From NCBI GenBank assembly GCA_965116885.1, contig OZ220741.1, positions 1,664,001 through 1,728,000 of the forward strand: DNA of 64,000 nt. The letters run 5' to 3'. A program made the position numbers and the translations under genes. Below are positions 1-64,000 of the stretch, in pieces. The notes under the pieces were generated by a model. It had not been told where the DNA came from and did no database searches. It was given only the letters and a program-made list of their open reading frames with translations. Each line of letters opens with the position of its first letter. Within the stretch, counting starts at the first letter, position 1. This stretch comes from Candidatus Latescibacterota bacterium (GTDB lineage: Bacteria > Latescibacterota > UBA2968).

Positions 1-229
1 CGGCGCCGTTCCAGAAGATGGCGTTGATATCATCGGCAATTGCCGTGTATGAATCGCCCATCCCCACGGCACGCGCACCCTGTCCGATTTTCAAAAACTG
101 CATGCCTGCAATGTTGACTTTTTTAACACCTTCGATCGCGGTTACGCCTTCCCATTCAAGCCCCAGAGCGGGACTGGCGATCAGCAGCAGGCTCAGGAAC
201 GCTGTAAGTATGAGATTTTTTCGTTTCAC
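1..229 (-). CDS. PorV/PorQ family outer-membrane beta-barrel (5' part; runs off window start)
   Basis: Not in ORF track. Manual translation from GTG at 229 (RBS GGAGGAGGT upstream): VKRKNLILTAFLSLLLIASPALG..AGMQFLKIGQGARAVGMGDSYTAIADDINAIFWNGA = signal peptide plus PorV/FadL-like N-terminal motif. Confidence 0.85.
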   Translation of the reverse strand, partial: MKRKNLILTAFLSLLLIASPALGLEWEGVTAIEGVKKVNIAGMQFLKIGQGARAVGMGDSYTAIADDINAIFWNGA

Positions 230-247
230 AATGAATACCTCCTCCGG

Positions 248-2668
248 CTACTTGATCACTACAAAAGTACCGCGCTGAATCTTGTTTTCGCTGCCCGGGG
301 TTTCGGATACGACGACGAAGTAGTACAGTCCGGTCTGGATTTCGCCAGCCAGATTATACGTCACCTGCCGAAACTGGGCTTCGCCCCGGTCTGGATTATC
401 GTGCGTGATGGTATAGACCCTGTCGCCAGAAGCCGAAAAGATGTGGATTTTGCACTTTTGGGGAATCCCCACAAAGCGCAGATTTCGGCTTCTGGGATAG
501 TTATGCTTGTCATCCACAAAATAGGGATTTGGCACCACTGTCACCTTTCGGTCGAGCTGATCGGTTTCGGTGGTGGTCGGTTGGAAGGGTCGTCTGTCAT
601 CGGCGTCGTAGGTGCGCGCAGTGGCAGGTCCCCAACCGCTCTCGTATCCACCCGTGGCATTGGCACGCGCCCTGCCCGTGGGCAGATCTCCTATTGCCAT
701 TCCGCCACCCATCCAGTTGCTATATCCGCTGTTGTAGGGTCTCACCGAGTAGTGGTATGCAAACCCGGCGGCGGTATCCTGATCTTCATACGTGTATTTC
801 CCGCCAGCGAGCGACCACTGGCCGTTGAGGCTGGATCCACTTTGCCCTTTTAGCACGGTGTCGTGCAATTTCCAGGGACCCCATCCGAACCAGGTGGAGC
901 GATAGACGCGGTAGCCCGCGATGTCCTGTTGCCCGGTGTAGGGATTTACTGCCCGGTCAGAAGCGTCTGTCCATGAAATCTGTTGCCGGGCAAATCCACT
1001 GGAAGTCAGATCATCGGGACCGATAAATGCGTTCGTCGGTGCCGGTGGATGGTGGAAATTGGAATCGTAAATAAAGTGCGCAAGTTGTAAATTCTCAAAT
1101 GCCGCTTGTTCGCCCAGGGTTTTGAATTCCTGGATCTTTGTTTCTACCGACACATCCGAACGGTCCCAGGTCAGGATATCCTGGTTCTTTATCTGAGCCG
1201 GGTGACCGGCGACATAAGCCATCACGATCTTGGCGCTTTCGCCCGCCCGAAGCGTGTACGGACCATAGACTTGCGAGAAAATGTAAAATTTTCGGTCATC
1301 TACGTTGTTCTCGTTCGGGTTGTCTTTGGTTCCCCCTTTTAGCATGTCACCAAACATCTGGGACTCGGTGTCTTTTTCCGTATAGGGATCGTCAAAGTCG
1401 TCTTTGGATCGCGCCTGCCACCACTGCGCCGAGAAGGGCTGGTCGCCCTGTGGCTGGACGTATTTGCCCATGTCCCGGGTGTTAAAGGCGTGTAGCCCCG
1501 GTGCATCGGTAAACGCGATGGGTGCCATCACGATGTGTTGTGGTGCTCGAAGCTGGCCTTCGGTTGCATCAATCGCATCCGAATCGGTATGGCCCAGTCG
1601 TTTGAAATACGGGTCGCCCGTGTCGTCGTATGGAGACAATGGGTTGTCGGAATCGCGGAAAATGCTCGCCTTATACCCGGGGTCAAACGCACCTGTGTAG
1701 TTGCTCGCATCGGAATAAAAATAGATATCATCCACACCGCGACCACCCGACGTCACATAACCATCCCAACCAAAGGCTTGCAGAACGCCCATTGCTGCGG
1801 ATACCCAGGAATTTACAAACGAAAAATAGATATCGTGCTGGGTAGGCGTGCCGCCGGGATTGTCTTCTTGTCCATCCCCGTCGAAATCACCCGTATTGGT
1901 GAAGGTCAGATCGACGAGATAAAAATCGTCGAAGTCCGGATGGCTCCAATTATAGACCCGCCGCGTTACCTGAATGCCCTGCTTGATGTGTACCCAGCGG
2001 GTGATGATGGTCTCTTCGGGGAGCGACAGATCGATGATATACCCGTGGAGATTGTAGTTTGCGATTACGAGAGGAACAGACGAAGACGGATCCAGGTCTT
2101 TCGAAAAATAATACCCGGGGTCCGCTGTTGTTATACCTGGCCAGTAATTGGACAACCACGGCAAGTCTTCGCCACCGCTCCAACTGGCAATGGCGGTTCC
2201 GGTGCTTTCAGACACTGGCACAGGCTGCACGCCCCAGTGTTCTTCTTCGTTGCCTCTGGGATCATAGGGCAATGGACGAATAAAATCCTTGATCCACGGG
2301 GAGGCCCTCGGTCCGGTCAAGCTGATTTGCCCGTCGGACGTCATGATCCACAAGCCATCGCCCATCGAGGTTTTGTAGTCGTTGTACACCTGGGATTTTG
2401 GACCGCTTGTAAATTGCGACAACACTTGTCCGAAAGAACCCGGCCCCACGCCATTGTGGGGATAGGCGTTTCGGTCGCCGCCGCGGTTGATCTCGGGATT
2501 GCCTCCCTGGATACCCATGTTGTTCCAGGAATTGGAGATCAATGCCCTGGTGTTTTCCCTGAAAGGGACTGTGTTCGGGTCGAATTGCGCTGTGGCATCG
2601 GTAGCTATAATAGCTCCTACCGCTGCGCATATTGCGACCCATCCTGTAAAAATTTTAAATCGCGTCAT
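248..2668 (-). CDS. Secreted 806-aa protein with FN3-like region and T9SS type-A-like C-terminal domain
   Basis: Signal peptide (ATA-QF); AGYRVYRS..Y.Y.D..YHYSVRPY FN3-like motif; C-terminal VVPNPY..IHIFSASGDRV..GLYYFVV..GTFVVIK; RBS upstream. Confidence 0.8.
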   Translation of the reverse strand: MTRFKIFTGWVAICAAVGAIIATDATAQFDPNTVPFRENTRALISNSWNNMGIQGGNPEINRGGDRNAYPHNGVGPGSFGQVLSQFTSGPKSQVYNDYKTSMGDGLWIMTSDGQISLTGPRASPWIKDFIRPLPYDPRGNEEEHWGVQPVPVSESTGTAIASWSGGEDLPWLSNYWPGITTADPGYYFSKDLDPSSSVPLVIANYNLHGYIIDLSLPEETIITRWVHIKQGIQVTRRVYNWSHPDFDDFYLVDLTFTNTGDFDGDGQEDNPGGTPTQHDIYFSFVNSWVSAAMGVLQAFGWDGYVTSGGRGVDDIYFYSDASNYTGAFDPGYKASIFRDSDNPLSPYDDTGDPYFKRLGHTDSDAIDATEGQLRAPQHIVMAPIAFTDAPGLHAFNTRDMGKYVQPQGDQPFSAQWWQARSKDDFDDPYTEKDTESQMFGDMLKGGTKDNPNENNVDDRKFYIFSQVYGPYTLRAGESAKIVMAYVAGHPAQIKNQDILTWDRSDVSVETKIQEFKTLGEQAAFENLQLAHFIYDSNFHHPPAPTNAFIGPDDLTSSGFARQQISWTDASDRAVNPYTGQQDIAGYRVYRSTWFGWGPWKLHDTVLKGQSGSSLNGQWSLAGGKYTYEDQDTAAGFAYHYSVRPYNSGYSNWMGGGMAIGDLPTGRARANATGGYESGWGPATARTYDADDRRPFQPTTTETDQLDRKVTVVPNPYFVDDKHNYPRSRNLRFVGIPQKCKIHIFSASGDRVYTITHDNPDRGEAQFRQVTYNLAGEIQTGLYYFVVVSETPGSENKIQRGTFVVIK

Positions 2669-2740
2669 AGTATTCCTCGCCCTCCTTCAATGGGTTTCGG
2701 AAAGGGTATGCGAGTGGGCACGACCCACTCGCACAACCCG

Positions 2741-5700
2741 CTACCAGTTAAATCGCACGCCTACCTGGGTCAGCCTGGGTGTGCTCGCATAAGAGCGATC
2801 GCGCACATCGCCGTATTGCAGGTAGGTGCTGTCGGTCGGCCGGGGTCCGTCAACCCCGTAGTAGGTATAGTCATTCCTGTTGGTCGGGCTTGTCCGGTCT
2901 TTCTGATTGAACAGATTGCGTATATCCAGGAAGACCGAGGTCTGAACCCGGGACGTCATAGCAAAGGTCCTTTCCAGTGCCAGGTCTGTTCGAGAGTCCA
3001 TAGCCAGTTCGCGGTAGGGCCGCACGCCACCTTCTGGCGGGGCATAGCGGAACAATCCTCCCGTTTCGACCCGCGTGACCAGGTTGATGCGCATATTGCG
3101 CAATACCTTGCTGACGATGGCACCGCCCCGTTCGTAATCGGCAGGGAAAGATGCCAGCATTGAGGCACTGCCAAATTGCCGTCGATCTCCCGCACGAGGT
3201 TTCAGGAATAGCTGCGTATAACCGCCGGTGAGCAGGTAAACGCCTTTATCCTCGGGTACGCCCTCAGCGGGGCGCATGCCATCCCATTCGCCCGTACCCA
3301 GAATTCTGCCATAATACAGGGCATCACCATTCGATTCGAAGCGATTACCTGCTCGAACAGCGTATAGATCGATGTCTTCCTGCGACATCATTCTGGGGAT
3401 TTCGCTACCCGAAGAATGGCTGTCCCACTCCACCCACACATCGGGAACCGGCACGCCCAGCTCGGGATGCGTATAGGCAATATTAACAGCACCTTTTCTT
3501 ATGCCTTGTTCATCCATATAGGCTCTGCGTATCACATTGCCTCGCTTGCCCGTGGTGAATGACGCCCACTGGTAGTTGTAGGACAAATTGAATGAGAAAT
3601 TGTGGCTGAACCGCTTGCGCAATGCGAGTTCCACGCCCCGCGTATCCCCATAAGCACCGTTGTCCAGCGTGCGGGAATATCTCAGATGGCTGACGCGAGG
3701 TCCCCGCCAGTCTTCATTGGGATACCAGGTGAATTGCTCGACCTCGGAGCGATAATAAGCGGTTAGTGCTACGGTATAGTCCGAAACAAAGTTCCAGTCT
3801 GCACCCACTTCAAATGCCGTAGTTTTGGCGGGGCGCAACAGGTGCGTGCCATTTCGGCCGCTATAAGTGGTTTCGAGATTGTTGTAGCGTTCTGTATCGT
3901 CAATGCGGCCGTTGCCGTTGATATCTCTGTCTTCGGACTTGCCAGCTACCCAGAAGTCTTCGCCAAAGTAGAACCACAGATCGGCCCACTGCAGGTAAAC
4001 ACCTGACGAGAAGCGGAACTGCGCCCGTTCGGTGATGGGATGCGAAATCCCGATTCGGGGGCTAAACACCACGTGCCAGGGGGCTTGTGTTGACCATATT
4101 GACCCCTCATTATAGGCGTAATCTCGCGCCCGAGTATAGGTGCGAAGCATCTCGGAACCACGGAACCCGCCGTGCGTGATCCTGCGGGCATTGGGATTGA
4201 AGGCATCCATGCGCAATCCCAGGTTCACGATCATGCCTTCAAATTCCATCTTGTCCTGCACATAAGTATTGATGGAATACGGCTTGACGCCCTCGCCAAG
4301 TTGTCCCTCATCTGCTACAAACATCAGGTGTCGATCCGCAGGACTGGAATTGGCGATGATGGTCATCGCGATGTCCCGGCGCATAAATTCAATACCGCCC
4401 TTGAGCAGGTGGCCCTTTGTCACCTGAGAGGTCAGATCTACTTTAATACCCAGGCGATTGCGGTCGCCCACTTTCCAGCGGGCTGCGACTCGCCCGGTGT
4501 TAAACCAGTTGGCGTCGCCCCTGTTGTTGGCCGATGTTGCCTGATATACGCCGCTGGTATCTGTTAATGAGCGGCTGCGCGACACGCGCACTTCGTAAAA
4601 TGTTTTGGGCGAGAGCGTGTGGGTCACAACCAGATATTGCATTTCTTCGCTTTCTATGCGCCTTCCGGCTGCCGACCAATCTGTGGGCAAAAACAGATCT
4701 CTACCGCCATTGCCCAGGCCCCGATGCACGCCCGGAACCGAATCTGCAGTGCGGATCCAGGGATCGGCAACCCCGTCAGACCAGTATTCCCATCCCTGGT
4801 AAAGCCCGCCCAGCTTGAGCTTCAGATTTGGGCTTGGCCTGAAGGTGAAGCTGCCGGAGAGCGTCAGGTTGTCCGGTCCTGTGGGGATAAATTTGTTGAC
4901 GTCGTTATAAAATCCGGTCTGTTTGGATCCCGGATAGCGATTGGCCAGGCGGCCGTGTTTTGCCGTGGCGACAAAGGAGACATTGGTGCCAATGGGACCC
5001 GAGAGATTTGCCTCTGCATCCCAACCGCTGACTTCTGTGTAGTCTTCCCGGATATGCAGGGGTTCGCCAGCCAAATCTGTTAGCGTCATGTTGTTCAAAC
5101 CCAAATCGGGCCTGCGTTCCGTCAGCCAGTCGGGGTTGTCCCACTGCATTTTGTCCTGATGTTGGGGGGCGTCATAGACATTCATACCCCAGTGTTTTTT
5201 CCCGGCAGGCTCATAGCGAAATTCGCCCCAGCCATTGTACTGATTGCCACCGTCTTTTGTCACGATTTGTACAACACCGGCCTGTGCATTGCCAAATTCG
5301 GCGGGTGTTACGCCAGTGAGTACTGACAATTCCTGGATCGCTCCGCGGTTCACGGTTCGGAATTGTCCGCCAGCACCTCGACCATCGTTGTAGTTGATCC
5401 GTATGCCATCTACCATATAGGCAACGTCGCTACCCCAGGCTACTTCGCTGGAACTGGCGCCACTGCCACCGCGGCTACCGCGCAAGCGGTTGGCACCATC
5501 TACGGATACACCGGGTTGTAGTTGCAAAATTTCGGATGTGCTGCGCACGATGCTCAAAAGGCGTTCGGTTTCTTCGACAGTTACGGTGTATTTACTCGTG
5601 GTTTTGTCCGGTTCTACGAGTGGACGTTCGGCAACGACGACCAGTTCGCCGAGTTCGACAGCGGCTTCTTTGAGCGTGAAATTCACTGTGACAGTCTGAT

Positions 5701-5989
5701 CGACGATGATCAGGACGTCTTGAACCAGAACGGTCTCATAACCGACGAGCGAGCCGGTAAGGGTGACGCGCCCCGGGTCTGCCTGGATAATTGCGTAGTA
5801 TCCATCGGCATCGGTGACAGCGCCGCGCTGGGTGCCTCTAATGACGACGTTGGCGCCCGGCAGTGGCTGCCCGTTGGCATCTTTAACGACCCCGTTGACC
5901 TTACCCGTGCTGCCCGCCCACAGGTCGCCGGTTCCCGCAAATAGGAAACCGACGGCTATCAAACTGAAAAACAACAGTCTGTGCTTCAT
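2741..5989 (-). CDS. TonB-dependent receptor with N-terminal carboxypeptidase-regulatory-like domain
   Basis: Signal peptide; GKVNGVVKDANGQPLPGANVVI..G..TDADGYY; plug motifs LQLQPGV and AEFGNAQAGVVQIVTK; YVQDKMEFEGMIVNLGLR; FSPRIGISHPI; ends in RFNW. Confidence 0.93.
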   Translation of the reverse strand: MKHRLLFFSLIAVGFLFAGTGDLWAGSTGKVNGVVKDANGQPLPGANVVIRGTQRGAVTDADGYYAIIQADPGRVTLTGSLVGYETVLVQDVLIIVDQTVTVNFTLKEAAVELGELVVVAERPLVEPDKTTSKYTVTVEETERLLSIVRSTSEILQLQPGVSVDGANRLRGSRGGSGASSSEVAWGSDVAYMVDGIRINYNDGRGAGGQFRTVNRGAIQELSVLTGVTPAEFGNAQAGVVQIVTKDGGNQYNGWGEFRYEPAGKKHWGMNVYDAPQHQDKMQWDNPDWLTERRPDLGLNNMTLTDLAGEPLHIREDYTEVSGWDAEANLSGPIGTNVSFVATAKHGRLANRYPGSKQTGFYNDVNKFIPTGPDNLTLSGSFTFRPSPNLKLKLGGLYQGWEYWSDGVADPWIRTADSVPGVHRGLGNGGRDLFLPTDWSAAGRRIESEEMQYLVVTHTLSPKTFYEVRVSRSRSLTDTSGVYQATSANNRGDANWFNTGRVAARWKVGDRNRLGIKVDLTSQVTKGHLLKGGIEFMRRDIAMTIIANSSPADRHLMFVADEGQLGEGVKPYSINTYVQDKMEFEGMIVNLGLRMDAFNPNARRITHGGFRGSEMLRTYTRARDYAYNEGSIWSTQAPWHVVFSPRIGISHPITERAQFRFSSGVYLQWADLWFYFGEDFWVAGKSEDRDINGNGRIDDTERYNNLETTYSGRNGTHLLRPAKTTAFEVGADWNFVSDYTVALTAYYRSEVEQFTWYPNEDWRGPRVSHLRYSRTLDNGAYGDTRGVELALRKRFSHNFSFNLSYNYQWASFTTGKRGNVIRRAYMDEQGIRKGAVNIAYTHPELGVPVPDVWVEWDSHSSGSEIPRMMSQEDIDLYAVRAGNRFESNGDALYYGRILGTGEWDGMRPAEGVPEDKGVYLLTGGYTQLFLKPRAGDRRQFGSASMLASFPADYERGGAIVSKVLRNMRINLVTRVETGGLFRYAPPEGGVRPYRELAMDSRTDLALERTFAMTSRVQTSVFLDIRNLFNQKDRTSPTNRNDYTYYGVDGPRPTDSTYLQYGDVRDRSYASTPRLTQVGVRFNW

Positions 5990-6017
5990 AGCACGACCTC
6001 CTTAAAGGGTAAATGGT

Positions 6018-6731
6018 TTAACGCCAGAAATAAAACTTAACTCCGGCACCTATATCGAAAAACATTAACGGACGAGCGCGTTCCAGGTCGTAAAAGAGCA
6101 TGGGTCTCAATTCGCCCACTACGAAATTTAAGCGCCCGCGTACATCCAGGCTGATATTGTCGGTGACAAATGCCTCCATACCCGCACCCGTGGTGAGTGC
6201 AATGGTGGTGCGTTTGTCAACTTGCGGATCCATTACTGTATTTAAGTCTATTGGATCGCTGGTTTGAGCCGGCCATACCAGATTGCTATTTTCGGCGTTA
6301 TAACGAAAAAAGCCACCGCCGAGGGCTATGTAATGGCGATAGTCTTTTGCCCGAAATCCGTGTTGTCGATTTTCCTCACCCACAAAGACGAGCGCGTTTA
6401 CGGCTACGCTGTTGAAGGTCATTGTCGATGAAGCGTTGGGGCTGGTATATTCAAGGCCGTCAATCGGATATACAAATGGTTTGGACGCCAGTTTCCCGTT
6501 GTCGAATTTGGAATAGTGGTATTCCACTTCAACGGTCACGAGGTCGCTGGCTACATAGTTCACGTTTATGCCGTATTTCCCCGTCTGGTCGTAGCGGTCC
6601 CGCAAATTGGACAGGGGGACGTGGTAATTGGCAAATCCACCAAGCCCCCATCCGTTCTGCTGGGCAAACAAATCTCCCGGTACAAGTACCAATAATACGC
6701 CCACCAGGAAAGTAGTCAATGTGCGTATCAT
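6018..6731 (-). CDS. Outer-membrane beta-barrel protein (OmpA/OMP_b-brl-like)
   Basis: ATG 6731 with AAAGGAG RBS; signal peptide ending LFA-Q; alternating beta strands; C-terminal DIGAGVKFYFWR. Confidence 0.75.
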   Translation of the reverse strand: MIRTLTTFLVGVLLVLVPGDLFAQQNGWGLGGFANYHVPLSNLRDRYDQTGKYGINVNYVASDLVTVEVEYHYSKFDNGKLASKPFVYPIDGLEYTSPNASSTMTFNSVAVNALVFVGEENRQHGFRAKDYRHYIALGGGFFRYNAENSNLVWPAQTSDPIDLNTVMDPQVDKRTTIALTTGAGMEAFVTDNISLDVRGRLNFVVGELRPMLFYDLERARPLMFFDIGAGVKFYFWR

Positions 6732-6930
6732 AAACGCTCCTTTCTGCAGCTCAAAACTGCGGTGATGCAATTCTCTGTTATACGCTTGACGAGATACTAC
6801 AATGTGTTGACCCGGATTATTCAGTGCATTGGCCTCACCCCATTTCTTTGTTTAGAAATTTTAATAAAAGGTTAAAGAAAAACTTAATAATACTTAAAAA
6901 AACAACAATTTATACATAGTATTTCAGGTC

Positions 6931-6960
6931 ATGATAGCCCCATTTATATACACATGTCAA
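6931..6960 (-). promoter_or_regulatory. Sigma70-type promoter for OMP-TBDR-CTD-PorV operon
   Basis: Minus strand TTGACA-18 nt-TATCAT in an AT-rich intergenic region. Confidence 0.55.
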
Positions 6961-7020
6961 GCCTTTTTTGATTCGATTGTAATCTTTTGTAAAAAAATTT
7001 TCAAATCCTGTTGCGTGCTA

Positions 7021-8526
7021 TCAGGACGTCAATTTGTCGAACAGGTGTTTTACCTCTTCTTCTTTTTCCGGGGTGCGCGTTCCGATCCATCCTTCGCCGA
7101 AATACAAACACAAGCCGACTATGATTTCGCCTCCGGTATAGATTGCGAAATTGTCCGTTATTTGTACGAGGATGGCGTAGGTCAGCAGCCCGCCTGCGAG
7201 GGCGAATATCGCGCCCCGCGCTGTGGGTTTTCGGAAGAGCATGCCGAACATGAGCGGTATTGCTATGGGGGATAGGAGCGCTCCAAATATCTGGACAGTT
7301 GCCGTGAATACTTTTTCTGCTCCTTTGCTTTCAGTGATGATAATGCCTGTGATGATGATGGCTATTCCAAAGATCAATGTGACGATTTTTCCGACGCGGA
7401 AGAGTGTCTGCTGTGTCCATTCGCGCTTGATGTTGCGCTGATAGATGTCTTTTGTGAATACGGCGGCGAGCGCGTTGAGGTCGCTGTCGATCATGGACAT
7501 GGTGGCGGCAAACATGGAGCAGATGAGGAGGCCTATTAATCCGGGCATTAGTCCGGAGAGCATGTGTTGGGCCATTAATACGTAGGTTTGCTGGAGGTCA
7601 AAGCCGGGCAGGGGCGCGAGCGTTACGGGGTCGAAATATTCGGTGAGTAATAAGGGCGCGGCCCAGCCGGGTACGAAGATGACGATGGGATATAGCAGGT
7701 AGAGGAATCCCGAGAGGAGCGCGGCTTTTTGGGTGTCTCGTGGGTCGGATACGGATATAAATCGCTGCGCTAATCCCCAGGTGGCGCCGTTATAACTGAA
7801 GATTACGACGATTAGATAGACAAACCAGAAGTCTATCCCAATGCCCGCTTCTGCGTTGAAGAATGCGCCTCGTTCGGCGGGTAGCTGTTCCCACAGGGGG
7901 TTCCATCCTCCGATGTTGTCGAGTACGAGATAGAGGACGATTGTGCTGATTACGAGCTGGACGACAAATTGGATCAGGTCGGTTAATACCGCGGCCCACA
8001 GTCCGCCTATGAGGACATAAACTACGGTGATTATGCCTGCGACCAGTACGACGGGCAATACTGCCCAGCCCGTGACGGTTTGTACGACGACGGAGATCGC
8101 GTAGAGTTTGATTCCGAGGTCTATAAATTTGACGCCGATGCCACAGAATGCGACCAAAAAGCGCACGGAGTTGCCGTATCGCGCTTCGAGATATTCTACG
8201 GGTGTGAGCACTTTGAGGCGAGACCATCGCGGTGCCCATACGAGGCAGCCGATCATCATGGCGATAAAACACGATAGGGAGAATAGCGTCCACATGCTGA
8301 ATCCAGCGGTTGCCGCCCGTCCCGCAAAGCCCACAAAGACGACGGCGCTGTATCCGGAGACATGGTGGGATATGGCGGCCATCCACCAGGGCAGGTTGTG
8401 GCCGGCGGCAAAGTACGCATCTACGTCCTGCGATTTTCGTTTGGCAATGCCGCCGATCCAGGCCATGAGCAAGGCGTAGAGGAAGATGACGACAAAGTCT
8501 GTGGGTGATAGCATGTTCATGTCCAT
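7021..8526 (-). CDS. Sodium:solute symporter (SSS) family protein
   Basis: Many hydrophobic TM segments; YFAAGHNLPWW, TPVEYLEARYG, GGLWAAVLTDLIQF, QRFISV, AATMSMIDSDLN motifs. Confidence 0.92.
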   Translation of the reverse strand: MDMNMLSPTDFVVIFLYALLMAWIGGIAKRKSQDVDAYFAAGHNLPWWMAAISHHVSGYSAVVFVGFAGRAATAGFSMWTLFSLSCFIAMMIGCLVWAPRWSRLKVLTPVEYLEARYGNSVRFLVAFCGIGVKFIDLGIKLYAISVVVQTVTGWAVLPVVLVAGIITVVYVLIGGLWAAVLTDLIQFVVQLVISTIVLYLVLDNIGGWNPLWEQLPAERGAFFNAEAGIGIDFWFVYLIVVIFSYNGATWGLAQRFISVSDPRDTQKAALLSGFLYLLYPIVIFVPGWAAPLLLTEYFDPVTLAPLPGFDLQQTYVLMAQHMLSGLMPGLIGLLICSMFAATMSMIDSDLNALAAVFTKDIYQRNIKREWTQQTLFRVGKIVTLIFGIAIIITGIIITESKGAEKVFTATVQIFGALLSPIAIPLMFGMLFRKPTARGAIFALAGGLLTYAILVQITDNFAIYTGGEIIVGLCLYFGEGWIGTRTPEKEEEVKHLFDKLTS

Positions 8527-8616
8527 TCAACGGAACGGGGTATGAAGGCGAGTAATTACTGACGTTGTGCTTCGCGTGCGAGCATGACTGCGCCAGCAGT
8601 TCATCAGCGAATCAAT

Positions 8617-8643
8617 GTAGGGGCGGTGCCCCTGTGCCCGCCC
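8617..8643 (+). repeat. GTAG-family REP palindrome
   Basis: GTAGGGGCGGTGCCCCTGTGCCCGCCC; related copies at 11914, 59806, 62479 and elsewhere. Confidence 0.75.
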
Positions 8644-8662
8644 GTTAGGTGGCGGAGCGGGG

Positions 8663-8710
8663 TTCGTCTATTCGTTGATTCGTCTATTCGTTGATTCGTC
8701 TATTCGTCTA
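8663..8710. repeat. 8-bp tandem repeat array (TTCGTCTA/TTCGTTGA)
   Basis: Six units; overlaps the stop codon of the upstream hydrolase gene. Confidence 0.85.
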
Positions 8711-9473
8711 ATCCCGCGATTAGTTCCTCCGATGTCAGAGAATAGTGTCCGAACATTTCCAGGAAGAGTACGGCTCCCCGCGTCTGTCCAAGGTTTTCGT
8801 GTGTTTCAAAAGATTCCATTCCCGTGGTGCAGTCCCGAAGGAGGATGATTTCATATCCGCGGCGGCCCATTGCGAGGGTTCCGTAGTCTCTCATCAAGAT
8901 GCAGGCGTTGGTATTGAAGCCGAGATAGAAGAGGAAGAGTATGCCGTGTTGTTTGCACCAGCGGTGGAGTTCTTCGCCGGTGGAGATGACGGCTTCTTTG
9001 CCTTCGACCTGTACGAGGGGATGCATTGCGAGTCTGGCGCGAGTTTCAGTGAGTTCTTCTTCGCGCGGTTCTATGGGTCGCGCATAGTGTTCATATATTC
9101 CCGTTTTGCCGCGAAAGGCGGTGGGGGGCCAGTTGTTTTTGGATTTGGTGGATGTTTCTCCCTTTTCGATCAGGTTCACCCAGGATGGATGCGCTTCAGC
9201 CAGACGAGGTGCCGGGGCGTGGACGATGGGCATTTCCGCTTTTCGACAGGCGTTCAGGAGGGGGACGATGTTGTTGCGTACGATTTCCTCGGATCGAGCT
9301 TCTGTGTCTTTCAGGTAGTGATGCGACCAGATATCGACGAGGACGAGTGCTGTTTGCGCGAGTGGGATTTTCCAGTTGAGGTGGTCATAGCCCGTGTTCT
9401 TTTCGATCCAGACTACGCCTTTGTCAACGTGCCAGCGGTAGTAGCGAGGGGCGATGGTTATTTTGTTTTTCAT
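8700..9473 (-). CDS. Isochorismatase-family cysteine hydrolase
   Basis: TALVLVDIW (catalytic Asp), PIVHAP, YLGFNTNACI (catalytic Cys), ILLRDCT. Confidence 0.82.
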   Translation of the reverse strand: MKNKITIAPRYYRWHVDKGVVWIEKNTGYDHLNWKIPLAQTALVLVDIWSHHYLKDTEARSEEIVRNNIVPLLNACRKAEMPIVHAPAPRLAEAHPSWVNLIEKGETSTKSKNNWPPTAFRGKTGIYEHYARPIEPREEELTETRARLAMHPLVQVEGKEAVISTGEELHRWCKQHGILFLFYLGFNTNACILMRDYGTLAMGRRGYEIILLRDCTTGMESFETHENLGQTRGAVLFLEMFGHYSLTSEELIAGLDE

Positions 9474-9483
9474 GTATTCTCCT

Positions 9484-11883
9484 TCACGCTATTCGCCTAA
9501 TTTCTCCACGGCCAATGGTGTGCGTTTTGTCTTCTCCTGCGATTTTCACTTTTGCATGTTCGGAGCTGGAGACATAAAGTGCCCCGTCGGGTATGGCGTC
9601 TATCCGGGCGTCGCCTTCTATGTTCAGTATTTGGGTAGCGCGGAGCAGGCAGGCAGATTCGCCGCCGATGGGGATGCAGTATAGCACGCGGTCTCCGCGT
9701 GTTTCGAGGATGGCGCCGGGAAAGACTGGCAGTTGTTCGGTTCTGTTTGCGGTGAAAGTACATATTTGTTGTGTGGTGCCGAAGTTTGCGGCGGCGAGAT
9801 ATCCTTCGGCTATCAAGCCAATGCTGTTTTCTGATGCGATCAGAATGTCGAAGGGGGTACCGGGTGTGTCGGCGGCGGTTTGTTCGGGGATTAACAGGGC
9901 TGTTAAGCGGCCCGCTTCTTCGCCCGCACGAAGGGGTTTTTCGCCTGTTAGTCGGGACAGTGTGAGGTCGTCGGCTATGGCGCGGTAGGGGTTGAAGTAG
10001 TGCCGGTTGTGATAGACTGTGTCGCCATTCCCGGTAAAGTGTATGCCCAGGCGGTTGTCTATGTTGAGATAGGGGGGATGGCCCAGGTTGTCGATTATGT
10101 CGTCTGCTTCGGTTTCGCCGTGCCAGCCCGCGTACCGGGTTTCGCCGTTGGGGTGATATAGCGCGCGTTCTCCGCGGCAGTTGGGAGCCATGTGTGAGAA
10201 GTGTTCGTTGGTGATGCGCAAAAATCCCTGGTTGAGTTCTTCCAGTACGAGGTCTTCCCGGGCGGTGAATTTTTCAAAAGATAGGATGCGGCCATCTGGC
10301 AGGCTGGCAAAGAGTACGTGTTGCCGCAGGGATTCCTGGCAGCGGTCTATTATTAGGGCTGCTGCAAAGCTGTCGTCGTATTCGGCAACGCGCACGGTTT
10401 TGAGGCGGTGGCTGTCGGGGCGGTTTTGTACGATGGGTGTGCCGAGCCAGGTGTCTGAACAGGGGGCGATGGTGTAGATGCCTTCTCGCGTCAGGGGCAG
10501 GGCCATGATGGAGTTGCGCCAGGCAAATGAGGTCTGTCCGTGCGGGTGTCTGTGGTGTACAAATCCCGCGTGGGGGAAGTGGCGTACGCCCGAGAGGCGC
10601 GATTCCATTTCTGCGGTGGGTGAGGGGGATGGCCCTGATCCAAAGAGGCGATGGAATAGATACAGACTGGCGGCGCCCGAGATTGAGACTTCGCGCATGA
10701 TCATGGGGTCTTGCTGATCGTGGGCTTTCAGGGCGAGGTCCTGATCGTACATCCGTCCCCCATTTCCGCGCTGACGTAGTTCGGCATGTTCCAGTCCCAG
10801 GTGTTCCAGGGCTGCGGCGTCCGCGTCGTCGAAGAATACGGCGGCAATCGCGTGCGCGGAAATGGTTGCGAATATGTTTAGATAATGCCAGTCCATTCCC
10901 TGAACAGCCTGGGCATATCCGCCGCCGTCGGTGAGTGCTTTCAGGTTTTCGTACACGCGCTGTTTGTTCCAGAAGAGTTCTGGCGGCAACTCGCGGCCCC
11001 AGAGTTGATGCAGACAGCCTACGCTCATCAGGGGAGAGAGGCCCGAAGCCGTGTAGCTGGGGTGGACCATGCCGTGGTTTTCCGCGAGGTAATCGGGTAG
11101 GGCAGTAAAGATTTTTGCGGTCAGGGTTCGCGCGGTTTCACTACCTACGAGGCCGAGGTCTTTGGTGTCTTGCGGCGCGGCGCAGGTGGAGAACATCCAT
11201 CTGCGGGCGGTTGCTTCCCATATTGCGGCGTCCGCGTGTTCGGATAGGAAGAGGAAGCAAGAGGTGAGCCCGTGAGAGGTCCAGGCATTTTCTTCCATCT
11301 GTGTGTCTGTATAGACGCCGCTTTTGGGTGCCATGTTGCCGAACCGCGCGGCGTAGTCTTCATGTACGCGGGCGACCATCATCCATGTTTCTTCATCGAT
11401 CCATTCCCGCAGTAGCAAGCAGACGTGCGCGAGGCCAGCGACGGTGCTTCCGCACTGGCTTTCGCGGAAGAAGCCTTTGCCCCGTTCACCCCATTTGGTG
11501 CCGCAGTTTTCCGAGCGGCCCAGTCCTTCTTGTGGACGCACGCAGTCCTCGGGACCGGAGTCGTGCGTGAAACAGAGGTAGCGCACGCCTTTGATCGCCA
11601 TTTCCCGCAGGGCGTCGCGGGATACGCCCGTGGATGTCTCGTCGTATTCTGGCGACGTACTGGCGTAGGCAAAGGTTTCGGCACAACTGATGGTTTCGAT
11701 TCCGTACCAGTGACATCCGCCAAAGAAATGCCCGCAGTTGGGGCGGTCGGGCCAGTCGGCAAAGTACGCGATGCCCGTTGGAATCCACTGTTCGATCATC
11801 CGAAGATAACGGCGACTCATTTCGTTTTCAGTGTCGGGAAGGTGCGGATGCTGCAGGTCTGTGGTGTCGGTCATGCGTGCCAT
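9484..11883 (-). CDS. Hypothetical 799-aa cytoplasmic protein, possibly polysaccharide-lyase-like (alpha-toroid plus beta-sandwich)
   Basis: Long ORF with AGGAG RBS; TQMEENAW, ENHGMVHPSY, QGMDW motifs; helical N-half and beta-rich C-half; next to heparinase-like gene. Confidence 0.6.
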   Translation of the reverse strand: MARMTDTTDLQHPHLPDTENEMSRRYLRMIEQWIPTGIAYFADWPDRPNCGHFFGGCHWYGIETISCAETFAYASTSPEYDETSTGVSRDALREMAIKGVRYLCFTHDSGPEDCVRPQEGLGRSENCGTKWGERGKGFFRESQCGSTVAGLAHVCLLLREWIDEETWMMVARVHEDYAARFGNMAPKSGVYTDTQMEENAWTSHGLTSCFLFLSEHADAAIWEATARRWMFSTCAAPQDTKDLGLVGSETARTLTAKIFTALPDYLAENHGMVHPSYTASGLSPLMSVGCLHQLWGRELPPELFWNKQRVYENLKALTDGGGYAQAVQGMDWHYLNIFATISAHAIAAVFFDDADAAALEHLGLEHAELRQRGNGGRMYDQDLALKAHDQQDPMIMREVSISGAASLYLFHRLFGSGPSPSPTAEMESRLSGVRHFPHAGFVHHRHPHGQTSFAWRNSIMALPLTREGIYTIAPCSDTWLGTPIVQNRPDSHRLKTVRVAEYDDSFAAALIIDRCQESLRQHVLFASLPDGRILSFEKFTAREDLVLEELNQGFLRITNEHFSHMAPNCRGERALYHPNGETRYAGWHGETEADDIIDNLGHPPYLNIDNRLGIHFTGNGDTVYHNRHYFNPYRAIADDLTLSRLTGEKPLRAGEEAGRLTALLIPEQTAADTPGTPFDILIASENSIGLIAEGYLAAANFGTTQQICTFTANRTEQLPVFPGAILETRGDRVLYCIPIGGESACLLRATQILNIEGDARIDAIPDGALYVSSSEHAKVKIAGEDKTHTIGRGEIRRIA

Positions 11884-11913
11884 TTTTGTTCTCCTAAAAA
11901 AAAGCGATCAGCT

Positions 11914-11943
11914 GTAGGGGACGGCCCCTGTGCCGTCCCGCCC
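11914..11943 (+). repeat. GTAG-family REP palindrome
   Basis: GTAGGGGACGGCCCCTGTGCCGTCCCGCCC. Confidence 0.7.
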
Positions 11944-12005
11944 GTCATCGCGGCATTGTTTTAGCCGCGATCCAGAAGTTTTTTGTCATTGATGAGAGGG
12001 TACTT

Positions 12006-15000
12006 TCACCCCTTCACCCACTGATAATCAACGCTCGCATACACGGTCTCGATTTCGCCATTGACTATGCGAAGGTGTACGGCGTTTTGTATTTCGCACG
12101 GGTCGCCTGTGGAAATATCATAAACAAAGCCTTTTTGGTAATCCTCGCGGGATACGAGGCCGCGGATGAAGGAGGTGTCGCCTACTTCTACGCGTACTTT
12201 ATTTTTTTCTAAAGGCACGATGTCGGAGATGGTGTAACAGGCGTCTCGGATTCCGTCGTTTAAGACCCGAAGTTGTGTGCCTATTAGCCGTTTGTTCGGG
12301 GGGAGGTCGCCTTCTATTTTGATCCAGGCGGGTCCTGTTTCTTCGCGGTGAAAGTCCGTTACGGTGCCGCGGTGAGTTGGGTTGCTGATCTGCAGGGTTC
12401 CAGCGGTGGTATTCACCCGGGTTCCGCCGACTAAAAAGATGGATGTTTGTTTGTTGTCCTGGGATATGATTGCAAATCGTGCCGCGGCCGAGATGTTTTC
12501 GCCCAGGTTGAATACGCGGTTTGGGTCGTCTGATGACAGGATGTGATCTGTTCGACCTGTTGTGGTTGTTACCTTTATAGCCGCTGCTGTTAAGTCGCGT
12601 TCTTCCAATCCGAGGTCAATGCGGGTGGCGTCTGCTATATGAGGTTGGCTCTCGCGGTAAGGTTCTATGATGGAGGCAAAGAGGCTTTGCTCTGTACCGG
12701 TGTTGTGTAATAGTACGTAGCGGATGCGCCGGGGGTTGCCTGGTTTGTTTTGCGGGGGATCGCCCCAGGCCAGAGCCGCGGTTTCTACGTCGGACAATAC
12801 GCGGTAGCGCAGGTGCAGCGGGGTTTCTTCGTGCTGGGTTTTCCAGGTATCTATGAGTTTCCAGTCTGCCCACCATCCGGCTGCGGGCTTTGCGGCGCGG
12901 TGAACGCCGTAGAGGTAGGCAAAGCCACTGCCGCGGTAGCGTCCGTCGGGTGGTCCGTCGTAGTGGGTTCCAAAGGGGATGGTTTCGCCCGCGTATGTTC
13001 CCTTTTTCTGTGGGGTGAGGTCGATTCCATGTGCGTTTACGTCGCCTTCTCCGGCGTGGAAGCTCATGACGTGGTCATTTCCGCCATGTACGCGGAAAAA
13101 ATCGACGAGATAGGATTCTGTGGGCGATACGTCGATCATTGCAAGAGTGCGCCGATAGTCCTGTACACCGGGATATACTTCGGGGGATGCGATTTCGACG
13201 ACGCCTATGCCCTGCGAGGCGGCAAAATATTGGCAGTGTCCAATCCAGTTCACTTCCTGTTGCTGCTGGTTTACCGTTACTGTGTTGTGCGAGATGGTAT
13301 TTGTTGTCCAGCCCGCTCGTTTGGGCCATTTGCTGTCGGCGTATTCGGGGTATCCCAGGTCGGGCAGTACGTCCATTCCGCGGTAGTACATTCCAAAGTT
13401 CAACCGGTCTTTGTGACCGTGTCCACCGTTGCGTCCGTAATATAACCAGGCCGCCCGCTGGTCTTCTCCTTTGCCATGCCGAAATACGGTCAGTCCGTAT
13501 CCGTTCAGGTTTTCGCTTTTGAGTTCTAATTCGCCTTGTTGTTTTACGATTTCGAGGACGGTTTTCTGGATTGCTTCGGGGTCGGCGTCGCAGATGGAGG
13601 TGTGCAGTCCGTCGGTGCGGTTTCCGTTGAGTTTGTACGCGAGGCGCGCGAGGTCGGGGTCACCAAGCCGGGCAAAGGCGCTGATGACTGTTTCGAGATC
13701 TACACTTACCATGCCTTCGCCTCCGGTGTTGCCGGTGTCGCCGATGTGAGGGGTGTAGCGGTCCAGTGCAGTGAGGCGATAGGGCGCGCTGTACATGCGC
13801 TTGAGGCGGGGATAGTCGCGGTATAGATCGAAATCTCGATATTTGCGACACCGATCCAGTATCCAGGCACAGCGGGCAAATGCGTTCATCCAGCCGAAGC
13901 AATAGCCGGGGGCTGCTTCGTTGCCAACGCCGTCTCGATCCACTTCTCCGATCAGGGTTGCCGGGATGTGTCCCCCACCAGTGCCCCGGGATTCTCCGGG
14001 TTCAAAGAGCCAGTCGAGTGCTTCGGGCGTTTCCTGTGGGTCGTCCAGTACTGCCGCGACTGTGGCCATGGCGGTTTGGGTCATGCCTTCGTTGCCGCGG
14101 ATGCGTCTGTCTCGACAGGAGCGTATGAATTCTCGGAGGAGTCCGCGTTCGATGTTTTCGCGGATGTGGGCGATGCTCGTTTTGGGTTGTGTGATTTGCC
14201 ATTTTTCCGCTTGTGCGGATAGGAATTTGATCAGGTCCTGGTCGTTTTCTATGCCTTCGGAGATCATGTCGCAGGATAGGGATAGGGTTTCTGCCATGCC
14301 GTTTTCCCATATACAGCCTTTGATGCGGCCCATGCCCGTGCCGCCGTGGGAGTTGTAGAGGCCCAGGTCCGAATAAGGGGTTAAGTCCATGTTGGGATAT
14401 ACGTCTGCAATGCGGTCGAGGATGACGGCTCCTTTGTGGGCATAGGCGGTGTCGCCCGTGTAGAGATACGCTTTGCCCAGGGCGAGTGCCGCTGCTGGCA
14501 ATTCGGTCCATGTGCAATAATGGCTGTAGTAGGCGATGAACCACCAGCGGTTTCCCGATTCGTCGATCCAGCCCATGCCGTCATCTACTGCGAATTGGGG
14601 ATCATTGGGGTGTTCGGCGTTGTATAGCAGGGATTCATCGGCGAGTTTGCGGTCGAAGACGCCTCCGGATCCCAGACCGCTTTTGTAAAATGCCTCAAAG
14701 TCGTTTTTGGGCCAGATTTCTCCGCACGACGGACATTCGAGTTTATAGGGGCGGTGCAGCGATACTTTCCAGGGGTAGTTGCCGAATGCATAGACGTCTC
14801 GGCCGCATTCGGGACAGCCGAGGTCGGGATTGACGTGGATGCCGCGGGGAATGGATTGTCCGGTGATCAGGTCCCAGATTTCTTCATCACTTCGCGCCAT
14901 ATAGGGCGCGCATGTTTCGATTGCGGTATCTCGCTCGGCTTTTGCCCAGGCGTAGCGTTGGATATTTCGCCGGGCATTGTTTATTTCTTTGGGGGTGTAT

Positions 15001-15008
15001 AGTCTCAT
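12006..15008 (-). CDS. Heparinase II/III-family lyase-like protein
   Basis: GHGHKDRLNFG..DVLPDLGYP..TISHNTVTVN and YLVDFFRVHGG motifs; PHIGDTG; N-terminal CPECG/CPSCG pair; no signal peptide. Confidence 0.8.
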   Translation of the reverse strand: MRLYTPKEINNARRNIQRYAWAKAERDTAIETCAPYMARSDEEIWDLITGQSIPRGIHVNPDLGCPECGRDVYAFGNYPWKVSLHRPYKLECPSCGEIWPKNDFEAFYKSGLGSGGVFDRKLADESLLYNAEHPNDPQFAVDDGMGWIDESGNRWWFIAYYSHYCTWTELPAAALALGKAYLYTGDTAYAHKGAVILDRIADVYPNMDLTPYSDLGLYNSHGGTGMGRIKGCIWENGMAETLSLSCDMISEGIENDQDLIKFLSAQAEKWQITQPKTSIAHIRENIERGLLREFIRSCRDRRIRGNEGMTQTAMATVAAVLDDPQETPEALDWLFEPGESRGTGGGHIPATLIGEVDRDGVGNEAAPGYCFGWMNAFARCAWILDRCRKYRDFDLYRDYPRLKRMYSAPYRLTALDRYTPHIGDTGNTGGEGMVSVDLETVISAFARLGDPDLARLAYKLNGNRTDGLHTSICDADPEAIQKTVLEIVKQQGELELKSENLNGYGLTVFRHGKGEDQRAAWLYYGRNGGHGHKDRLNFGMYYRGMDVLPDLGYPEYADSKWPKRAGWTTNTISHNTVTVNQQQQEVNWIGHCQYFAASQGIGVVEIASPEVYPGVQDYRRTLAMIDVSPTESYLVDFFRVHGGNDHVMSFHAGEGDVNAHGIDLTPQKKGTYAGETIPFGTHYDGPPDGRYRGSGFAYLYGVHRAAKPAAGWWADWKLIDTWKTQHEETPLHLRYRVLSDVETAALAWGDPPQNKPGNPRRIRYVLLHNTGTEQSLFASIIEPYRESQPHIADATRIDLGLEERDLTAAAIKVTTTTGRTDHILSSDDPNRVFNLGENISAAARFAIISQDNKQTSIFLVGGTRVNTTAGTLQISNPTHRGTVTDFHREETGPAWIKIEGDLPPNKRLIGTQLRVLNDGIRDACYTISDIVPLEKNKVRVEVGDTSFIRGLVSREDYQKGFVYDISTGDPCEIQNAVHLRIVNGEIETVYASVDYQWVKG

Positions 15009-15019
15009 CGCGATTCTCC

Positions 15020-16516
15020 TTATGGCGTGTCAAAGGCTTGTACGAAGATCAAGAAGTCGCCAAATCCCACTTTTCCGTCCAGGTCCAGGTCAAAGGGAGC
15101 GAATACAGTCGCGTATTCGCCTACGATTTTTCCATAGGCATTGGCGAATAGGAGAAAGTCTTCGAACCCTATTGTTCCGTTGCCGTCAAAGTCTGCGCTG
15201 CGGGAGGTGCTGGCTTTGAGAAAAAGCCGTCGAATAGTTTTGAAGATTTCGTCGTCGGGTGCTTTGGGCAGGGCGTAGGTTACGACGCCTTCACAAAAGC
15301 CCTGTCGCCTTTGTATCAGTGCCATTTTCACTTTGTCGCGGATGCGCTCGGCTGTGCCGGGTTCGCCGTTCCTTTTTACAAATTGGTATCGGGTTGCCGC
15401 TATCATGACGATCAGTGGTATGCGATACCTGCCCGCACCCTGATAGGCAGGTTCAAAGTTTACGGTCCAGCGTCCTTTAACTGTTTGTTGCCAGTTTTCT
15501 TCTGGTACGAGTCCCTGTGCAACGGGTTCCTGTATTTCTACAAGGACGGGAAAGTTGGATACGCGCTTGCGGTCATATACGCGAATGGTCAGGGTTATAT
15601 GTGTTTTCTGGTTTACCAGTGGGGCGAGGTTTAATTCTTCTGTTTGCCAGGCTTTTTCGCCGCCAGCCACGTCTTCTTCCCACGCGATCTGGTCATCTAT
15701 GAGCAATTGTTTGAAATGGTAGCCCGCTGTTGGTCCTTCATAGCTGTCTTGTTGCGTCAATCGAAGTGTATAGTGCTCGGCGTTGGGCAGTACGCGAAAT
15801 TGCCTCTGGAGACTTGCGGCGTCGCCTATTGCCGAGCGGGTGCGTTGGGGATAGAAGAATTGCCATCTCGCGGGTGTGTCTCGCTGGTCGTTGAGCAATT
15901 GCCATGTCCGTTGTACGGTTTGCGCGGTTTTGGGATAAGCCGCGACGACGCCGTCGATTGCATCCCCATAGTTTGCGACAAATGCCCGGTCCATTTCGGG
16001 GTAATACATCAGGGGCCAGAATTCCATGTTGGGGTTGATGGCCCGCGCTGTTTGGCGCATGGTGGATACATAGGCGGGGGTATATAGGTTTCGGTTGGCC
16101 CAGAAGTCGTCGATTACAAATGCTTTCAAGTTGGGATGGGCGAGTGATAATAGCGCGATTTCTTCTGCCCAGCGTATGTAATTTAGACGAAATGGTTCGG
16201 AATATCGCGTGCCGTAAATCGGGGGACTTTCTGTAGGCGGTACGAGATAGACCCAGGTGTCAATGCCCGCTTTTTGCGCTGCGGGCAAAAATAGTTTCAG
16301 GTCTTCCCAATCGGTTTCTCTGTGCCAGATGAGAAAGAAGTAGGTGTTGACGCGGAGTTCAGTCAAGCGGCGTATGAGTACGGGTATATCTACGCGACCG
16401 TCGCTTTCTCTTACTTCCGCGTTGTAATCGGCGATTACAGGCGGCGGGTTCGCATGCAGAGGCCCCGCGGTGAATACCAGTAGTATCCAGATCAGAACTT
16501 TCAATTTGTGAGTCAT
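15020..16516 (-). CDS. Secreted glycoside-hydrolase-like protein with inserted beta-sandwich and C-terminal dockerin/EF-hand pair
   Basis: Signal peptide LHA-N; TIM-barrel-like NTYFFLIW, AFVIDDF, IDGVVAAY; C-terminal DFDGNGTIGFEDF and DLDLDGKVGFGDF. Confidence 0.65.
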   Translation of the reverse strand: MTHKLKVLIWILLVFTAGPLHANPPPVIADYNAEVRESDGRVDIPVLIRRLTELRVNTYFFLIWHRETDWEDLKLFLPAAQKAGIDTWVYLVPPTESPPIYGTRYSEPFRLNYIRWAEEIALLSLAHPNLKAFVIDDFWANRNLYTPAYVSTMRQTARAINPNMEFWPLMYYPEMDRAFVANYGDAIDGVVAAYPKTAQTVQRTWQLLNDQRDTPARWQFFYPQRTRSAIGDAASLQRQFRVLPNAEHYTLRLTQQDSYEGPTAGYHFKQLLIDDQIAWEEDVAGGEKAWQTEELNLAPLVNQKTHITLTIRVYDRKRVSNFPVLVEIQEPVAQGLVPEENWQQTVKGRWTVNFEPAYQGAGRYRIPLIVMIAATRYQFVKRNGEPGTAERIRDKVKMALIQRRQGFCEGVVTYALPKAPDDEIFKTIRRLFLKASTSRSADFDGNGTIGFEDFLLFANAYGKIVGEYATVFAPFDLDLDGKVGFGDFLIFVQAFDTP

Positions 16517-16669
16517 TTAAAAATGTCTTTGCGATAAATTTTTATGGCTTGTTGCCGCTATGTGTGACTATATTAGCCCAACCCAAATGCAAAGTTACAA
16601 GACATATTTCCAAATTCAAGAAAATTTGGGCTTGCTTTAAATGCGAAAAGCCCATTCTTCGAAAATACT

Positions 16670-18658
16670 ATGGCCCTTCCCGAATCCCTGTCTCCCACAT
16701 CTGAAGATGCCCAACGAAGAGCGGCGCGCATTACGCCTCGCAGTGTCGCGTTGGGGCTTCTGATTTCTTGTCTGGCGAGTGCATGGGTGACGTATTCCCG
16801 CACGGCTGCAAATACTTCCGCGGTTAATATTACGCATCTTCCGGTTTCCATTTTTGCGATTTTTTTGTGCGTTTTTATTGTCAATACACTTCTGAAGATT
16901 CGGTTCGACAGGCAGGGTCTGGCTTCTCGTGAACTGGCTGTTATTTTCGCGATGGGGCTGATTGGTGCGATTATTCCCGCGCGTGGGTTGACCGGTGTCT
17001 GGCTGGGGCTGATGGCCGCGCCTTATTATCTGGCTACGCCGGAGAATGGGTGGATTGACAATGTTCAGCCCTTTCTTCCGCCTTATCTCTTTCCTTCCAA
17101 TGATCACCAGCAGACGACGTTTTTGTACGAGGGTCTGCCATCTGGGGTGCCCATTCCGTGGGAGGTGTGGGTCGGTCCGATTTTCTGGTGGGTTACGCTG
17201 ATTTTGGCCGGGTTTGCGGTGTGTTTTTGTATTGTGGTTATTCTTCGCAAGCAATGGGTTGAGAGCGAGCGCCTGGATTATCCTTTGCTCGCACCGATTC
17301 TCGAGATGGTTGCGGAGACGCGCGATTCTTCGGGGCGGAGTGGCTGGCCGATTCTTTTTAGGGGGTATCTCTTCTGGATTGGTTTTGGGCTGGCGTTTGG
17401 GATTATCGGGTGGAATATTATTACTTATTTTTATACGACGGTTCCCCGCATTAGCATGAGTCCGAATGCGGGGCTTTTTTATTTTGCGCGCCTTTTTCCG
17501 CCGTTGCTGACTCATATTAATACTTATACGATTGGCTTTGGATATTTTGTGAATCTGGAAATTCTTTTTTCGATCTGGTTTTTCCACTTTTTGTTGATGG
17601 GCGAGATTGCGCTTATCCGGAAGACGGGCTTTCAGTTTGGGCGCATGCACCAGAAGGGCGGTGGGTGGGGCGATCCTCTGGTGCAGTGGCAGTGCATGGG
17701 CGCGCTTTTTGTGTTTGTGGCATGGGGGCTGTGGACAGCGCGGCGGCATTTGAAGGCGGTTTTTCGGAAGGCGTGGAATGATGATCCCGATGTGGATGAT
17801 GCGGATGAGCTTCTTTCCTATCGCACGGCTGTGAGTGGCTTGGTTGTCGGCGTCGCCTATATCGTGGCGTGGCTTTTGAAGGCGGGGGTTGCGCCGGGGC
17901 TTTTGATGATTACGATACCGGCGGCGATTGTTATTTATATCGCTCTTGCCCGTTTTGTGTGCGAGTCGGGCACGCTGTATCTGGGTATTCCCACGACGCC
18001 TCTCAATATGGGTTTTCAACTGATCGGTACGGTTACGATTGATCCGAGGACGATTGCCGTGGGTTCTACTGCCCACGCGTTGCGCTGGATGCTGTTTATG
18101 CCAGCGCTGTCGCAGTGTGCCAAAGTTTTTGACCGCGTGCCGGGGAATAAGCGCGCGCTTTTTTGGGTGTTGCTTTTGGGGTTGGGCGGCGCGCTGGTGG
18201 TCAATATTTCGATGGTGCTCTATCTGGGCTATACACACGGGGCGTACAATTTTACGGAGTATCCGTTTACCCGGTACGCGCCCCGGCTGTACGATGCGAT
18301 TGTTACGAAAATCAAATCGCCCGAGCCGGCTTCCTGGGAGCGGGTGGTGCTGTTCGGCTTTGGGGGGCTCATTTTTGCGATTCTCACTGCGCTTCGGTAT
18401 CGTCTGCCCTGGTGGCCCATCCATCCCGTGGGTTTTATTATTACGACGACGAGTATTCTCCACGAGATTACGTCGCTTATTATCGTCTGGCTGTTCAAAG
18501 CTATTGTGATCCGGGTGGGCGGTGTGTCCCTTTACGAAAAATACCGTCCGCTCTTTTTCGGGATTATTGCGGGGAGGGCGACAGGGGTGCTCGTTTCATT
18601 TGTTGTCGATTTGATCTGGTTTCCCGGTGGGGGGCACGGGGTACACGGTTGGGCATGA
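16670..18658 (+). CDS. DUF6785/DUF6784-like multi-pass membrane protein (putative OPT-related transporter)
   Basis: Very hydrophobic; ILRKQWVESERLDYPL, EILFSIWFF, LPWWPIHPVGF, YEKYRPLFFGIIAG motifs. Confidence 0.75.
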   Translation: MALPESLSPTSEDAQRRAARITPRSVALGLLISCLASAWVTYSRTAANTSAVNITHLPVSIFAIFLCVFIVNTLLKIRFDRQGLASRELAVIFAMGLIGAIIPARGLTGVWLGLMAAPYYLATPENGWIDNVQPFLPPYLFPSNDHQQTTFLYEGLPSGVPIPWEVWVGPIFWWVTLILAGFAVCFCIVVILRKQWVESERLDYPLLAPILEMVAETRDSSGRSGWPILFRGYLFWIGFGLAFGIIGWNIITYFYTTVPRISMSPNAGLFYFARLFPPLLTHINTYTIGFGYFVNLEILFSIWFFHFLLMGEIALIRKTGFQFGRMHQKGGGWGDPLVQWQCMGALFVFVAWGLWTARRHLKAVFRKAWNDDPDVDDADELLSYRTAVSGLVVGVAYIVAWLLKAGVAPGLLMITIPAAIVIYIALARFVCESGTLYLGIPTTPLNMGFQLIGTVTIDPRTIAVGSTAHALRWMLFMPALSQCAKVFDRVPGNKRALFWVLLLGLGGALVVNISMVLYLGYTHGAYNFTEYPFTRYAPRLYDAIVTKIKSPEPASWERVVLFGFGGLIFAILTALRYRLPWWPIHPVGFIITTTSILHEITSLIIVWLFKAIVIRVGGVSLYEKYRPLFFGIIAGRATGVLVSFVVDLIWFPGGGHGVHGWA

Positions 18659-18659
18659 T

Positions 18660-19913
18660 CTAACTTCTTTCCACCTCTACCCACAATTCGTTCAGCCCGC
18701 GCAAAGTGATCTGGTGTCGGCGCACGGGTTCGGCGCTTAGTCGAATTGAGGCGTATCGCTTCAGCAGGGCGGCAAAGGCTACTTTGGCTTCCATTACGGC
18801 AAGCGACGCGCCCAGGCAGTAATGGATGCCGCGTCCGAAGGAGAGGTGGCTCGTTTTCTTTCGGCCTATGTCCAGGGTATTGGGATCGGCAAACACAGAG
18901 GGGTCGCGGTTTGCTGCGCCGATCAGGGAGATGACGGGTTGGCCTGCGCGGATTCGCTTGTTGCGGATTTCCACATCTTCAAGCGCGATGCGCCGGTCCA
19001 TCTGAACGGGTGGGTCGTATCTGAGAAATTCGTGTATTGCCTGGTCCAGCAAGTCGGGCTGGCGGCGGAGACGCTGGAATTGGTCGGGATTTCTCAGGAG
19101 GGCGAGCATGCCGTTGCCGATCAGGTTGCGCGTTGTTTCGTTGCCGGCCACGAGCAAGAGGATCAGGGTTGTCACCAGTTCTGCGTGCGTCAAGCGGTCA
19201 CCCGCTTCTTCTGCAGCTACGAGGTCGCTGGTCAGGTCGGCCCGTGGTTTGCGCCGTCGCTGTGCTATGATTTCCTCGAAGTACACTTCCAGTTCTACCC
19301 GGGCCTGTCGCGCCCGTTTGATGTTTTCGTCGTCGAGGATCGGTTCGATGCTGAGTGAAATCAGGCTTGACCACGCTTTGAATCGGTCCAGGTCCTCGGT
19401 GTGGACCCCCAGCATTTGGGCGATGACAATAACCGGCAGGGGAAATGCGAAGGCGTTCATCAGGTCGAAGCGGGTTTGTCCTTCGATGGCGTGCAGAAGA
19501 TCGTCGGCAATTTGTTCGACTTTGGGCTGAAGAGCTGTGACAGATTTGGGGGTGAATGCCCTGGAGACCAGGGCGCGCAGCCGGGTATGGTCAGGGGGAT
19601 CAAGGGCGAGCATGCCCAGAGGGCCGATGCGGACATAAGTATCGGTGGGCAGTCCCTGGTTGGAAAAACGCGCGTGATCCCGCAAAATGGCATCCACGTC
19701 CCGGTAGCTGCTTATCGCCCACGCATCGATCAGTCTCATGCGGTGGATTGGGTCTTTGCGGCGCAATTTTTCGTACAGGTCGTATGGATCGGCGAGGACT
19801 TCGTCGGAACCGGGGTGGTAGGCAACGCCCGATTCGAGGCGTTCATAGGTGAGCAGCGCCCGCGCGGCAAGCGGCTTGAGACTGTTCTCGATTGCCCGGG
19901 TTATTGAAGTCAT
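18660..19913 (-). CDS. Cytochrome P450
   Basis: DPPDHTRLR, I-helix AGNETT, K-helix EFLR, heme ligand FGRGIHYCLG; ATG 19913 with AAGGA RBS. Confidence 0.96.
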   Translation of the reverse strand: MTSITRAIENSLKPLAARALLTYERLESGVAYHPGSDEVLADPYDLYEKLRRKDPIHRMRLIDAWAISSYRDVDAILRDHARFSNQGLPTDTYVRIGPLGMLALDPPDHTRLRALVSRAFTPKSVTALQPKVEQIADDLLHAIEGQTRFDLMNAFAFPLPVIVIAQMLGVHTEDLDRFKAWSSLISLSIEPILDDENIKRARQARVELEVYFEEIIAQRRRKPRADLTSDLVAAEEAGDRLTHAELVTTLILLLVAGNETTRNLIGNGMLALLRNPDQFQRLRRQPDLLDQAIHEFLRYDPPVQMDRRIALEDVEIRNKRIRAGQPVISLIGAANRDPSVFADPNTLDIGRKKTSHLSFGRGIHYCLGASLAVMEAKVAFAALLKRYASIRLSAEPVRRHQITLRGLNELWVEVERS

Positions 19914-19931
19914 CGTTGCGTTCCTTAACAC

Positions 19932-19966
19932 AAAAGCCCCGTTTGACCTTTGTCAGACGGGGCTTT
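19932..19966 (-). terminator. Intrinsic terminator after histone-like gene
   Basis: Minus strand AAAGCCCCGTCTGAC-AAAG-GTCAAACGGGGCTTTT hairpin ending in a T tract. Confidence 0.75.
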
Positions 19967-19992
19967 CGATATTGGCGGGTATATCTGCGGAC

Positions 19993-21213
19993 TCAAGCGT
20001 TCTTCAGGGCATTTACCGCTTCTATCAGTCGCCGATCGGCTTTGTAGCGCAACTCTAAGATCGCGTCTATATCCGATAGTGCGTTGGACTCGGCCTGTAG
20101 TCGGCACACGTCAATGCGGTCTGATAGGGCATTCATCACCACGTCGAGCAACATCAAATCTGTGACATCGTCGGCTACCATACACTCATCCGCCAGAACT
20201 TTGCGGATCATTTCCAGGGGCTTTTTGAGCCTTTCGGCGTCCGGGATGGTTTCGCTATTTCCGTTGTTGACCAGTTCGGGCGACAAGCTGCCGAGAAAGC
20301 CTTCGCTAATGAATTGCCGCGTTTTGTCTTCGGTCCAGGATTGCGCCAAAATTTGTGTCAGTTTGTTCGATGGTTGATTGGGTTTCTGGCTGCGACTGCG
20401 ATCGCTTGTGCGCTTTGAAGACCGCTGTTTATTCTGATTGCTCTGATTGCTCTGATTGCTCTGATTGCGTCCGCTATGTGGGCGAGATACTTTGCGCGTG
20501 TCTTTTTGGCGGGGCACATTGCGGATATCTTCTTTTTTTGGTTCATCCCGCTTGCCCTGAGCAGGCGTTTCGGTTTGCGCTGGTTCCGCTGATGCTTGAA
20601 CGGTTTTTTCCTCTGTATTCGCGTCCTGCCGCCGAGTGGGTTGAACAGGTGTGCTTACACTGGCGCGGTCTTCCCAGCCAATTGGTGCAGACCGCCTTGT
20701 TCGACGCCCCCATTGCATTTCTTCTGGTTGCACATCCTGGGGCGTTTGTGTTTGCGCGGTTTCTGCCTCTTTTCGATTCTGTTCGGCTGAAGCCTTTGCC
20801 TGGACCTTTTCCCTTCGCTGTCTGGATGGCGGCGATGAGATCACCGTGCGCTCTTCCTGTGCGGCAGGCATTTCAGCCTTTTTTGCAGGCTTCTTGGCTT
20901 GCTGCGCTGGTTTCCTGGCCTGTTTTACAGGCTTTTTTGCAGGTTTTTTGGCCTGTTTTACAGGCTTTTTGGCTGTTTTTTTAGTTGCCTGCTTTTTAGC
21001 TGTTTTTTTAGTTGCCTGCTTTTTCGCAGGTTTTTTGGACGATTGCTTTTTCGATACACGCGGTGTAGAAGACCTGGTGTTCGTTTTTTTAGCTGGCTTT
21101 TTAGCTGTTTTTTTAGTTGCCTGCTTTTTTGACGGACGTTTTGCTTTTTTGGCTGTGGATGTTGCGCCTTCAGTTTCCCGAGGTTCATCAGTCTGTGATT
21201 TCGTTTTTGCCAT
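19993..21213 (-). CDS. Histone-H1-like Lys/Ala/Pro-rich protein with disordered linker and C-terminal helical domain
   Basis: Repeats KKQATKKTA and KKPAKK; NQS repeats; folded-looking last ~110 aa; AAAGGA RBS, own promoter and terminator. Confidence 0.7.
   Translation of the reverse strand: MAKTKSQTDEPRETEGATSTAKKAKRPSKKQATKKTAKKPAKKTNTRSSTPRVSKKQSSKKPAKKQATKKTAKKQATKKTAKKPVKQAKKPAKKPVKQARKPAQQAKKPAKKAEMPAAQEERTVISSPPSRQRREKVQAKASAEQNRKEAETAQTQTPQDVQPEEMQWGRRTRRSAPIGWEDRASVSTPVQPTRRQDANTEEKTVQASAEPAQTETPAQGKRDEPKKEDIRNVPRQKDTRKVSRPHSGRNQSNQSNQSNQNKQRSSKRTSDRSRSQKPNQPSNKLTQILAQSWTEDKTRQFISEGFLGSLSPELVNNGNSETIPDAERLKKPLEMIRKVLADECMVADDVTDLMLLDVVMNALSDRIDVCRLQAESNALSDIDAILELRYKADRRLIEAVNALKNA
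20434..20468. repeat. 9-bp in-frame tandem repeat (CTGATTGCT) encoding NQS
   Basis: About four units, seen directly. Confidence 0.85.
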
Positions 21214-21267
21214 ACTATCCTTTCACAAATGTTAGCTCAAATTTAATTTAAGTCTTTGCATAATCAT

Positions 21268-21296
21268 AATATAGACAAAACTGCCCACAATTTCAA
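21268..21296 (-). promoter_or_regulatory. Sigma70-type promoter for histone-like gene
   Basis: Minus strand TTGAAA-17 nt-TATATT. Confidence 0.5.
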
Positions 21297-21307
21297 CCAA
21301 ACACACA

Positions 21308-21336
21308 AAAAAAGGGCTGACCAGCGGTCAGCCCTT
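21308..21336 (-). terminator. Intrinsic terminator of groES-groEL
   Basis: AAAGGGCTGACC-N3-GGTCAGCCCTTT hairpin followed by a T run on the minus strand. Confidence 0.85.
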
Positions 21337-21368
21337 TGTGGAAGTCGAGCATATTTTGACAGTCCGAT

Positions 21369-22994
21369 TTAGTGCATGTGCCCGTGATGGGGGTCGTGGG
21401 CGGGCGCAGCACCTTCGTTTTCTTCTGGCATATCTGTCACCAGAGCTTCGGTTGTCAATAATAGCCCCGCGATAGACGCTGCATTTTCGATTGCAGTGCG
21501 CACCACTTTTGTGGGGTCAATCACACCGGAATCTACCAGGTCTTCATATTGCTCGGTGCGTGCATTAAACCCATAAGCGCCTTCGCCTTCGTTCACTTTT
21601 TGCGCGACGAGGCTGCCTTCTAAGCCGGCATTATCGGCGATTTGACGCAGCGGGGCTTGCAGTGCGCGACGCACGATATCTACGCCTGTGCTCTGGTCGC
21701 CATGCACATCCGTTTCGTCTAATGCGCCAAGGCTGCGCAGGAGGGCGACTCCGCCGCCGGGCACGATGCCTTCTTCAACTGCAGCGCGCACGGAATGGAG
21801 TGCATCTTCGACGCGGGCTTTCTTTTCTTTCATTTCTGTTTCTGTTGCCGCACCAACATTGATGACGGCCACACCACCGGCCAATTTTGCCAATCGCTCT
21901 TCGAGTTTTTCGCGGTCGTAGTCAGAGGTGGTATCTTCGATCTGCCGACGGATCTGGCTCGTTCTGCCCTGGATATCGGCTATAGATCCCACGCCTTCTA
22001 CAATTGTAGTGTTGTCTTTGTCGATGACTACGCGCTTAGCCTGCCCGAGGTCGCTAATCTCGACGTTTTCGAGCTTAATGCCGAGATCTTCCGTTATCAC
22101 GCGCCCACCTGTTAGCACGGCGATATCACCCAACATTTCTTTGCGGCGATCGCCATATCCCGGTGCTTTTACGGCACAGGCAGCGAGGGTGCCGCGCACT
22201 TTGTTGACGACAAAAGTGGCGAGGGCTTCACCTTCGACATCTTCGGCAATGACCAGAAGCGGCTTGCCAGCACCGGCAACTTTTTCGAGCAGAGGCAATA
22301 AGTCGTTCATGTTTGACAACTTCGCCTCGTGAATGAGGATCAGCGCGTCTTCCAGTATGGCTTCCATGTTTTCCTGATCGGTCACAAAATAGGGCGACAG
22401 ATAACCGCGGTCAAACTGCATTCCTTCAACCACATCCAGTGTTGTCTCGATGCTTTTGGCCTCTTCGACCGTGATTGTGCCGTCTTTGCCGACTTTGTCC
22501 ATTGCGTCAGCTATAATATCACCAATACTGCTGTCGCTGTTGGCGGATATTGTCCCTACTTGTGCAATTGAGTTGCGGTCTTTTACCGGCTGGCTCTGGT
22601 CTTCCAATGCTTTGACTACGGATGCAACAGCCGCGTCGATGCCGCGCTTGAGGTCCATCGGGTTGGCTCCGGCGGTTACATTGCGCAAGCCTTCGCGGAA
22701 GATCGCTTCGGCGAGTACTGTCGCTGTGGTTGTGCCGTCGCCCGCAATGTCAGAAGTCTTGGAAGCGACTTCTTTGACCATCTGCACACCCATGTTTTCG
22801 TAGGCGTCTTCGAGTTCAATTTCTTTTGCTACGGTCACGCCGTCTTTTGTTACGGTGGGGGATCCCCAGGATTTGGCGACAACCACATTTCGTCCAGCAG
22901 GTCCCAACGTGGCTTTCACGGCTTTGCTCAAGAGCGTTACACCGTCGAGAATACGCTCGCGAGCATCTATTCCATAGGCAATCTGCTTTGCCAT
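21369..22994 (-). CDS. groL: Chaperonin GroEL (His-rich C-terminus)
   Basis: [45 protein letters not shown]; ends HDPHHGHMH. Confidence 0.99.
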
Positions 22995-23009
22995 AATACC
23001 AATCTCCTT

Positions 23010-23297
23010 TTACTGAATAATGCCCAATACGTCGTCTTCGTTTACGATTACGTACTCATCGCCGTCAACTTCAATTTCCGTACCGGAGTATTTGCCAATT
23101 AAAATTTTTTCTCCAGATTTTACCGCTGGCGCGATTACATCTCCATTCTTATTGCGTTTGCCCGGTCCAACGGCAACGACCTCTGCTTCCTGTGGTGTTT
23201 CTTTAGCAGTATCGGGGATGATAATGCCCCCCTTCACTTGCTCATCAGCATCCACCCGTCGCACCAGGATGCGATCGGAAAGCGGACGGACATTCAT
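23010..23297 (-). CDS. groS: Co-chaperonin GroES
   Basis: RPLSDRILV, GGIIIPDTAKE, VVAVGPG, KYSGTEI. Confidence 0.99.
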   Translation of the reverse strand: MNVRPLSDRILVRRVDADEQVKGGIIIPDTAKETPQEAEVVAVGPGKRNKNGDVIAPAVKSGEKILIGKYSGTEIEVDGDEYVIVNEDDVLGIIQ

Positions 23298-23352
23298 GAG
23301 AACCCTCCTTGAAAAACAGTTAAATGTAATAAATTTAATTATTTATATGTTA

Positions 23353-23379
23353 TTAGCACTCTGTTATTTTGAGTGCTAA
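23353..23379. promoter_or_regulatory. CIRCE element (HrcA operator)
   Basis: Perfect TTAGCACTC-N9-GAGTGCTAA upstream of groES. Confidence 0.97.
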
Positions 23380-23387
23380 GGCGGGAA

Positions 23388-23416
23388 AATATACAGAAGC
23401 ACCAATATTTGCGCAA
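23388..23416 (-). promoter_or_regulatory. groESL promoter
   Basis: Minus strand TTGCGC-17 nt-TATATT immediately upstream of CIRCE. Confidence 0.6.
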
Positions 23417-23430
23417 GTGTAAAAAGTGGA

Positions 23431-23500
23431 ATCCGCAGATGGACGCAGATAAAGAAGAAGGGCTGGGAAATGTGAACGACTGTAGGGGCGAGGCATGCGT
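23431..23500 (+). repeat. Composite repeat: 10-bp GCAGAT-type units plus GTAG REP
   Basis: ATCCGCAGATGGACGCAGAT..TGTAGGGGCGAGGCATGC; inverted copy at 37814-37898. Confidence 0.7.
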
Positions 23501-23505
23501 CATCG

Positions 23506-23976
23506 CTATATATCAGCCAGCTTTGTTTTTTTTTGAGCCAGTACTTTTTCCAGATGATCAATTTGCTCTTTGAGCAGTTCGGGGGTTTCTGGCGCACCCG
23601 TTTCTTCAGGTGGCGGTGGAATTTCAGCCGGCAAATGCGCATCTTCCCAATCCCCGTATCCGCCGTCCATCGAGATCACTTTTTCGTATCCCATCGTTTT
23701 CAGGGTTTCGCCAGCGAGGAGGGATCGCACGCCACCTGCACAAATTACAATCACTTCACGCGATTTGTCGGGCATTGCCGCTTCTGCCTGGTATTCCAAT
23801 TCTCCGCGGGGTATGTGTACAGATCCTTTTAAGTGCCCGCGCTCCCATTCGTCCAGTCCGCGCACGTCGAGTAATACGGGATTATTGCCCTCTTCTATAT
23901 AATCATGTACTTCCTGCACGGTCATTTCCGGAATATTTTGACGCGCATCATCCAGCAAATTTTCACGCGACTTCAT
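23506..23976 (-). CDS. Rhodanese-like domain protein
   Basis: LLDVRGLDEWERGHLKGSVHIP, active-site CAGGVRS, MDGGYGDW. Confidence 0.92.
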   Translation of the reverse strand: MKSRENLLDDARQNIPEMTVQEVHDYIEEGNNPVLLDVRGLDEWERGHLKGSVHIPRGELEYQAEAAMPDKSREVIVICAGGVRSLLAGETLKTMGYEKVISMDGGYGDWEDAHLPAEIPPPPEETGAPETPELLKEQIDHLEKVLAQKKTKLADI

Positions 23977-23999
23977 ACGTTTATCTCCTCATTGGTCTT

Positions 24000-26900
24000 T
24001 CAAGCTCTTCCATGGCAATGCTTGTACTTCTTGCCACTGCCACACGGACATGGCGCGTTTCGCCCCACCTTTTTTTCAACGCGCACCGGCTGTTTTTTAG
24101 GCGCATCGCCTTCTGTAGAATTGGCGGTCAATTCATCTTGACCTGGTTCGGGCATGCCGGCAAAGCCCATTCCCGTGGCATCGCGGTGTTCCAATGACAG
24201 GCGTGCGGGCTGCTGGGTGCGCGGCTGTGCGGGTGTTTCTTCAATAGAAATGCGGAATAACAATCGCAATGTTTCTCGGTTGATGTCTTCGAGCAATGCC
24301 ACAAACATCTCGTAACCTTCGCGCTTGTACTCGATCAATGGATTTTTTTGTCCATAACCGCGAAGGCCAATGCCCTCTTTCAGATCGTCCATTTCGCGGA
24401 GGTGTTCTTTCCACTTTTCATCAAAGACGCTCAGGTAAATCATGCGTTCTATCTGGCGCATACGGTCTTCCCCAATGACCCTTTCGCGGCGATCATAAGC
24501 CTCGCGAACCCCGCGCAATACGCGATCTCGCAAACCCGCTTCGCGCAATTGGGGCAGATCTTCATCGGGTATGACAGGTGCTTGCAAAAATACATTGCGC
24601 AAATCGTTCATTAATCCATCGAAATTCCAGTCTTCGGGGTGTGCGTCGGGCGGTATATGAATATCCAATAGCGCATCGATGGTTTCGTCGATCATTTCGC
24701 TGATCATCGCCGAGATATCTTCTTCTTCCAGCGCGTGTCTGCGTCTGTCGTAAATCACTTCGCGCTGTTGATTCATTACGTCGTCGTAATCCAGTACCTG
24801 TTTTCGAAATTCAAAATTGCGCGCTTCAACCCGTTTTTGCGCGGTTTCAATGGATTTTGTCACCCAGCTGTGTTCGATCACTTCGCCTTCTTCAGCGCCC
24901 AGACGGTCCATGACACGGGCAATGCGCTCGGATCCAAATAGACGCATTAAATCGTCTTCCAGTGAGATGAAAAACCGCGAGCTTCCCGGGTCCCCTTGCC
25001 GCCCAGAGCGACCGCGCAATTGCCGGTCGATGCGACGGGATTCGTGTCGTTCAGTGCCAATAATAGTCAATCCACACGGGACTTCATCTCGACACCCGTA
25101 TTCGTCTATGTATGGACACAGGGGCTGGGTGCTATCGGGATTTGCAATCAATGCACACTGGTGCCCTTCGGGCGCTTTTACGATGCCGGGTCCCAGTTTG
25201 ATATCTGTACCGCGCCCGGCCATATTGGTCGCGATTGTCACTGCACCTGGTTGCCCGGCCTGCGCGATGATCTGCGCTTCTTGTACATTTTGTCGGGCAT
25301 TGAGTACCTGGTGTTTGATTTTTTTGCGCGTGAGCATCCGCGAAATTAACTCGGAGGTTTCAACGGAAATTGTGCCGACCAGGACTGGCAATTTTTGTTC
25401 GTGTAAATGCACGATTTCATCGAGTAGAGCATTGTATTTTTCGCGTTTTGTGCGGTAGATCCAGTCGTTAGAATCGATGCGGCGCACCGGCTCATGCGTT
25501 GGAATCGATACCACATCGAGTTTGTAGATTTGATGAAATTCTTCGGCTTCTGTTTCGGCTGTGCCCGTCATTCCCGCCAGTCGGTCATAGAGTCTGAAAT
25601 AATTTTGCAACGTAATGGTTGCCACTGTTTGCGTGTCGCGTTCGACTTTTACCTTTTCTTTTGCTTCCAATGCCTGGTGCAATCCATCGGCAAAACGGCG
25701 TCCGGGCTGTGGCCGTCCCGTAAATTCATCGACGATGACGACCTTGCCGTCGTCGATCATATATTGCACGTCTTTTTCGTATAGAGAATAGGCTTGCAAC
25801 AATTTTCGCACGCTGTGGATAGACTCGTTCTTTTCTCCATAATCCTGATAGGCGGCTTCTTTTGCGTGGTCTTTGTCTGAATCGGATAGCGATTTATTTT
25901 CTTCGATATCCCGAAGTACTTCATCGAGGTCTGGCAATACAAAGTCGTCTGGATTGCGGCTGATTTCGTCGCGTCCCTTTTCTGTCAGGTCGATGATGTG
26001 GCTTTTTTCGTCGATGCTGAAATAGAGGTCTTCGTCCAGTTCGCCCGTGCGCTTGTCGCGGATATAATCGGATTCAACCCGCTGCACGAGGCGCTTGATG
26101 CCCTCTTCCTGGAGTCGCTTCATAAAGCGACTATTTTTGGGCATTCCGCGCTGGACCTGCAATAACAAGATGCCGGCCTCGTATTCGTCGCCGGATTCGA
26201 GTTCTTCTTCTGCTTCTTTCAAAATATTGTTTACGACTCGGGTTTGGGCGCGTACCAATTTTTCGACCAGCGGACGCATTTCTTCATACCGATGCGACGA
26301 GGATTCTGCCACGGGTCCCGAAATGATCAGCGGTGTGCGCGCCTCGTCAATCAGGATGCTATCTACTTCGTCAATAATTGCAAAATAGTGCTCGCGCTGT
26401 ATCAGGTCTTCGGGGCGTATTGCCATGTTATCGTAGAGATAATCAAAACCAAACTGGTCTTTTGTGCCGTACACGATATCCATGAGACAGGCGTCTTTGT
26501 GGTCACACGCGCGCATGCGATACCCGTCTTTACCCTCTTCTTCCATAATAAAACCTTCCACGCCCAACGCGCGATCCTGAATGACGCCTACGGTGAGGCC
26601 CAGGAACAGATACACGGGCCCCAGCCACATGGCGTCGCGCTTGGCGAGGTAGGAGTTTACGGTGACGAGATGCACGCCGCGCCCGAGCAAGCCATTTAAG
26701 TACAGAGCCAGGCCCGCGGCCAGTGTTTTGCCTTCGCCTGTGGCCATTTCGGCGATTTTGCCCTGATGCAATACGGTGGCACCGATTAATTGCACGTCAT
26801 AGGGTATTTCATGCCATACGATTTGGTCGCCAGCCCGGTCCCAGGATTTGCCCCGTTCTTTGAAGCGGCGACATGTTTCCTTAAAGACGGCAAATGCCTC

Positions 26901-27218
26901 TGGATGAATTTCATCGAGCACATCGCGCTCAATATCCTTGATTTCGGCTTCGGTTTCTGCAATGGCTTCCAATTGTTCGGTGCGGTCTTCGTCTCGCTGC
27001 ATCGCGTCCAGTTCTTCTTTGAGCTGATTGAGATGCTTTTGAGCATCATCAGTCGCTTCGGCAATGCGCGTGCGAAATTCTGTTGTTTTGCCTTTTAATT
27101 CCTCGTCGGACAAAGAGGCATATTCTTCGTAGAGTTGATTAATTTCATCCACAATCGGTTGCATTTTCTTTACATCCCGATCGTGTTTGCTGCCGAAAAT
27201 TTTTGTTAAGAAATTCAT
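24000..27218 (-). CDS. secA: Preprotein translocase subunit SecA
   Basis: [63 protein letters not shown]-terminal [13 protein letters not shown]. Confidence 0.99.
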
Positions 27219-27245
27219 TGTGATTATCCTGTGGATAATGAGGTG

Positions 27246-27980
27246 TCACATCCCAAGTTCGATGCGTTCGGCCAAAAAAGGCGGAAGTCCCGCCGATAGA
27301 ATTTTGGCCTGCGCTGTTGCCACATCGTAAGACACGCGGCGCAATTGGAGGTTCCCTTTTTCTCGATCCCACACGACAAAAGCCGCTCGCGCATCGCCGT
27401 CGCGAGGTTGTCCTACACTGCCGACATTTACGAGATAGCGGTCATTGTCGGACAACTGCACTTCTCCTTCGCGTGTAAGTACTGTTTTTTCAGATGCCGA
27501 GCACACAAATGCGCGGTGAGAATGTCCGACAAAACACATTTCGAAATTGGTTTGAGCGAGCATTGACCAGCCATCTTCGGGGTCAAATAAATAGTGCCAC
27601 AACTCGGGTTCAATTGGCGAAGCATGGGCATAGCAATAAGCAGATTCGTTTTGAAAGGGTTGGTAAGATCGCAATAGCGAGGCGTTTTCATCACTCAGCA
27701 TTTGAACGGTCCATTGTATTGCCGCCAGTGCCACGGGGTTAAAAAATCCCGGATCTTCCAGGCCCACTGCCGCCCAATCGTGATTGCCCGCCAGCACGAG
27801 ATCTGATACTTCGCGCACGCGTTCTATACACATATTGGGGTCTGCGCCGTATCCAACCATATCGCCCAAACAAATAATTCGATCTACTTGTGCTTCTGCA
27901 ATTTTTTCCAGCACTGTTTGCAAGGCTTCGAGATTTCCGTGTACATCTGAAAAAATCGCGATGCGTCCAATATTATCCAT
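27246..27980 (-). CDS. Metallophosphoesterase family protein
   Basis: SDVHGN, CLGDMVGYG, GNHD, GHSH, NVGSVGQPRDGD. Confidence 0.92.
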   Translation of the reverse strand: MDNIGRIAIFSDVHGNLEALQTVLEKIAEAQVDRIICLGDMVGYGADPNMCIERVREVSDLVLAGNHDWAAVGLEDPGFFNPVALAAIQWTVQMLSDENASLLRSYQPFQNESAYCYAHASPIEPELWHYLFDPEDGWSMLAQTNFEMCFVGHSHRAFVCSASEKTVLTREGEVQLSDNDRYLVNVGSVGQPRDGDARAAFVVWDREKGNLQLRRVSYDVATAQAKILSAGLPPFLAERIELGM

Positions 27981-28395
27981 TGGGTTGTCCCGCATTCATC
28001 TTGGACAGGGTATCGAGAATACCGTTGATAAAGTTAGAAGCATTGGCTTCGCTAAATTGCTTGGCCAGTTCTATTGCTTCATCAATAGAGACTTTGTAGG
28101 GAATATCTTCGAAATAGCGCATTTCGGCAAGTGCCATCCAGAGGACGATGCGATCTATACGCGAAACCCGATCTAATGACCAATTTTCCAGTACGGGTTC
28201 AATAGATGCGTCCAGTTCTTCGCGGTGGTCCCAGGCTGTTTGGGCCAGATTTATCGCAAAATCCGAGCTCGATGCCGAAAGGCGCGCACGGATGCACATG
28301 GTCTGCGCTGTCTGTTGTACTGGGTCGCCAACGCTCGCGGTCCAATAAAGTGCTTGCAACGCAGCCTGACGCGCTTTGCGTCTTGATTTTATCAT
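27973..28395 (-). CDS. nusB: Transcription antitermination factor NusB
   Basis: [37 protein letters not shown]; follows ribH. Confidence 0.96.
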
Positions 28396-28868
28396 TTTTT
28401 CGACTCCCAGGCAGCGATAACGCCAATCATTTCAATCGCGCCCAGTGCCGCTTCCCACCCCTTATTGCCGGCTTTTGTACCTGCCCTCTCAATCGCCTGT
28501 TCAATGGTATCGGTTGTCAAAATACCAAATACGGTAGGTACACCTGTTTCGCGACCAACAGATGCCACACCTTTTGCGGCTTCGTTGCATACGTAGTCAA
28601 AATGCGGTGTGCTGCCTCTGATTATTGCGCCCAGACAGATAAGCGCGTCATATCGACCGCTTTGCGCCATTTTTTGTGCCATCGTGGGAATTTCAAAACT
28701 TCCCGGCACCCATACCACATCTATGGCATCTGTATCGCCACCGTGCCGCGCAATAGAATCGAGCGCGCCACCGAGCAATTCTTTGCTGATAAACGCATTG
28801 AATCGCGCCACCACAATGCCAAACTGTTTGCCTTTTGCCGATAGCTGACCTTCATAAACTCTGGGCAT
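28392..28868 (-). CDS. ribH: 6,7-dimethyl-8-ribityllumazine synthase
   Basis: [38 protein letters not shown]. Confidence 0.98.
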
Positions 28869-30102
28869 CGCGATCTCCTTCTTCGCCTAATTGCAATTCG
28901 TCCTCTTTAAACAAATGTCCCATCTTTTCTTGCTTGGTCCGCATATATGATAGGTTCCATTTGTTGACCTGAATGGCGACCGGGACGCGGTCAATAATTT
29001 CTATTCCATATGCTTCCAGGCCCACGCGCTTTGAGGGGTTATTGGTGATGAGTGCAACTTTTCTGATTCCCAAATCCGACAAAATTTGTGCGCCAATGCC
29101 GTAATCTCGGTCGTCCATCTTAAATCCGAGTTTCAAGTTGGCTTCTACGGTATCATATCCCTCTTCTTGCAGTTTGTACGCGTGTAATTTTGCCCGCAGG
29201 CCAATACCTCGTCCTTCCTGCCGCATGTACACCAGTGCTCCGCGTCCTTCTTTTTCAATCATCTCGAGTGCAGAGTGCAAATTTTTCTCGCAGTCACAGC
29301 GCAATGAGCCGAGTGAGTCGCCCGTCAGGCATTCGGAGTGCATCCGCACCATTACGGGTGTATCGCCGGAAAGGTCGCCTTTTACCAGTGCGACGTGTTC
29401 GCGTTCATCTACGTCGCTTTCATACAGGTGTAATTGAAATGTGCCAAATCGCGTGGGCATATCCACTTGCTCGACACAGCGCACCAGTTTTTCGGAACGG
29501 CGGCGATAGGCGATCAAATCGTGAATTGTCGTCACTTTCAAGCCAAATTGATCGGCAATTTCCAAAAGCTGTGGCAAACGTGCCATGGTGCCGTCTTCAT
29601 TCAGTATTTCACACAGTACACCGGCGGGATACAGGCCGGCCAAACGCGCCAGATCTATCGCAGCTTCTGTGTGTCCCGCACGTCGCAAAACCCCGCCGGG
29701 CATTGCGCGCAGTGGAAAAATGTGACCTGGCCTGCCAAAATTCTCAGACCGCGATTTGGGATCTACAAATTGTCGAATGGTTTCCGCGCGATCCTGTGCG
29801 GAAATACCGGTCGTTACACCGTAGAGCGCGTCAATACTCACGGTGAAGGGCGTACCGTGAAGTGCTGTGTTGGTATTGACCATCATGTCCAGGTCGAGTT
29901 CTTTGAGGCGGTCGGGCGTTGCGGGCAAACAGACCAGTCCGCGTCCATGGCGCGCCATAAAATTAATGGCTTCAGATGTTACTTTTTCCGCGGCCATAAT
30001 GAAGTCGCCTTCATTTTCCCGGTCTTCGTCATCAACGACAATGACGATTTTTCCCGCTCGAATATCTTCGAGGGCTTCTTCTATTGTTGCGATTTTGCCC
30101 AT
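28852..30102 (-). CDS. ribBA: Bifunctional DHBP synthase / GTP cyclohydrolase II
   Basis: [53 protein letters not shown]. Confidence 0.98.
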
Positions 30103-30116
30103 ATATAATCTCCCCG

Positions 30117-30201
30117 CGAATCAACGAATCGACGAACCCGCCTATCCTCCCCAAACCAGTATTTATCTCTATTCGTCTATTCGTCTATTCGTCTATTCGT
30201 C
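30117..30201. repeat. Inverted pair of 8-bp repeat arrays
   Basis: CGAATCAACGAATCGACGAA..spacer..(TCTATTCG)x4; contains the ribE stop codon. Confidence 0.8.
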
Positions 30202-30840
30202 CACGCTCATTATCTCCCGAATGCGATCTTCTGTGAGCTTATCTTTATCATTCCCAAGTTGCACCAAACGCTCCAGATAGCGCGCGATCATATCCACTTC
30301 GATATTTACCCGGTCACCCGGATATTTTTCCGACAATGTCGTCACTTTTAATGTGTGCGGAATTGCCGCAACTGAAAAGGTACGATCGGTTACTGAAACC
30401 ACTGTCAGGCTGATTCCGTTGACGGTGACAGAGCCTTTTTGGGCAATATAAGGAGCCAACTCTGACGGTACTTCAAACTCAAATACAATTTGATCGGGGG
30501 ATTCCGTGCGGTCTGTTACGCGCCCCACGCCATCTACGTGTGCGGCAACGAGATGGCCGTCGAGGCGGTCGCCGAGTTTTAATGACCGCTCCAGATTGAC
30601 GCGGTTGCCCACGCGGCAATCACCCAGGGTCGTTCTTTGCAGTGTTTCTGCCACGGATTCGATTACAAATGTGTCGGCATCAAAATGTACGACGGTATGA
30701 CACGCACCTTCGATGGCAATGCTGTCACCTATTTTCACGCCATTGATCACGTGCTTCGCCGCTATGGTTGTGCGCTGATAACCCGCGCGCGATTCAATAT
30801 GCCGAATTGTTCCCACTTCTTCTACAATGCCGGTAAACAT
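30193..30840 (-). CDS. ribE: Riboflavin synthase (alpha chain)
   Basis: MFTGIVEE N-terminus, [31 protein letters not shown]. Confidence 0.98.
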
Positions 30841-31538
30841 GGTTGCTCAGATTTTTTGGATGATTTTTTCACGCGAGCAGTGAACAGAAAATCATCGTCG
30901 ATGGATTCGACTTTCACATTTTCAAGTGCAATCGCATCAGTTATTGAAGCAATATCTAAGGATCCGATTGCGGGTATTCCCGCGCCCAGTATTTTGGGCG
31001 CGACAAATGCGGCTATCCGATCTACCAGGCTCAGGCGCAATGCCGATGCAGCCACGCGACTGCCGCCTTCGATCAGGATGTATTGCAATCCCACCTGAGC
31101 GGCTTTTTGCAAGACTGCCTTCAAATTAATTTGGCCATTCAGTATTGGCAATTGCCAGATCTGTGCGCCTTTTTTTTTACGTTCTTCTACTCGTTTTTTG
31201 CACACCTCTTCAGCGGTTGCTATAATCAGGGGTGCTCCGCTAAAAATGTTGGCGTTTAATCCGATTTTTAGCTGAGAATCCAGAACGATTTTTGTCGGGC
31301 TGCATCCATCGACATATCGCACGGACAATTTCGGATCATCAGCCATCACTGTGCCGCGTCCGACCAAAATCGCGTCGGCCTCTGCGCGAAGTTGATGCCC
31401 GCGCACCCGCGATGTTTTTGATGTGATCCATTTCGAGTCGCCCGTGCAGGTGGCGATGTTGCCGTCCAGTGTTTGCGCCAGCTTTAAGGTGACAAAAGGC
31501 AATCCGGTTGATCGATATTTGGTTTCGAATTCGTTCAT
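30822..31538 (-). CDS. ribD: RibD reductase domain only (no deaminase domain)
   Basis: PFVTLKLAQTLDG..SKWIT..HQLRAEADAILVG, ILIEGG, FVAPKILG; lacks HAE and PCxH..PC zinc motifs. Confidence 0.85.
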   Translation of the reverse strand: MNEFETKYRSTGLPFVTLKLAQTLDGNIATCTGDSKWITSKTSRVRGHQLRAEADAILVGRGTVMADDPKLSVRYVDGCSPTKIVLDSQLKIGLNANIFSGAPLIIATAEEVCKKRVEERKKKGAQIWQLPILNGQINLKAVLQKAAQVGLQYILIEGGSRVAASALRLSLVDRIAAFVAPKILGAGIPAIGSLDIASITDAIALENVKVESIDDDFLFTARVKKSSKKSEQPCLPAL

Positions 31539-33559
31539 TATTTCACTTCAAAAACGGTTTTTCCAACCCCCACGTTGCCCAGTGCATCTTCCGCTTTCAC
31601 TACGAGTGTATAAGAGCCAGTTTTCAGATTTTGAATGGAAAAATTCAGTGTCTCTGTCGGCGAATCAAATATCTGGTCTGTGGGGAAGACTACCTTCCAA
31701 TCGTCGGAGTTGAGTGAGTACGCTGCCTTGTGAATTGCAGTGGCAGCGTCCTGGATTGAACCGGTTACGCTTATGTTTTTGTCGATCTGCCTTATGTCGT
31801 GCAACTGCACAGTTGGTGCCGAATTATCAATATCAAAGGGCGCACTGATCGCCTCGGCTGTTAATCCGACGGGATTGTCCAATCGGTCTGATGCTACGAC
31901 CTTAACTTCGACTGTGCCATCGGGAACAGCTTGGGTGTGCCAAAAATAATGTGAGGTCTTCAAATCGTCTTTTAACAGCCGCCAGTGCGATTCGCCAATA
32001 CTTCTAAAATACAGGGTATAAATCAAGGTATCGTCGTTGGCATCACCGGCAGTCCAATCAATTTTCCACATGCCTTTTTCCATAAATTCCGGATTTTCAC
32101 CTTCGTTGCCAGACAGATCGGCCTCGGCTTTAACCCTTAATATTCTGGGATGAACATTGTCTTGCAAGCCCGCGAGTTTGATAAAACGCACCAGAGGTGT
32201 CGCATTTTCTGATTGTGTCTTCAAAACCAACCGATATTGCAAAAAGCGCCCAGGGCGACTGGTAATGGGTTTTCCCGATGTGGTGATTGGCTCTGACCAC
32301 GCGCTCCATGTATCATCGGGTTCTTCGCTATTGCCGGATCGCGTTTGAACAGCGACTGATGTTTTTGCTGGTGTTTCGCTTTGCCATGATACGCGCCCCC
32401 AATGCGATACCCGATCAAAATCCTGTGGTTCAGAAGTGAGTTGCCCTTCTCTGACAAATTCTTTTTTTATTCGATAAATTTCACCGGATCCACTGCATCC
32501 AATCCACAGTGCATTGTTGTGCGCGGCAGCCATAACCCAGGGATTCACATCTTTTAATACTGTGAGCAAAGTGGCGTTGCCATCGGGCCAAACGCGATGT
32601 ACGCGGCCGTGTTTTCCCGTGACTACTGTTACTGTTCCATTGGCATTAATTACAGAATCTAACAACATCGGATCATTCGTATTCCACAGTCGCATTGCCA
32701 ATCCCGAAGGTTGGATCGCATACAGTGTTGCACCGGATTGATCTGATCCTTTTTGCTCTCTCCCATTTCCTTCTGTTCGACCGCTTTGCGCCATCGCTGT
32801 TGCGTAAATTGTGCCATTGGGCATTACACTCAGCGAGTGAATCTCTTTTTCCCGGGCATCGTAAAGCACATCTGTACCACCCTGATCGCGCACCCGATAA
32901 ATCAGGCCGCTGTTGTCTGTGCCCGCATAAATTTCGCCTTGAGCACCTATCGCGAGCGATACCACATTGGGGTCCTTGCTCGCGTACAGTGCGACGACTT
33001 TGCCCTGTTTGTCAATTTTCAAAACGCGCCCGCGGTCGCCGCCTGTACCCGCGTATAATCCACCGCCCGGACGTGCGACTATTGCAAATACATGGCGATC
33101 ACCTGTCTGACAAAATTCCGTGGGTTCTCGCCCTGGTGCGATGCGATAAATCAGCCCGTCTGGCGATGTGCCTGCATAGAGCGCGCCATCTATACCAATG
33201 GCGAGGCTAAATATGTGAACTTCAGGGGAATCAAATAACAATTCTGCCCGATCGCTGTCGGGCTTGAGCATGTAGATTCGACCTTCGTTGCCGGTTCCGA
33301 TGTACAGGGTTTTGTTTTTATCTACTGATAGTGCCCACACAAAGTCTTCACCTGTATCTGCTACCCATTTATAAGATGGTGCTAACGTCACTGTGCCTTC
33401 CCGCGTGAGCGACACGCCATCGGGTTCTCCTTTCAGGAAAGCCGTCTGTGAATCTTCTCGCCAAATTTTGGGCGACACTGCGTTTGCGATTGTTCCAAGG
33501 AGGACAAAAAGCAGCACATGTGTCATCCCCGATCTCAATATTCTATCTTTTTTCTTCAC
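31538..33559 (-). CDS. Secreted beta-propeller (WD40/NHL-like) protein with C-terminal Ig/FN3-like domains
   Basis: Repeated LYAGT..G.IYRI blades; QTRSGNSEEPDDTWSAWS; RFLQYRLVL; signal peptide; start uncertain (33589/33559/33526). Confidence 0.75.
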   Translation of the reverse strand: MKKKDRILRSGMTHVLLFVLLGTIANAVSPKIWREDSQTAFLKGEPDGVSLTREGTVTLAPSYKWVADTGEDFVWALSVDKNKTLYIGTGNEGRIYMLKPDSDRAELLFDSPEVHIFSLAIGIDGALYAGTSPDGLIYRIAPGREPTEFCQTGDRHVFAIVARPGGGLYAGTGGDRGRVLKIDKQGKVVALYASKDPNVVSLAIGAQGEIYAGTDNSGLIYRVRDQGGTDVLYDAREKEIHSLSVMPNGTIYATAMAQSGRTEGNGREQKGSDQSGATLYAIQPSGLAMRLWNTNDPMLLDSVINANGTVTVVTGKHGRVHRVWPDGNATLLTVLKDVNPWVMAAAHNNALWIGCSGSGEIYRIKKEFVREGQLTSEPQDFDRVSHWGRVSWQSETPAKTSVAVQTRSGNSEEPDDTWSAWSEPITTSGKPITSRPGRFLQYRLVLKTQSENATPLVRFIKLAGLQDNVHPRILRVKAEADLSGNEGENPEFMEKGMWKIDWTAGDANDDTLIYTLYFRSIGESHWRLLKDDLKTSHYFWHTQAVPDGTVEVKVVASDRLDNPVGLTAEAISAPFDIDNSAPTVQLHDIRQIDKNISVTGSIQDAATAIHKAAYSLNSDDWKVVFPTDQIFDSPTETLNFSIQNLKTGSYTLVVKAEDALGNVGVGKTVFEVK

Positions 33560-35315
33560 CCGAACCTCTCCTGCCTGAAAAAGTTGCACTACCGTCTTTG
33601 CCCACGACCAGAAGTGCCGTTTGATTGCCGGTCAAGACATAGTTAGTCCGTACGTGTTTTTGGCTATATACCGACTGCTGTGATTTTTGCACGACATCTG
33701 ATCCGCGCGCCAGCGATAGTGCTGAGAGAACCGACGTGGGCAATCCAGAAATTTCGCGTCCGCCCATTGTCACGCCGGGGCGGGAAGCGATAAATCGCGC
33801 AACGAGTACATCATTGCGTCCCGATTTCTGGATCAGATCAATCAGTTCTTCCAGTGTTTTGGGTTGATATGCGGTGCGTTTTATATCTTGTGACTGCTGT
33901 TGTCGCTCATTCACAACCTGCAATATCAAACGCCCCGGTGTTATAAACTCGGGGATTGGCAGGGCAACATCTACGATTTCGCGCTTGTCCAGCAATGGAG
34001 ATAGGGCAACAGAGACATGTACTGTATCGCCCGGTTCGTATTGCAAACGATCCAATCGCAGCCCCTCAATACGGGCACTTTGGGCGCGTTCCTCAACGGA
34101 TAATTGAAATACAGCCGAGTCTATATTGGCTTCGACAAAAGGATTCTGAATCACTTGTGAAAGGGGTTGTGTTAAGCCCAGCACCGCCAGCCCAAGCCCC
34201 TGAGCACCTGCGTATTTATTTTTTAGAATCACGGGTTCGCGTTTGGGCATGTGCAATGTCAATTGTCCTGCTACAGTGGTTTCACCCGTCAATTTTTCAG
34301 CGGAGATAACGGAGGTTGCTACAGCCATCCGCACCAGTAACGGTCCCAATTCTCTGTGGCGAAATACCTCCATATTAAACGAAGCGTCGTGGTCGGGAGA
34401 TACGACAGAGATACGCACGGGCATCATTTCTGCTTCAGATCCTATCAAGCCAGCAATGCCCGGTGCGCGGTCTTGCAAGATCACACCGATATGTTGCGAT
34501 GCAGTGCCCACCTTAAACGAAAGCATCTGGCTGGAGATTACTTCGTGAATAAATGCTGCGGTCATAGACATGGCCGTGCGGCCACCAAATAACAGGGGAT
34601 GACCAAACCCCACGACTTTATTGCCCACGCGATGCGTCAGCGTGCCGATGCCCGTGACACTGAGGTCGCCCCGAACCAATTGCACGCCCAGAGGTGCGCC
34701 CGGTTCAAATGGACCGACAGACAGGGATGGGTCTGTTCCTCCTCCACCCTGCATGGGCAACAGGCCGTATTTTGACAGTTTTTCGCGAAATTCCGCAACG
34801 ACTTGCGGGGCAAATCCCGAAAGCATCAAAGGTACAGCCACGGGTTTTAGCACACCGCCGTGTACACCTGCTATTTGTCCATCCCAGGGCGCGGATCCAA
34901 ATGTCGCGCTCGACATGGTATCCCGCGATGCGCGCTGGAGTACCGTCATCATCTCGCCAATTGGCGTGATCCCCGCGATTGGCTCTTCGGCGAATGCACC
35001 AATGCTGTAGCCGACTGCGCCGACGAGTTTGCCTTCGATATATACCGGGCTGCCACTCATGCCGGCGATGACGCCGGTTTGCGCCATGGGACCGCCGGAC
35101 AGACGAGCGAGAATCATATCGCTTTTTGGACCAAATACATTGCGTAAGACACCTAATACTTCAACGCCAAATGTATCGATGCGGGTGCCTTGAAATACCG
35201 TGCGCCCCACGCCTTTCATGCCGCGCTGGATATCATCTACGGACATGTACAACTCGGCACTGGTTGATCCATGTAGCATGCAGATCGTTAAAAATGTCAA
35301 AAATCGAGAAAGCAT
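33543..35315 (-). CDS. SpoIVB-like peptidase S55 domain protein
   Basis: G.G.TVFQGT, GVIAGMSGSPVYIEGKLVGAV catalytic Ser motif, GFGHP; signal peptide. Confidence 0.88.
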   Translation of the reverse strand: MLSRFLTFLTICMLHGSTSAELYMSVDDIQRGMKGVGRTVFQGTRIDTFGVEVLGVLRNVFGPKSDMILARLSGGPMAQTGVIAGMSGSPVYIEGKLVGAVGYSIGAFAEEPIAGITPIGEMMTVLQRASRDTMSSATFGSAPWDGQIAGVHGGVLKPVAVPLMLSGFAPQVVAEFREKLSKYGLLPMQGGGGTDPSLSVGPFEPGAPLGVQLVRGDLSVTGIGTLTHRVGNKVVGFGHPLLFGGRTAMSMTAAFIHEVISSQMLSFKVGTASQHIGVILQDRAPGIAGLIGSEAEMMPVRISVVSPDHDASFNMEVFRHRELGPLLVRMAVATSVISAEKLTGETTVAGQLTLHMPKREPVILKNKYAGAQGLGLAVLGLTQPLSQVIQNPFVEANIDSAVFQLSVEERAQSARIEGLRLDRLQYEPGDTVHVSVALSPLLDKREIVDVALPIPEFITPGRLILQVVNERQQQSQDIKRTAYQPKTLEELIDLIQKSGRNDVLVARFIASRPGVTMGGREISGLPTSVLSALSLARGSDVVQKSQQSVYSQKHVRTNYVLTGNQTALLVVGKDGSATFSGRRGSGEEKR

Positions 35316-35426
35316 GCGTTCACTTCCGAGTAGAAGGGGGTGAGAGAAAATTTTTGCATTCTGATATTATACCGTTTTTTGGGGCGGTGAACAAGTTTCT
35401 TGTAAAACATATCTAATCTGTGTATA

Positions 35427-35906
35427 ATGACAAATATGCAGATCACTTTGCTCACTGTGGGTAAGTTCAAAGACGCGTGTTATCGGGATGCCGCACAAAA
35501 TTATATCAAGCGGCTGCAACACTACGTCGCTTATGATGAGATTGAAGTGCGCGAAGAGCGCGCGGGCAAAAATGCCCGTGTGTCTGATATTATCGAGAAA
35601 GAAGGCCACCGCCTTTTAAGCGCGCTGCATCCAGATGCTACTGTGGTTGCTCTCGGGCCTTCTGGCAAATTGTGTCGTTCTGAAGCCTTAGCCAAACGCT
35701 TGAACCATTTGCGTGTACAAAGAAAAAACCGCCTCGTTTTTCTCATTGGCGGCCCTTTTGGGCTTGCATCTCGAGTTTTGTCGCGTGCAGATTGGCATCT
35801 GTCACTTTCACCTATGACTTTTCCGCACGAATTGGCGCGTGTGATCTTGCTCGAGCAACTCTATCGCGCCTTTACGATTATCAGAGGTGAAAATTACCAC
35901 AAGTGA
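35427..35906 (+). CDS. rlmH: 23S rRNA pseudouridine1915-N3 methyltransferase RlmH
   Basis: ITLLTVGK, FLIGGPFG, LSLSPMTFPHELARVILLEQLYRAFTIIRGENYHK. Confidence 0.97.
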   Translation: MTNMQITLLTVGKFKDACYRDAAQNYIKRLQHYVAYDEIEVREERAGKNARVSDIIEKEGHRLLSALHPDATVVALGPSGKLCRSEALAKRLNHLRVQRKNRLVFLIGGPFGLASRVLSRADWHLSLSPMTFPHELARVILLEQLYRAFTIIRGENYHK

Positions 35907-35913
35907 AAAAGCG

Positions 35914-36003
35914 CGAATAGACGAATAGACGAATAGACGAACCCCGCTCCACCACCCAAAATCACTAAAGACTTCGATTCGTAGATTCGCTGATTCACTA
36001 ATC
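35914..36003. repeat. Inverted pair of 8-bp repeat arrays
   Basis: (CGAATAGA)x3 then CGAACCCCGCTCCACCACC, then inverted GATTCG-type units. Confidence 0.8.
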
Positions 36004-36005
36004 AG

Positions 36006-36277
36006 CCCGGGGGCAAACGACTCACACAGCCTGGGAGAGATGATTCCGCCGAGAATCCGGCTACGTTGAGTCAACTCGCCCCCGGGTTTTTAACATGTCA
36101 AAACCAAATAAGGGTAAGTCAGTAATGGCGAGTTCGCTTATTCAGAGTACTACAGTGGGAATTGGAATGGGGGAGTTCAGATAAGCAATTCAACACTTAG
36201 ATGACTGGGAAAATCCGATGGGGAATCGGTGTCACCTTACACAACTTGGGGGATTGACGAGTCTTTACCACAAGAAC
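36006..36277 (-). ncRNA. Candidate small non-coding RNA (family not recognised)
   Basis: Promoter TTGACT-17-TATCTT at 36312-36284 with no convincing ORF downstream; C-rich hairpin loops; ends in an ~82-nt GC-clamped hairpin. Confidence 0.4.
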
Positions 36278-36283
36278 GGGCTT

Positions 36284-36312
36284 AAGATAAGCCATTGTTT
36301 TTTTTAAGTCAA
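36284..36312 (-). promoter_or_regulatory. Sigma70-type promoter
   Basis: TTGACT-17 nt-TATCTT with A-rich UP-like sequence upstream. Confidence 0.55.
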
Positions 36313-36485
36313 GAGTAGTTTTTTTTATATTTGATATGAGCCAGATATTGTGTGTTGCATCATTATGCCCACAGCCTAATGTGGTCCAGATACTTCTCTT
36401 ACCTTCAGATCGATCAGGTTCAGATTGTGTGGTTGGTCTAAGAGAAACATACGTTTGTAAAAATACAAGCGATGAATCGCATATC

Positions 36486-37763
36486 TTATCTTTTAAATAA
36501 TCGCGTGTACACGGTCGGTTCTTCAAAAATCCCTCCGCTTTGATCGTAGTAGGTCTCATCTAACACATAAGCACCACCTCTGGGTCGCAACCACGATGCA
36601 TTGGGCACGGGATATTCCGAGAGCATGCGATTCCAGGTGCCGTAATTTTCCGGGCCGTTGGATTCCATTAATCCCCCTTTCACACCGGGAAATGCGGGCA
36701 ATCGCGTAGCTACGTTTTTGTTCCATTCCACCAGCACGGGCACACACGCATTATCCGCTACAAAACACGGCACATTAGATAGTGTTGCTGTTTCGATCAT
36801 GCGAAAAGCCAATGACAGGGTTTTACCCGCGGGTTTGATCGCCATAGCACCGTATCCCTGCTCCAATCGGGTGTGTACATCTGCAACAGTTTCGATGCTT
36901 TCATCCCCTGCAAAACGCGCAGGTAAGCCGTGTACATCGATATCTGCTGGGCGGGAAAAGGGTTCTTCAATCAGGACAATGCGATCCAGAATACCTTCTT
37001 TTTTTGCATGGTCCAATAAGCGCGCCATGCTGTTTTTTTCGCCATAACGACCATTGGCATCGAGATAATAGAGCACATGGCCCGAATTGGTCATTTCCGT
37101 TTCGTACTGAGATGCCAGACTGTGAACCCGAGACAGGCAGGCCATGTCTTTTTTTACCATTTCCGTTTCATCTCCCGGATGCCCAATTTTGATTTTTAGT
37201 ATGTACGCCCCGCTATCTAAAATCGCCTGTAATTCATCTATGGGCAGGGTATAACTCACTGCCGGTACAAGCGCGACATGCGATTGACGATGGGATAAAA
37301 ATGAGCGAAATTTTTCTGGGATTAAGGCGTCGAATGCCGCCAATCCCATCCGTTTTGCATGCAAAATCCATGCGGCGTTGTCCAGTGCTACCAGCGCAAT
37401 CAGTGCAAATGTTCGGCGCAAATCCCCATGGCCTGTAATGGCTTTGGCATAAGAAAAGACATCGTTTTCAACGGCGTCAAATAATGCCATCGGGTCGGCA
37501 AATTCTTTTCCCTTGATTTGTTGTAGTGAAAATTCCAGAAGAGATGCTTGAAGCAAATTGCCGCCCATTTCTGTATGTGCAGCAAATACGGCAGCGTCTG
37601 ACCACAGTACAGCCAAACCACCTATCCCAAAAGCCTCATACCCATCGGCATCTTTCAAACGCACGACGAGATTCCACTTTTCGTGAAAAGCCGATCCCTT
37701 AAAAGCAAATGGCCGCGCAAATGGTTCGCGCTGAATTTCTAAATCTGTTTCGACAATACGCAT
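36486..37763 (-). CDS. Enolase superfamily protein (L-Ala-D/L-Glu epimerase-like)
   Basis: LKIKIG (KxK), YLDANG, IEEPF, GDES, AIKP metal and catalytic motifs; ATG 37763. Confidence 0.85.
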   Translation of the reverse strand: MRIVETDLEIQREPFARPFAFKGSAFHEKWNLVVRLKDADGYEAFGIGGLAVLWSDAAVFAAHTEMGGNLLQASLLEFSLQQIKGKEFADPMALFDAVENDVFSYAKAITGHGDLRRTFALIALVALDNAAWILHAKRMGLAAFDALIPEKFRSFLSHRQSHVALVPAVSYTLPIDELQAILDSGAYILKIKIGHPGDETEMVKKDMACLSRVHSLASQYETEMTNSGHVLYYLDANGRYGEKNSMARLLDHAKKEGILDRIVLIEEPFSRPADIDVHGLPARFAGDESIETVADVHTRLEQGYGAMAIKPAGKTLSLAFRMIETATLSNVPCFVADNACVPVLVEWNKNVATRLPAFPGVKGGLMESNGPENYGTWNRMLSEYPVPNASWLRPRGGAYVLDETYYDQSGGIFEEPTVYTRLFKR

Positions 37764-37813
37764 TTGTTTGTATCCTTTGATAGGGGACGGTATTAATTCT
37801 TGTATCTTAAAGC

Positions 37814-37898
37814 GGGCGAGGCATGCCTCGCCCCTACATCTCACATCTTACCGCCTCTTGCCTTTTCATCTGTGTTCATCTGCGTCCATCTGCGGATG
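37814..37898 (-). repeat. Composite GTAG REP plus 10-bp repeat units
   Basis: Reverse complement: ATCCGCAGATGGACGCAGATGAACACAGAT..GTAGGGGCGAGGCATGCCTCGCCC. Confidence 0.75.
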
Positions 37899-37922
37899 CT
37901 TTTTCATTCACGGATAATACAC

Positions 37923-38552
37923 ATGCCCAATGCGATTTGCAAGCCCTATATAGTTGGTGTTGCCGGAGGCACCGGTGCGGGTAAGACCACACTGGCTCAC
38001 ATACTTTTAGAGCACCTCGGTGAAGATCGTGCGCTGCGGATTTCCCACGATGCGTATTATCGCGATTTCTCCCATATCCCGGCAGATCAGCGCGCGCAAA
38101 TTAATTTTGATCATCCCGATGTACTCGAAATAGATTTGCTGGTGCAACATCTTCAGGCACTATCCCGCGGGAGGACCGTATTGATACCAACTTATGATTT
38201 TACTACCCATTCCCGTTCTAATAGTACACTTGAGTTATGCCCTCGTCCCATTATTATTGTGGAAGGTATTCTCGTATTGGTCGAACAAATACTGCGCGAT
38301 GTCTTGAATTTGAAAATTTTTGTGGATACTCCGCCAGCTATTCGCTTGATTCGTCGCATCAACCGCGATGTCGATGAACGCGGACGCTCTCCCGAATCAG
38401 TTACCCTTCAATACCTCGAAACTGTGCGTCCCATGCACGATTCTTATGTCGAACCATCCCGAAAATATGCCGATCTTATCGTTTGCGGAGATCGCGATTT
38501 TACCATTGCTGCGGATTTGATTTTGGGGCATCTATGTACCCTGAAAAAATAA
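37923..38552 (+). CDS. udk: Uridine kinase
   Basis: GVAGGTGAGKTT, DAYYRD, NFDHPD, PTYDF..H, IIVEGIL, RDVDERGR, VRPMH..YVEPSRKYADLI. Confidence 0.96.
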   Translation: MPNAICKPYIVGVAGGTGAGKTTLAHILLEHLGEDRALRISHDAYYRDFSHIPADQRAQINFDHPDVLEIDLLVQHLQALSRGRTVLIPTYDFTTHSRSNSTLELCPRPIIIVEGILVLVEQILRDVLNLKIFVDTPPAIRLIRRINRDVDERGRSPESVTLQYLETVRPMHDSYVEPSRKYADLIVCGDRDFTIAADLILGHLCTLKK

Positions 38553-38553
38553 A

Positions 38554-38577
38554 GGGGAGATCTTTTGAGATCTCCCC
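38554..38577. terminator. Hairpin between convergent udk and porin genes
   Basis: GGGGAGATCT-N-AGATCTCCCC inverted repeat. Confidence 0.65.
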
Positions 38578-38655
38578 CACCTCGCCTGGTCGCACCTGAT
38601 TAACCACGCCACGAAGCAAACCAGAAATGCTGACCCGGGTCGAGAATTGAATAAC

Positions 38656-39384
38656 TTACTGCCCAAATCCGATGCTCACGCCTCCCCAAATGGTGCTGTT
38701 GTCGGGGTTGATTTTTGTATCGGCATAAGAAAATGCAAGGGTTGGTGCAATCGAAATTGCGCAAGCATTACAACTGAGAGAAGCTGTAATCGTGACATCG
38801 TTAAAACCCGTTTTATCTTCGTAGCTACTCATTGCAACACTTGCACCGATATTCAATACTTGCCCCTCTTCTGAGCCGAGCGGAATGTCATAGCCACCCG
38901 ACAAAGACACGTACCATGCCTCAACCAGACCAAAGTCGTAATAAAATGTCACTGCCGGTGATATGGCGTTATCCAGAGAAAGCCCAATATAAGCTTCTTG
39001 TGAGAGATTTGAGTCTTCATCCGCACTGGGGAATACATATTGAATATAACCAATGGAAATACCCAGGCCCATGTCGTCGCTCAAGGACCTCGAATAGTCG
39101 GCATAAAAGTCGAGTTCATCGACATTTTGGGTTTGGGTATCGGGATTTCTGTCATCAATGCGGTCCTGCACAAACCACGATCCCCACGCACCTATAGACA
39201 AACCCGTTTCACCGAATCCCACCTCAATGCCCGGCTGGGCCACGATTTTGTCATCGGCTCCGAGCACATAACCACGCCAAATATATCCCGTATAGCTATC
39301 CAGCGTAATACCGACCGACATCTGAGCATGTGCGGGGGCGATTAGAAAAATTCCTGCAAGCAAAATGCCACATAATTTCTTCAT
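38656..39384 (-). CDS. TorF/Gcw_chp-like putative outer-membrane porin
   Basis: Signal peptide AHA-Q; YTGYIWRGY, QPGIEV, WGSW, ELDFYADY, GYIQYVFP. Confidence 0.7.
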   Translation of the reverse strand: MKKLCGILLAGIFLIAPAHAQMSVGITLDSYTGYIWRGYVLGADDKIVAQPGIEVGFGETGLSIGAWGSWFVQDRIDDRNPDTQTQNVDELDFYADYSRSLSDDMGLGISIGYIQYVFPSADEDSNLSQEAYIGLSLDNAISPAVTFYYDFGLVEAWYVSLSGGYDIPLGSEEGQVLNIGASVAMSSYEDKTGFNDVTITASLSCNACAISIAPTLAFSYADTKINPDNSTIWGGVSIGFGQ

Positions 39385-39603
39385 AAGTCCCTCCTGACGA
39401 GTTTATACACAGTGATGCTATGACCTGTATGCAAAATTTTGTGGCGTACACACAGACCATATTTTGAATTTTGACACTTTTAGTTTTTCATTTTCTCCTT
39501 TCTAAGAATATATGCGGAAGATGTTTCATTGGGGTTTCTTAAACATAAAAAAAAATGAAATAAAAACCAAAAATACGTCCAATGTTTCAAGTGTGTAAAC
39601 GGC

Positions 39604-41289
39604 TTAAAAATAATAAATCAAATAAATTGCGAGAAAAATAATTGCGATGAGCACATTGCTTTGCGATAACCACGAACGGCCAAATAGGCCTCTATTATTG
39701 TGTTGTGTCTGAATAGTTGCAATGAGTTTTCGAACCCCTGCCTTTCCATTCTGAAAAAAGGCATTGACGAGCGGTCCACCTGTGTGGATCGTGGCGCGAA
39801 TACCTTTGGGTAGGGCGCGTCGGTAAATCCAGTCGAAGTCGAGATTGACACTGGGTTGTTCGGCTGGGTACCTGCCCGTTAGCATAAGGAAGGCAAATGC
39901 CAGCACGCCGTAGAAGACCAGTTGAAGTTGGAGCACGACATGGGTCGTGGTATAGGGCATGTAATCTATCGGATGCGGCAATAAGTTGTAGAGCAGCGGA
40001 GGATAAGCGCCTATGACCACACAGAGTATGGCTGAGATCGTCATGGCGATTCGCATGTTGAGGGGTGCTTCAGAACAGCGGATGCCTGCGTCGTGCGCGA
40101 AGAAAGAAAAAAATGGAATTTTGACACCTGCGTGGTGAAGCACGCCTGCCGATGCTGCTAACAGCACCAGCCAGATTGTCACAGCACCCATGTCGGCGAC
40201 GCCTTGCATAACCATGGGCTTGCTGATGAATGCATTGAATAGCGGAAGCGCGGAAATTGACGCGGCGCCTATCAGACAACAGGCACAGGTCCAGGGCATG
40301 GACTTGTAAAGTCCACCCAGGTCTGTGGCATTCATACGCCCGGTGCGATACAAGACAGCACCCATAGACATAAACAGTAGCCCTTTGAAGATCACGTCAT
40401 TGAATGCATGCGATACTGCGCCGTTAATACCCAGTGCGCCTCCCACGCCAATGCCGACGACCATAAATCCGATCTGGTTGATCATGCTATAGCTCAACAC
40501 GCGGCGCAGATCGTTTTCGATAACGGCAAAGAAAACCGGAAATATGGTCATGATCGCGCCGATGTAGATGAGCAGGTCTTCGCCGGCAAATCCGCGCGCG
40601 AGGGCATATACAGCGGCTTTGGTAGTGAATGCACTCAAAAATACGGTGCCTACGGGCGTGGATTCTGGATAGGCGTCAATCAGCCAGTTGTGGAGCAGGG
40701 GAAAGGCGCATTTGATTCCAAAGGATAGAAATATCAGGTAGTGATGTCCCTCATTTAGGCCGATGTGATCAAAGGCGAGAGATTTTGTGTGCAAAAAGTA
40801 GAATACCGCGCCGAGCAGGAGTAGCAAGCCCGAAGAGATGTGCATGACCAGATAGCGCATTCCCGACCGCAGTGCGCGCTCACCGCCGCGCGCCCACACG
40901 AGGAATACCGATGTGATCGCCAGCAATTCCCAGAAGATGAACAGGGTGATTAGATCGCCGGCAAATACCGCTCCAACCGCGGATCCCGCGTAGATTAATC
41001 CCGTGCCGATCTGCAACCGGTCTTTGAGGTGTAGCGCGTAAATTGCGCCGATAAAAGCCGCCAGATGGAAGAGGTAGCCAAATAGCATGCTCAAGCGATC
41101 TGCACGCAGTACGGTCAGTTCGTAGCCGCCATAGGTGATGTGCCACAGGGTGCCATCGGCAATGGTCAGCAGGTTTAAAAATCCGAGCACGGGCAAGCAT
41201 ATCGACGCGATGCGGCGCGGTGTGGTTGGCAGGCAAAATAATAACAGACCGCCCATGAGCAGGATTAGTGCGGGATGAATCTCACTCAT
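39604..41289 (-). CDS. Mrp Na+/H+ antiporter subunit D-like (third paralogue)
   Basis: LFIFWE, IKCAFPLLHNWLIDAYP, RRVLSYS, HAFNDVIFKGLLF. Confidence 0.9.
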   Translation of the reverse strand: MSEIHPALILLMGGLLLFCLPTTPRRIASICLPVLGFLNLLTIADGTLWHITYGGYELTVLRADRLSMLFGYLFHLAAFIGAIYALHLKDRLQIGTGLIYAGSAVGAVFAGDLITLFIFWELLAITSVFLVWARGGERALRSGMRYLVMHISSGLLLLLGAVFYFLHTKSLAFDHIGLNEGHHYLIFLSFGIKCAFPLLHNWLIDAYPESTPVGTVFLSAFTTKAAVYALARGFAGEDLLIYIGAIMTIFPVFFAVIENDLRRVLSYSMINQIGFMVVGIGVGGALGINGAVSHAFNDVIFKGLLFMSMGAVLYRTGRMNATDLGGLYKSMPWTCACCLIGAASISALPLFNAFISKPMVMQGVADMGAVTIWLVLLAASAGVLHHAGVKIPFFSFFAHDAGIRCSEAPLNMRIAMTISAILCVVIGAYPPLLYNLLPHPIDYMPYTTTHVVLQLQLVFYGVLAFAFLMLTGRYPAEQPSVNLDFDWIYRRALPKGIRATIHTGGPLVNAFFQNGKAGVRKLIATIQTQHNNRGLFGRSWLSQSNVLIAIIFLAIYLIYYF

Positions 41290-41566
41290 CGTAATAGTCC
41301 TCTGATCGCATGATCATTTTTCGCAAGGGTATGGCCCCCATGACGATCAATGTGCAGGCGACGAATCCGTAAATGGCGTAAAATCCAAACCAGCCTTCAA
41401 CTGGCAACTCGCCTTCGGCAAACGTCAGGTGCCGATGCACGATGAGGTCGGTCAGGATCAATAACGCACAACAGACAAAAAAGCAGAGAATCAAGCGGCG
41501 CACATTGCCGGGATTGTCAAAAATATGTGGGCGTTCATTCGCATCAGGATATTCGGAATGGTTCAT
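41282..41566 (-). CDS. Small two-TM protein inside mrp operon
   Basis: Overlaps both neighbours; FYAIYGFVAC..LRKMIMRSEDYYD. Confidence 0.75.
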   Translation of the reverse strand: MNHSEYPDANERPHIFDNPGNVRRLILCFFVCCALLILTDLIVHRHLTFAEGELPVEGWFGFYAIYGFVACTLIVMGAIPLRKMIMRSEDYYDE

Positions 41567-43032
41567 GGCATGGCCTCTCCGATCATGAGCAACAGGTTCA
41601 GTACAGGGTCGGGATAGATATAGAGTACCAGGCAGCCGATGGCTGTAAATGATAAGGGGAGCACACAGGCAAGCGGTGCTTCGTACAGGCCGTCTGCGTG
41701 ATGGTCATCGGTTGCGGATGCAAAAAATGCATAGATGGGAATTGGCAACAAATAGAGGACGTTGAGTAGGGAACTGATGAGCAATACGCCTGCCGCGACG
41801 TAGCGATGGGCTTCAATAGAAGCCAGGACCAGATACCACTTGCTCCACGCGCCTGCAAAAGGCGGAATTCCGATAATGCTCAACGCACCGATCAAAAAGG
41901 CGAACATGGTAAATGGCATCTGCCGTCCAATGCCTTTCATGTCGCTGATTTCTGTTTTGTGCAAAGCCACCAGGATGGCTCCGGCACAGAAGAACAGGGT
42001 GATTTTGCCAAAGGCATGCGTTACGATGTGCATGCTGCCGCCCAGTACACCCAAATCATTTGCAAGCGATGCTCCCAGCACGATGTAGGATAACTGGCTG
42101 ATTGTGGAATACGCCAGTCGCGCTTTCAAGTTGTCTTTTGTCATCGCTACCAGCGATCCCACCAGAATGGTGAAGCCCGCGATGTAGGTCAGCCATTCGC
42201 TGAGACCCGCACCCGAAAGCAGATCTGTGCCAAAGAGGTAGATCACCACTTTCATTATTGTGAATACGCCGGCTTTTACCACGGCTACTGCATGCAATAA
42301 TGCACTGACAGGCGTGGGTGCGACCATTGCTGCGGGCAACCATCGGTGGAATGGCATTAACGCCGCTTTTCCGGTTCCAAAGGCATAGAGACCGAGGAGG
42401 ACGATTACAATGCCTTCGCTCGCTTTGCCGGTTAGAATGCCGCCCGGTGTAAATTCCAGCGTGCCGGTCAATTGCCAGGTCCACACCATGCCCAGCAACA
42501 AGAATCCCACGGAAGTACTCATCAAAATGCCCATGTAAATGCGCCCGGCGCGCATGGCTTCTTCACTGCGATGGTGCGTTACAAGTGGATATGTCGATAG
42601 GGTCAAGACCTCGTAAAATATGAACAGGGTAAACATGTTGCGGGCAAATGCCACGCCCAGAGCAGCCGAGATCGCAAATGCGAAGAATACAAAAAATCGC
42701 GTCTGATTTTCTTCGTGATGCCCGCGCATGTACCCGATGGCATAGATCGTGGTGACAATCCACAAACCCGACGCGATGAGGGCAAATATCATGCCCAATG
42801 GCTCTATCTGAAATGCCAGTGATAGGCCCGGCATTACGTCTATGATATGCGCGGCGGGCTGTGCGCCGTCCATCACCGAAGGCAAAAGTGAGACTACAGT
42901 GCCAAAGGTCAATACAGCCGTAATCAACGTGATTGTTTCACGCACATTGGGGCTGCGCGAGGTCAGTGCAATAAAGGGCATGCCCAGAAGCGGTAACGCG
43001 ATGGATACGAGTATGGCGGTTGATCCACTCAC
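41563..43032 (-). CDS. Mrp antiporter subunit D-like (second paralogue)
   Basis: GTG start overlapping upstream TGA; FIFYE, KAALMPFHRWLP.AMVAPTPVSALLH, LAYSTISQLSY. Confidence 0.92.
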   Translation of the reverse strand: MSGSTAILVSIALPLLGMPFIALTSRSPNVRETITLITAVLTFGTVVSLLPSVMDGAQPAAHIIDVMPGLSLAFQIEPLGMIFALIASGLWIVTTIYAIGYMRGHHEENQTRFFVFFAFAISAALGVAFARNMFTLFIFYEVLTLSTYPLVTHHRSEEAMRAGRIYMGILMSTSVGFLLLGMVWTWQLTGTLEFTPGGILTGKASEGIVIVLLGLYAFGTGKAALMPFHRWLPAAMVAPTPVSALLHAVAVVKAGVFTIMKVVIYLFGTDLLSGAGLSEWLTYIAGFTILVGSLVAMTKDNLKARLAYSTISQLSYIVLGASLANDLGVLGGSMHIVTHAFGKITLFFCAGAILVALHKTEISDMKGIGRQMPFTMFAFLIGALSIIGIPPFAGAWSKWYLVLASIEAHRYVAAGVLLISSLLNVLYLLPIPIYAFFASATDDHHADGLYEAPLACVLPLSFTAIGCLVLYIYPDPVLNLLLMIGEAMP

Positions 43033-44507
43033 GGCGTTACCCCTATCAATAATTCGGCGGCGCGTTGTGCCACGTTGACGGTCAAGTCCGTTTGAATACC
43101 AAAATACACTGTCGCTCCTGTCAAAATCCACATGGAGATCTGCATCATTAACGGCGCTTCTTTTACATTGGCGTCATCATCGGCTTTCTGAAAGTAGGCC
43201 ACTTCAACGACGCGCCACACATATACTACGGCGAGCAGGGAACTGAGCAAGGCGAGCAGTGCTACGGGCCACCATCCGGCTTCCAGCGCGGCCAGGATCA
43301 AATACCACTTGCTGATAAAGCCCACGGTTAACGGCACGCCAATCAAGCTCAAACCCGCCAGTACAAAAGCCGCCATGGTCACGGGCATGCGCCGCCCAAG
43401 TCCTTTCCAGTCGGCAAGATCAGAGGATCCAAGGCGCAACACCGCGCAGCCCACGGCCAAAAATAGGGCGGCTTTCATCAGGGCGTGATTAAACAGGTGA
43501 ACAATCCCGCCCGTCAATCCGGTTACGGAAACAAAGCCGATGCCCAGCATCATATACCCGATTTGAGCCACGCTGGAATAGGCCAATAATCGCTTTATAT
43601 TTGTCTGGTAAATGGCGGATAGAGATGCCACGTAAATCCCGATGAGGGATAGGGGGATTAAAAAGGCATCGAGGTTGAGTTTTTCAAATACAAATTCGGT
43701 ACCCCATACGGTAAATGTGAACCTCAGAAACACGTAGATGGATACTTTTGTCGCTGTTGCTGCCAGGAAAGCCGTGATCAGAGAGGGCGCGTAACAATAG
43801 GCATTGGGCAACCACATGTGCATGGGGAACATCGCCAGTTTGATCAACATGCCCACGGTTAAGAAGGCGAATGCGACCATTGCGGTGCGCGTTTCAAACA
43901 TGGCGGGCAAGCGCTGGGATAGATCAAACATATTTAGCGTGCCGGTCATCATGTACATCAGTCCGATGCCGATGACAATAAATGTGGCTCCCAATGTGCC
44001 CATGATTAAATATTGATAAGACGCGGTCAGTGCGCGCCGGTCACGTCCCATGGCAATCAGGGTATAGGACGATAGCGATGAAATTTCCAAAAATACAAAG
44101 ACGTTAAACGCATCGCCCGTGATTGTAATGCCCATCAATCCGGTGAGACACAGCAGATAAGCTGTATAAAACAAATAATGCTGCTTACTGGAAATTTCAT
44201 CGGTCACGCTCGGCAGTGCAAAAAACATCAGCACGGCGGCGATGATCGAAACCAGTAGCAGCACAAAAGCATTGATTGTATCGACGCGATATTCGATGCC
44301 CCAGGGGGCAATCCATCCGCCTATTGCATACGAGATCACGCCTTCTTCAAGCACGCGCATGAGCAGCATAGATGCCAAGCCCAAAGAGGCGACACACACG
44401 AGAGATGCAAAAGCCCACACCAGCGTTTTTTGTCGCAATAACACACATAAGGGGGCCGATACAAGGGGTACGACGATCAACAATATGGGCAGATGCATAT
44501 CAATCAT
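43029..44507 (-). CDS. mrpD: Mrp antiporter subunit D
   Basis: GWIAPWGIE, DAFNVFVFLEI, IKLAMFPMHMWLP, KRLLAYSS. Confidence 0.92.
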   Translation of the reverse strand: MIDMHLPILLIVVPLVSAPLCVLLRQKTLVWAFASLVCVASLGLASMLLMRVLEEGVISYAIGGWIAPWGIEYRVDTINAFVLLLVSIIAAVLMFFALPSVTDEISSKQHYLFYTAYLLCLTGLMGITITGDAFNVFVFLEISSLSSYTLIAMGRDRRALTASYQYLIMGTLGATFIVIGIGLMYMMTGTLNMFDLSQRLPAMFETRTAMVAFAFLTVGMLIKLAMFPMHMWLPNAYCYAPSLITAFLAATATKVSIYVFLRFTFTVWGTEFVFEKLNLDAFLIPLSLIGIYVASLSAIYQTNIKRLLAYSSVAQIGYMMLGIGFVSVTGLTGGIVHLFNHALMKAALFLAVGCAVLRLGSSDLADWKGLGRRMPVTMAAFVLAGLSLIGVPLTVGFISKWYLILAALEAGWWPVALLALLSSLLAVVYVWRVVEVAYFQKADDDANVKEAPLMMQISMWILTGATVYFGIQTDLTVNVAQRAAELLIGVTP

Positions 44508-44856
44508 TCACGCGGTCCCGTTCTATAATTTCATCTTCCTCAATTGTATCATAAGCTTCTCCAATTCGCACGACGAGTGCCAATCCCAGGGAGAGGGTTG
44601 CGATGCCTACGACAATTGCCGTCAGGATGAGTACATGGGGCAATGGGTTGGAATACGCTTCAATACCTTCACCCAGAATGGGCGCAGTGCCGCCGCTGAC
44701 TTTTCCTATGCTGATATAGAGCAAGAAAACCGAAACCTGGAAGATACTCAGGCCAATCAATTTTTTGACGAGATTGGGGCGCGCAATTGCGGTGTACAAT
44801 CCAATCATCATCAAGACCATACAGGCCCAGTAGTTGAACAATCCGACAGAGATCAT
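44500..44856 (-). CDS. mrpC: Mrp antiporter subunit C
   Basis: NLVKKLIGL, NPLPHVLILTAIVVG. Confidence 0.93.
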   Translation of the reverse strand: MISVGLFNYWACMVLMMIGLYTAIARPNLVKKLIGLSIFQVSVFLLYISIGKVSGGTAPILGEGIEAYSNPLPHVLILTAIVVGIATLSLGLALVVRIGEAYDTIEEDEIIERDRVND

Positions 44857-45278
44857 CGCAGTCGCCTCCGACCTGCAAATGAAAAAAAGATGGCTATCAT
44901 TACTGCGGCTACGGTAATACCCACGCCGAGTTCGACCAGGAAGATGCCCAGGTGTTGTCCGTGCGGTGGGTCGGCCGGATCCAGAGCAGTATAATTCAGG
45001 AAGTTGTAACCGAGAAATAGGGAGACCAATCCCGTGCCCGCATAGAGCAAGACGCCGAGTGCGACGAGCGTTTCAATGACCCGGGGTTTTACAATTTGTT
45101 TTGCGGCTTGTAGGCCAAAAATGAGCGTGTAGAGCACCACTGCCGCGGCAAAAATCACACCGGCTTGAAACCCGCCTCCGGGTCCGAAGTCGCCGTGAAA
45201 TTGCACGTAGAGCGCGAATAACAGTATCGGCGGAATTAACCACTTGCCCACTACGCGGGGAATACTCTGATGTCTCAT
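44853..45278 (-). CDS. mrpB: Mrp antiporter subunit B
   Basis: HGDFGPGGGFQAGVI, ELGVGITV. Confidence 0.92.
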   Translation of the reverse strand: MRHQSIPRVVGKWLIPPILLFALYVQFHGDFGPGGGFQAGVIFAAAVVLYTLIFGLQAAKQIVKPRVIETLVALGVLLYAGTGLVSLFLGYNFLNYTALDPADPPHGQHLGIFLVELGVGITVAAVMIAIFFSFAGRRRLR

Positions 45279-45820
45279 TGCTCGTCCTCCTTGCGCCAGA
45301 TATGTCCCAGGAGCAATATTACGCCGATACCAGCCGTAAAAATCACGGCTACTTCACCCAGTGTATCGTATCCCCGGTAGCTCGCCAATACCGATGTTAC
45401 AATATTGGGGATTCCCATTTCTTCTCCCGATTTTTCAATATAGCGATTGGCAACGTGTGTGTGAACGGGCGCATTGGGGTCGCCGAACATCGGCATGTCC
45501 AGTGTGCCGTAAATAAGCGCGCTACCCGTAATGAGTACGACGAGTAGTGCCAATGCATTATTTTTTTGAGCAACTTTTTCTGCGCGCGTCGTCAATGATA
45601 ATGTGCCCAGGAGGAGCACGGTTGACACACCGGCTCCGACAGCCGCTTCGGTAAATGCGACATCGACGGCGTCGAGCAATGTAAATACGATAGCCGCGAG
45701 AAAGCTGAATATGCCCATCATCATTGCGGCCATAAACAAATTGTGCATTCGGGATACCGCAATCGCGAGTACGATCATAAAAGACAGCAGGGCGATGTCC
45801 AGTATTTCAGTCATGCTCAT
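45275..45820 (-). CDS. DUF4040/MbhD-E-like Mrp subunit (equivalent to MrpA C-terminal region)
   Basis: AVDVAFTEAAVGAG, NIVTSVLASYRGYDTLGE. Confidence 0.88.
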   Translation of the reverse strand: MSMTEILDIALLSFMIVLAIAVSRMHNLFMAAMMMGIFSFLAAIVFTLLDAVDVAFTEAAVGAGVSTVLLLGTLSLTTRAEKVAQKNNALALLVVLITGSALIYGTLDMPMFGDPNAPVHTHVANRYIEKSGEEMGIPNIVTSVLASYRGYDTLGEVAVIFTAGIGVILLLGHIWRKEDEQ

Positions 45821-46139
45821 TTTTCCCTTTGTTGTCGGGGTCGTCAACAAAAGGCTTGAGGCCCGACGTAAATGCCGCTTTGCCTACCGCGTGGGTCGAT
45901 GTGGGGCTGGTGATGAGCAATATCACCAGAATCATCACCAGTTTTACTGTGACCGTTGTCAGACCGCCCTGAAACATCAGCCCCAGCAGGACGAGGCCCG
46001 CCCCCAGTGTGTCGGTAACACCACCGCCGTGCATGCGGCTGTAAAAATCGGGTAAGCGCAAGAGCCCCAGGCCGCCTATCATGCACAGAATACATCCCGG
46101 GATAAGGCAAATCCAGCTCAATATATCGACAATCGTCAT
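45807..46139 (-). CDS. mrpG: Mrp antiporter subunit G
   Basis: GLLRLPDFYSRMH, ITSPTSTHAV. Confidence 0.93.
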   Translation of the reverse strand: MTIVDILSWICLIPGCILCMIGGLGLLRLPDFYSRMHGGGVTDTLGAGLVLLGLMFQGGLTTVTVKLVMILVILLITSPTSTHAVGKAAFTSGLKPFVDDPDNKGKNEHD

Positions 46140-46426
46140 GGTGTTTGGGTCCTGTTTTGTTCTTCCGGATCGGCACCCAGGTCATTATAGGTCACAAATT
46201 TTAGAACGGCCAATGTGCCGATAAAGTTGATCAATACATAAATAAGGGCGAGGTCCAGAAAGTCGGGTCGGTCAGTTAAAAATCCGAGTACAGCAATAAA
46301 TAATACGGTTTTGGTGCCAAACATATTTACCGATAGGATGCGATCGTACACAGTTGGCCCCAATAGGGCGCGGCAAAGTGCCAGTGCCATGGTGACCAAT
46401 ATGCCGATCATTGCCGCAATAAACAT
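46136..46426 (-). CDS. mrpF: Mrp antiporter subunit F
   Basis: GPTVYDRIL, LDLALIY..INFIGT. Confidence 0.93.
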   Translation of the reverse strand: MFIAAMIGILVTMALALCRALLGPTVYDRILSVNMFGTKTVLFIAVLGFLTDRPDFLDLALIYVLINFIGTLAVLKFVTYNDLGADPEEQNRTQTP

Positions 46427-46427
46427 C

Positions 46428-46907
46428 TCATTGCTCCAGTGCCGTCGTCACGCGGCGGTCCATATCGCCGCTCTGTACATCGTCAGCGGCTTCTTTTGTC
46501 AGGGCATGTACCACAATATCTTCTTCGTCCAGGTCGAGTGACACAGTGCCGGGGGTCAGGGTTATTGAATTGGCAAAAATGACGCGACAGAGATCGGTTT
46601 TTTGCGTTCCCGTTACACGCACGATGCGCGGGGCAATGGGCAATCTGGGATTCAAAATGCGTTTTGCCACGTCGATATTCGCTTTGATAATGGCCCAGGC
46701 CAGCCACGGAATATACACAATCAGGTGTCGGGCCAGATTAATCTGGATCCCTTCTTCATCTACAATAGATAGACGTCCCGCCAGATAAACGACAAAAGCG
46801 CAGGACAATATACCCATGGTGAGGACCAGCGCGTGTTCAAGCGTATAATGTCCAGACCAGAGTAGCCAGAGGATAAATGACAAAACGAAAAAAAAGATGT
46901 ATCGCAT
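46428..46907 (-). CDS. mrpE: Mrp antiporter subunit E
   Basis: ANIDVAKRIL, FANSITLTPGT, VHAL; ATG 46907. Confidence 0.93.
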   Translation of the reverse strand: MRYIFFFVLSFILWLLWSGHYTLEHALVLTMGILSCAFVVYLAGRLSIVDEEGIQINLARHLIVYIPWLAWAIIKANIDVAKRILNPRLPIAPRIVRVTGTQKTDLCRVIFANSITLTPGTVSLDLDEEDIVVHALTKEAADDVQSGDMDRRVTTALEQ

Positions 46908-47135
46908 ATAAACCTCGGATGAAAGCATGGGGGCGGTTCCTATGCCGTCCTCAGAGTCAGCCTACCGAAAAGGCACAAAAAACCCATTCGTTCGCCCGAA
47001 TAGAGTGGATGTGCGAACTATTCTATTTAATATTTTTCAACGCAAAAAATCAAGCGAAATATCTCATCGCGTCTTATCTTGTAGGCGGGTTATTTATTAT
47101 TGAGCAACTGCTTAATTAATAGAAAGGTACAGTCG

Positions 47136-47435
47136 GTGTCAACTATTCTGATCGCATATCTGTTTACAGCACTTATTTTTGGATTTTTTCTCTATTATTT
47201 TGTTTGGCGAAATCGCTATGTGACGCAGATTCGCCTATCTGTTTACAAAGTTGAAGGGCGGGTTGTGAGTATTGAGCGCGTGGTGAGAGAGATTCAGGTG
47301 AATGAGCATCGGGATCTGCTGGCATTAAAACGCATTGAGTGGAAGGTTATTTACAAAGACCGGGATGACAATCTCTGCGAGACCCGCTGCCGCGTTCAAG
47401 GAGGACAACTCGACTGGCATCCTCCGTTGAGGTGA
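47136..47435 (+). CDS. Small hypothetical protein with N-terminal membrane anchor
   Basis: GTG start after AAAGG; TM ILIAYLFTALIFGFFLYYFVW followed by a beta-rich soluble part. Confidence 0.5.
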   Translation: MSTILIAYLFTALIFGFFLYYFVWRNRYVTQIRLSVYKVEGRVVSIERVVREIQVNEHRDLLALKRIEWKVIYKDRDDNLCETRCRVQGGQLDWHPPLR

Positions 47436-47438
47436 CTG

Positions 47439-47663
47439 TCACACCTTTTCCGCAATGGAGACGGTGTTCTGATCTTTTTGCGCTTTTTTGCGACGTGGGC
47501 ATGTAAAGCAGGCCGAGTCTTCGTCGAGGCTCTGTTCATGGGTTTCCAGGATGTCGCCACAACAACTCTGCTGCTTTTTCTTGTACTGTGCAAATGTCAG
47601 AGCACCTGCCATGAACGCAAATGCTATGATGAGAAAGATCGTCGCTGTCAATATTGTTTCCAT
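47439..47663 (-). CDS. NqrM-like small Cys-rich membrane protein
   Basis: One TM, basic stretch, SCCG..CFTC; directly downstream of apbE and near nqrA-F. Confidence 0.6.
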   Translation of the reverse strand: METILTATIFLIIAFAFMAGALTFAQYKKKQQSCCGDILETHEQSLDEDSACFTCPRRKKAQKDQNTVSIAEKV

Positions 47664-47673
47664 GTTAGAGTCC

Positions 47674-48678
47674 TTATTTGAGCAATGTCTCAAAATTAGA
47701 CGTCATTTTTTCCACGAATCCATCCCCCTGTCGTACAATCATAAATACGGCGAGATTGTGTTTTTCTGCATAAGCAAATCCCGTTTCCGGTCCCATTACA
47801 TTGATCGCCGTGGCCAGTCCATCGGCGTAGGCGCAGCTTTTGTGTAGTACTGTTACGGAGGCCAGGGCGTGTGTTATCGGTCGTCCGGTGCGCGGGTCGA
47901 TGGTGTGGGAATACCGTATGCCGTCGCGTTCAAAATAGTTGTGGTAATCGCCCGATGTCGCCATGGACATGTTGTTCAGGACGAGTGCTTTTTGTAGTTC
48001 GCCCTGTCCCGCGGGGCTGGCAATGCCAATTCGCCAGAGTTGTCTCAGGTGATTGTGTCCCTTTGTCCGCAGTTCGCCACCGATTTCGATAAAATAGCGA
48101 TTGATGCCCAAACTGTCCAGATAACTCGCTATGCGATCTACGCCAAATCCCTTGGCGATTGCGGATAAGTCGCAATAGATTTCGGGTCGTTCTTTTTTTA
48201 TGGTGGGAACGGATAAGTCAATGTGAATTTTTTCATAGCCGACCAGTGTTCTGCGAGCGTCAATTGAGTCGGGCGACGGCACGCGCTCGGGGATGGCGTT
48301 GGGTCCAAAACCCCACAGGTTGACCAGCGGCCCGATGGTGACGTCAAACGCGCCGTCGGACCAGGTGCTAATTTCATGAGCGATGTGTAAAACATAAGCA
48401 AAGTCCGATGAGACTGCAAACCAGTCTGTTGAAGGCGAGCGGTTGAATTGGGTGATTTCGGAGTTGTCCTGATAAGTGGACATCTGGCGATTGACTTCTT
48501 CCAATCGCGCATTGATTTCTCGGTCCAATACATCCGCGTCAAGAGTTTGGTCTTTTTGGACGATTTTGACCTGAAACGTCGTTCCCATCGTCGAACCGGA
48601 GATCGTTATCATCTGATCCTGACATCCGATAATAGTTGAGATCGAGATTAAAAAGAAGCAACGCCAAATTCTGTCCAT
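47674..48678 (-). CDS. apbE: FAD:protein FMN transferase ApbE (lipoprotein)
   Basis: Lipobox IIGC; GSTMGT, GAFDVTIGPLV.LWGF, DLSAIAKGFGVD, ATSGDY, HTIDPRTG; alternative start 48711. Confidence 0.95.
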   Translation of the reverse strand: MDRIWRCFFLISISTIIGCQDQMITISGSTMGTTFQVKIVQKDQTLDADVLDREINARLEEVNRQMSTYQDNSEITQFNRSPSTDWFAVSSDFAYVLHIAHEISTWSDGAFDVTIGPLVNLWGFGPNAIPERVPSPDSIDARRTLVGYEKIHIDLSVPTIKKERPEIYCDLSAIAKGFGVDRIASYLDSLGINRYFIEIGGELRTKGHNHLRQLWRIGIASPAGQGELQKALVLNNMSMATSGDYHNYFERDGIRYSHTIDPRTGRPITHALASVTVLHKSCAYADGLATAINVMGPETGFAYAEKHNLAVFMIVRQGDGFVEKMTSNFETLLK

Positions 48679-48890
48679 TACCCCAAATGTCGTGTTGAAA
48701 AAACGCATCACTGTCTCTCTATCTCAGGCATTAGTGATTCTGAATGGGAATTGGGAATCATATAGCGATACTTATATCCTCCCTGTACGCACACTCTACC
48801 TATCGCTTCACTCCAAAATATATTTTAAAATCCGATCATACTGTAAATATAAATAATTTCAATAGTTTATACAAGTATTATTAAACTCAT

Positions 48891-48919
48891 TTGACACGGC
48901 ATTTTAATCTCTTTATATT
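48891..48919 (+). promoter_or_regulatory. Strong sigma70-type promoter
   Basis: TTGACA-17 nt-TATATT. Confidence 0.7.
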
Positions 48920-49098
48920 CTCCAAAATAGCGAATAATCCAACAATTCAATAAGGAGGTTGACTGTGTTGCCCAAACCCGATTCGTAGCTGGGGTGCAAT
49001 AAAGTATTTGGTGGAGATTTTTCGGCATACAGCCTGTGTTTTTATTTTGACAACTAACGCGCACACAAGGAGGAGGGCCATGCCACCAACGAATTTAT

Positions 49099-49160
49099 GC
49101 GGCTCCGATGAGAAGTCATACTGTGAATCACTTTTGATTGGAGCCGCTTTTTATTTTTCT
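49099..49160 (+). terminator. Terminator-like hairpin in leader of CBS gene
   Basis: GCGGCTCCGA..TTGGAGCCGC followed by TTTTTATTTTT. Confidence 0.6.
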
Positions 49161-49202
49161 TGAACCCATGAAATTTTTCCCCTAACTCATGGAGGTATGA
49201 TC

Positions 49203-49646
49203 ATGACCATTCGAGATATTCTCGACCAAAAAGGTCGCCGCGTGATTACGATTGCCCCTGATCACACATTGGATGTGGTACTGGCTACGCTGATTCAAAA
49301 TAGCGTGGGTGCACTTGTCGTGCAGAATCGAACAGGAGATTTGCTCGGTATTATCACTGAGCGCGATCTGATGCGCGAGGTGTATAATGGCGCGGATTTG
49401 CAGGCTGCGCGCGTTGAAGATGTGATGACGCGCGATCTTGTTACAAGCCATCCGGATTCCGATATTGAATATGTGATGGCAGCAATGACCGAGGGGCGAT
49501 TCCGGCACATGCCGATTGTTGATGAGGTGGGTCGTCTCGCTGGCATTGTGTCGATTGGCGATATTGTTAAAGCCAAGTTGGAATCTGCTGAGGAAGAAGT
49601 GATGATATACAAGGATTTTGTCACGCTGGATTGGCGGGCATCGTAA
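49203..49646 (+). CDS. Stand-alone CBS-pair domain protein
   Basis: IRDILDQKG, VGALVV, GIITERD, MTEGRFRHMPIV, GIVSIGDIVK; GGAGGT RBS. Confidence 0.94.
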   Translation: MTIRDILDQKGRRVITIAPDHTLDVVLATLIQNSVGALVVQNRTGDLLGIITERDLMREVYNGADLQAARVEDVMTRDLVTSHPDSDIEYVMAAMTEGRFRHMPIVDEVGRLAGIVSIGDIVKAKLESAEEEVMIYKDFVTLDWRAS

Positions 49647-49681
49647 CACAGGAGGTCGATGTGTCTGAAGAACTATCCGAC

Positions 49682-49722
49682 AAAAAAGTCTTCGGTTGCT
49701 GGGTGAACCGAAGACTTTTTTT
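49682..49722. terminator. Bidirectional intrinsic terminator (CBS gene / nqrF)
   Basis: AAAAAAGTCTTCGGTT..AACCGAAGACTTTTTT. Confidence 0.88.
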
Positions 49723-49751
49723 ATGTGATTGATTTTAATTTTTAATTCTTA

Positions 49752-51002
49752 TTACCCGCCAAAATCGTCGAATAAGATATTCTCGGGTTCCACACCCATA
49801 TCGTCCAGCATATCCATGCATGCCACTAACATCAGTGGGGGACCGCAGATATAATATTCACAGTCTTCAGGAGCCGGATGATCTTTCAAATATTCATCGT
49901 AGAGTACCTGGTGAATAAATCCGGTCAAGCCCGTCCAGTTGTCTTCCGGCATGGGGTCGGATAATGCCACATGCCATGTAAAGTTGTCGAAATCGCGCTG
50001 CAATCCGTCGAAGTCATCGACGTAGAACATTTCATTCAGGCTGCGCGCACCATACCAGAAGGTTACTTTGCGGTCTGTGCCAATGCGTTTGAATTGATCG
50101 AAGATGTGCGACCGCATCGGCGCCATGCCAGCGCCGCCACCGATGAAGATCATTTCGGCATCGGTTTCTTTGGCAAAGAACTCGCCGTAGGGTCCGGAAA
50201 TGGTTACGTCATCGCCCGGCTTTAGATCAAAAGTCCACGACGACATTTTGCCCGGGGGAATACCCGTTGTGCCCGGCGGGGGGGACGCCACGCGGATGTT
50301 GAGCATGATGATCCCTTTTTCTTCGGGATAATTCGCCATTGAGTACGCGCGAAAGACGGGTTCATCTACTACCGAGACATTGTCCCATACATTGAAATGA
50401 TCCCAGGTGCTTCTAAAGCGGTCTTCCCCATCGGCGGCTTTGATGTCGAAGTCGCGGTAGTCAACGGTGTGGGGTGGGCATTCGATTTGGATAAAACCAC
50501 CGGCGCGGAACCCGACATCTTCTCCTGGCGGCAGTTCGAGAACGAGTTCTTTGATGAATGTGGCGACATTGTAATTCGAGATTACTTTGCAGTCCCATTT
50601 TTTGATGCTAAATACTTCGGCAGGGACTTCGATATCCATATCGCCCTTCACCGTGACCTGGCACGAAAGCCGACACCCTTCCCGCGCTTCTTTGCGGTTG
50701 ATGTGCGATAGTTCGGTGGATAAGATATCGCCGCCGCCTTCGTTGATCGTCACTTTGCACTGCCCACAGGTGCCGCCTCCGCCGCATGCGGAGGATACAA
50801 AAATTCTATTATCGGCCAATGTGTTGAGCAATTTGCTGCCTATGGGAACAGAAACGCTGTGGTCGGGATCGTCGTTGATGGTGATGTGAGCCTGTCCTGC
50901 GGCAACCAGCCGAGATCTGGCAATGAGAATAATCGCTACCAGCATCAGTACAATGGTGGTAAACATCCCTACACCGAGTAAAATTAGCCTTACGTCTTCC
51001 AT
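49752..51002 (-). CDS. nqrF: Na+-translocating NADH:quinone reductase subunit F
   Basis: [10 protein letters not shown] 2Fe-2S motif, [22 protein letters not shown], ends DDFGG. Confidence 0.98.
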
Positions 51003-51025
51003 ATTATCTCCACGCTTGCCTGGAT

Positions 51026-51637
51026 CTAAAGTTGAATCCCCGAAAAGAGCATAAATGCCATTGCCATTAAGCCCACGGTCATAAACGTAATGCCCAGCCC
51101 GCGCAATGCAGGTGGCACGTTGCTGTATTTCATTTTTTCTCGTATGCCCGCCAGCCCGACAATGGCGAGCGCCCAACCCGTGCCGCTGCCCAGCCCAAAG
51201 ACGACGCTTTCTGAAAAATTAAAGTCGCGTTCGACCATGAGCAGGGAACCGCCTAAGATCGCGCAGTTCACTGTGATCAGAGGCAAGAATATGCCCAGGG
51301 CGTTGTATAGAGAGGGCACGTATTTGTCCAGTACCATTTCCAAAATTTGAATCATCGCGGCGATTACGCCGATATATGTGACCAGGCCCAAAAATGTGAG
51401 ATCTACGTTTGGCAAACCCGCCCAGGCGAGCGCGCCTTCGGTCAGGACATGGGTAAAAATTAAATTGTTGATCGGCACTGTAATTGTCTGCACCACAATC
51501 ACCGCAATGCCCAGGCCCACAGCGGTTGTCACCTGTTTGGAGACAGCGAGATATGTACACATGCCCAGGAAGAAAGCGAGGGCCATATTTTCGACAAAAA
51601 CGGCTTTGACAAATAAGCTGATATAGTGTTCGGCCAT
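51026..51637 (-). CDS. nqrE: Na+-NQR subunit E
   Basis: [31 protein letters not shown]. Confidence 0.97.
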
Positions 51638-51638
51638 T

Positions 51639-52322
51639 TTAATCCTCTTCCACTTGCTCGGGTTTCCACGCTCGCACAACCCAGATGAAGAACCCGATTA
51701 AGAAAAACGCACTCGGCGATAATAACATCAAGCCGTTGGGCATGTACCAGCCGCCTTCGGTAATGAGTGGCAAAATGTCAACGCCCAGAAGTTTACCCGA
51801 TCCCAAAAGTTCGCGGAAAAACCCCACCACAATTAAGATGGTACTGTAACCCAATCCATTTCCCAGGCCATCTAATAAGCTGTGCGTGGGGGGATTTTTC
51901 ATTGCAAATCCTTCGGCGCGTCCCATGATGATGCAGTTGGTAATGATCAGTCCGACAAAGATCGACAATTGCTTGGATATGTTGTAAGCAAATGCCTGAA
52001 TAGCCTGGTCGGCGATAATCACAAGCGAGGCAATAATGGTCATTTGTACGATGATGCGGACGCTGGACGGGATGTGATTTCTGATCAGGCTTACCGATAT
52101 ATTGGAAAGCGTGATAACAAAAATGACCGCCAAAGACATGACAATTGAGGTTTCCAGCTTTGTGGTCACCGCGAGTGCCGAACACACGCCCAATACCTGA
52201 CGCCCGATGGGGTTGTCATCAAAGATGGGCGTCCATATCAGGCTTTTGGCTTCTTTCGCCGTCAATGACGGTGATGGTGGCACTTCTGGCGCTTGTTCTT
52301 CCCGTTCGATTACTTCAGCCAC
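51639..52322 (-). CDS. nqrD: Na+-NQR subunit D
   Basis: [29 protein letters not shown]. Confidence 0.97.
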
Positions 52323-53112
52323 GAGCACCTCCTTGTTTTAGCGTGTCTAAAAATCGACCGTATCCTTCGTTGCCCAACCAGTACTTGAGCATACTGTCTA
52401 ATCCCCGTGTGGTGATGGTCGCTCCCGATAGACCATCGACCTGGTATTTTGCTTTTTCACTTTTGGGATTTACCTGGCCTTTGATTACGGAAATTGCGAC
52501 ATTGCCAGCATCGTCATAAGCCTGTTTGCCGGGCCACAAGCCCTTCCATCTGGCGTTATCGACCTCGCCACCCAGTCCCGGGGTTTCGCCGTGTTCGTAA
52601 AATGTGATGCCCTGAATGCTTTGCAGGTCATTGCCCAGAGAGACAAAGCCGTAGAGTGTGGACCAGAGACCATAGCCGTAAATGGGCAAGATAATGCGCT
52701 GCAATTTGTCGTTTTCCATCACTTTATAAACGAAGATGTATTTCGGACGGTTGCGAATATTTGCTATGTCTCTATCCGCATCAACAGAACGCCCAAAAGT
52801 GGGGTCGGCGGCCATTTTCTTTAAGTCATACGTATCTACGTCGATACCATCGGGATATTCTTCGTTGTTCAAGATCTGCCCCGTGTCCAGTTCAATAAGC
52901 AGTGGTACGACTTTATTTTCGTAAACGGACTGGACATCGACCGAGGGATCGTATAGCCCACCCGCAATCAGGATATTTTTTACTTTGTCGAGGCGTTTGT
53001 TTTCTTTTTGGATATCGTGTAAGGATACCGCAAATAGTGAGACAAAAAGAGAACAGACCAGACAAAGGGCCACCGCAACAAAGATCGTTTTTTGGATGCT
53101 GTCATTCTGCAC
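52315..53112 (-). CDS. nqrC: Na+-NQR subunit C
   Basis: [19 protein letters not shown] site [10 protein letters not shown]. Confidence 0.96.
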
Positions 53113-54301
53113 GGGCCAGTCTCCTTTGGATATTGCGGTTGATAAAGACGCGGTCAATGATGGGCGCGAATACGTTGGCGAATAATATGGCCAGCATGAT
53201 GCCTTCGGGATAGGCCGGGTTGGTCACGCGGATCAATACTGTCATGACGCCTATCAAAATGCCATAGATCCATTTGCCCTGGCGCGTCATGGCTGCGCTG
53301 ACCGGATCGGTTGCCATGAATACCGTGCCAAATGCAAAGCCGCCGATGACGAAATGCCAGGCTGGAGATACGTTGAGCAGTGGATTGGTGGTGCTGCCGA
53401 TCCAGTTGAAGAATAGTGCAGATACAATCATGCCGATGGTTACACCGGCCATAATTTGCCACGAGCCAACGCGTGTGAGAATTAGAATGCCGGCACCCAG
53501 CAAGCAGCAAAGCGTTGAGGTTTCTCCCATGGATCCCGGAATCAAACCGATAAATGATTCCCACCATGTGTAATCCATCTGGATATGGGTATCGGCATAG
53601 GCCGCGAGTGGGGTTGCCTGACTATATCCATCGACGGCGATCCAGACTGCATCGCCCGAGATTTGCGCGGGATAGGCAAAATAGAGAAATGCGCGGCCCG
53701 TGAGCGCGGGGTTTAAGAAGTTCATTCCCACGCCGCCGAAGATCTCTTTGCCTATTACAACGCCAAAGATGATGCCTATAGCGACCTGCCACAGGGGAAT
53801 CAGGGGCGGCATTGTCAGGGGGAATAGCGTGCTGGTAACGAGAAATCCCTCGTTGATCTCGTGTTTGCGAATGACTGCAAAGATGGCTTCGCATAAGCCG
53901 CCCGCGGCTACGGTTACGAGTTGTACGGGTACAAAGTAAATAGCGCCAATCGCAAGACAACTGAGTACGTCGGAGGGCAGGAAGGACAAGCCCAGTACCT
54001 GGGCGAGCCAGACGTGCCAATCGCCAGTGCCGATTGCGCCGATATTTTGATAGGCCAGGCTGGCTTGCAAACCCGTATTGTACAGGGCAAATAAAATACA
54101 GGGTTGTAGCGAGAGTACGACCGTAATCATCATCCGCTTCAAATCCATGCCGTCGCGCACATGTGCATCGGCCTGGGTAACCTCACCGGGGGTGTAGAGG
54201 AATGTGTCCCCGGCTTCGTAAAACGGATACAGTTTTTCGAGTTTACCGCCTTCTTCAAAGTGCTCTGCCTGTTTGTCCAATAAATCGCGTAGGGGCTTCA
54301 C
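53102..54301 (-). CDS. nqrB: Na+-NQR subunit B
   Basis: [41 protein letters not shown]. Confidence 0.97.
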
Positions 54302-54309
54302 TATCCTTA

Positions 54310-55662
54310 CTATCCTTCCTTTTCAATTTCGGTGAGATTTTCGCGCAAGATAGGCCCAAAATCCATTTTTGACGAACACGAAAATGTGCATAGTGATAGG
54401 TCTTCTTCATCCAATTCCAGAATACCGAGTTTTTCAGCGTCGTCGAGGTCTCGGGTGACGAGTGCCCGAATCAAAAAGTTGGGCAATATGTCCAGCGGCA
54501 TGACGTCGTCGTAATTGCCATGCGGCACGAGTGCGCGATGGCTGCCATTTGTGGAGGTGTTCAATTTGAGGCGTTGGCCGAAGAACATTTTGGACAGTGC
54601 CAGATTTTTGATGGTGAAAAATTCGAATCCCGGCGTGATCCAGCCCAAAAAGGCGCGTTTGTTGCCTTCTTCAAGTGCGGTGATCTGCTGGTGATACCGC
54701 CCCAGGAAGGCGCGTGTTTCGTCTGCTTTGCGCCCGGAGAGGACAGAGCCGCTGATGACCCGGTTTTCGACGTTTTCGAGTTCTCCTTCTACCAGGTCCA
54801 TTATTGAAGCTCCCAGACGGGTGCGGATCAATTTGGGGTGTTTTACGGTGGGACCGCTCAGAGCGACCACGCGCTCGGTCATAATCCGCCCGGTTGTGAA
54901 CAGATGTCCCCAGGCTATGACATCCTGAAGCCCGATGTGCCAGACTGTTTTGTTGCGGTGAACGGGATCTAAGAAGTGGATGTGCGTGCCGACCAATCCG
55001 GCGGGGTGCGGTCCGGTAAATTCTTCGACCTGTATGCGGTCATCATCGATTTCAGGCAGGTCCAATTCGGGGTCTCTACATACAAAAACCGTCCCATCCA
55101 CGAGTTTTGAGACGATTTTCAAGCCCAATGCGAAATTTCTTTCCTGTCCGGCTAATACACGCGCCATGTCCGGAGATAGTGGGTTGGTGTCCATCGCATT
55201 GACAAAAATGGATCGCGCCTCTGTCGCGGGGTCGGCTACTTTGCTAAATGGCCGCGCTCTCAGGGCGGTCCACTGTCCGGATGAGATGAGTTGTTCTTTG
55301 ACTGTTTCCCGGTCGAGATTGTCAATTTCGTCTTCTCGATGGGATTCAAAGGTGACTTCATCGTTGCCTTCCAGGCGGATGACCGTTGATAAGAAGGCGC
55401 GTTTTATTCCCCGGTTTATGGCGATTACCTCGCCTGCGCCGGGTGAGGTGTAAAGAACACCTTCCATTTTTTTGTCGGTGAACAATACATCGCCGAGTTT
55501 GACGCGGTCTCCCACTTGAGCCACGATTGTGGGACGCATGCCCACATAATCTTCACCTGAGAGTGCCACAGTTTGGACTGGTTTGCCATTTTGTACTGTG
55601 GATTGATCGGGGACGCCGCTAATGGGAAGGTCGAGTCCTTGTTTAATTTTTGTCAATGCCAT
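54310..55662 (-). CDS. nqrA: Na+-NQR subunit A
   Basis: [44 protein letters not shown]. Confidence 0.97.
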
Positions 55663-55861
55663 TATGGTCCTCAATTTTTTCCAATAAAAAAAGCAACCAC
55701 AATTGTCAAATGGCCTTAATAAACAAGGGGGAGACAGACAGTGCAGTTGCTGTTTTGCAGGTGCTATGAACACCTACAGGCATTGGAAACAAATCCATCG
55801 TAATCCAGATAAAGAACAGGTGTGTTATTCAAAAATGCAATAGTTTTCTTGTTTCGAGATA

Positions 55862-55890
55862 AATTTATTATAAGCGTTTTTAATTGTCAA
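55862..55890 (-). promoter_or_regulatory. Candidate nqr operon promoter
   Basis: Minus strand TTGACA-17 nt-TAAATT; an overlapping TATAAT is also present. Confidence 0.5.
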
Positions 55891-56126
55891 GCAAAAGGCG
55901 TTGTGTCAAGAAAAATAAATTATGTGAGGATTTTCATGGTATAGGAAGGGAACCCGTATGTCCCCCAATCCGTTATAAAGTTCAATAGAAGATTTGCACT
56001 TGTGCAAACGGGCTAAATAGGGTATGTATGAACCAATGCCATCGAAATCCATAACTCGGAGAGGTCGGTCTTGGCTAACGATGAAAGGTCGATTTCTCGA
56101 AAACTCAAAAAAGGAACGGATTTGAC

Positions 56127-58478
56127 ATGAGATATTTGATACTGAATTTGTGGATTATTTTGTTCCTATCATCCGCGGGATGGGCAACTTCCGAGGTTGT
56201 GGATTCGCTGTCTGTTCTGGAAGAAGCTGTGAAAGTTGCGCCCAAAGATGGCGATGCATGGGTTGTGCTGGGTAATTTGTATCTCAATGCGGGGGAGATC
56301 GAGAAGGCCGATAGTGCGTTTCGCAAGGGCATTCGGTATGCCGGGTCGGCAGAGGCTTATGTGGGGTTGGGGCGGGTGTTTATGGCGAGGGGACCAACGC
56401 GGGCGCGACAGGGATTGCCGTATTTTCGGATGGCGCGGGCAAAGGATCCGAAGTTGATAGATGCCGAGTTGTATCTGGCGCGGGCAAAGGTGATGCTGCG
56501 CGATCTGGATGCTGAGGATGCGTTTCGCCGCGTGATTGCAATGGCGCCGGATTACGCGCCGGTGTATTTGGAATTGGCGGATTGGTATGTCAATAACAAT
56601 TTTGAAATGTATTACGGCGAGATTCGCCTGCTGTACGAAAAGTATCTGAGGCTGAGGCCGGGTGATGTCCATGCGCTTTACGGATTGGCGGTGTCTTATA
56701 CGGAGGAGCAGAATTACCGGTCTGTCGTTGGGATTGGTGAGATGGCGTTGATGAAGAATCCGGGCGAAGCGCGATTGTTGGCATTGCTTGCACAAGCGTA
56801 TGCGGGTATGGGCGATCCGGATCGGGCATTGGCGTTGTTCGCGCAGTACTTCGATGCGATTCCAGCCGAAGAACGGGCGATCTACAAAGATTTGCAGTTG
56901 GTGGCAAGGCCGGAGGAGTTGAAGGTGTATGAGTCGCTGCCCGAAGAAGAACGCGCAGCGTTTTTGACGACGTTTTGGCGCAAACGCGATTTGACTTTGA
57001 TATCGGGTGGTCTTGCGCGCGAGGCAGAACACTATCGCCGGGTGTGGTTCGCGCGGACGCATTTTGCGAAGGGTGTGCAGCCGTGGGACAGGCGCGGCGA
57101 GGTGTATATTCGGTATGGGGAGCCGGATTATCGGTCGCGGTCGCACGCGCCCAATGCAGTGCCGAGTGCCGAGGCTGAGGTGGTGAAGGAGAGGCTGGCT
57201 CTGGATATTGAGGGCGATTTTGTGGCGTCGGGCGAAATGACTGCGGAGTCGTTTTTTGGCGGTGTGGATGATGATGAACAGGCGGTGGAGGATTACGAGG
57301 GTGTCAATCTCATTGAACCGGCTTATCCCGTGTCGTTTAACGGACGGTCTATGCCGTGGGAGTCGTGGATTTACACGCAGGTTGGCGGTGGTGTAGAATT
57401 TGTGTTTGTGGATGAGTTGCTCAATGGCAAGTGGCAGTTTCCCCCGTTGCCAGATGGGACGCGCATGTCGGGTGAGCGGTTGTCCGCGCTTTTGCGAACC
57501 CATCCGGGCGCAGTGTTGAACGATGTGGTGGCTTCCACGCCGGAGTATTTTGATTTGCCGCCGGGGATTGAACCGCTGGAATTTTATTACGATGTGGCGC
57601 GTTTTAGAGGAGAAGAGGGCAAGACCGGGGTCGAGGTGTATTACGGGGTGCCGACGCTGGAGGTGGATATTGAAAATGAGAGTGGGCATGTGCGCCGTTC
57701 GGTGGTGATTTCAGACGATGAGGGTGAGGAGGTGTTTCGGACTCGGGATGATTTGCATTTTGGGGGTATTGATTCCACGCTGTTGAAGAAGGGGACATTT
57801 GTGCCCGATCTGGCTTATCTGGAAGTGCCATCTGGGACCTATCGCCTGGCGGTGCATTTGGCCGATGTAAATTCGGGTAAGTGGGGGGTTTATGTGCAGG
57901 ATTTGGAAGCCCCGACATTTTCCGATTCACTGGCGATGAGCGATCTGGAGTTGGCGTGGTCCATTGGTGAGGGAGAGGCGTATCACGATAAATACCGCAA
58001 GGGCGATGTGTGGGTGATGCCGATGCCGTCGCGCAGTTTTGTGAATGATCGCAGTGTGTTTGTCTATTATGAGGTCTATAATTTAAAACGCGATGAATTT
58101 GGGCAGACGCGATACAAAGTGTCCTATACGATTCAGCAGGATGTGCGGTCGGGTTCTTCGATTTTTGGGCTGTTGAGTGGGGGGTTCAAAAGATTGATGG
58201 CGAGGGGTAAAAAACCACAGGTGGCGGTGAGTTATGAGCATGTGGGGCGAGATGTTTGGGAGCCAATTCATCTGGAGCTGGATTCAAAAAAAATGATCTT
58301 GGGCCTCAATCAGGTTGAGGTTGAAGTGACGGATTTGTCGAGTGGTCAATCCGTGAAGCGCGAGGCTATTTTCAGGTTGGAACCAGCGCCGCAGGTGGCT
58401 GAGAGACAACGGGGGATTCAGGGCGATGATGCGCGACAGGGCAGGCGCGGGAGGCGGGGTGGTGAACGACGGCGGTAG
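56127..58478 (+). CDS. TPR-repeat plus GWxTD-domain secreted protein
   Basis: Signal peptide; TPR helices; FWRKRD..EHYRRV..A...F..WDRRGEVYIRYGEPD; WESWIY..EFVFVD; C-terminal Ig-like region and R/G-rich tail. Confidence 0.85.
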   Translation: MRYLILNLWIILFLSSAGWATSEVVDSLSVLEEAVKVAPKDGDAWVVLGNLYLNAGEIEKADSAFRKGIRYAGSAEAYVGLGRVFMARGPTRARQGLPYFRMARAKDPKLIDAELYLARAKVMLRDLDAEDAFRRVIAMAPDYAPVYLELADWYVNNNFEMYYGEIRLLYEKYLRLRPGDVHALYGLAVSYTEEQNYRSVVGIGEMALMKNPGEARLLALLAQAYAGMGDPDRALALFAQYFDAIPAEERAIYKDLQLVARPEELKVYESLPEEERAAFLTTFWRKRDLTLISGGLAREAEHYRRVWFARTHFAKGVQPWDRRGEVYIRYGEPDYRSRSHAPNAVPSAEAEVVKERLALDIEGDFVASGEMTAESFFGGVDDDEQAVEDYEGVNLIEPAYPVSFNGRSMPWESWIYTQVGGGVEFVFVDELLNGKWQFPPLPDGTRMSGERLSALLRTHPGAVLNDVVASTPEYFDLPPGIEPLEFYYDVARFRGEEGKTGVEVYYGVPTLEVDIENESGHVRRSVVISDDEGEEVFRTRDDLHFGGIDSTLLKKGTFVPDLAYLEVPSGTYRLAVHLADVNSGKWGVYVQDLEAPTFSDSLAMSDLELAWSIGEGEAYHDKYRKGDVWVMPMPSRSFVNDRSVFVYYEVYNLKRDEFGQTRYKVSYTIQQDVRSGSSIFGLLSGGFKRLMARGKKPQVAVSYEHVGRDVWEPIHLELDSKKMILGLNQVEVEVTDLSSGQSVKREAIFRLEPAPQVAERQRGIQGDDARQGRRGRRGGERRR

Positions 58479-58505
58479 AGGTGAATTTTCAGGGAAAAAC
58501 GAGAG

Positions 58506-58533
58506 GCGGTCACGTACTGTGACCGCTTTTTTT
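58506..58533 (+). terminator. Intrinsic terminator
   Basis: GCGGTCAC-N5-GTGACCGC then TTTTTTT. Confidence 0.8.
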
Positions 58534-59773
58534 ATGCGATAGGTGGTGTCCATCCCAGATCGCCAAATCGTCGGGAGGTGAGCGCGCGAATTTCACGGGC
58601 GCGGGCGAGGGTTTCGTCGCGTTCTTCCCGAAGGGATTCGGGACGATAGACTTTGCCAGCCCGGATGGTGAGTACGGGATGGATGTTTTTGCGCCCGATT
58701 TCCAAATTGTCTCTGACGTCGTGAAATCGGAATTCGCCTTCGCGGATTTCAAAAGCCGACAGGTCTGCGACGGTGCCGATTTTGAGGGTGCCCAGATGGT
58801 CGCTTCTGCCAATGGCGGCGGCAGCAGCGGTGGTGGTTTGGCGGATGATGTCGGGGAGTTCGATACCCAGATTGAGCAGTTTGGAGGCAGTTTCTGGGAG
58901 GCTATAAACGGGATCGTTGATTGAACCGGAGTGGATATCGGTGCTGATGACGTCGGGGAGAAAGTCCTGGGCGAGGGCTTTTTTGGCGGTTTCAAAAAGG
59001 AAACTGCCGCCGCCATGGCCGACGTCGAAGAGAATTCCCTGCTGGCGGGCATGGTGGACTTCGGGACGGATGATGTGCTGGCGGTTTAAAATGGTGTCGC
59101 CAATGGTGGCGTCTCCATTTCCGCGATAGCAGTGGGTGACGATGTCGCCCGGGCGCAGTTCGGCCAGGATGTCGGAGAGGGCGACGCCTGCACCCATGTG
59201 AACCATGACGGGTGTGTGGGCCATGTCAGCGGCCTGAACGGCCAACTGTAAGGGGACGATACCGTTTTCTCCGGTGATGGTTTTGCTGATGCGTACTTTG
59301 ACGCCTACGCAGGTTTCGGGATAGGTGTGGACGACGTAGGCGGTGCGTTCTGGATCGGCATATTTGATGTCGGTCATTTCTCCAATGGGGCCGTAGGTAA
59401 GACCGATGCCGCTGATGTGGATAAAGGTGAGAATCTGGGTGCGAGCAGGGGTGGCGATGAAGTCGCGGAAGGCGAGGAAATTGGCCCAGCCGGGACTGCC
59501 AGCGTCAACGATGGTGGTGACGCCGGTGGCGAGACAGAGGGCATCGGCTTGAATGCCCCAGGTGGTCGCGCCGGCAAAGACGTGGGCATGGATATCGATC
59601 CAGCCAGGGGTGAGGATTTTGCCAGTAAGGTCCAGGGTTTCTCTGGCGGAATCGGTGATGGATTCGGAGAGGGCGGCAATGGTGGCGTTTTGGATGGCGA
59701 CATCGCAGATGGCGTTGAGGTTTTGAGAGGGATCAATGACTGTGGCGTTTTTTAAGAGGAGGTCGTAGGGCAT
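58532..59773 (-). CDS. Amidohydrolase/deacetylase family metallohydrolase (dihydroorotase-like)
   Basis: PGWIDIHAH, GVTTIVDAGS, VKVR, MVH, THCY, DVGHG, ISTDIH; ATG 59773 with AAGGAG RBS. Confidence 0.9.
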   Translation of the reverse strand: MPYDLLLKNATVIDPSQNLNAICDVAIQNATIAALSESITDSARETLDLTGKILTPGWIDIHAHVFAGATTWGIQADALCLATGVTTIVDAGSPGWANFLAFRDFIATPARTQILTFIHISGIGLTYGPIGEMTDIKYADPERTAYVVHTYPETCVGVKVRISKTITGENGIVPLQLAVQAADMAHTPVMVHMGAGVALSDILAELRPGDIVTHCYRGNGDATIGDTILNRQHIIRPEVHHARQQGILFDVGHGGGSFLFETAKKALAQDFLPDVISTDIHSGSINDPVYSLPETASKLLNLGIELPDIIRQTTTAAAAAIGRSDHLGTLKIGTVADLSAFEIREGEFRFHDVRDNLEIGRKNIHPVLTIRAGKVYRPESLREERDETLARAREIRALTSRRFGDLGWTPPIA

Positions 59774-59805
59774 TGGGAGTCTCCTTTTTGTTGTGTTTAT
59801 CCCCG

Positions 59806-59832
59806 GTAGGTGCGGTGCCCCTGTGCCCGCGC
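59806..59832 (+). repeat. GTAG-family REP palindrome
   Basis: GTAGGTGCGGTGCCCCTGTGCCCGCGC abutting the ROK gene stop codon. Confidence 0.7.
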
Positions 59833-60767
59833 TAAAGTTGTTTTGCCAGCGCGACTGCGCCGAGAAGTACGGAGCGGTTTTTGAGTTTGGCAGGGGCGAT
59901 TTTGAGGTGTGGACGGTGAATTGGCATGAGGAATCGACGGGTTTCTCTTCCCAGCGGTTCAAAGAGGATGCGCCCTGCGTTTGAGACGCCGCCTCCAATG
60001 ACGATGATATCGGGAGCGAATGCATTTACGGCCATTGCCAGACCCTGTCCGAGGTCGGTGCAGATTTCATCGACGAGCGCTCTGGCATAAGGGTCGCCAG
60101 AACGCGCGGTGTCAAATAGGGTTTTGGCTGTGATGGGGTTGTTGTTTGCGGTTCGTGTGATTGCGATACTTTTGCGCGGATGTTTTTTTATTGCTGTTTT
60201 TGCGCGTCTGGCAATGGCAGTGCCCGAGCACAGGGCTTCGAGGCAGCCCCGGTTGCCGCAGTCGCATTGGGGTCCGTCGCGCAAGATGGGCACATGTCCG
60301 AGTTCGCCGGCATATCCGTTGCCGCCGCGGTAGATTTCGCCGTTGATGATGATGCCCGCGCCAATGCCGGTGCTGATCGTATAGTAGATGATGTGGCGAC
60401 TGTTTTGGCCCGCGCCAAAAGTAAATTCTCCCAGTGCGCCCACGTTGGCATCGTTGTCGATTATTGCGGGTACGCCGAGGTGTTGTTCGACAATTTCCGG
60501 CAGTGGGCAATCGTCCCATCCTGAGACGTGGGTGGAGTTGACGATGCGCTGTGTGTCGAAGTTGACGGGACCGCCAAATCCTATGCCACAGGCCGATACG
60601 GATGATTGTGAGATCAGTGTTTTGCTTGCGGCGAGTATGCGGTCAATTCTTTTGTCGGCGTGGTCTGCGCGATCTGTTTGGTGCTGGATGTGTTTGATGA
60701 TGCGGCCGTCGGGCGTGGCGAGAGCCAGGCCAAATTGGGAACCGCCGATGTCAATGGCGAGGATCAT
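59832..60767 (-). CDS. ROK family sugar kinase
   Basis: AIDIGG, DNDANVGALGE, STGIGAG, GELGH, CDCGNRGCLE; no HTH domain. Confidence 0.93.
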   Translation of the reverse strand: MILAIDIGGSQFGLALATPDGRIIKHIQHQTDRADHADKRIDRILAASKTLISQSSVSACGIGFGGPVNFDTQRIVNSTHVSGWDDCPLPEIVEQHLGVPAIIDNDANVGALGEFTFGAGQNSRHIIYYTISTGIGAGIIINGEIYRGGNGYAGELGHVPILRDGPQCDCGNRGCLEALCSGTAIARRAKTAIKKHPRKSIAITRTANNNPITAKTLFDTARSGDPYARALVDEICTDLGQGLAMAVNAFAPDIIVIGGGVSNAGRILFEPLGRETRRFLMPIHRPHLKIAPAKLKNRSVLLGAVALAKQL

Positions 60768-61999
60768 GGTGTGGCTCCAGATGGCAATAGCGTGCGGCGC
60801 ACGAGCAGGGCAATGACGCCTGAGATGGCAATGGCTGTGACCATGGAGATGGATGAGGCGCTGTAGAACTGGCTGAAGAGGGTGACAAATAATCCCGCCG
60901 TGCTCATTTGTACAAATCCCATGAGGGCGGAGGCAAGTCCGGCTTTTTCCGGATAGGGTACGATTGCGCCAGCCATTGCCTGAGGGCGCACCATACCGCC
61001 GCCTATTGTGAATAAACACATTGGGGCGATGATGCTGATGACAGAAAATACGCCCGCGAGTTTGAGTCCCAGCAGGAGCAGGCCCGCGCTCGCTGCGATC
61101 AGGCTGCCAATTTGAATGATGCGTGCGCTGCCGAGGCGGTTGTTGAGACGGCCAGATAAAAATGCGCCGATCATGAGTCCCGCGGCGACCGATCCAAAAC
61201 AGAGGCCGTAGAGTTGGGGAGAGACACCCAACTCGGTGATGAGTACAAAAGACGAGTTTGTGATAAAGGCAAACATGCCCCAGAATAAGATGGCGACCAT
61301 AAAGGTATATCCGAGGTACTGGCGGCTGGACAAGAGGTCGCGGTAATTGGCTGTCATGTGCGTTGGATTCATGGCTGTGGGGTCGATCATGTTATTGGTT
61401 TCAGGCACTGCCCAGAGGTAGCCGAAGAAGAACAGGCCGCCCAGCGCGCTGAGTACGACAAAGACGGAATGCCATCCAAAATGGGCTTGCAAAAAACCGC
61501 CTATCACGGGGGCGAGTATGGGGGCGAGGGCAATGGCTGTGGCCATGTAGGACATTATTCTGGCGGCGTGGATTTCGCCGTATATGTCGCGTACTACAGC
61601 GCGGCTTACAGAAGGGCCACTGCCTCCGGCAAATCCCTGCAATACGCGAGCCAGGATGAGTGCGCCCACTGTGGGTGCAAATAGGCAGCCCAGGCCCGCG
61701 AGGGCGTAACAGGCAAGGCCGATGAGCAAAATGGGGCGCCGGCCAAATCGGTCAGAGAGTGGGCCAAAGACGAGTTGTGCTGCACCCAGTGCTATTAAGA
61801 AGAAGGTGACGGCGGGCTGGATGTGGGTGGGATGGGTTTGAAACTCCTCAACCATTGCGGGCATTGAGGGCAAAAACATGTCAATGGATAAGGGGGGCAG
61901 GCCAGACAGGCCAGTTAGCAAGATGGGAATGAGGATGCGAGAGGTGGAAGATTGTTGTTCTGCGCTCAAATTATGCCCTTTTATGAGTAGGAGAGGCAT
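60764..61999 (-). CDS. Bcr/CflA-family MFS efflux transporter
   Basis: PLSIDMFLPSMP, GPLSDRFGRRP, RVLQG, RAVVRD, AGLASALMG. Confidence 0.92.
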   Translation of the reverse strand: MPLLLIKGHNLSAEQQSSTSRILIPILLTGLSGLPPLSIDMFLPSMPAMVEEFQTHPTHIQPAVTFFLIALGAAQLVFGPLSDRFGRRPILLIGLACYALAGLGCLFAPTVGALILARVLQGFAGGSGPSVSRAVVRDIYGEIHAARIMSYMATAIALAPILAPVIGGFLQAHFGWHSVFVVLSALGGLFFFGYLWAVPETNNMIDPTAMNPTHMTANYRDLLSSRQYLGYTFMVAILFWGMFAFITNSSFVLITELGVSPQLYGLCFGSVAAGLMIGAFLSGRLNNRLGSARIIQIGSLIAASAGLLLLGLKLAGVFSVISIIAPMCLFTIGGGMVRPQAMAGAIVPYPEKAGLASALMGFVQMSTAGLFVTLFSQFYSASSISMVTAIAISGVIALLVRRTLLPSGATP

Positions 62000-62029
62000 C
62001 CTTGCCTCGATTTTTTTTGTGAGAGAGGG

Positions 62030-62257
62030 CTAAATCAGAAATATGATAAACCAGATAATGACCAGGGCGACAAAGGGCGAGATGTCCAGCCCACCCATGT
62101 CGGGCAACAGACGGCGAATGGGTACGAGCACCGGATCTGTGATGGCATATATTATTCTGATGAGTGGATTGTATGGATTGGGGTTTATCCATGAGATGAG
62201 TGCTCGCGCAATGATGATGTAGCCGTAAATTGTGAGGAGATTTGCCAGGAAAAACAT
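62030..62257 (-). CDS. YggT family membrane protein
   Basis: IIARALISW.NP..NP, ITDPVL.PIRR, GGLDISP. Confidence 0.92.
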   Translation of the reverse strand: MFFLANLLTIYGYIIIARALISWINPNPYNPLIRIIYAITDPVLVPIRRLLPDMGGLDISPFVALVIIWFIIFLI

Positions 62258-62381
62258 AAGAGGACCTTTCGCAATAGGTTTCAGGGACGATGTGACAAAT
62301 TATCGGTTTGTGCGAGAAAAGCAACGGAAAAGACGGGGCTGATTGGCGGGTGTTTTTTTAGTGCCAGAGGCTTTTTGGACG

Positions 62382-62410
62382 TTGCACACGTTGGAAAATT
62401 TTGGTATTCT
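62382..62410 (+). promoter_or_regulatory. Candidate promoter for M16 peptidase gene
   Basis: TTGCAC-17 nt-TATTCT with TG extension. Confidence 0.45.
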
Positions 62411-62427
62411 GATGACTACTGATCCCG

Positions 62428-62505
62428 GAGGACGGCACAGGAGCCGTCCTCTACTCGGACACGATCATTGCCTGTAATGTAGGGGCGGTGCCCCCGTGCC
62501 CGCCC
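62428..62505. repeat. Divergent pair of GTAG REP palindromes
   Basis: Minus strand GTAGAGGACGGCTCCTGTGCCGTCCTC (62454-62428) and plus strand GTAGGGGCGGTGCCCCCGTGCCCGCCC (62479-62505). Confidence 0.75.
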
Positions 62506-62527
62506 ACTGACCACCGAGAACTTTGTG

Positions 62528-64000
62528 ATGCGCTCTGTATATTTGTCTCTTCTGCTCTGTCTTTTGCCGCTTCAAGTACTGGCAAGTTCGCCGCCCTATC
62601 AAAAGGTCACCGATGTTTCGCTTGCAGGGTCGCTTTCCATCCAGCATTATCGCCTCGCCAATGGGCTTCAGGTTGCGATTGTAGAGGACGATACCCGACC
62701 CGTTGTGACGTGTCAAATTGCCTATCGCGTGGGGTCTTCTCACGAAGCACCCGGCAGGCAGGGCATGGCGCATCTGGTTGAGCACCTGGCGGTGGATCGC
62801 TCATTCTTGGAATCGTTTCACCTTTCGGAGGCACCACATAGCAATGCTGGTACGTCGAAAGATGGTACGAGATACTACGCCACGGTTCCCAAAGCACAGT
62901 TGGACGCTCTGATCGCCAGTTTTGCACGGGGTATGACACAGTTTGATGTTTCTCAGGAAGCATTCGATCTCGAAAAAGAGGTGGTTCTGGCTGAATGGGC
63001 ACGCAGCGCCAATAGTGCGCGTCGGCTTCTGTATAAAAAGCTATATGCCCGCATGTTTGCAGGGCATCCCTATCGGTACGATATTTTGGGTCATCGTGAT
63101 ACGATTAAGACTTTTACCCTGGAGCAAGCAATCGCATTTCACAAGCGTTATTACGTGCCAAACAATGCATGTCTTGTAATTGTCGGCGATGTGAAAGAGG
63201 CTGATATTTTGCCCGTTTTGGTTCAACATTTTGGGAGGATTCCGAAGGACGAGGGGTTTATTCCAGACGATGTTGATACGCTGGATGTCGCATCTGTACC
63301 CCAGGATTCCATTCAATCTACAACTGATCTGCATTCTTCTGTTTGGGGTGTCTGGCATATTCCAACAGATACGCATCCAGACTCTTATCCTTTGTATTTG
63401 TTTGATAAAGCTCTTTTTGATGGTGAATATTCTCTTGCACGCCAAAGACTAATTGGTCCGGGAAAGGTTCTCGGGGTAAATTCCTATTTTCTCAATATGC
63501 GCGATAAAGATCTGTTTTATTATATAGCTGACTTACCTTCGGGTGCGCGTTATGAACCTGTGGTTTCGGCCATGCGACAAACTATTCAAGTAGCTATTGA
63601 TTTTTTTTCTGAAGACCGTCTTTTAGTGGCTAAAAACGAAGCGCGTAAGAGTTTATATCGCATGATAACCAGTCAGTCCCGTCTGGCAAACGCGATCTCT
63701 TTTGGATTCATTCGCACCAACGACCCTGCTTTTGATCTCAAGTGGATGCAGAATCTCGATGGGATTACTGTGGCAGATGTCAAGCGGGTGGTGAAGCAAT
63801 ATCTTTTAGATCAGCCGCCCCGCACCTTTGTCCTGGTCTCATCTCCAAAGCGACCACCATCGCGGCGCGTGTGGCTTTATGTGGGTGTTGTGTGGGTTCT
63901 CGTGGGCCTGGGAGGATACTGGTACTGGCGATGGCGAGTACTTGCGGTTGGATTATTTGCCGTTCTTGGTAGTGTTTCGGTAGCAGAGGCAGAAATCCCC
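62528..64000 (+). CDS. M16 (pitrilysin/insulinase) family zinc peptidase, partial (runs off window end)
   Basis: Not in ORF track, consistent with no stop in the window. Manual translation: signal peptide, YRLANGLQV, YRVGSSHE, GMAHLVEHL (HxxEH), EKEVVLAE. Confidence 0.88.
   Translation, partial: MRSVYLSLLLCLLPLQVLASSPPYQKVTDVSLAGSLSIQHYRLANGLQVAIVEDDTRPVVTCQIAYRVGSSHEAPGRQGMAHLVEHLAVDRSFLESFHLSEAPHSNAGTSKDGTRYYATVPKAQLDALIASFARGMTQFDVSQEAFDLEKEVVLAEWARSANSARRLLYKKLYARMFAGHPYRYDILGHRDTIKTFTLEQAIAFHKRYYVPNNACLVIVGDVKEADILPVLVQHFGRIPKDEGFIPDDVDTLDVASVPQDSIQSTTDLHSSVWGVWHIPTDTHPDSYPLYLFDKALFDGEYSLARQRLIGPGKVLGVNSYFLNMRDKDLFYYIADLPSGARYEPVVSAMRQTIQVAIDFFSEDRLLVAKNEARKSLYRMITSQSRLANAISFGFIRTNDPAFDLKWMQNLDGITVADVKRVVKQYLLDQPPRTFVLVSSPKRPPSRRVWLYVGVVWVLVGLGGYWYWRWRVLAVGLFAVLGSVSVAEAEIP

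Follow-up and report, generated by a model that had tools for sequence, protein, structure and literature searches.

The window analysed here, a 64,000-nucleotide stretch of contig OZ220741.1 from an uncultured sponge-associated bacterium of the Latescibacterota, not the Bacteroidota, opens with four genes that all lie on the minus strand within positions 1-6960. They run in the order small outer membrane protein (small OMP, 6018-6731, 237 aa), TonB-dependent receptor (TBDR, 2741-5989, 1082 aa), a secreted protein here called X (248-2668, 806 aa) and a PorV/PorQ-family barrel (1-229), of which the window holds 76 codons before the gene continues past the window start (positions prefixed with C1 are genome coordinates, all others refer to the window). 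The first-pass annotation had described four co-oriented, tightly spaced genes behind one promoter, and the gaps of 28, 72 and 18 nt agree with the first half of that description. The promoter is less certain, as the AT-rich 250 bp in front of the small OMP gene do hold two minus-strand sigma-70-like candidates, the best at 6960-6931 (TTGACA-18-TATCAT, 11/12 positions) and the second at 7004-6976, but the site count for the region (8) is not above that expected from shuffles (5.7). RNA-library contigs from two sponge studies together cover all four genes, including a 6457-nt contig spanning 455-6903 and a 6493-nt contig that spans 1-5430 and continues beyond the window start, although such contigs may contain DNA and cannot prove a single transcript. 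Contigs from four runs terminate between about 6772 and 6997, and positions 7164-7400 are without cover in the same four runs, which hints weakly at a transcript start. Positions 7164-7400 fall within a sodium:solute symporter gene (7021-8526, minus strand; SSF, E 5.5e-43) that lies directly upstream and is treated here as context, as is a protein of 1000 aa whose C-terminal domain is heparinase II/III-like (12006-15008, minus strand; Hepar_II_III_C, E 1.9e-12). The neighbourhood had been called a glycan-lyase cluster, which was an overstatement: a single Hepar_II_III_C protein is present, and the genes beside it or between it and the cassette encode the symporter, an isochorismatase-like protein and two unassigned proteins.

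The small OMP reading frame (6018-6770) opens at a TTG at 6770, but the true start is likely the ATG at 6731, since this is preceded by AGGAG. Its match to OMP_b-brl (21 bits) falls under the 28.7 cut-off, whereas its AlphaFold2 (AF2) model (pLDDT 91.5) is an 8-stranded barrel resembling 9nh2_A (Z 19.0, rmsd 4.1, 186 aligned), NspA (1p4t, Z 18.9), the N-terminal domain of OprF (4rlc, Z 18.1) and OmpW (2f1t, Z 17.9), with a further match to the OmpA transmembrane domain (9fzd, E 1.9e-10), so that the small beta-barrel first proposed for this gene holds. The TonB receptor assignment is equally sound, with a signal peptide followed by a CarboxypepD_reg-like N-terminal extension (NTE; CarbopepD_reg_2, E 5.3e-20; residues 31-118, positions 5636-5899), a Plug domain (E 8.6e-08; residues 131-239, 5273-5599) and a barrel region spanning some 840 aa. 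The NTE and Plug recur in all 13 paralogues of this TBDR in the genome, two of which also match TonB_dep_Rec_b-barrel (best E 4.7e-25). The closest solved relative is the NTE and plug of the SusC homolog 8aa4_A (E 2.9e-14), level with the plugs of CirA and FepA. On the SusC/RagA model TIGR04056 the receptor scores 89.5 bits over model positions 2-207, far under the 368.25 cut-off, whereas a genuine SusC encoded elsewhere in the genome reaches 536.5.

Protein X carries a Sec signal peptide (residues 1-28, 2585-2668), and no conserved Cys was found among its 13 paralogues, in keeping with its first description as a secreted non-lipoprotein. The AF2 model (pLDDT 86.3, pTM 0.89) places after the signal peptide a beta-supersandwich (about residues 30-545, 1034-2581), an FN3-like domain (about residues 550-650, 719-1021; match to the Fn3-like 3mpc_A), a linker and a type IX secretion system (T9SS)-type C-terminal domain (CTD; about residues 705-806, 251-556). 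The fold of residues 28-545 or so resembles the N-domains of GH15 glucoamylase and of GH65, GH94 and GH116 enzymes, and is closest to 8rf9 (Z 18.5, rmsd 3.3, 261 aligned) and to residues 34-275 of 1lf6_A (Z 18.2, rmsd 3.0, 236 aligned), at an identity of only 8-12%. Some families with a supersandwich fold are catalytic, such as that of aldose 1-epimerase, and X might accordingly be read as a new SusG-like surface enzyme, glycan-active or of the epimerase type on a galactose-mutarotase-like scaffold, converting or cutting its substrate ahead of TonB-dependent import. Comparison of the X paralogues shows two invariant (D339, D349) and three nearly invariant (D313, D314, D341) acidic residues, and the cassette has no separate endo-acting enzyme, both of which would suit such a role. 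We nonetheless consider it quite unlikely, as all strong structural matches are to non-catalytic N-domains, the (alpha/alpha)6 catalytic domain of those enzymes is absent from the model, Pfam and NCBIfam searches returned no family above cut-off and no enzyme family, and the Asp-rich motif could bind calcium as readily as catalyze. The supersandwich may instead be sugar-binding, a reading drawn from the modelled fold, which alone is no proof.

The tail of X was first described as a type-A-like CTD, and profile comparison with the 12 canonical type-A CTDs of this genome supports homology (hhalign 97.3%, E 2.1e-11, 71 columns), but the domain is divergent: the window copy has no TIGR04183 match at E<=0.1 and none of the 14 X tails in the genome passes that model's cut-off. 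Among the 13 X paralogues, sub-cut-off tail matches were obtained to the final ~90 positions of the PorZ model (8/13), to TIGR04183 (4/13) and to the PorU tail (1/13), and Foldseek aligned X with PorZ (5m11, E 7.8e-05, 134 columns, 22% identity). The X tails form a class separate from the 12 canonical tails, with the tails of PorZ and PorU as nearest relatives; the review PMC10202324 describes these two as retained on PorQ and PorV, respectively.

Downstream of X, the PorV-like gene (C1:1663231-1664229, starting at window position 229) encodes 332 aa, and the whole protein scores 162.8 bits on NF033709 (PorV_fam, cut-off 90; the 76-codon fragment gives 40 bits), which bears out the PorV-family label. 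It matches neither equivalog (PorV 64.7 against a cut-off of 250, PorQ 61.3 against 220) and aligns with Flavobacterium johnsoniae PorV (6h3i_F, E 5.9e-26); by its sequence it is a putative 14-strand-type barrel of the PorV/PorQ family. A predicted complex of this barrel with X residues 690-806 scored 0.92 (runs 0.91-0.92) against 0.14 for the best of three controls, on a scale whose benchmark mark 116 of 157 solved complexes attained, as did 2 of 215 mismatched pairs, although the score may reflect resemblance to solved PorV complexes (6h3i, 8gl6 family) rather than pair-specific binding. Partner pLDDT was at least 81 and contact agreement at least 90%, and the modelled interface lies on the invariant VPNP, G748 and G780/Y782 motifs. 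The PorV-CTD interface anticipated by the first-pass annotation is therefore predicted, and the model supports a tether of X to its barrel.

A barrel of this family could also act as a shuttle, with the tail of X cleaved and X released or lipid-linked like type-A cargo; PorV shuttles such cargo and PorU cleaves its tails, as stated in PMC10202324, and a PorU-like protein is encoded in this genome. In a variant of this idea the barrel would itself be a FadL-like channel that passes small hydrophobic molecules; a profile match to the FadL-type OMP 3dwo_X (E 0.0064), though weak, fits this. Both versions appear highly improbable, given that a PorV of housekeeping type (229.5 bits on PorV_fam, 161.4 on the PorV equivalog) is already encoded next to a canonical CTD cargo, that shuttling needs no private barrel for each X, and that the X tails stand apart from the canonical ones and next to two retained tails. 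The secretion route for these T9SS parts is partly documented, because SprA is present (633.7 bits, cut-off 200) while the GldL, GldM, GldN and Pfam GldM_1st models were silent in the genome, as were the control searches, and GldK gave only partial FGE-domain matches (<=140.5 bits, cut-off 350).

The genome contains 13 TBDR-X-PorV cassettes, each X with its own PorV paralogue and eight with the small OMP, and the gaps between genes are mostly 0-110 nt. In a screen of 6641 genome ORFs with family-specific HMMs, cassette members separated clearly from all others for the TBDR (at least 780 bits; 17 other TBDR ORFs at most 139), PorV (at least 330; six others at most 128) and X (at least 363; one weak non-cassette match of 64.6 at C1:817583-821161), and no stray small OMP was found outside its eight cassettes. 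Across the phylum, X was found in 81 of the 121 genomes sampled. In 80 loci from other genomes there are 82 X genes; PorV follows 80 of them and a TBDR of the cassette type immediately precedes 76 (74 by a distance rule, plus L066 and L073, where a TBDR is listed at the locus), with the small OMP also present in 59. With 13 recurrences here and further recurrence in other genomes, the arrangement lies far beyond chance, and the triplet order first seen in the window is conserved across deep divergence.

These data bear on whether X and PorV form an autonomous surface display, such as an adhesin, an S-layer-like coat or a factor in host interaction, merely co-transcribed with the TBDR, in which case X would be neither lid nor substrate donor of the receptor. 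Proteins with FN3 and beta-sandwich domains are commonly adhesins, and direct support is limited to the X-PorV link. Apart from the 64.6-bit match, X occurs in this genome solely in cassettes or in one X-PorV pair without TBDR or OMP (C1:2281567-2285280), and three X genes elsewhere have at least 2.9 kb of upstream sequence without a TBDR. The stand-alone pair, however, looks like a recent duplicate, with scores equal to those of the pair in cassette c3, the other three of the six TBDR-less X genes sit at a locus start, and the cassette-clade TBDR was never seen without X among the 6641 ORFs. All three genes also persist around 13 of 16 picked, far more distant proteins with X-type tails (1014-1438 aa, four other genomes). 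Independent display is therefore unlikely in our view. Over all 13 cassettes TBDR, X and PorV diverge together (r 0.87-0.89, 0/2000 permutations), for which whole-cassette duplication alone would suffice, but within the eight closest cassettes the co-phylogeny holds for X and PorV only (r 0.675, 30/5000) and is not significant for TBDR-X (r 0.376, 872/5000) or TBDR-PorV (r 0.341, 621/5000). Small OMP divergence does not follow that of the other three (r 0.09-0.34).

The nearest functional parallel is SusC/SusD (RagA/RagB) of Bacteroidota polysaccharide utilization loci (PULs), where a TBDR with a CarboxypepD_reg-like NTE and plug is likewise followed by a gene for a surface protein, in many diverged copies per genome and several of them amid genes for sugar degradation or transport. 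Here, seven of the 13 cassettes have genes related to sugars or sulfate within 7 kb, and the other six have no obvious sugar genes nearby. The cassettes differ in that X is not a lipoprotein, has no SusD Pfam match and combines a beta-supersandwich, FN3 and CTD in place of the helical fold of SusD, in that the TBDR falls short of the SusC/RagA cut-off, and in the addition of a PorV-type and an 8-stranded barrel. A secreted protein whose tail is predicted to remain on a barrel of the PorV/PorQ family recalls the PorQ-PorZ and PorV-PorU pairs of the T9SS attachment complex of Porphyromonas gingivalis, but in this genome the pairs number 13, each private and each associated with a transporter, and the N-terminal parts of X are unrelated to PorZ or PorU. 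Type-B CTD cargo, such as SprB with SprF in Flavobacterium, also has cognate PorP/SprF barrel genes adjoining the cargo genes, with a proposed anchoring role, as noted in PMC10202324; X, however, has a type-A-like tail with weak CHU_C matches in only 2 of 13 paralogues, and its barrel is of the PorV/PorQ rather than the PorP/SprF family, for which PF11751 gave a marginal cross-match to one paralogue of the cassette barrel. We found no paper describing a TBDR-X-PorV cassette.

Our preferred reading, to which we give a probability of roughly 0.55, is that the four genes form one outer membrane uptake unit, equivalent in function to SusC/SusD but without a lipoprotein. The earlier proposal of a SusCD analogue built from T9SS parts draws support from the private PorV, the predicted tail docking and the conserved triplet, but although the cassette itself lacks SusD the genome is not SusD-free, as it encodes one genuine canonical SusC/SusD pair. 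X, with the signal peptide evident in its sequence, would be exported by Sec and carried over the outer membrane by its CTD via the SprA translocon. Its uncut tail would then dock on the adjacent barrel and be retained there, like that of PorZ on PorQ and of PorU on PorV, so that the supersandwich and FN3 domains would be held at the cell surface beside the TBDR. We infer contact between X and the TBDR, with the supersandwich catching a glycan and passing it to the receptor for TonB-energised import, while the small barrel may be an accessory subunit of one cassette subfamily. The weakest step concerns the substrate of the window cassette, for which the heparinase II/III-like and Na+/solute symporter neighbours and the sponge habitat suggest an acidic or sulfated glycan that comes from the host or from seawater. 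By analogy with multiple PULs, the 13 diverged cassettes may be read as 13 substrate specificities, and the system probably represents a lipoprotein-free route to a SusC/SusD-type role in an uncultured sponge-associated bacterium.

The cassette at positions 1-6960 of the window comprises four genes, all on the minus strand and separated, in gene order, by gaps of 28, 72 and 18 nt. A small outer membrane protein comes first (OMP; ORF 6018-6770, minus strand, with a likely start at ATG 6731 after AGGAG that would give 237 aa), followed by a TonB-dependent transporter or receptor (TBDR; 2741-5989, minus, 1082 aa), a secreted protein here called X (248-2668, minus, 806 aa) and a PorV/PorQ-family barrel (332 aa, minus) that starts at 229, has 76 codons within the window and occupies C1:1663231-1664229 on the contig. 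The genome is one contig (C1) of 5.56 Mb and 51% GC, with a completeness of 98.4% and a contamination of 3.2%, and two of the protein relatives are named Candidatus Handelsmanbacteria. A 250-bp AT-rich gap lies 5' of the OMP gene, with two sigma-70-like sites of which the best (6960..6931) has 11/12 matches; the region holds 8 such sites against 5.7 in shuffles, which is not above chance. No intrinsic-terminator-like site was found 3' of the PorV gene, and the seven between the cassette genes show no excess over the 7.5 expected.

Counts by tblastn, by ORF maps and by family HMMs derived from the paralogues gave exactly 13 TBDR-X-PorV cassettes (c1-c13) in this genome, eight of them led by the small OMP. 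Across its 6641 ORFs, the TBDR HMM scored cassette members at 780 bits or more vs at most 139 for 17 other ORFs, the PorV HMM at 330 or more vs at most 128 for six others, and the X HMM at 363 or more vs 64.6 for a single other ORF; the small OMPs scored 296-335 bits and none was found outside the cassettes. An extra X-PorV pair without TBDR or OMP lies at C1:2281567-2285280 (locus L014), approximately 1.8 kb downstream of cassette c13; its tblastn and HMM scores equal those of the c3 pair (C1:210087-213797), and it is apparently a recent duplicate.

The same arrangement recurs well beyond this genome. Of the 110 stretches that a pattern scan picked out in species genomes, 104 code for a relative; the best 80 of these 104 loci, labelled Latescibacterota, Gemmatimonadota, KSB1 and Neomarinimicrobiota with a few other labels, contain 82 X genes of at least 300 bits. 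PorV follows X in 80/82, the two exceptions lying 401 and 1454 nt from the end of the sequence, and the TBDR precedes X in 76/82 (74 by a distance rule, plus loci L066 and L073, where stop-to-stop frames overlap the TBDR); three of the six X genes lacking a TBDR stand at the start of their locus and three have at least 2.9 kb upstream with none there. The small OMP is also present at 59 of the 82. These recurrence counts rule out a chance adjacency of four genes, and the triplet and its order, which the first-pass annotation had put forward as a candidate for a poorly described system, hold up both in this genome and elsewhere. With up to 8 candidates scored per genome, the X profile matches 81/121 sampled genomes of the phylum and all 28 of those in its own family. 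Five genomes reached via the loci hold 2 to 39 X-profile matches, many of which are to the FN3 domain and tail of larger proteins only, and this FN3-tail module is carried by many proteins of 1000-1440 aa in the genomes reached via loci L079, L084 and L087. Sixteen such larger proteins (X', 1014-1438 aa), picked where the contig left room, lie in the order TBDR-X'-PorV (12), TBDR-PorV-X' (one), X'-PorV at a contig start (one) or beside neither neighbour (two). The swapped order TBDR-PorV-X is seen in a distant copy on the minus strand of another genome (L128; G124:C78:23377-33685).

SusC/SusD is the textbook system for the capture and import of complex glycans in one bacterial phylum, and the cassette differs from it in both partners. 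The TBDR carries a Plug domain (PF07715, 33.1 bits vs a cut-off of 23.9) and a CarboxypepD_reg-like N-terminal extension (NTE), each present in all 13 paralogues. The 22-strand barrel model PF00593 has no match at E<=0.1 to the window's TBDR and matches two of the 13 end-to-end homologous paralogues (best E 4.7e-25); OMP_b-brl_3/4 are matched by other TBDR paralogues. On sequence grounds the TBDR is not a member of the SusC/RagA family, since it reaches only 89.5 bits on TIGR04056 (cut-off 368.25), over model positions 2-207 of 981 only, whereas the genome's single canonical SusC (C1:395721-398633) serves as an internal control at 536.5 bits. The sole match of the TBDR as a single sequence to the PDB is a SusC NTE fragment. 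No SusD family match was found on the four cassette proteins or on the 13 X paralogues, and X has a beta rather than a helical fold, so that no SusD/RagB-family lipoprotein belongs to the cassette. The description of the system as SusD-free is therefore right for the cassettes but not for the genome, where a 434-aa ORF behind the canonical SusC gives the sole SusD_RagB match (29.2 bits; pair at C1:395721-399954, L125:2721-6951). The model of the small OMP is an 8-stranded barrel (pLDDT 91.5) that VIA-align places closest to 9nh2_A (Z 19.0, rmsd 4.1, 186 aligned), NspA (18.9), the OprF N-domain (18.1) and OmpW (17.9), and Foldseek returned the OmpA TM domain (E 1.9e-10); Pfam OMP_b-brl gave 21 bits, under its cut-off of 28.7. 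The predicted structure thus has the OmpA-like fold of an 8-stranded membrane barrel.

X possesses a Sec signal peptide and is not a lipoprotein, because no Cys, including any lipobox Cys, is conserved among its paralogues. It matches no Pfam or NCBIfam family at cut-off, and against PDB sequences gave an Fn3-like match only. Its AlphaFold model (49-row alignment, pLDDT 86.3, pTM 0.89) has three parts: a beta-supersandwich at residues ~28-545 resembling the non-catalytic N-domains of glucoamylase GH15, GH65, GH94 and GH116, an FN3-like domain, and a C-terminal seven-stranded sandwich with strands at residues 710-804. The domain ranges come from VIA-align, in which the best matches of the supersandwich were 8rf9 (Z 18.5, rmsd 3.3, 261 aligned) and 1lf6_A 34-275 (Z 18.2, rmsd 3.0, 236 aligned); whole-model Foldseek TM-scores are low (~0.2) because one domain only matches. 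That X is itself a GH15, GH65, GH94 or GH116 enzyme was considered and rejected, as the (alpha/alpha)6 catalytic domain is absent and the matches stop at model residue ~545-598.

The motifs of the T9SS type-A C-terminal beta-sandwich are known as PNP and GxY. The claim that X ends in a type-A-like C-terminal domain (CTD) fares differently by family model and by profile. TIGR04183 (cut-off 23 bits) does not match the window's X, gives 15.3-17.9 bits on four of the 13 paralogues, all under cut-off, and in a search of the whole genome picks out 12 canonical tails and misses all 14 X tails. Eight of the 13 paralogues weakly match the final ~90 positions of the PorZ model; the PorU tail is matched by 1/13, CHU_C by 2/13 and FlgD_ig by 2/13, all these matches, PorZ included, being under cut-off. 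By hhalign, the profile built from the 13 X tails matches that of the 12 canonical tails with a probability of 97.3% (E 2.1e-11, 71 columns), and Foldseek matched the X model to PorZ (5m11; E 7.8e-05, 134 columns, 22% identity). The tail of X shares both homology and fold with the type-A domain, and these weak family matches, the hhalign result and the likeness to PorZ together indicate a diverged subclass of it, nearest to the tails retained on PorQ and PorV. Two tails are known to be retained by PorQ and PorV, according to the review PMC10202324. Cargo of type B was rejected, CHU_C being matched by 2/13 X paralogues with a best E of 0.00028.

The barrel encoded behind X belongs to the PorV/PorQ family, as the first-pass annotation had it, with 162.8 bits on NF033709 (cut-off 90) over the whole barrel (model positions 3-323 of 326), and its profile matches Flavobacterium PorV in the PDB (6h3i_F, E 5.9e-26). 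It is assigned to neither equivalog, scoring 64.7 of 250 bits on PorV proper (NF033710) and 61.3 of 220 on PorQ proper (NF033711). PorP/SprF was rejected as the barrel family, PF11751 being marginal (21.7 bits) and on the cassette c12 barrel only. Complex prediction of the cognate barrel (38-row alignment) with X 690-806, in three runs and with three controls, gave a score of 0.92 (runs 0.91-0.92) vs 0.14 for the best control; 116/157 solved complexes attain the docking mark, as do 2/215 mismatched pairs, but solved PorV complexes exist, so that a pass shows likeness to these and may come from their memorisation. In the docked model the partner has a pLDDT of at least 81, at least 90% of the contacts are shared between runs, and the contact residues of the tail (710-715, 744-751, 774-787 and 795-806) take in the invariant V712-P715, G748, G780 and Y782. 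The tail of X is thus predicted to bind its own barrel, in an anchoring of the PorQ-PorZ type.

How the families diverged separates the two proposed contacts of X. Across the full set of 13 cassettes, TBDR, X and PorV vary together in pairwise identity (r 0.87-0.89; 0/2000 permutations), which is the outcome expected from block duplication, and OMP identities show no correlation with those of the other families (r 0.09-0.34, n=8). Among the eight closest cassettes X and PorV keep a correlation (r 0.675, 30/5000 permutations), whereas none is kept by TBDR-X (r 0.376, 872/5000) or TBDR-PorV (r 0.341, 621/5000), and the expected co-phylogeny is to this extent confined to X and its barrel. A physical X-PorV link is accordingly better supported than a link to the TBDR, which gene order suggests.

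Part of the T9SS machinery is encoded in the genome. SprA (2081 aa) reached 633.7 bits vs a cut-off of 200, a PorU-like protein (1905 aa) reached 334.3 bits vs a cut-off of 420, and a housekeeping-type PorV (C1:5709-6773; 161.4 bits on NF033710, under cut-off) adjoins canonical CTD metalloprotease-like cargo. GldK gave partial matches to the FGE domain only, the best ORF (140.5 of 350 bits) being of FGE/EgtB type and without gldLMN neighbours. The GldL, GldM and GldN models found nothing above cut-off in the genome, nor did they in any of the 14 control genomes, so that their silence is not evidence of absence; Pfam GldM_1st had no match above cut-off in nine relatives. Of the T9SS machinery to be checked for at the outset (sprA, porKLMN), SprA is confirmed; for the motor and ring, the choice is between divergence beyond the reach of these models and export that runs without them.

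The cassette also appears in RNA libraries. Up to 0.80 of the words of the stretch are found in sponge-metagenome runs recorded as RNA. Placed on 1-7400, the contigs of four of these runs, which come from two studies, cover all four cassette genes. A 6457-nt contig spans 455-6903 with approximately 2% differences, and one of 6493 nt spans 1-5430 and extends 1063 nt past the window start. Single runs have bins without contig cover, such as 2471-2717 in run X1 and 1-988 in run X7. Positions 7164-7400, in the neighbouring symporter gene, have no cover in any of the four runs, which argues against plain DNA carry-over, and the contigs of all four end within 6772-6997, several with short loose ends. 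These ends and the gap would fit transcription beginning at the promoter-like sites, although contigs cannot prove one transcript.

Genes for an SSF symporter, an isochorismatase-like protein, a 799-aa protein matching no family, a heparinase II/III-like protein and an EF-hand protein lie upstream of the cassette on the same strand. The 799-aa protein (9484-11883, minus), which has no Pfam family, and the 498-aa protein (15020-16516, minus), which has C-terminal EF-hands only, lie on either side of the heparinase II/III-like gene and may have a glycan-directed activity that goes unrecognised. When 113 more ORFs lying no further than 7 kb from a cassette were scanned, sugar- or sulfate-related genes were found beside seven of the 13 cassettes, among them UxuA, GH4, sulfatases, FGE, a pectate-lyase-like beta-helix, a 3-keto-disaccharide hydrolase, GFO/IDH oxidoreductases and MFS_2/SSF carriers, and no recognisable ones beside the other six. 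Eight PhyH-type (phytanoyl-CoA dioxygenase-like) ORFs occur near cassettes c2, c5, c6 and c9 (L097, L098, L103, L104, L105, L112). Large proteins with multihaem cytochrome c motifs and HEAT repeats lie beside c3, c6 and c8 (L100:1680-4493, minus; L105:1090-3297, minus; L109:5118-6953, plus), two of the three with TPR. An IS605 OrfB/TnpB-type gene (OrfB_IS605 plus a Cas12f1-like TNB domain; L111:912-2030, plus) is found approximately 5 kb from c9.

Membrane proteins of ~650-700 aa with DUF6785 and DUF6784 number 40 in the genome, for example at window 16670-18658 (plus) and C1:1652347-1653849 (minus). A DUF6785 protein lies within 10 kb of 10/13 cassettes, where 5000 random placements averaged 2.3 and never exceeded 8, and within 5 kb of five cassettes (random mean 1.5, maximum 6). 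They are candidates for carrying the imported substrates of the cassettes across the inner membrane; a full-text literature search found no paper on DUF6785.

The best-supported reading makes the cassette a counterpart of SusC/SusD that needs no lipoprotein, the lipid anchor being replaced by a PorV-family barrel. X would be exported via SprA, its tail would be retained rather than cleaved and, as the docking predicts, held on the PorV-like barrel, from where X may contact the TBDR and bind a glycan, whose identity the flanking genes may hint at. A wider reading, to which we give roughly three chances in ten, is that several phyla outside the Bacteroidota build their main nutrient capture as four-part, lipoprotein-free 'utilisomes', where X would serve as a substrate-binding lid of the TBDR, its uncleaved tail being docked by the T9SS translocon onto a PorV barrel of its own, the 8-stranded barrel would be a fourth subunit and DUF6785 proteins the inner-membrane permeases, maybe without a recognisable GldKLMN motor. 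Latescibacterota, KSB1 and Marinimicrobia, as labelled, seem to belong here; Gemmatimonadota, Ignavibacteriota and some Bacteroidota may do so, on ESM Atlas leads only. Our full-text search of the literature brought up no account of a cassette like this, and PorV, T9SS, type IX, Latescibacter and Gemmatimonad are all absent from a 2026 review of glycoside transporters.

A conserved, expressed and multi-copy gene set thus unites TonB-dependent import with T9SS-tail anchoring on a PorV-type barrel. If the best-supported reading holds, the cassette would be a marker for nutrient-uptake loci ('PULs') in Latescibacterota, KSB1, Marinimicrobia and their relatives, and PorV-family barrels would be permanent anchors of uptake machinery, beyond their role as secretion helpers. 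It would also offer a natural test of T9SS-type export without GldKLMN, and a pointer to the substrates imported by this phylum's sponge symbionts.
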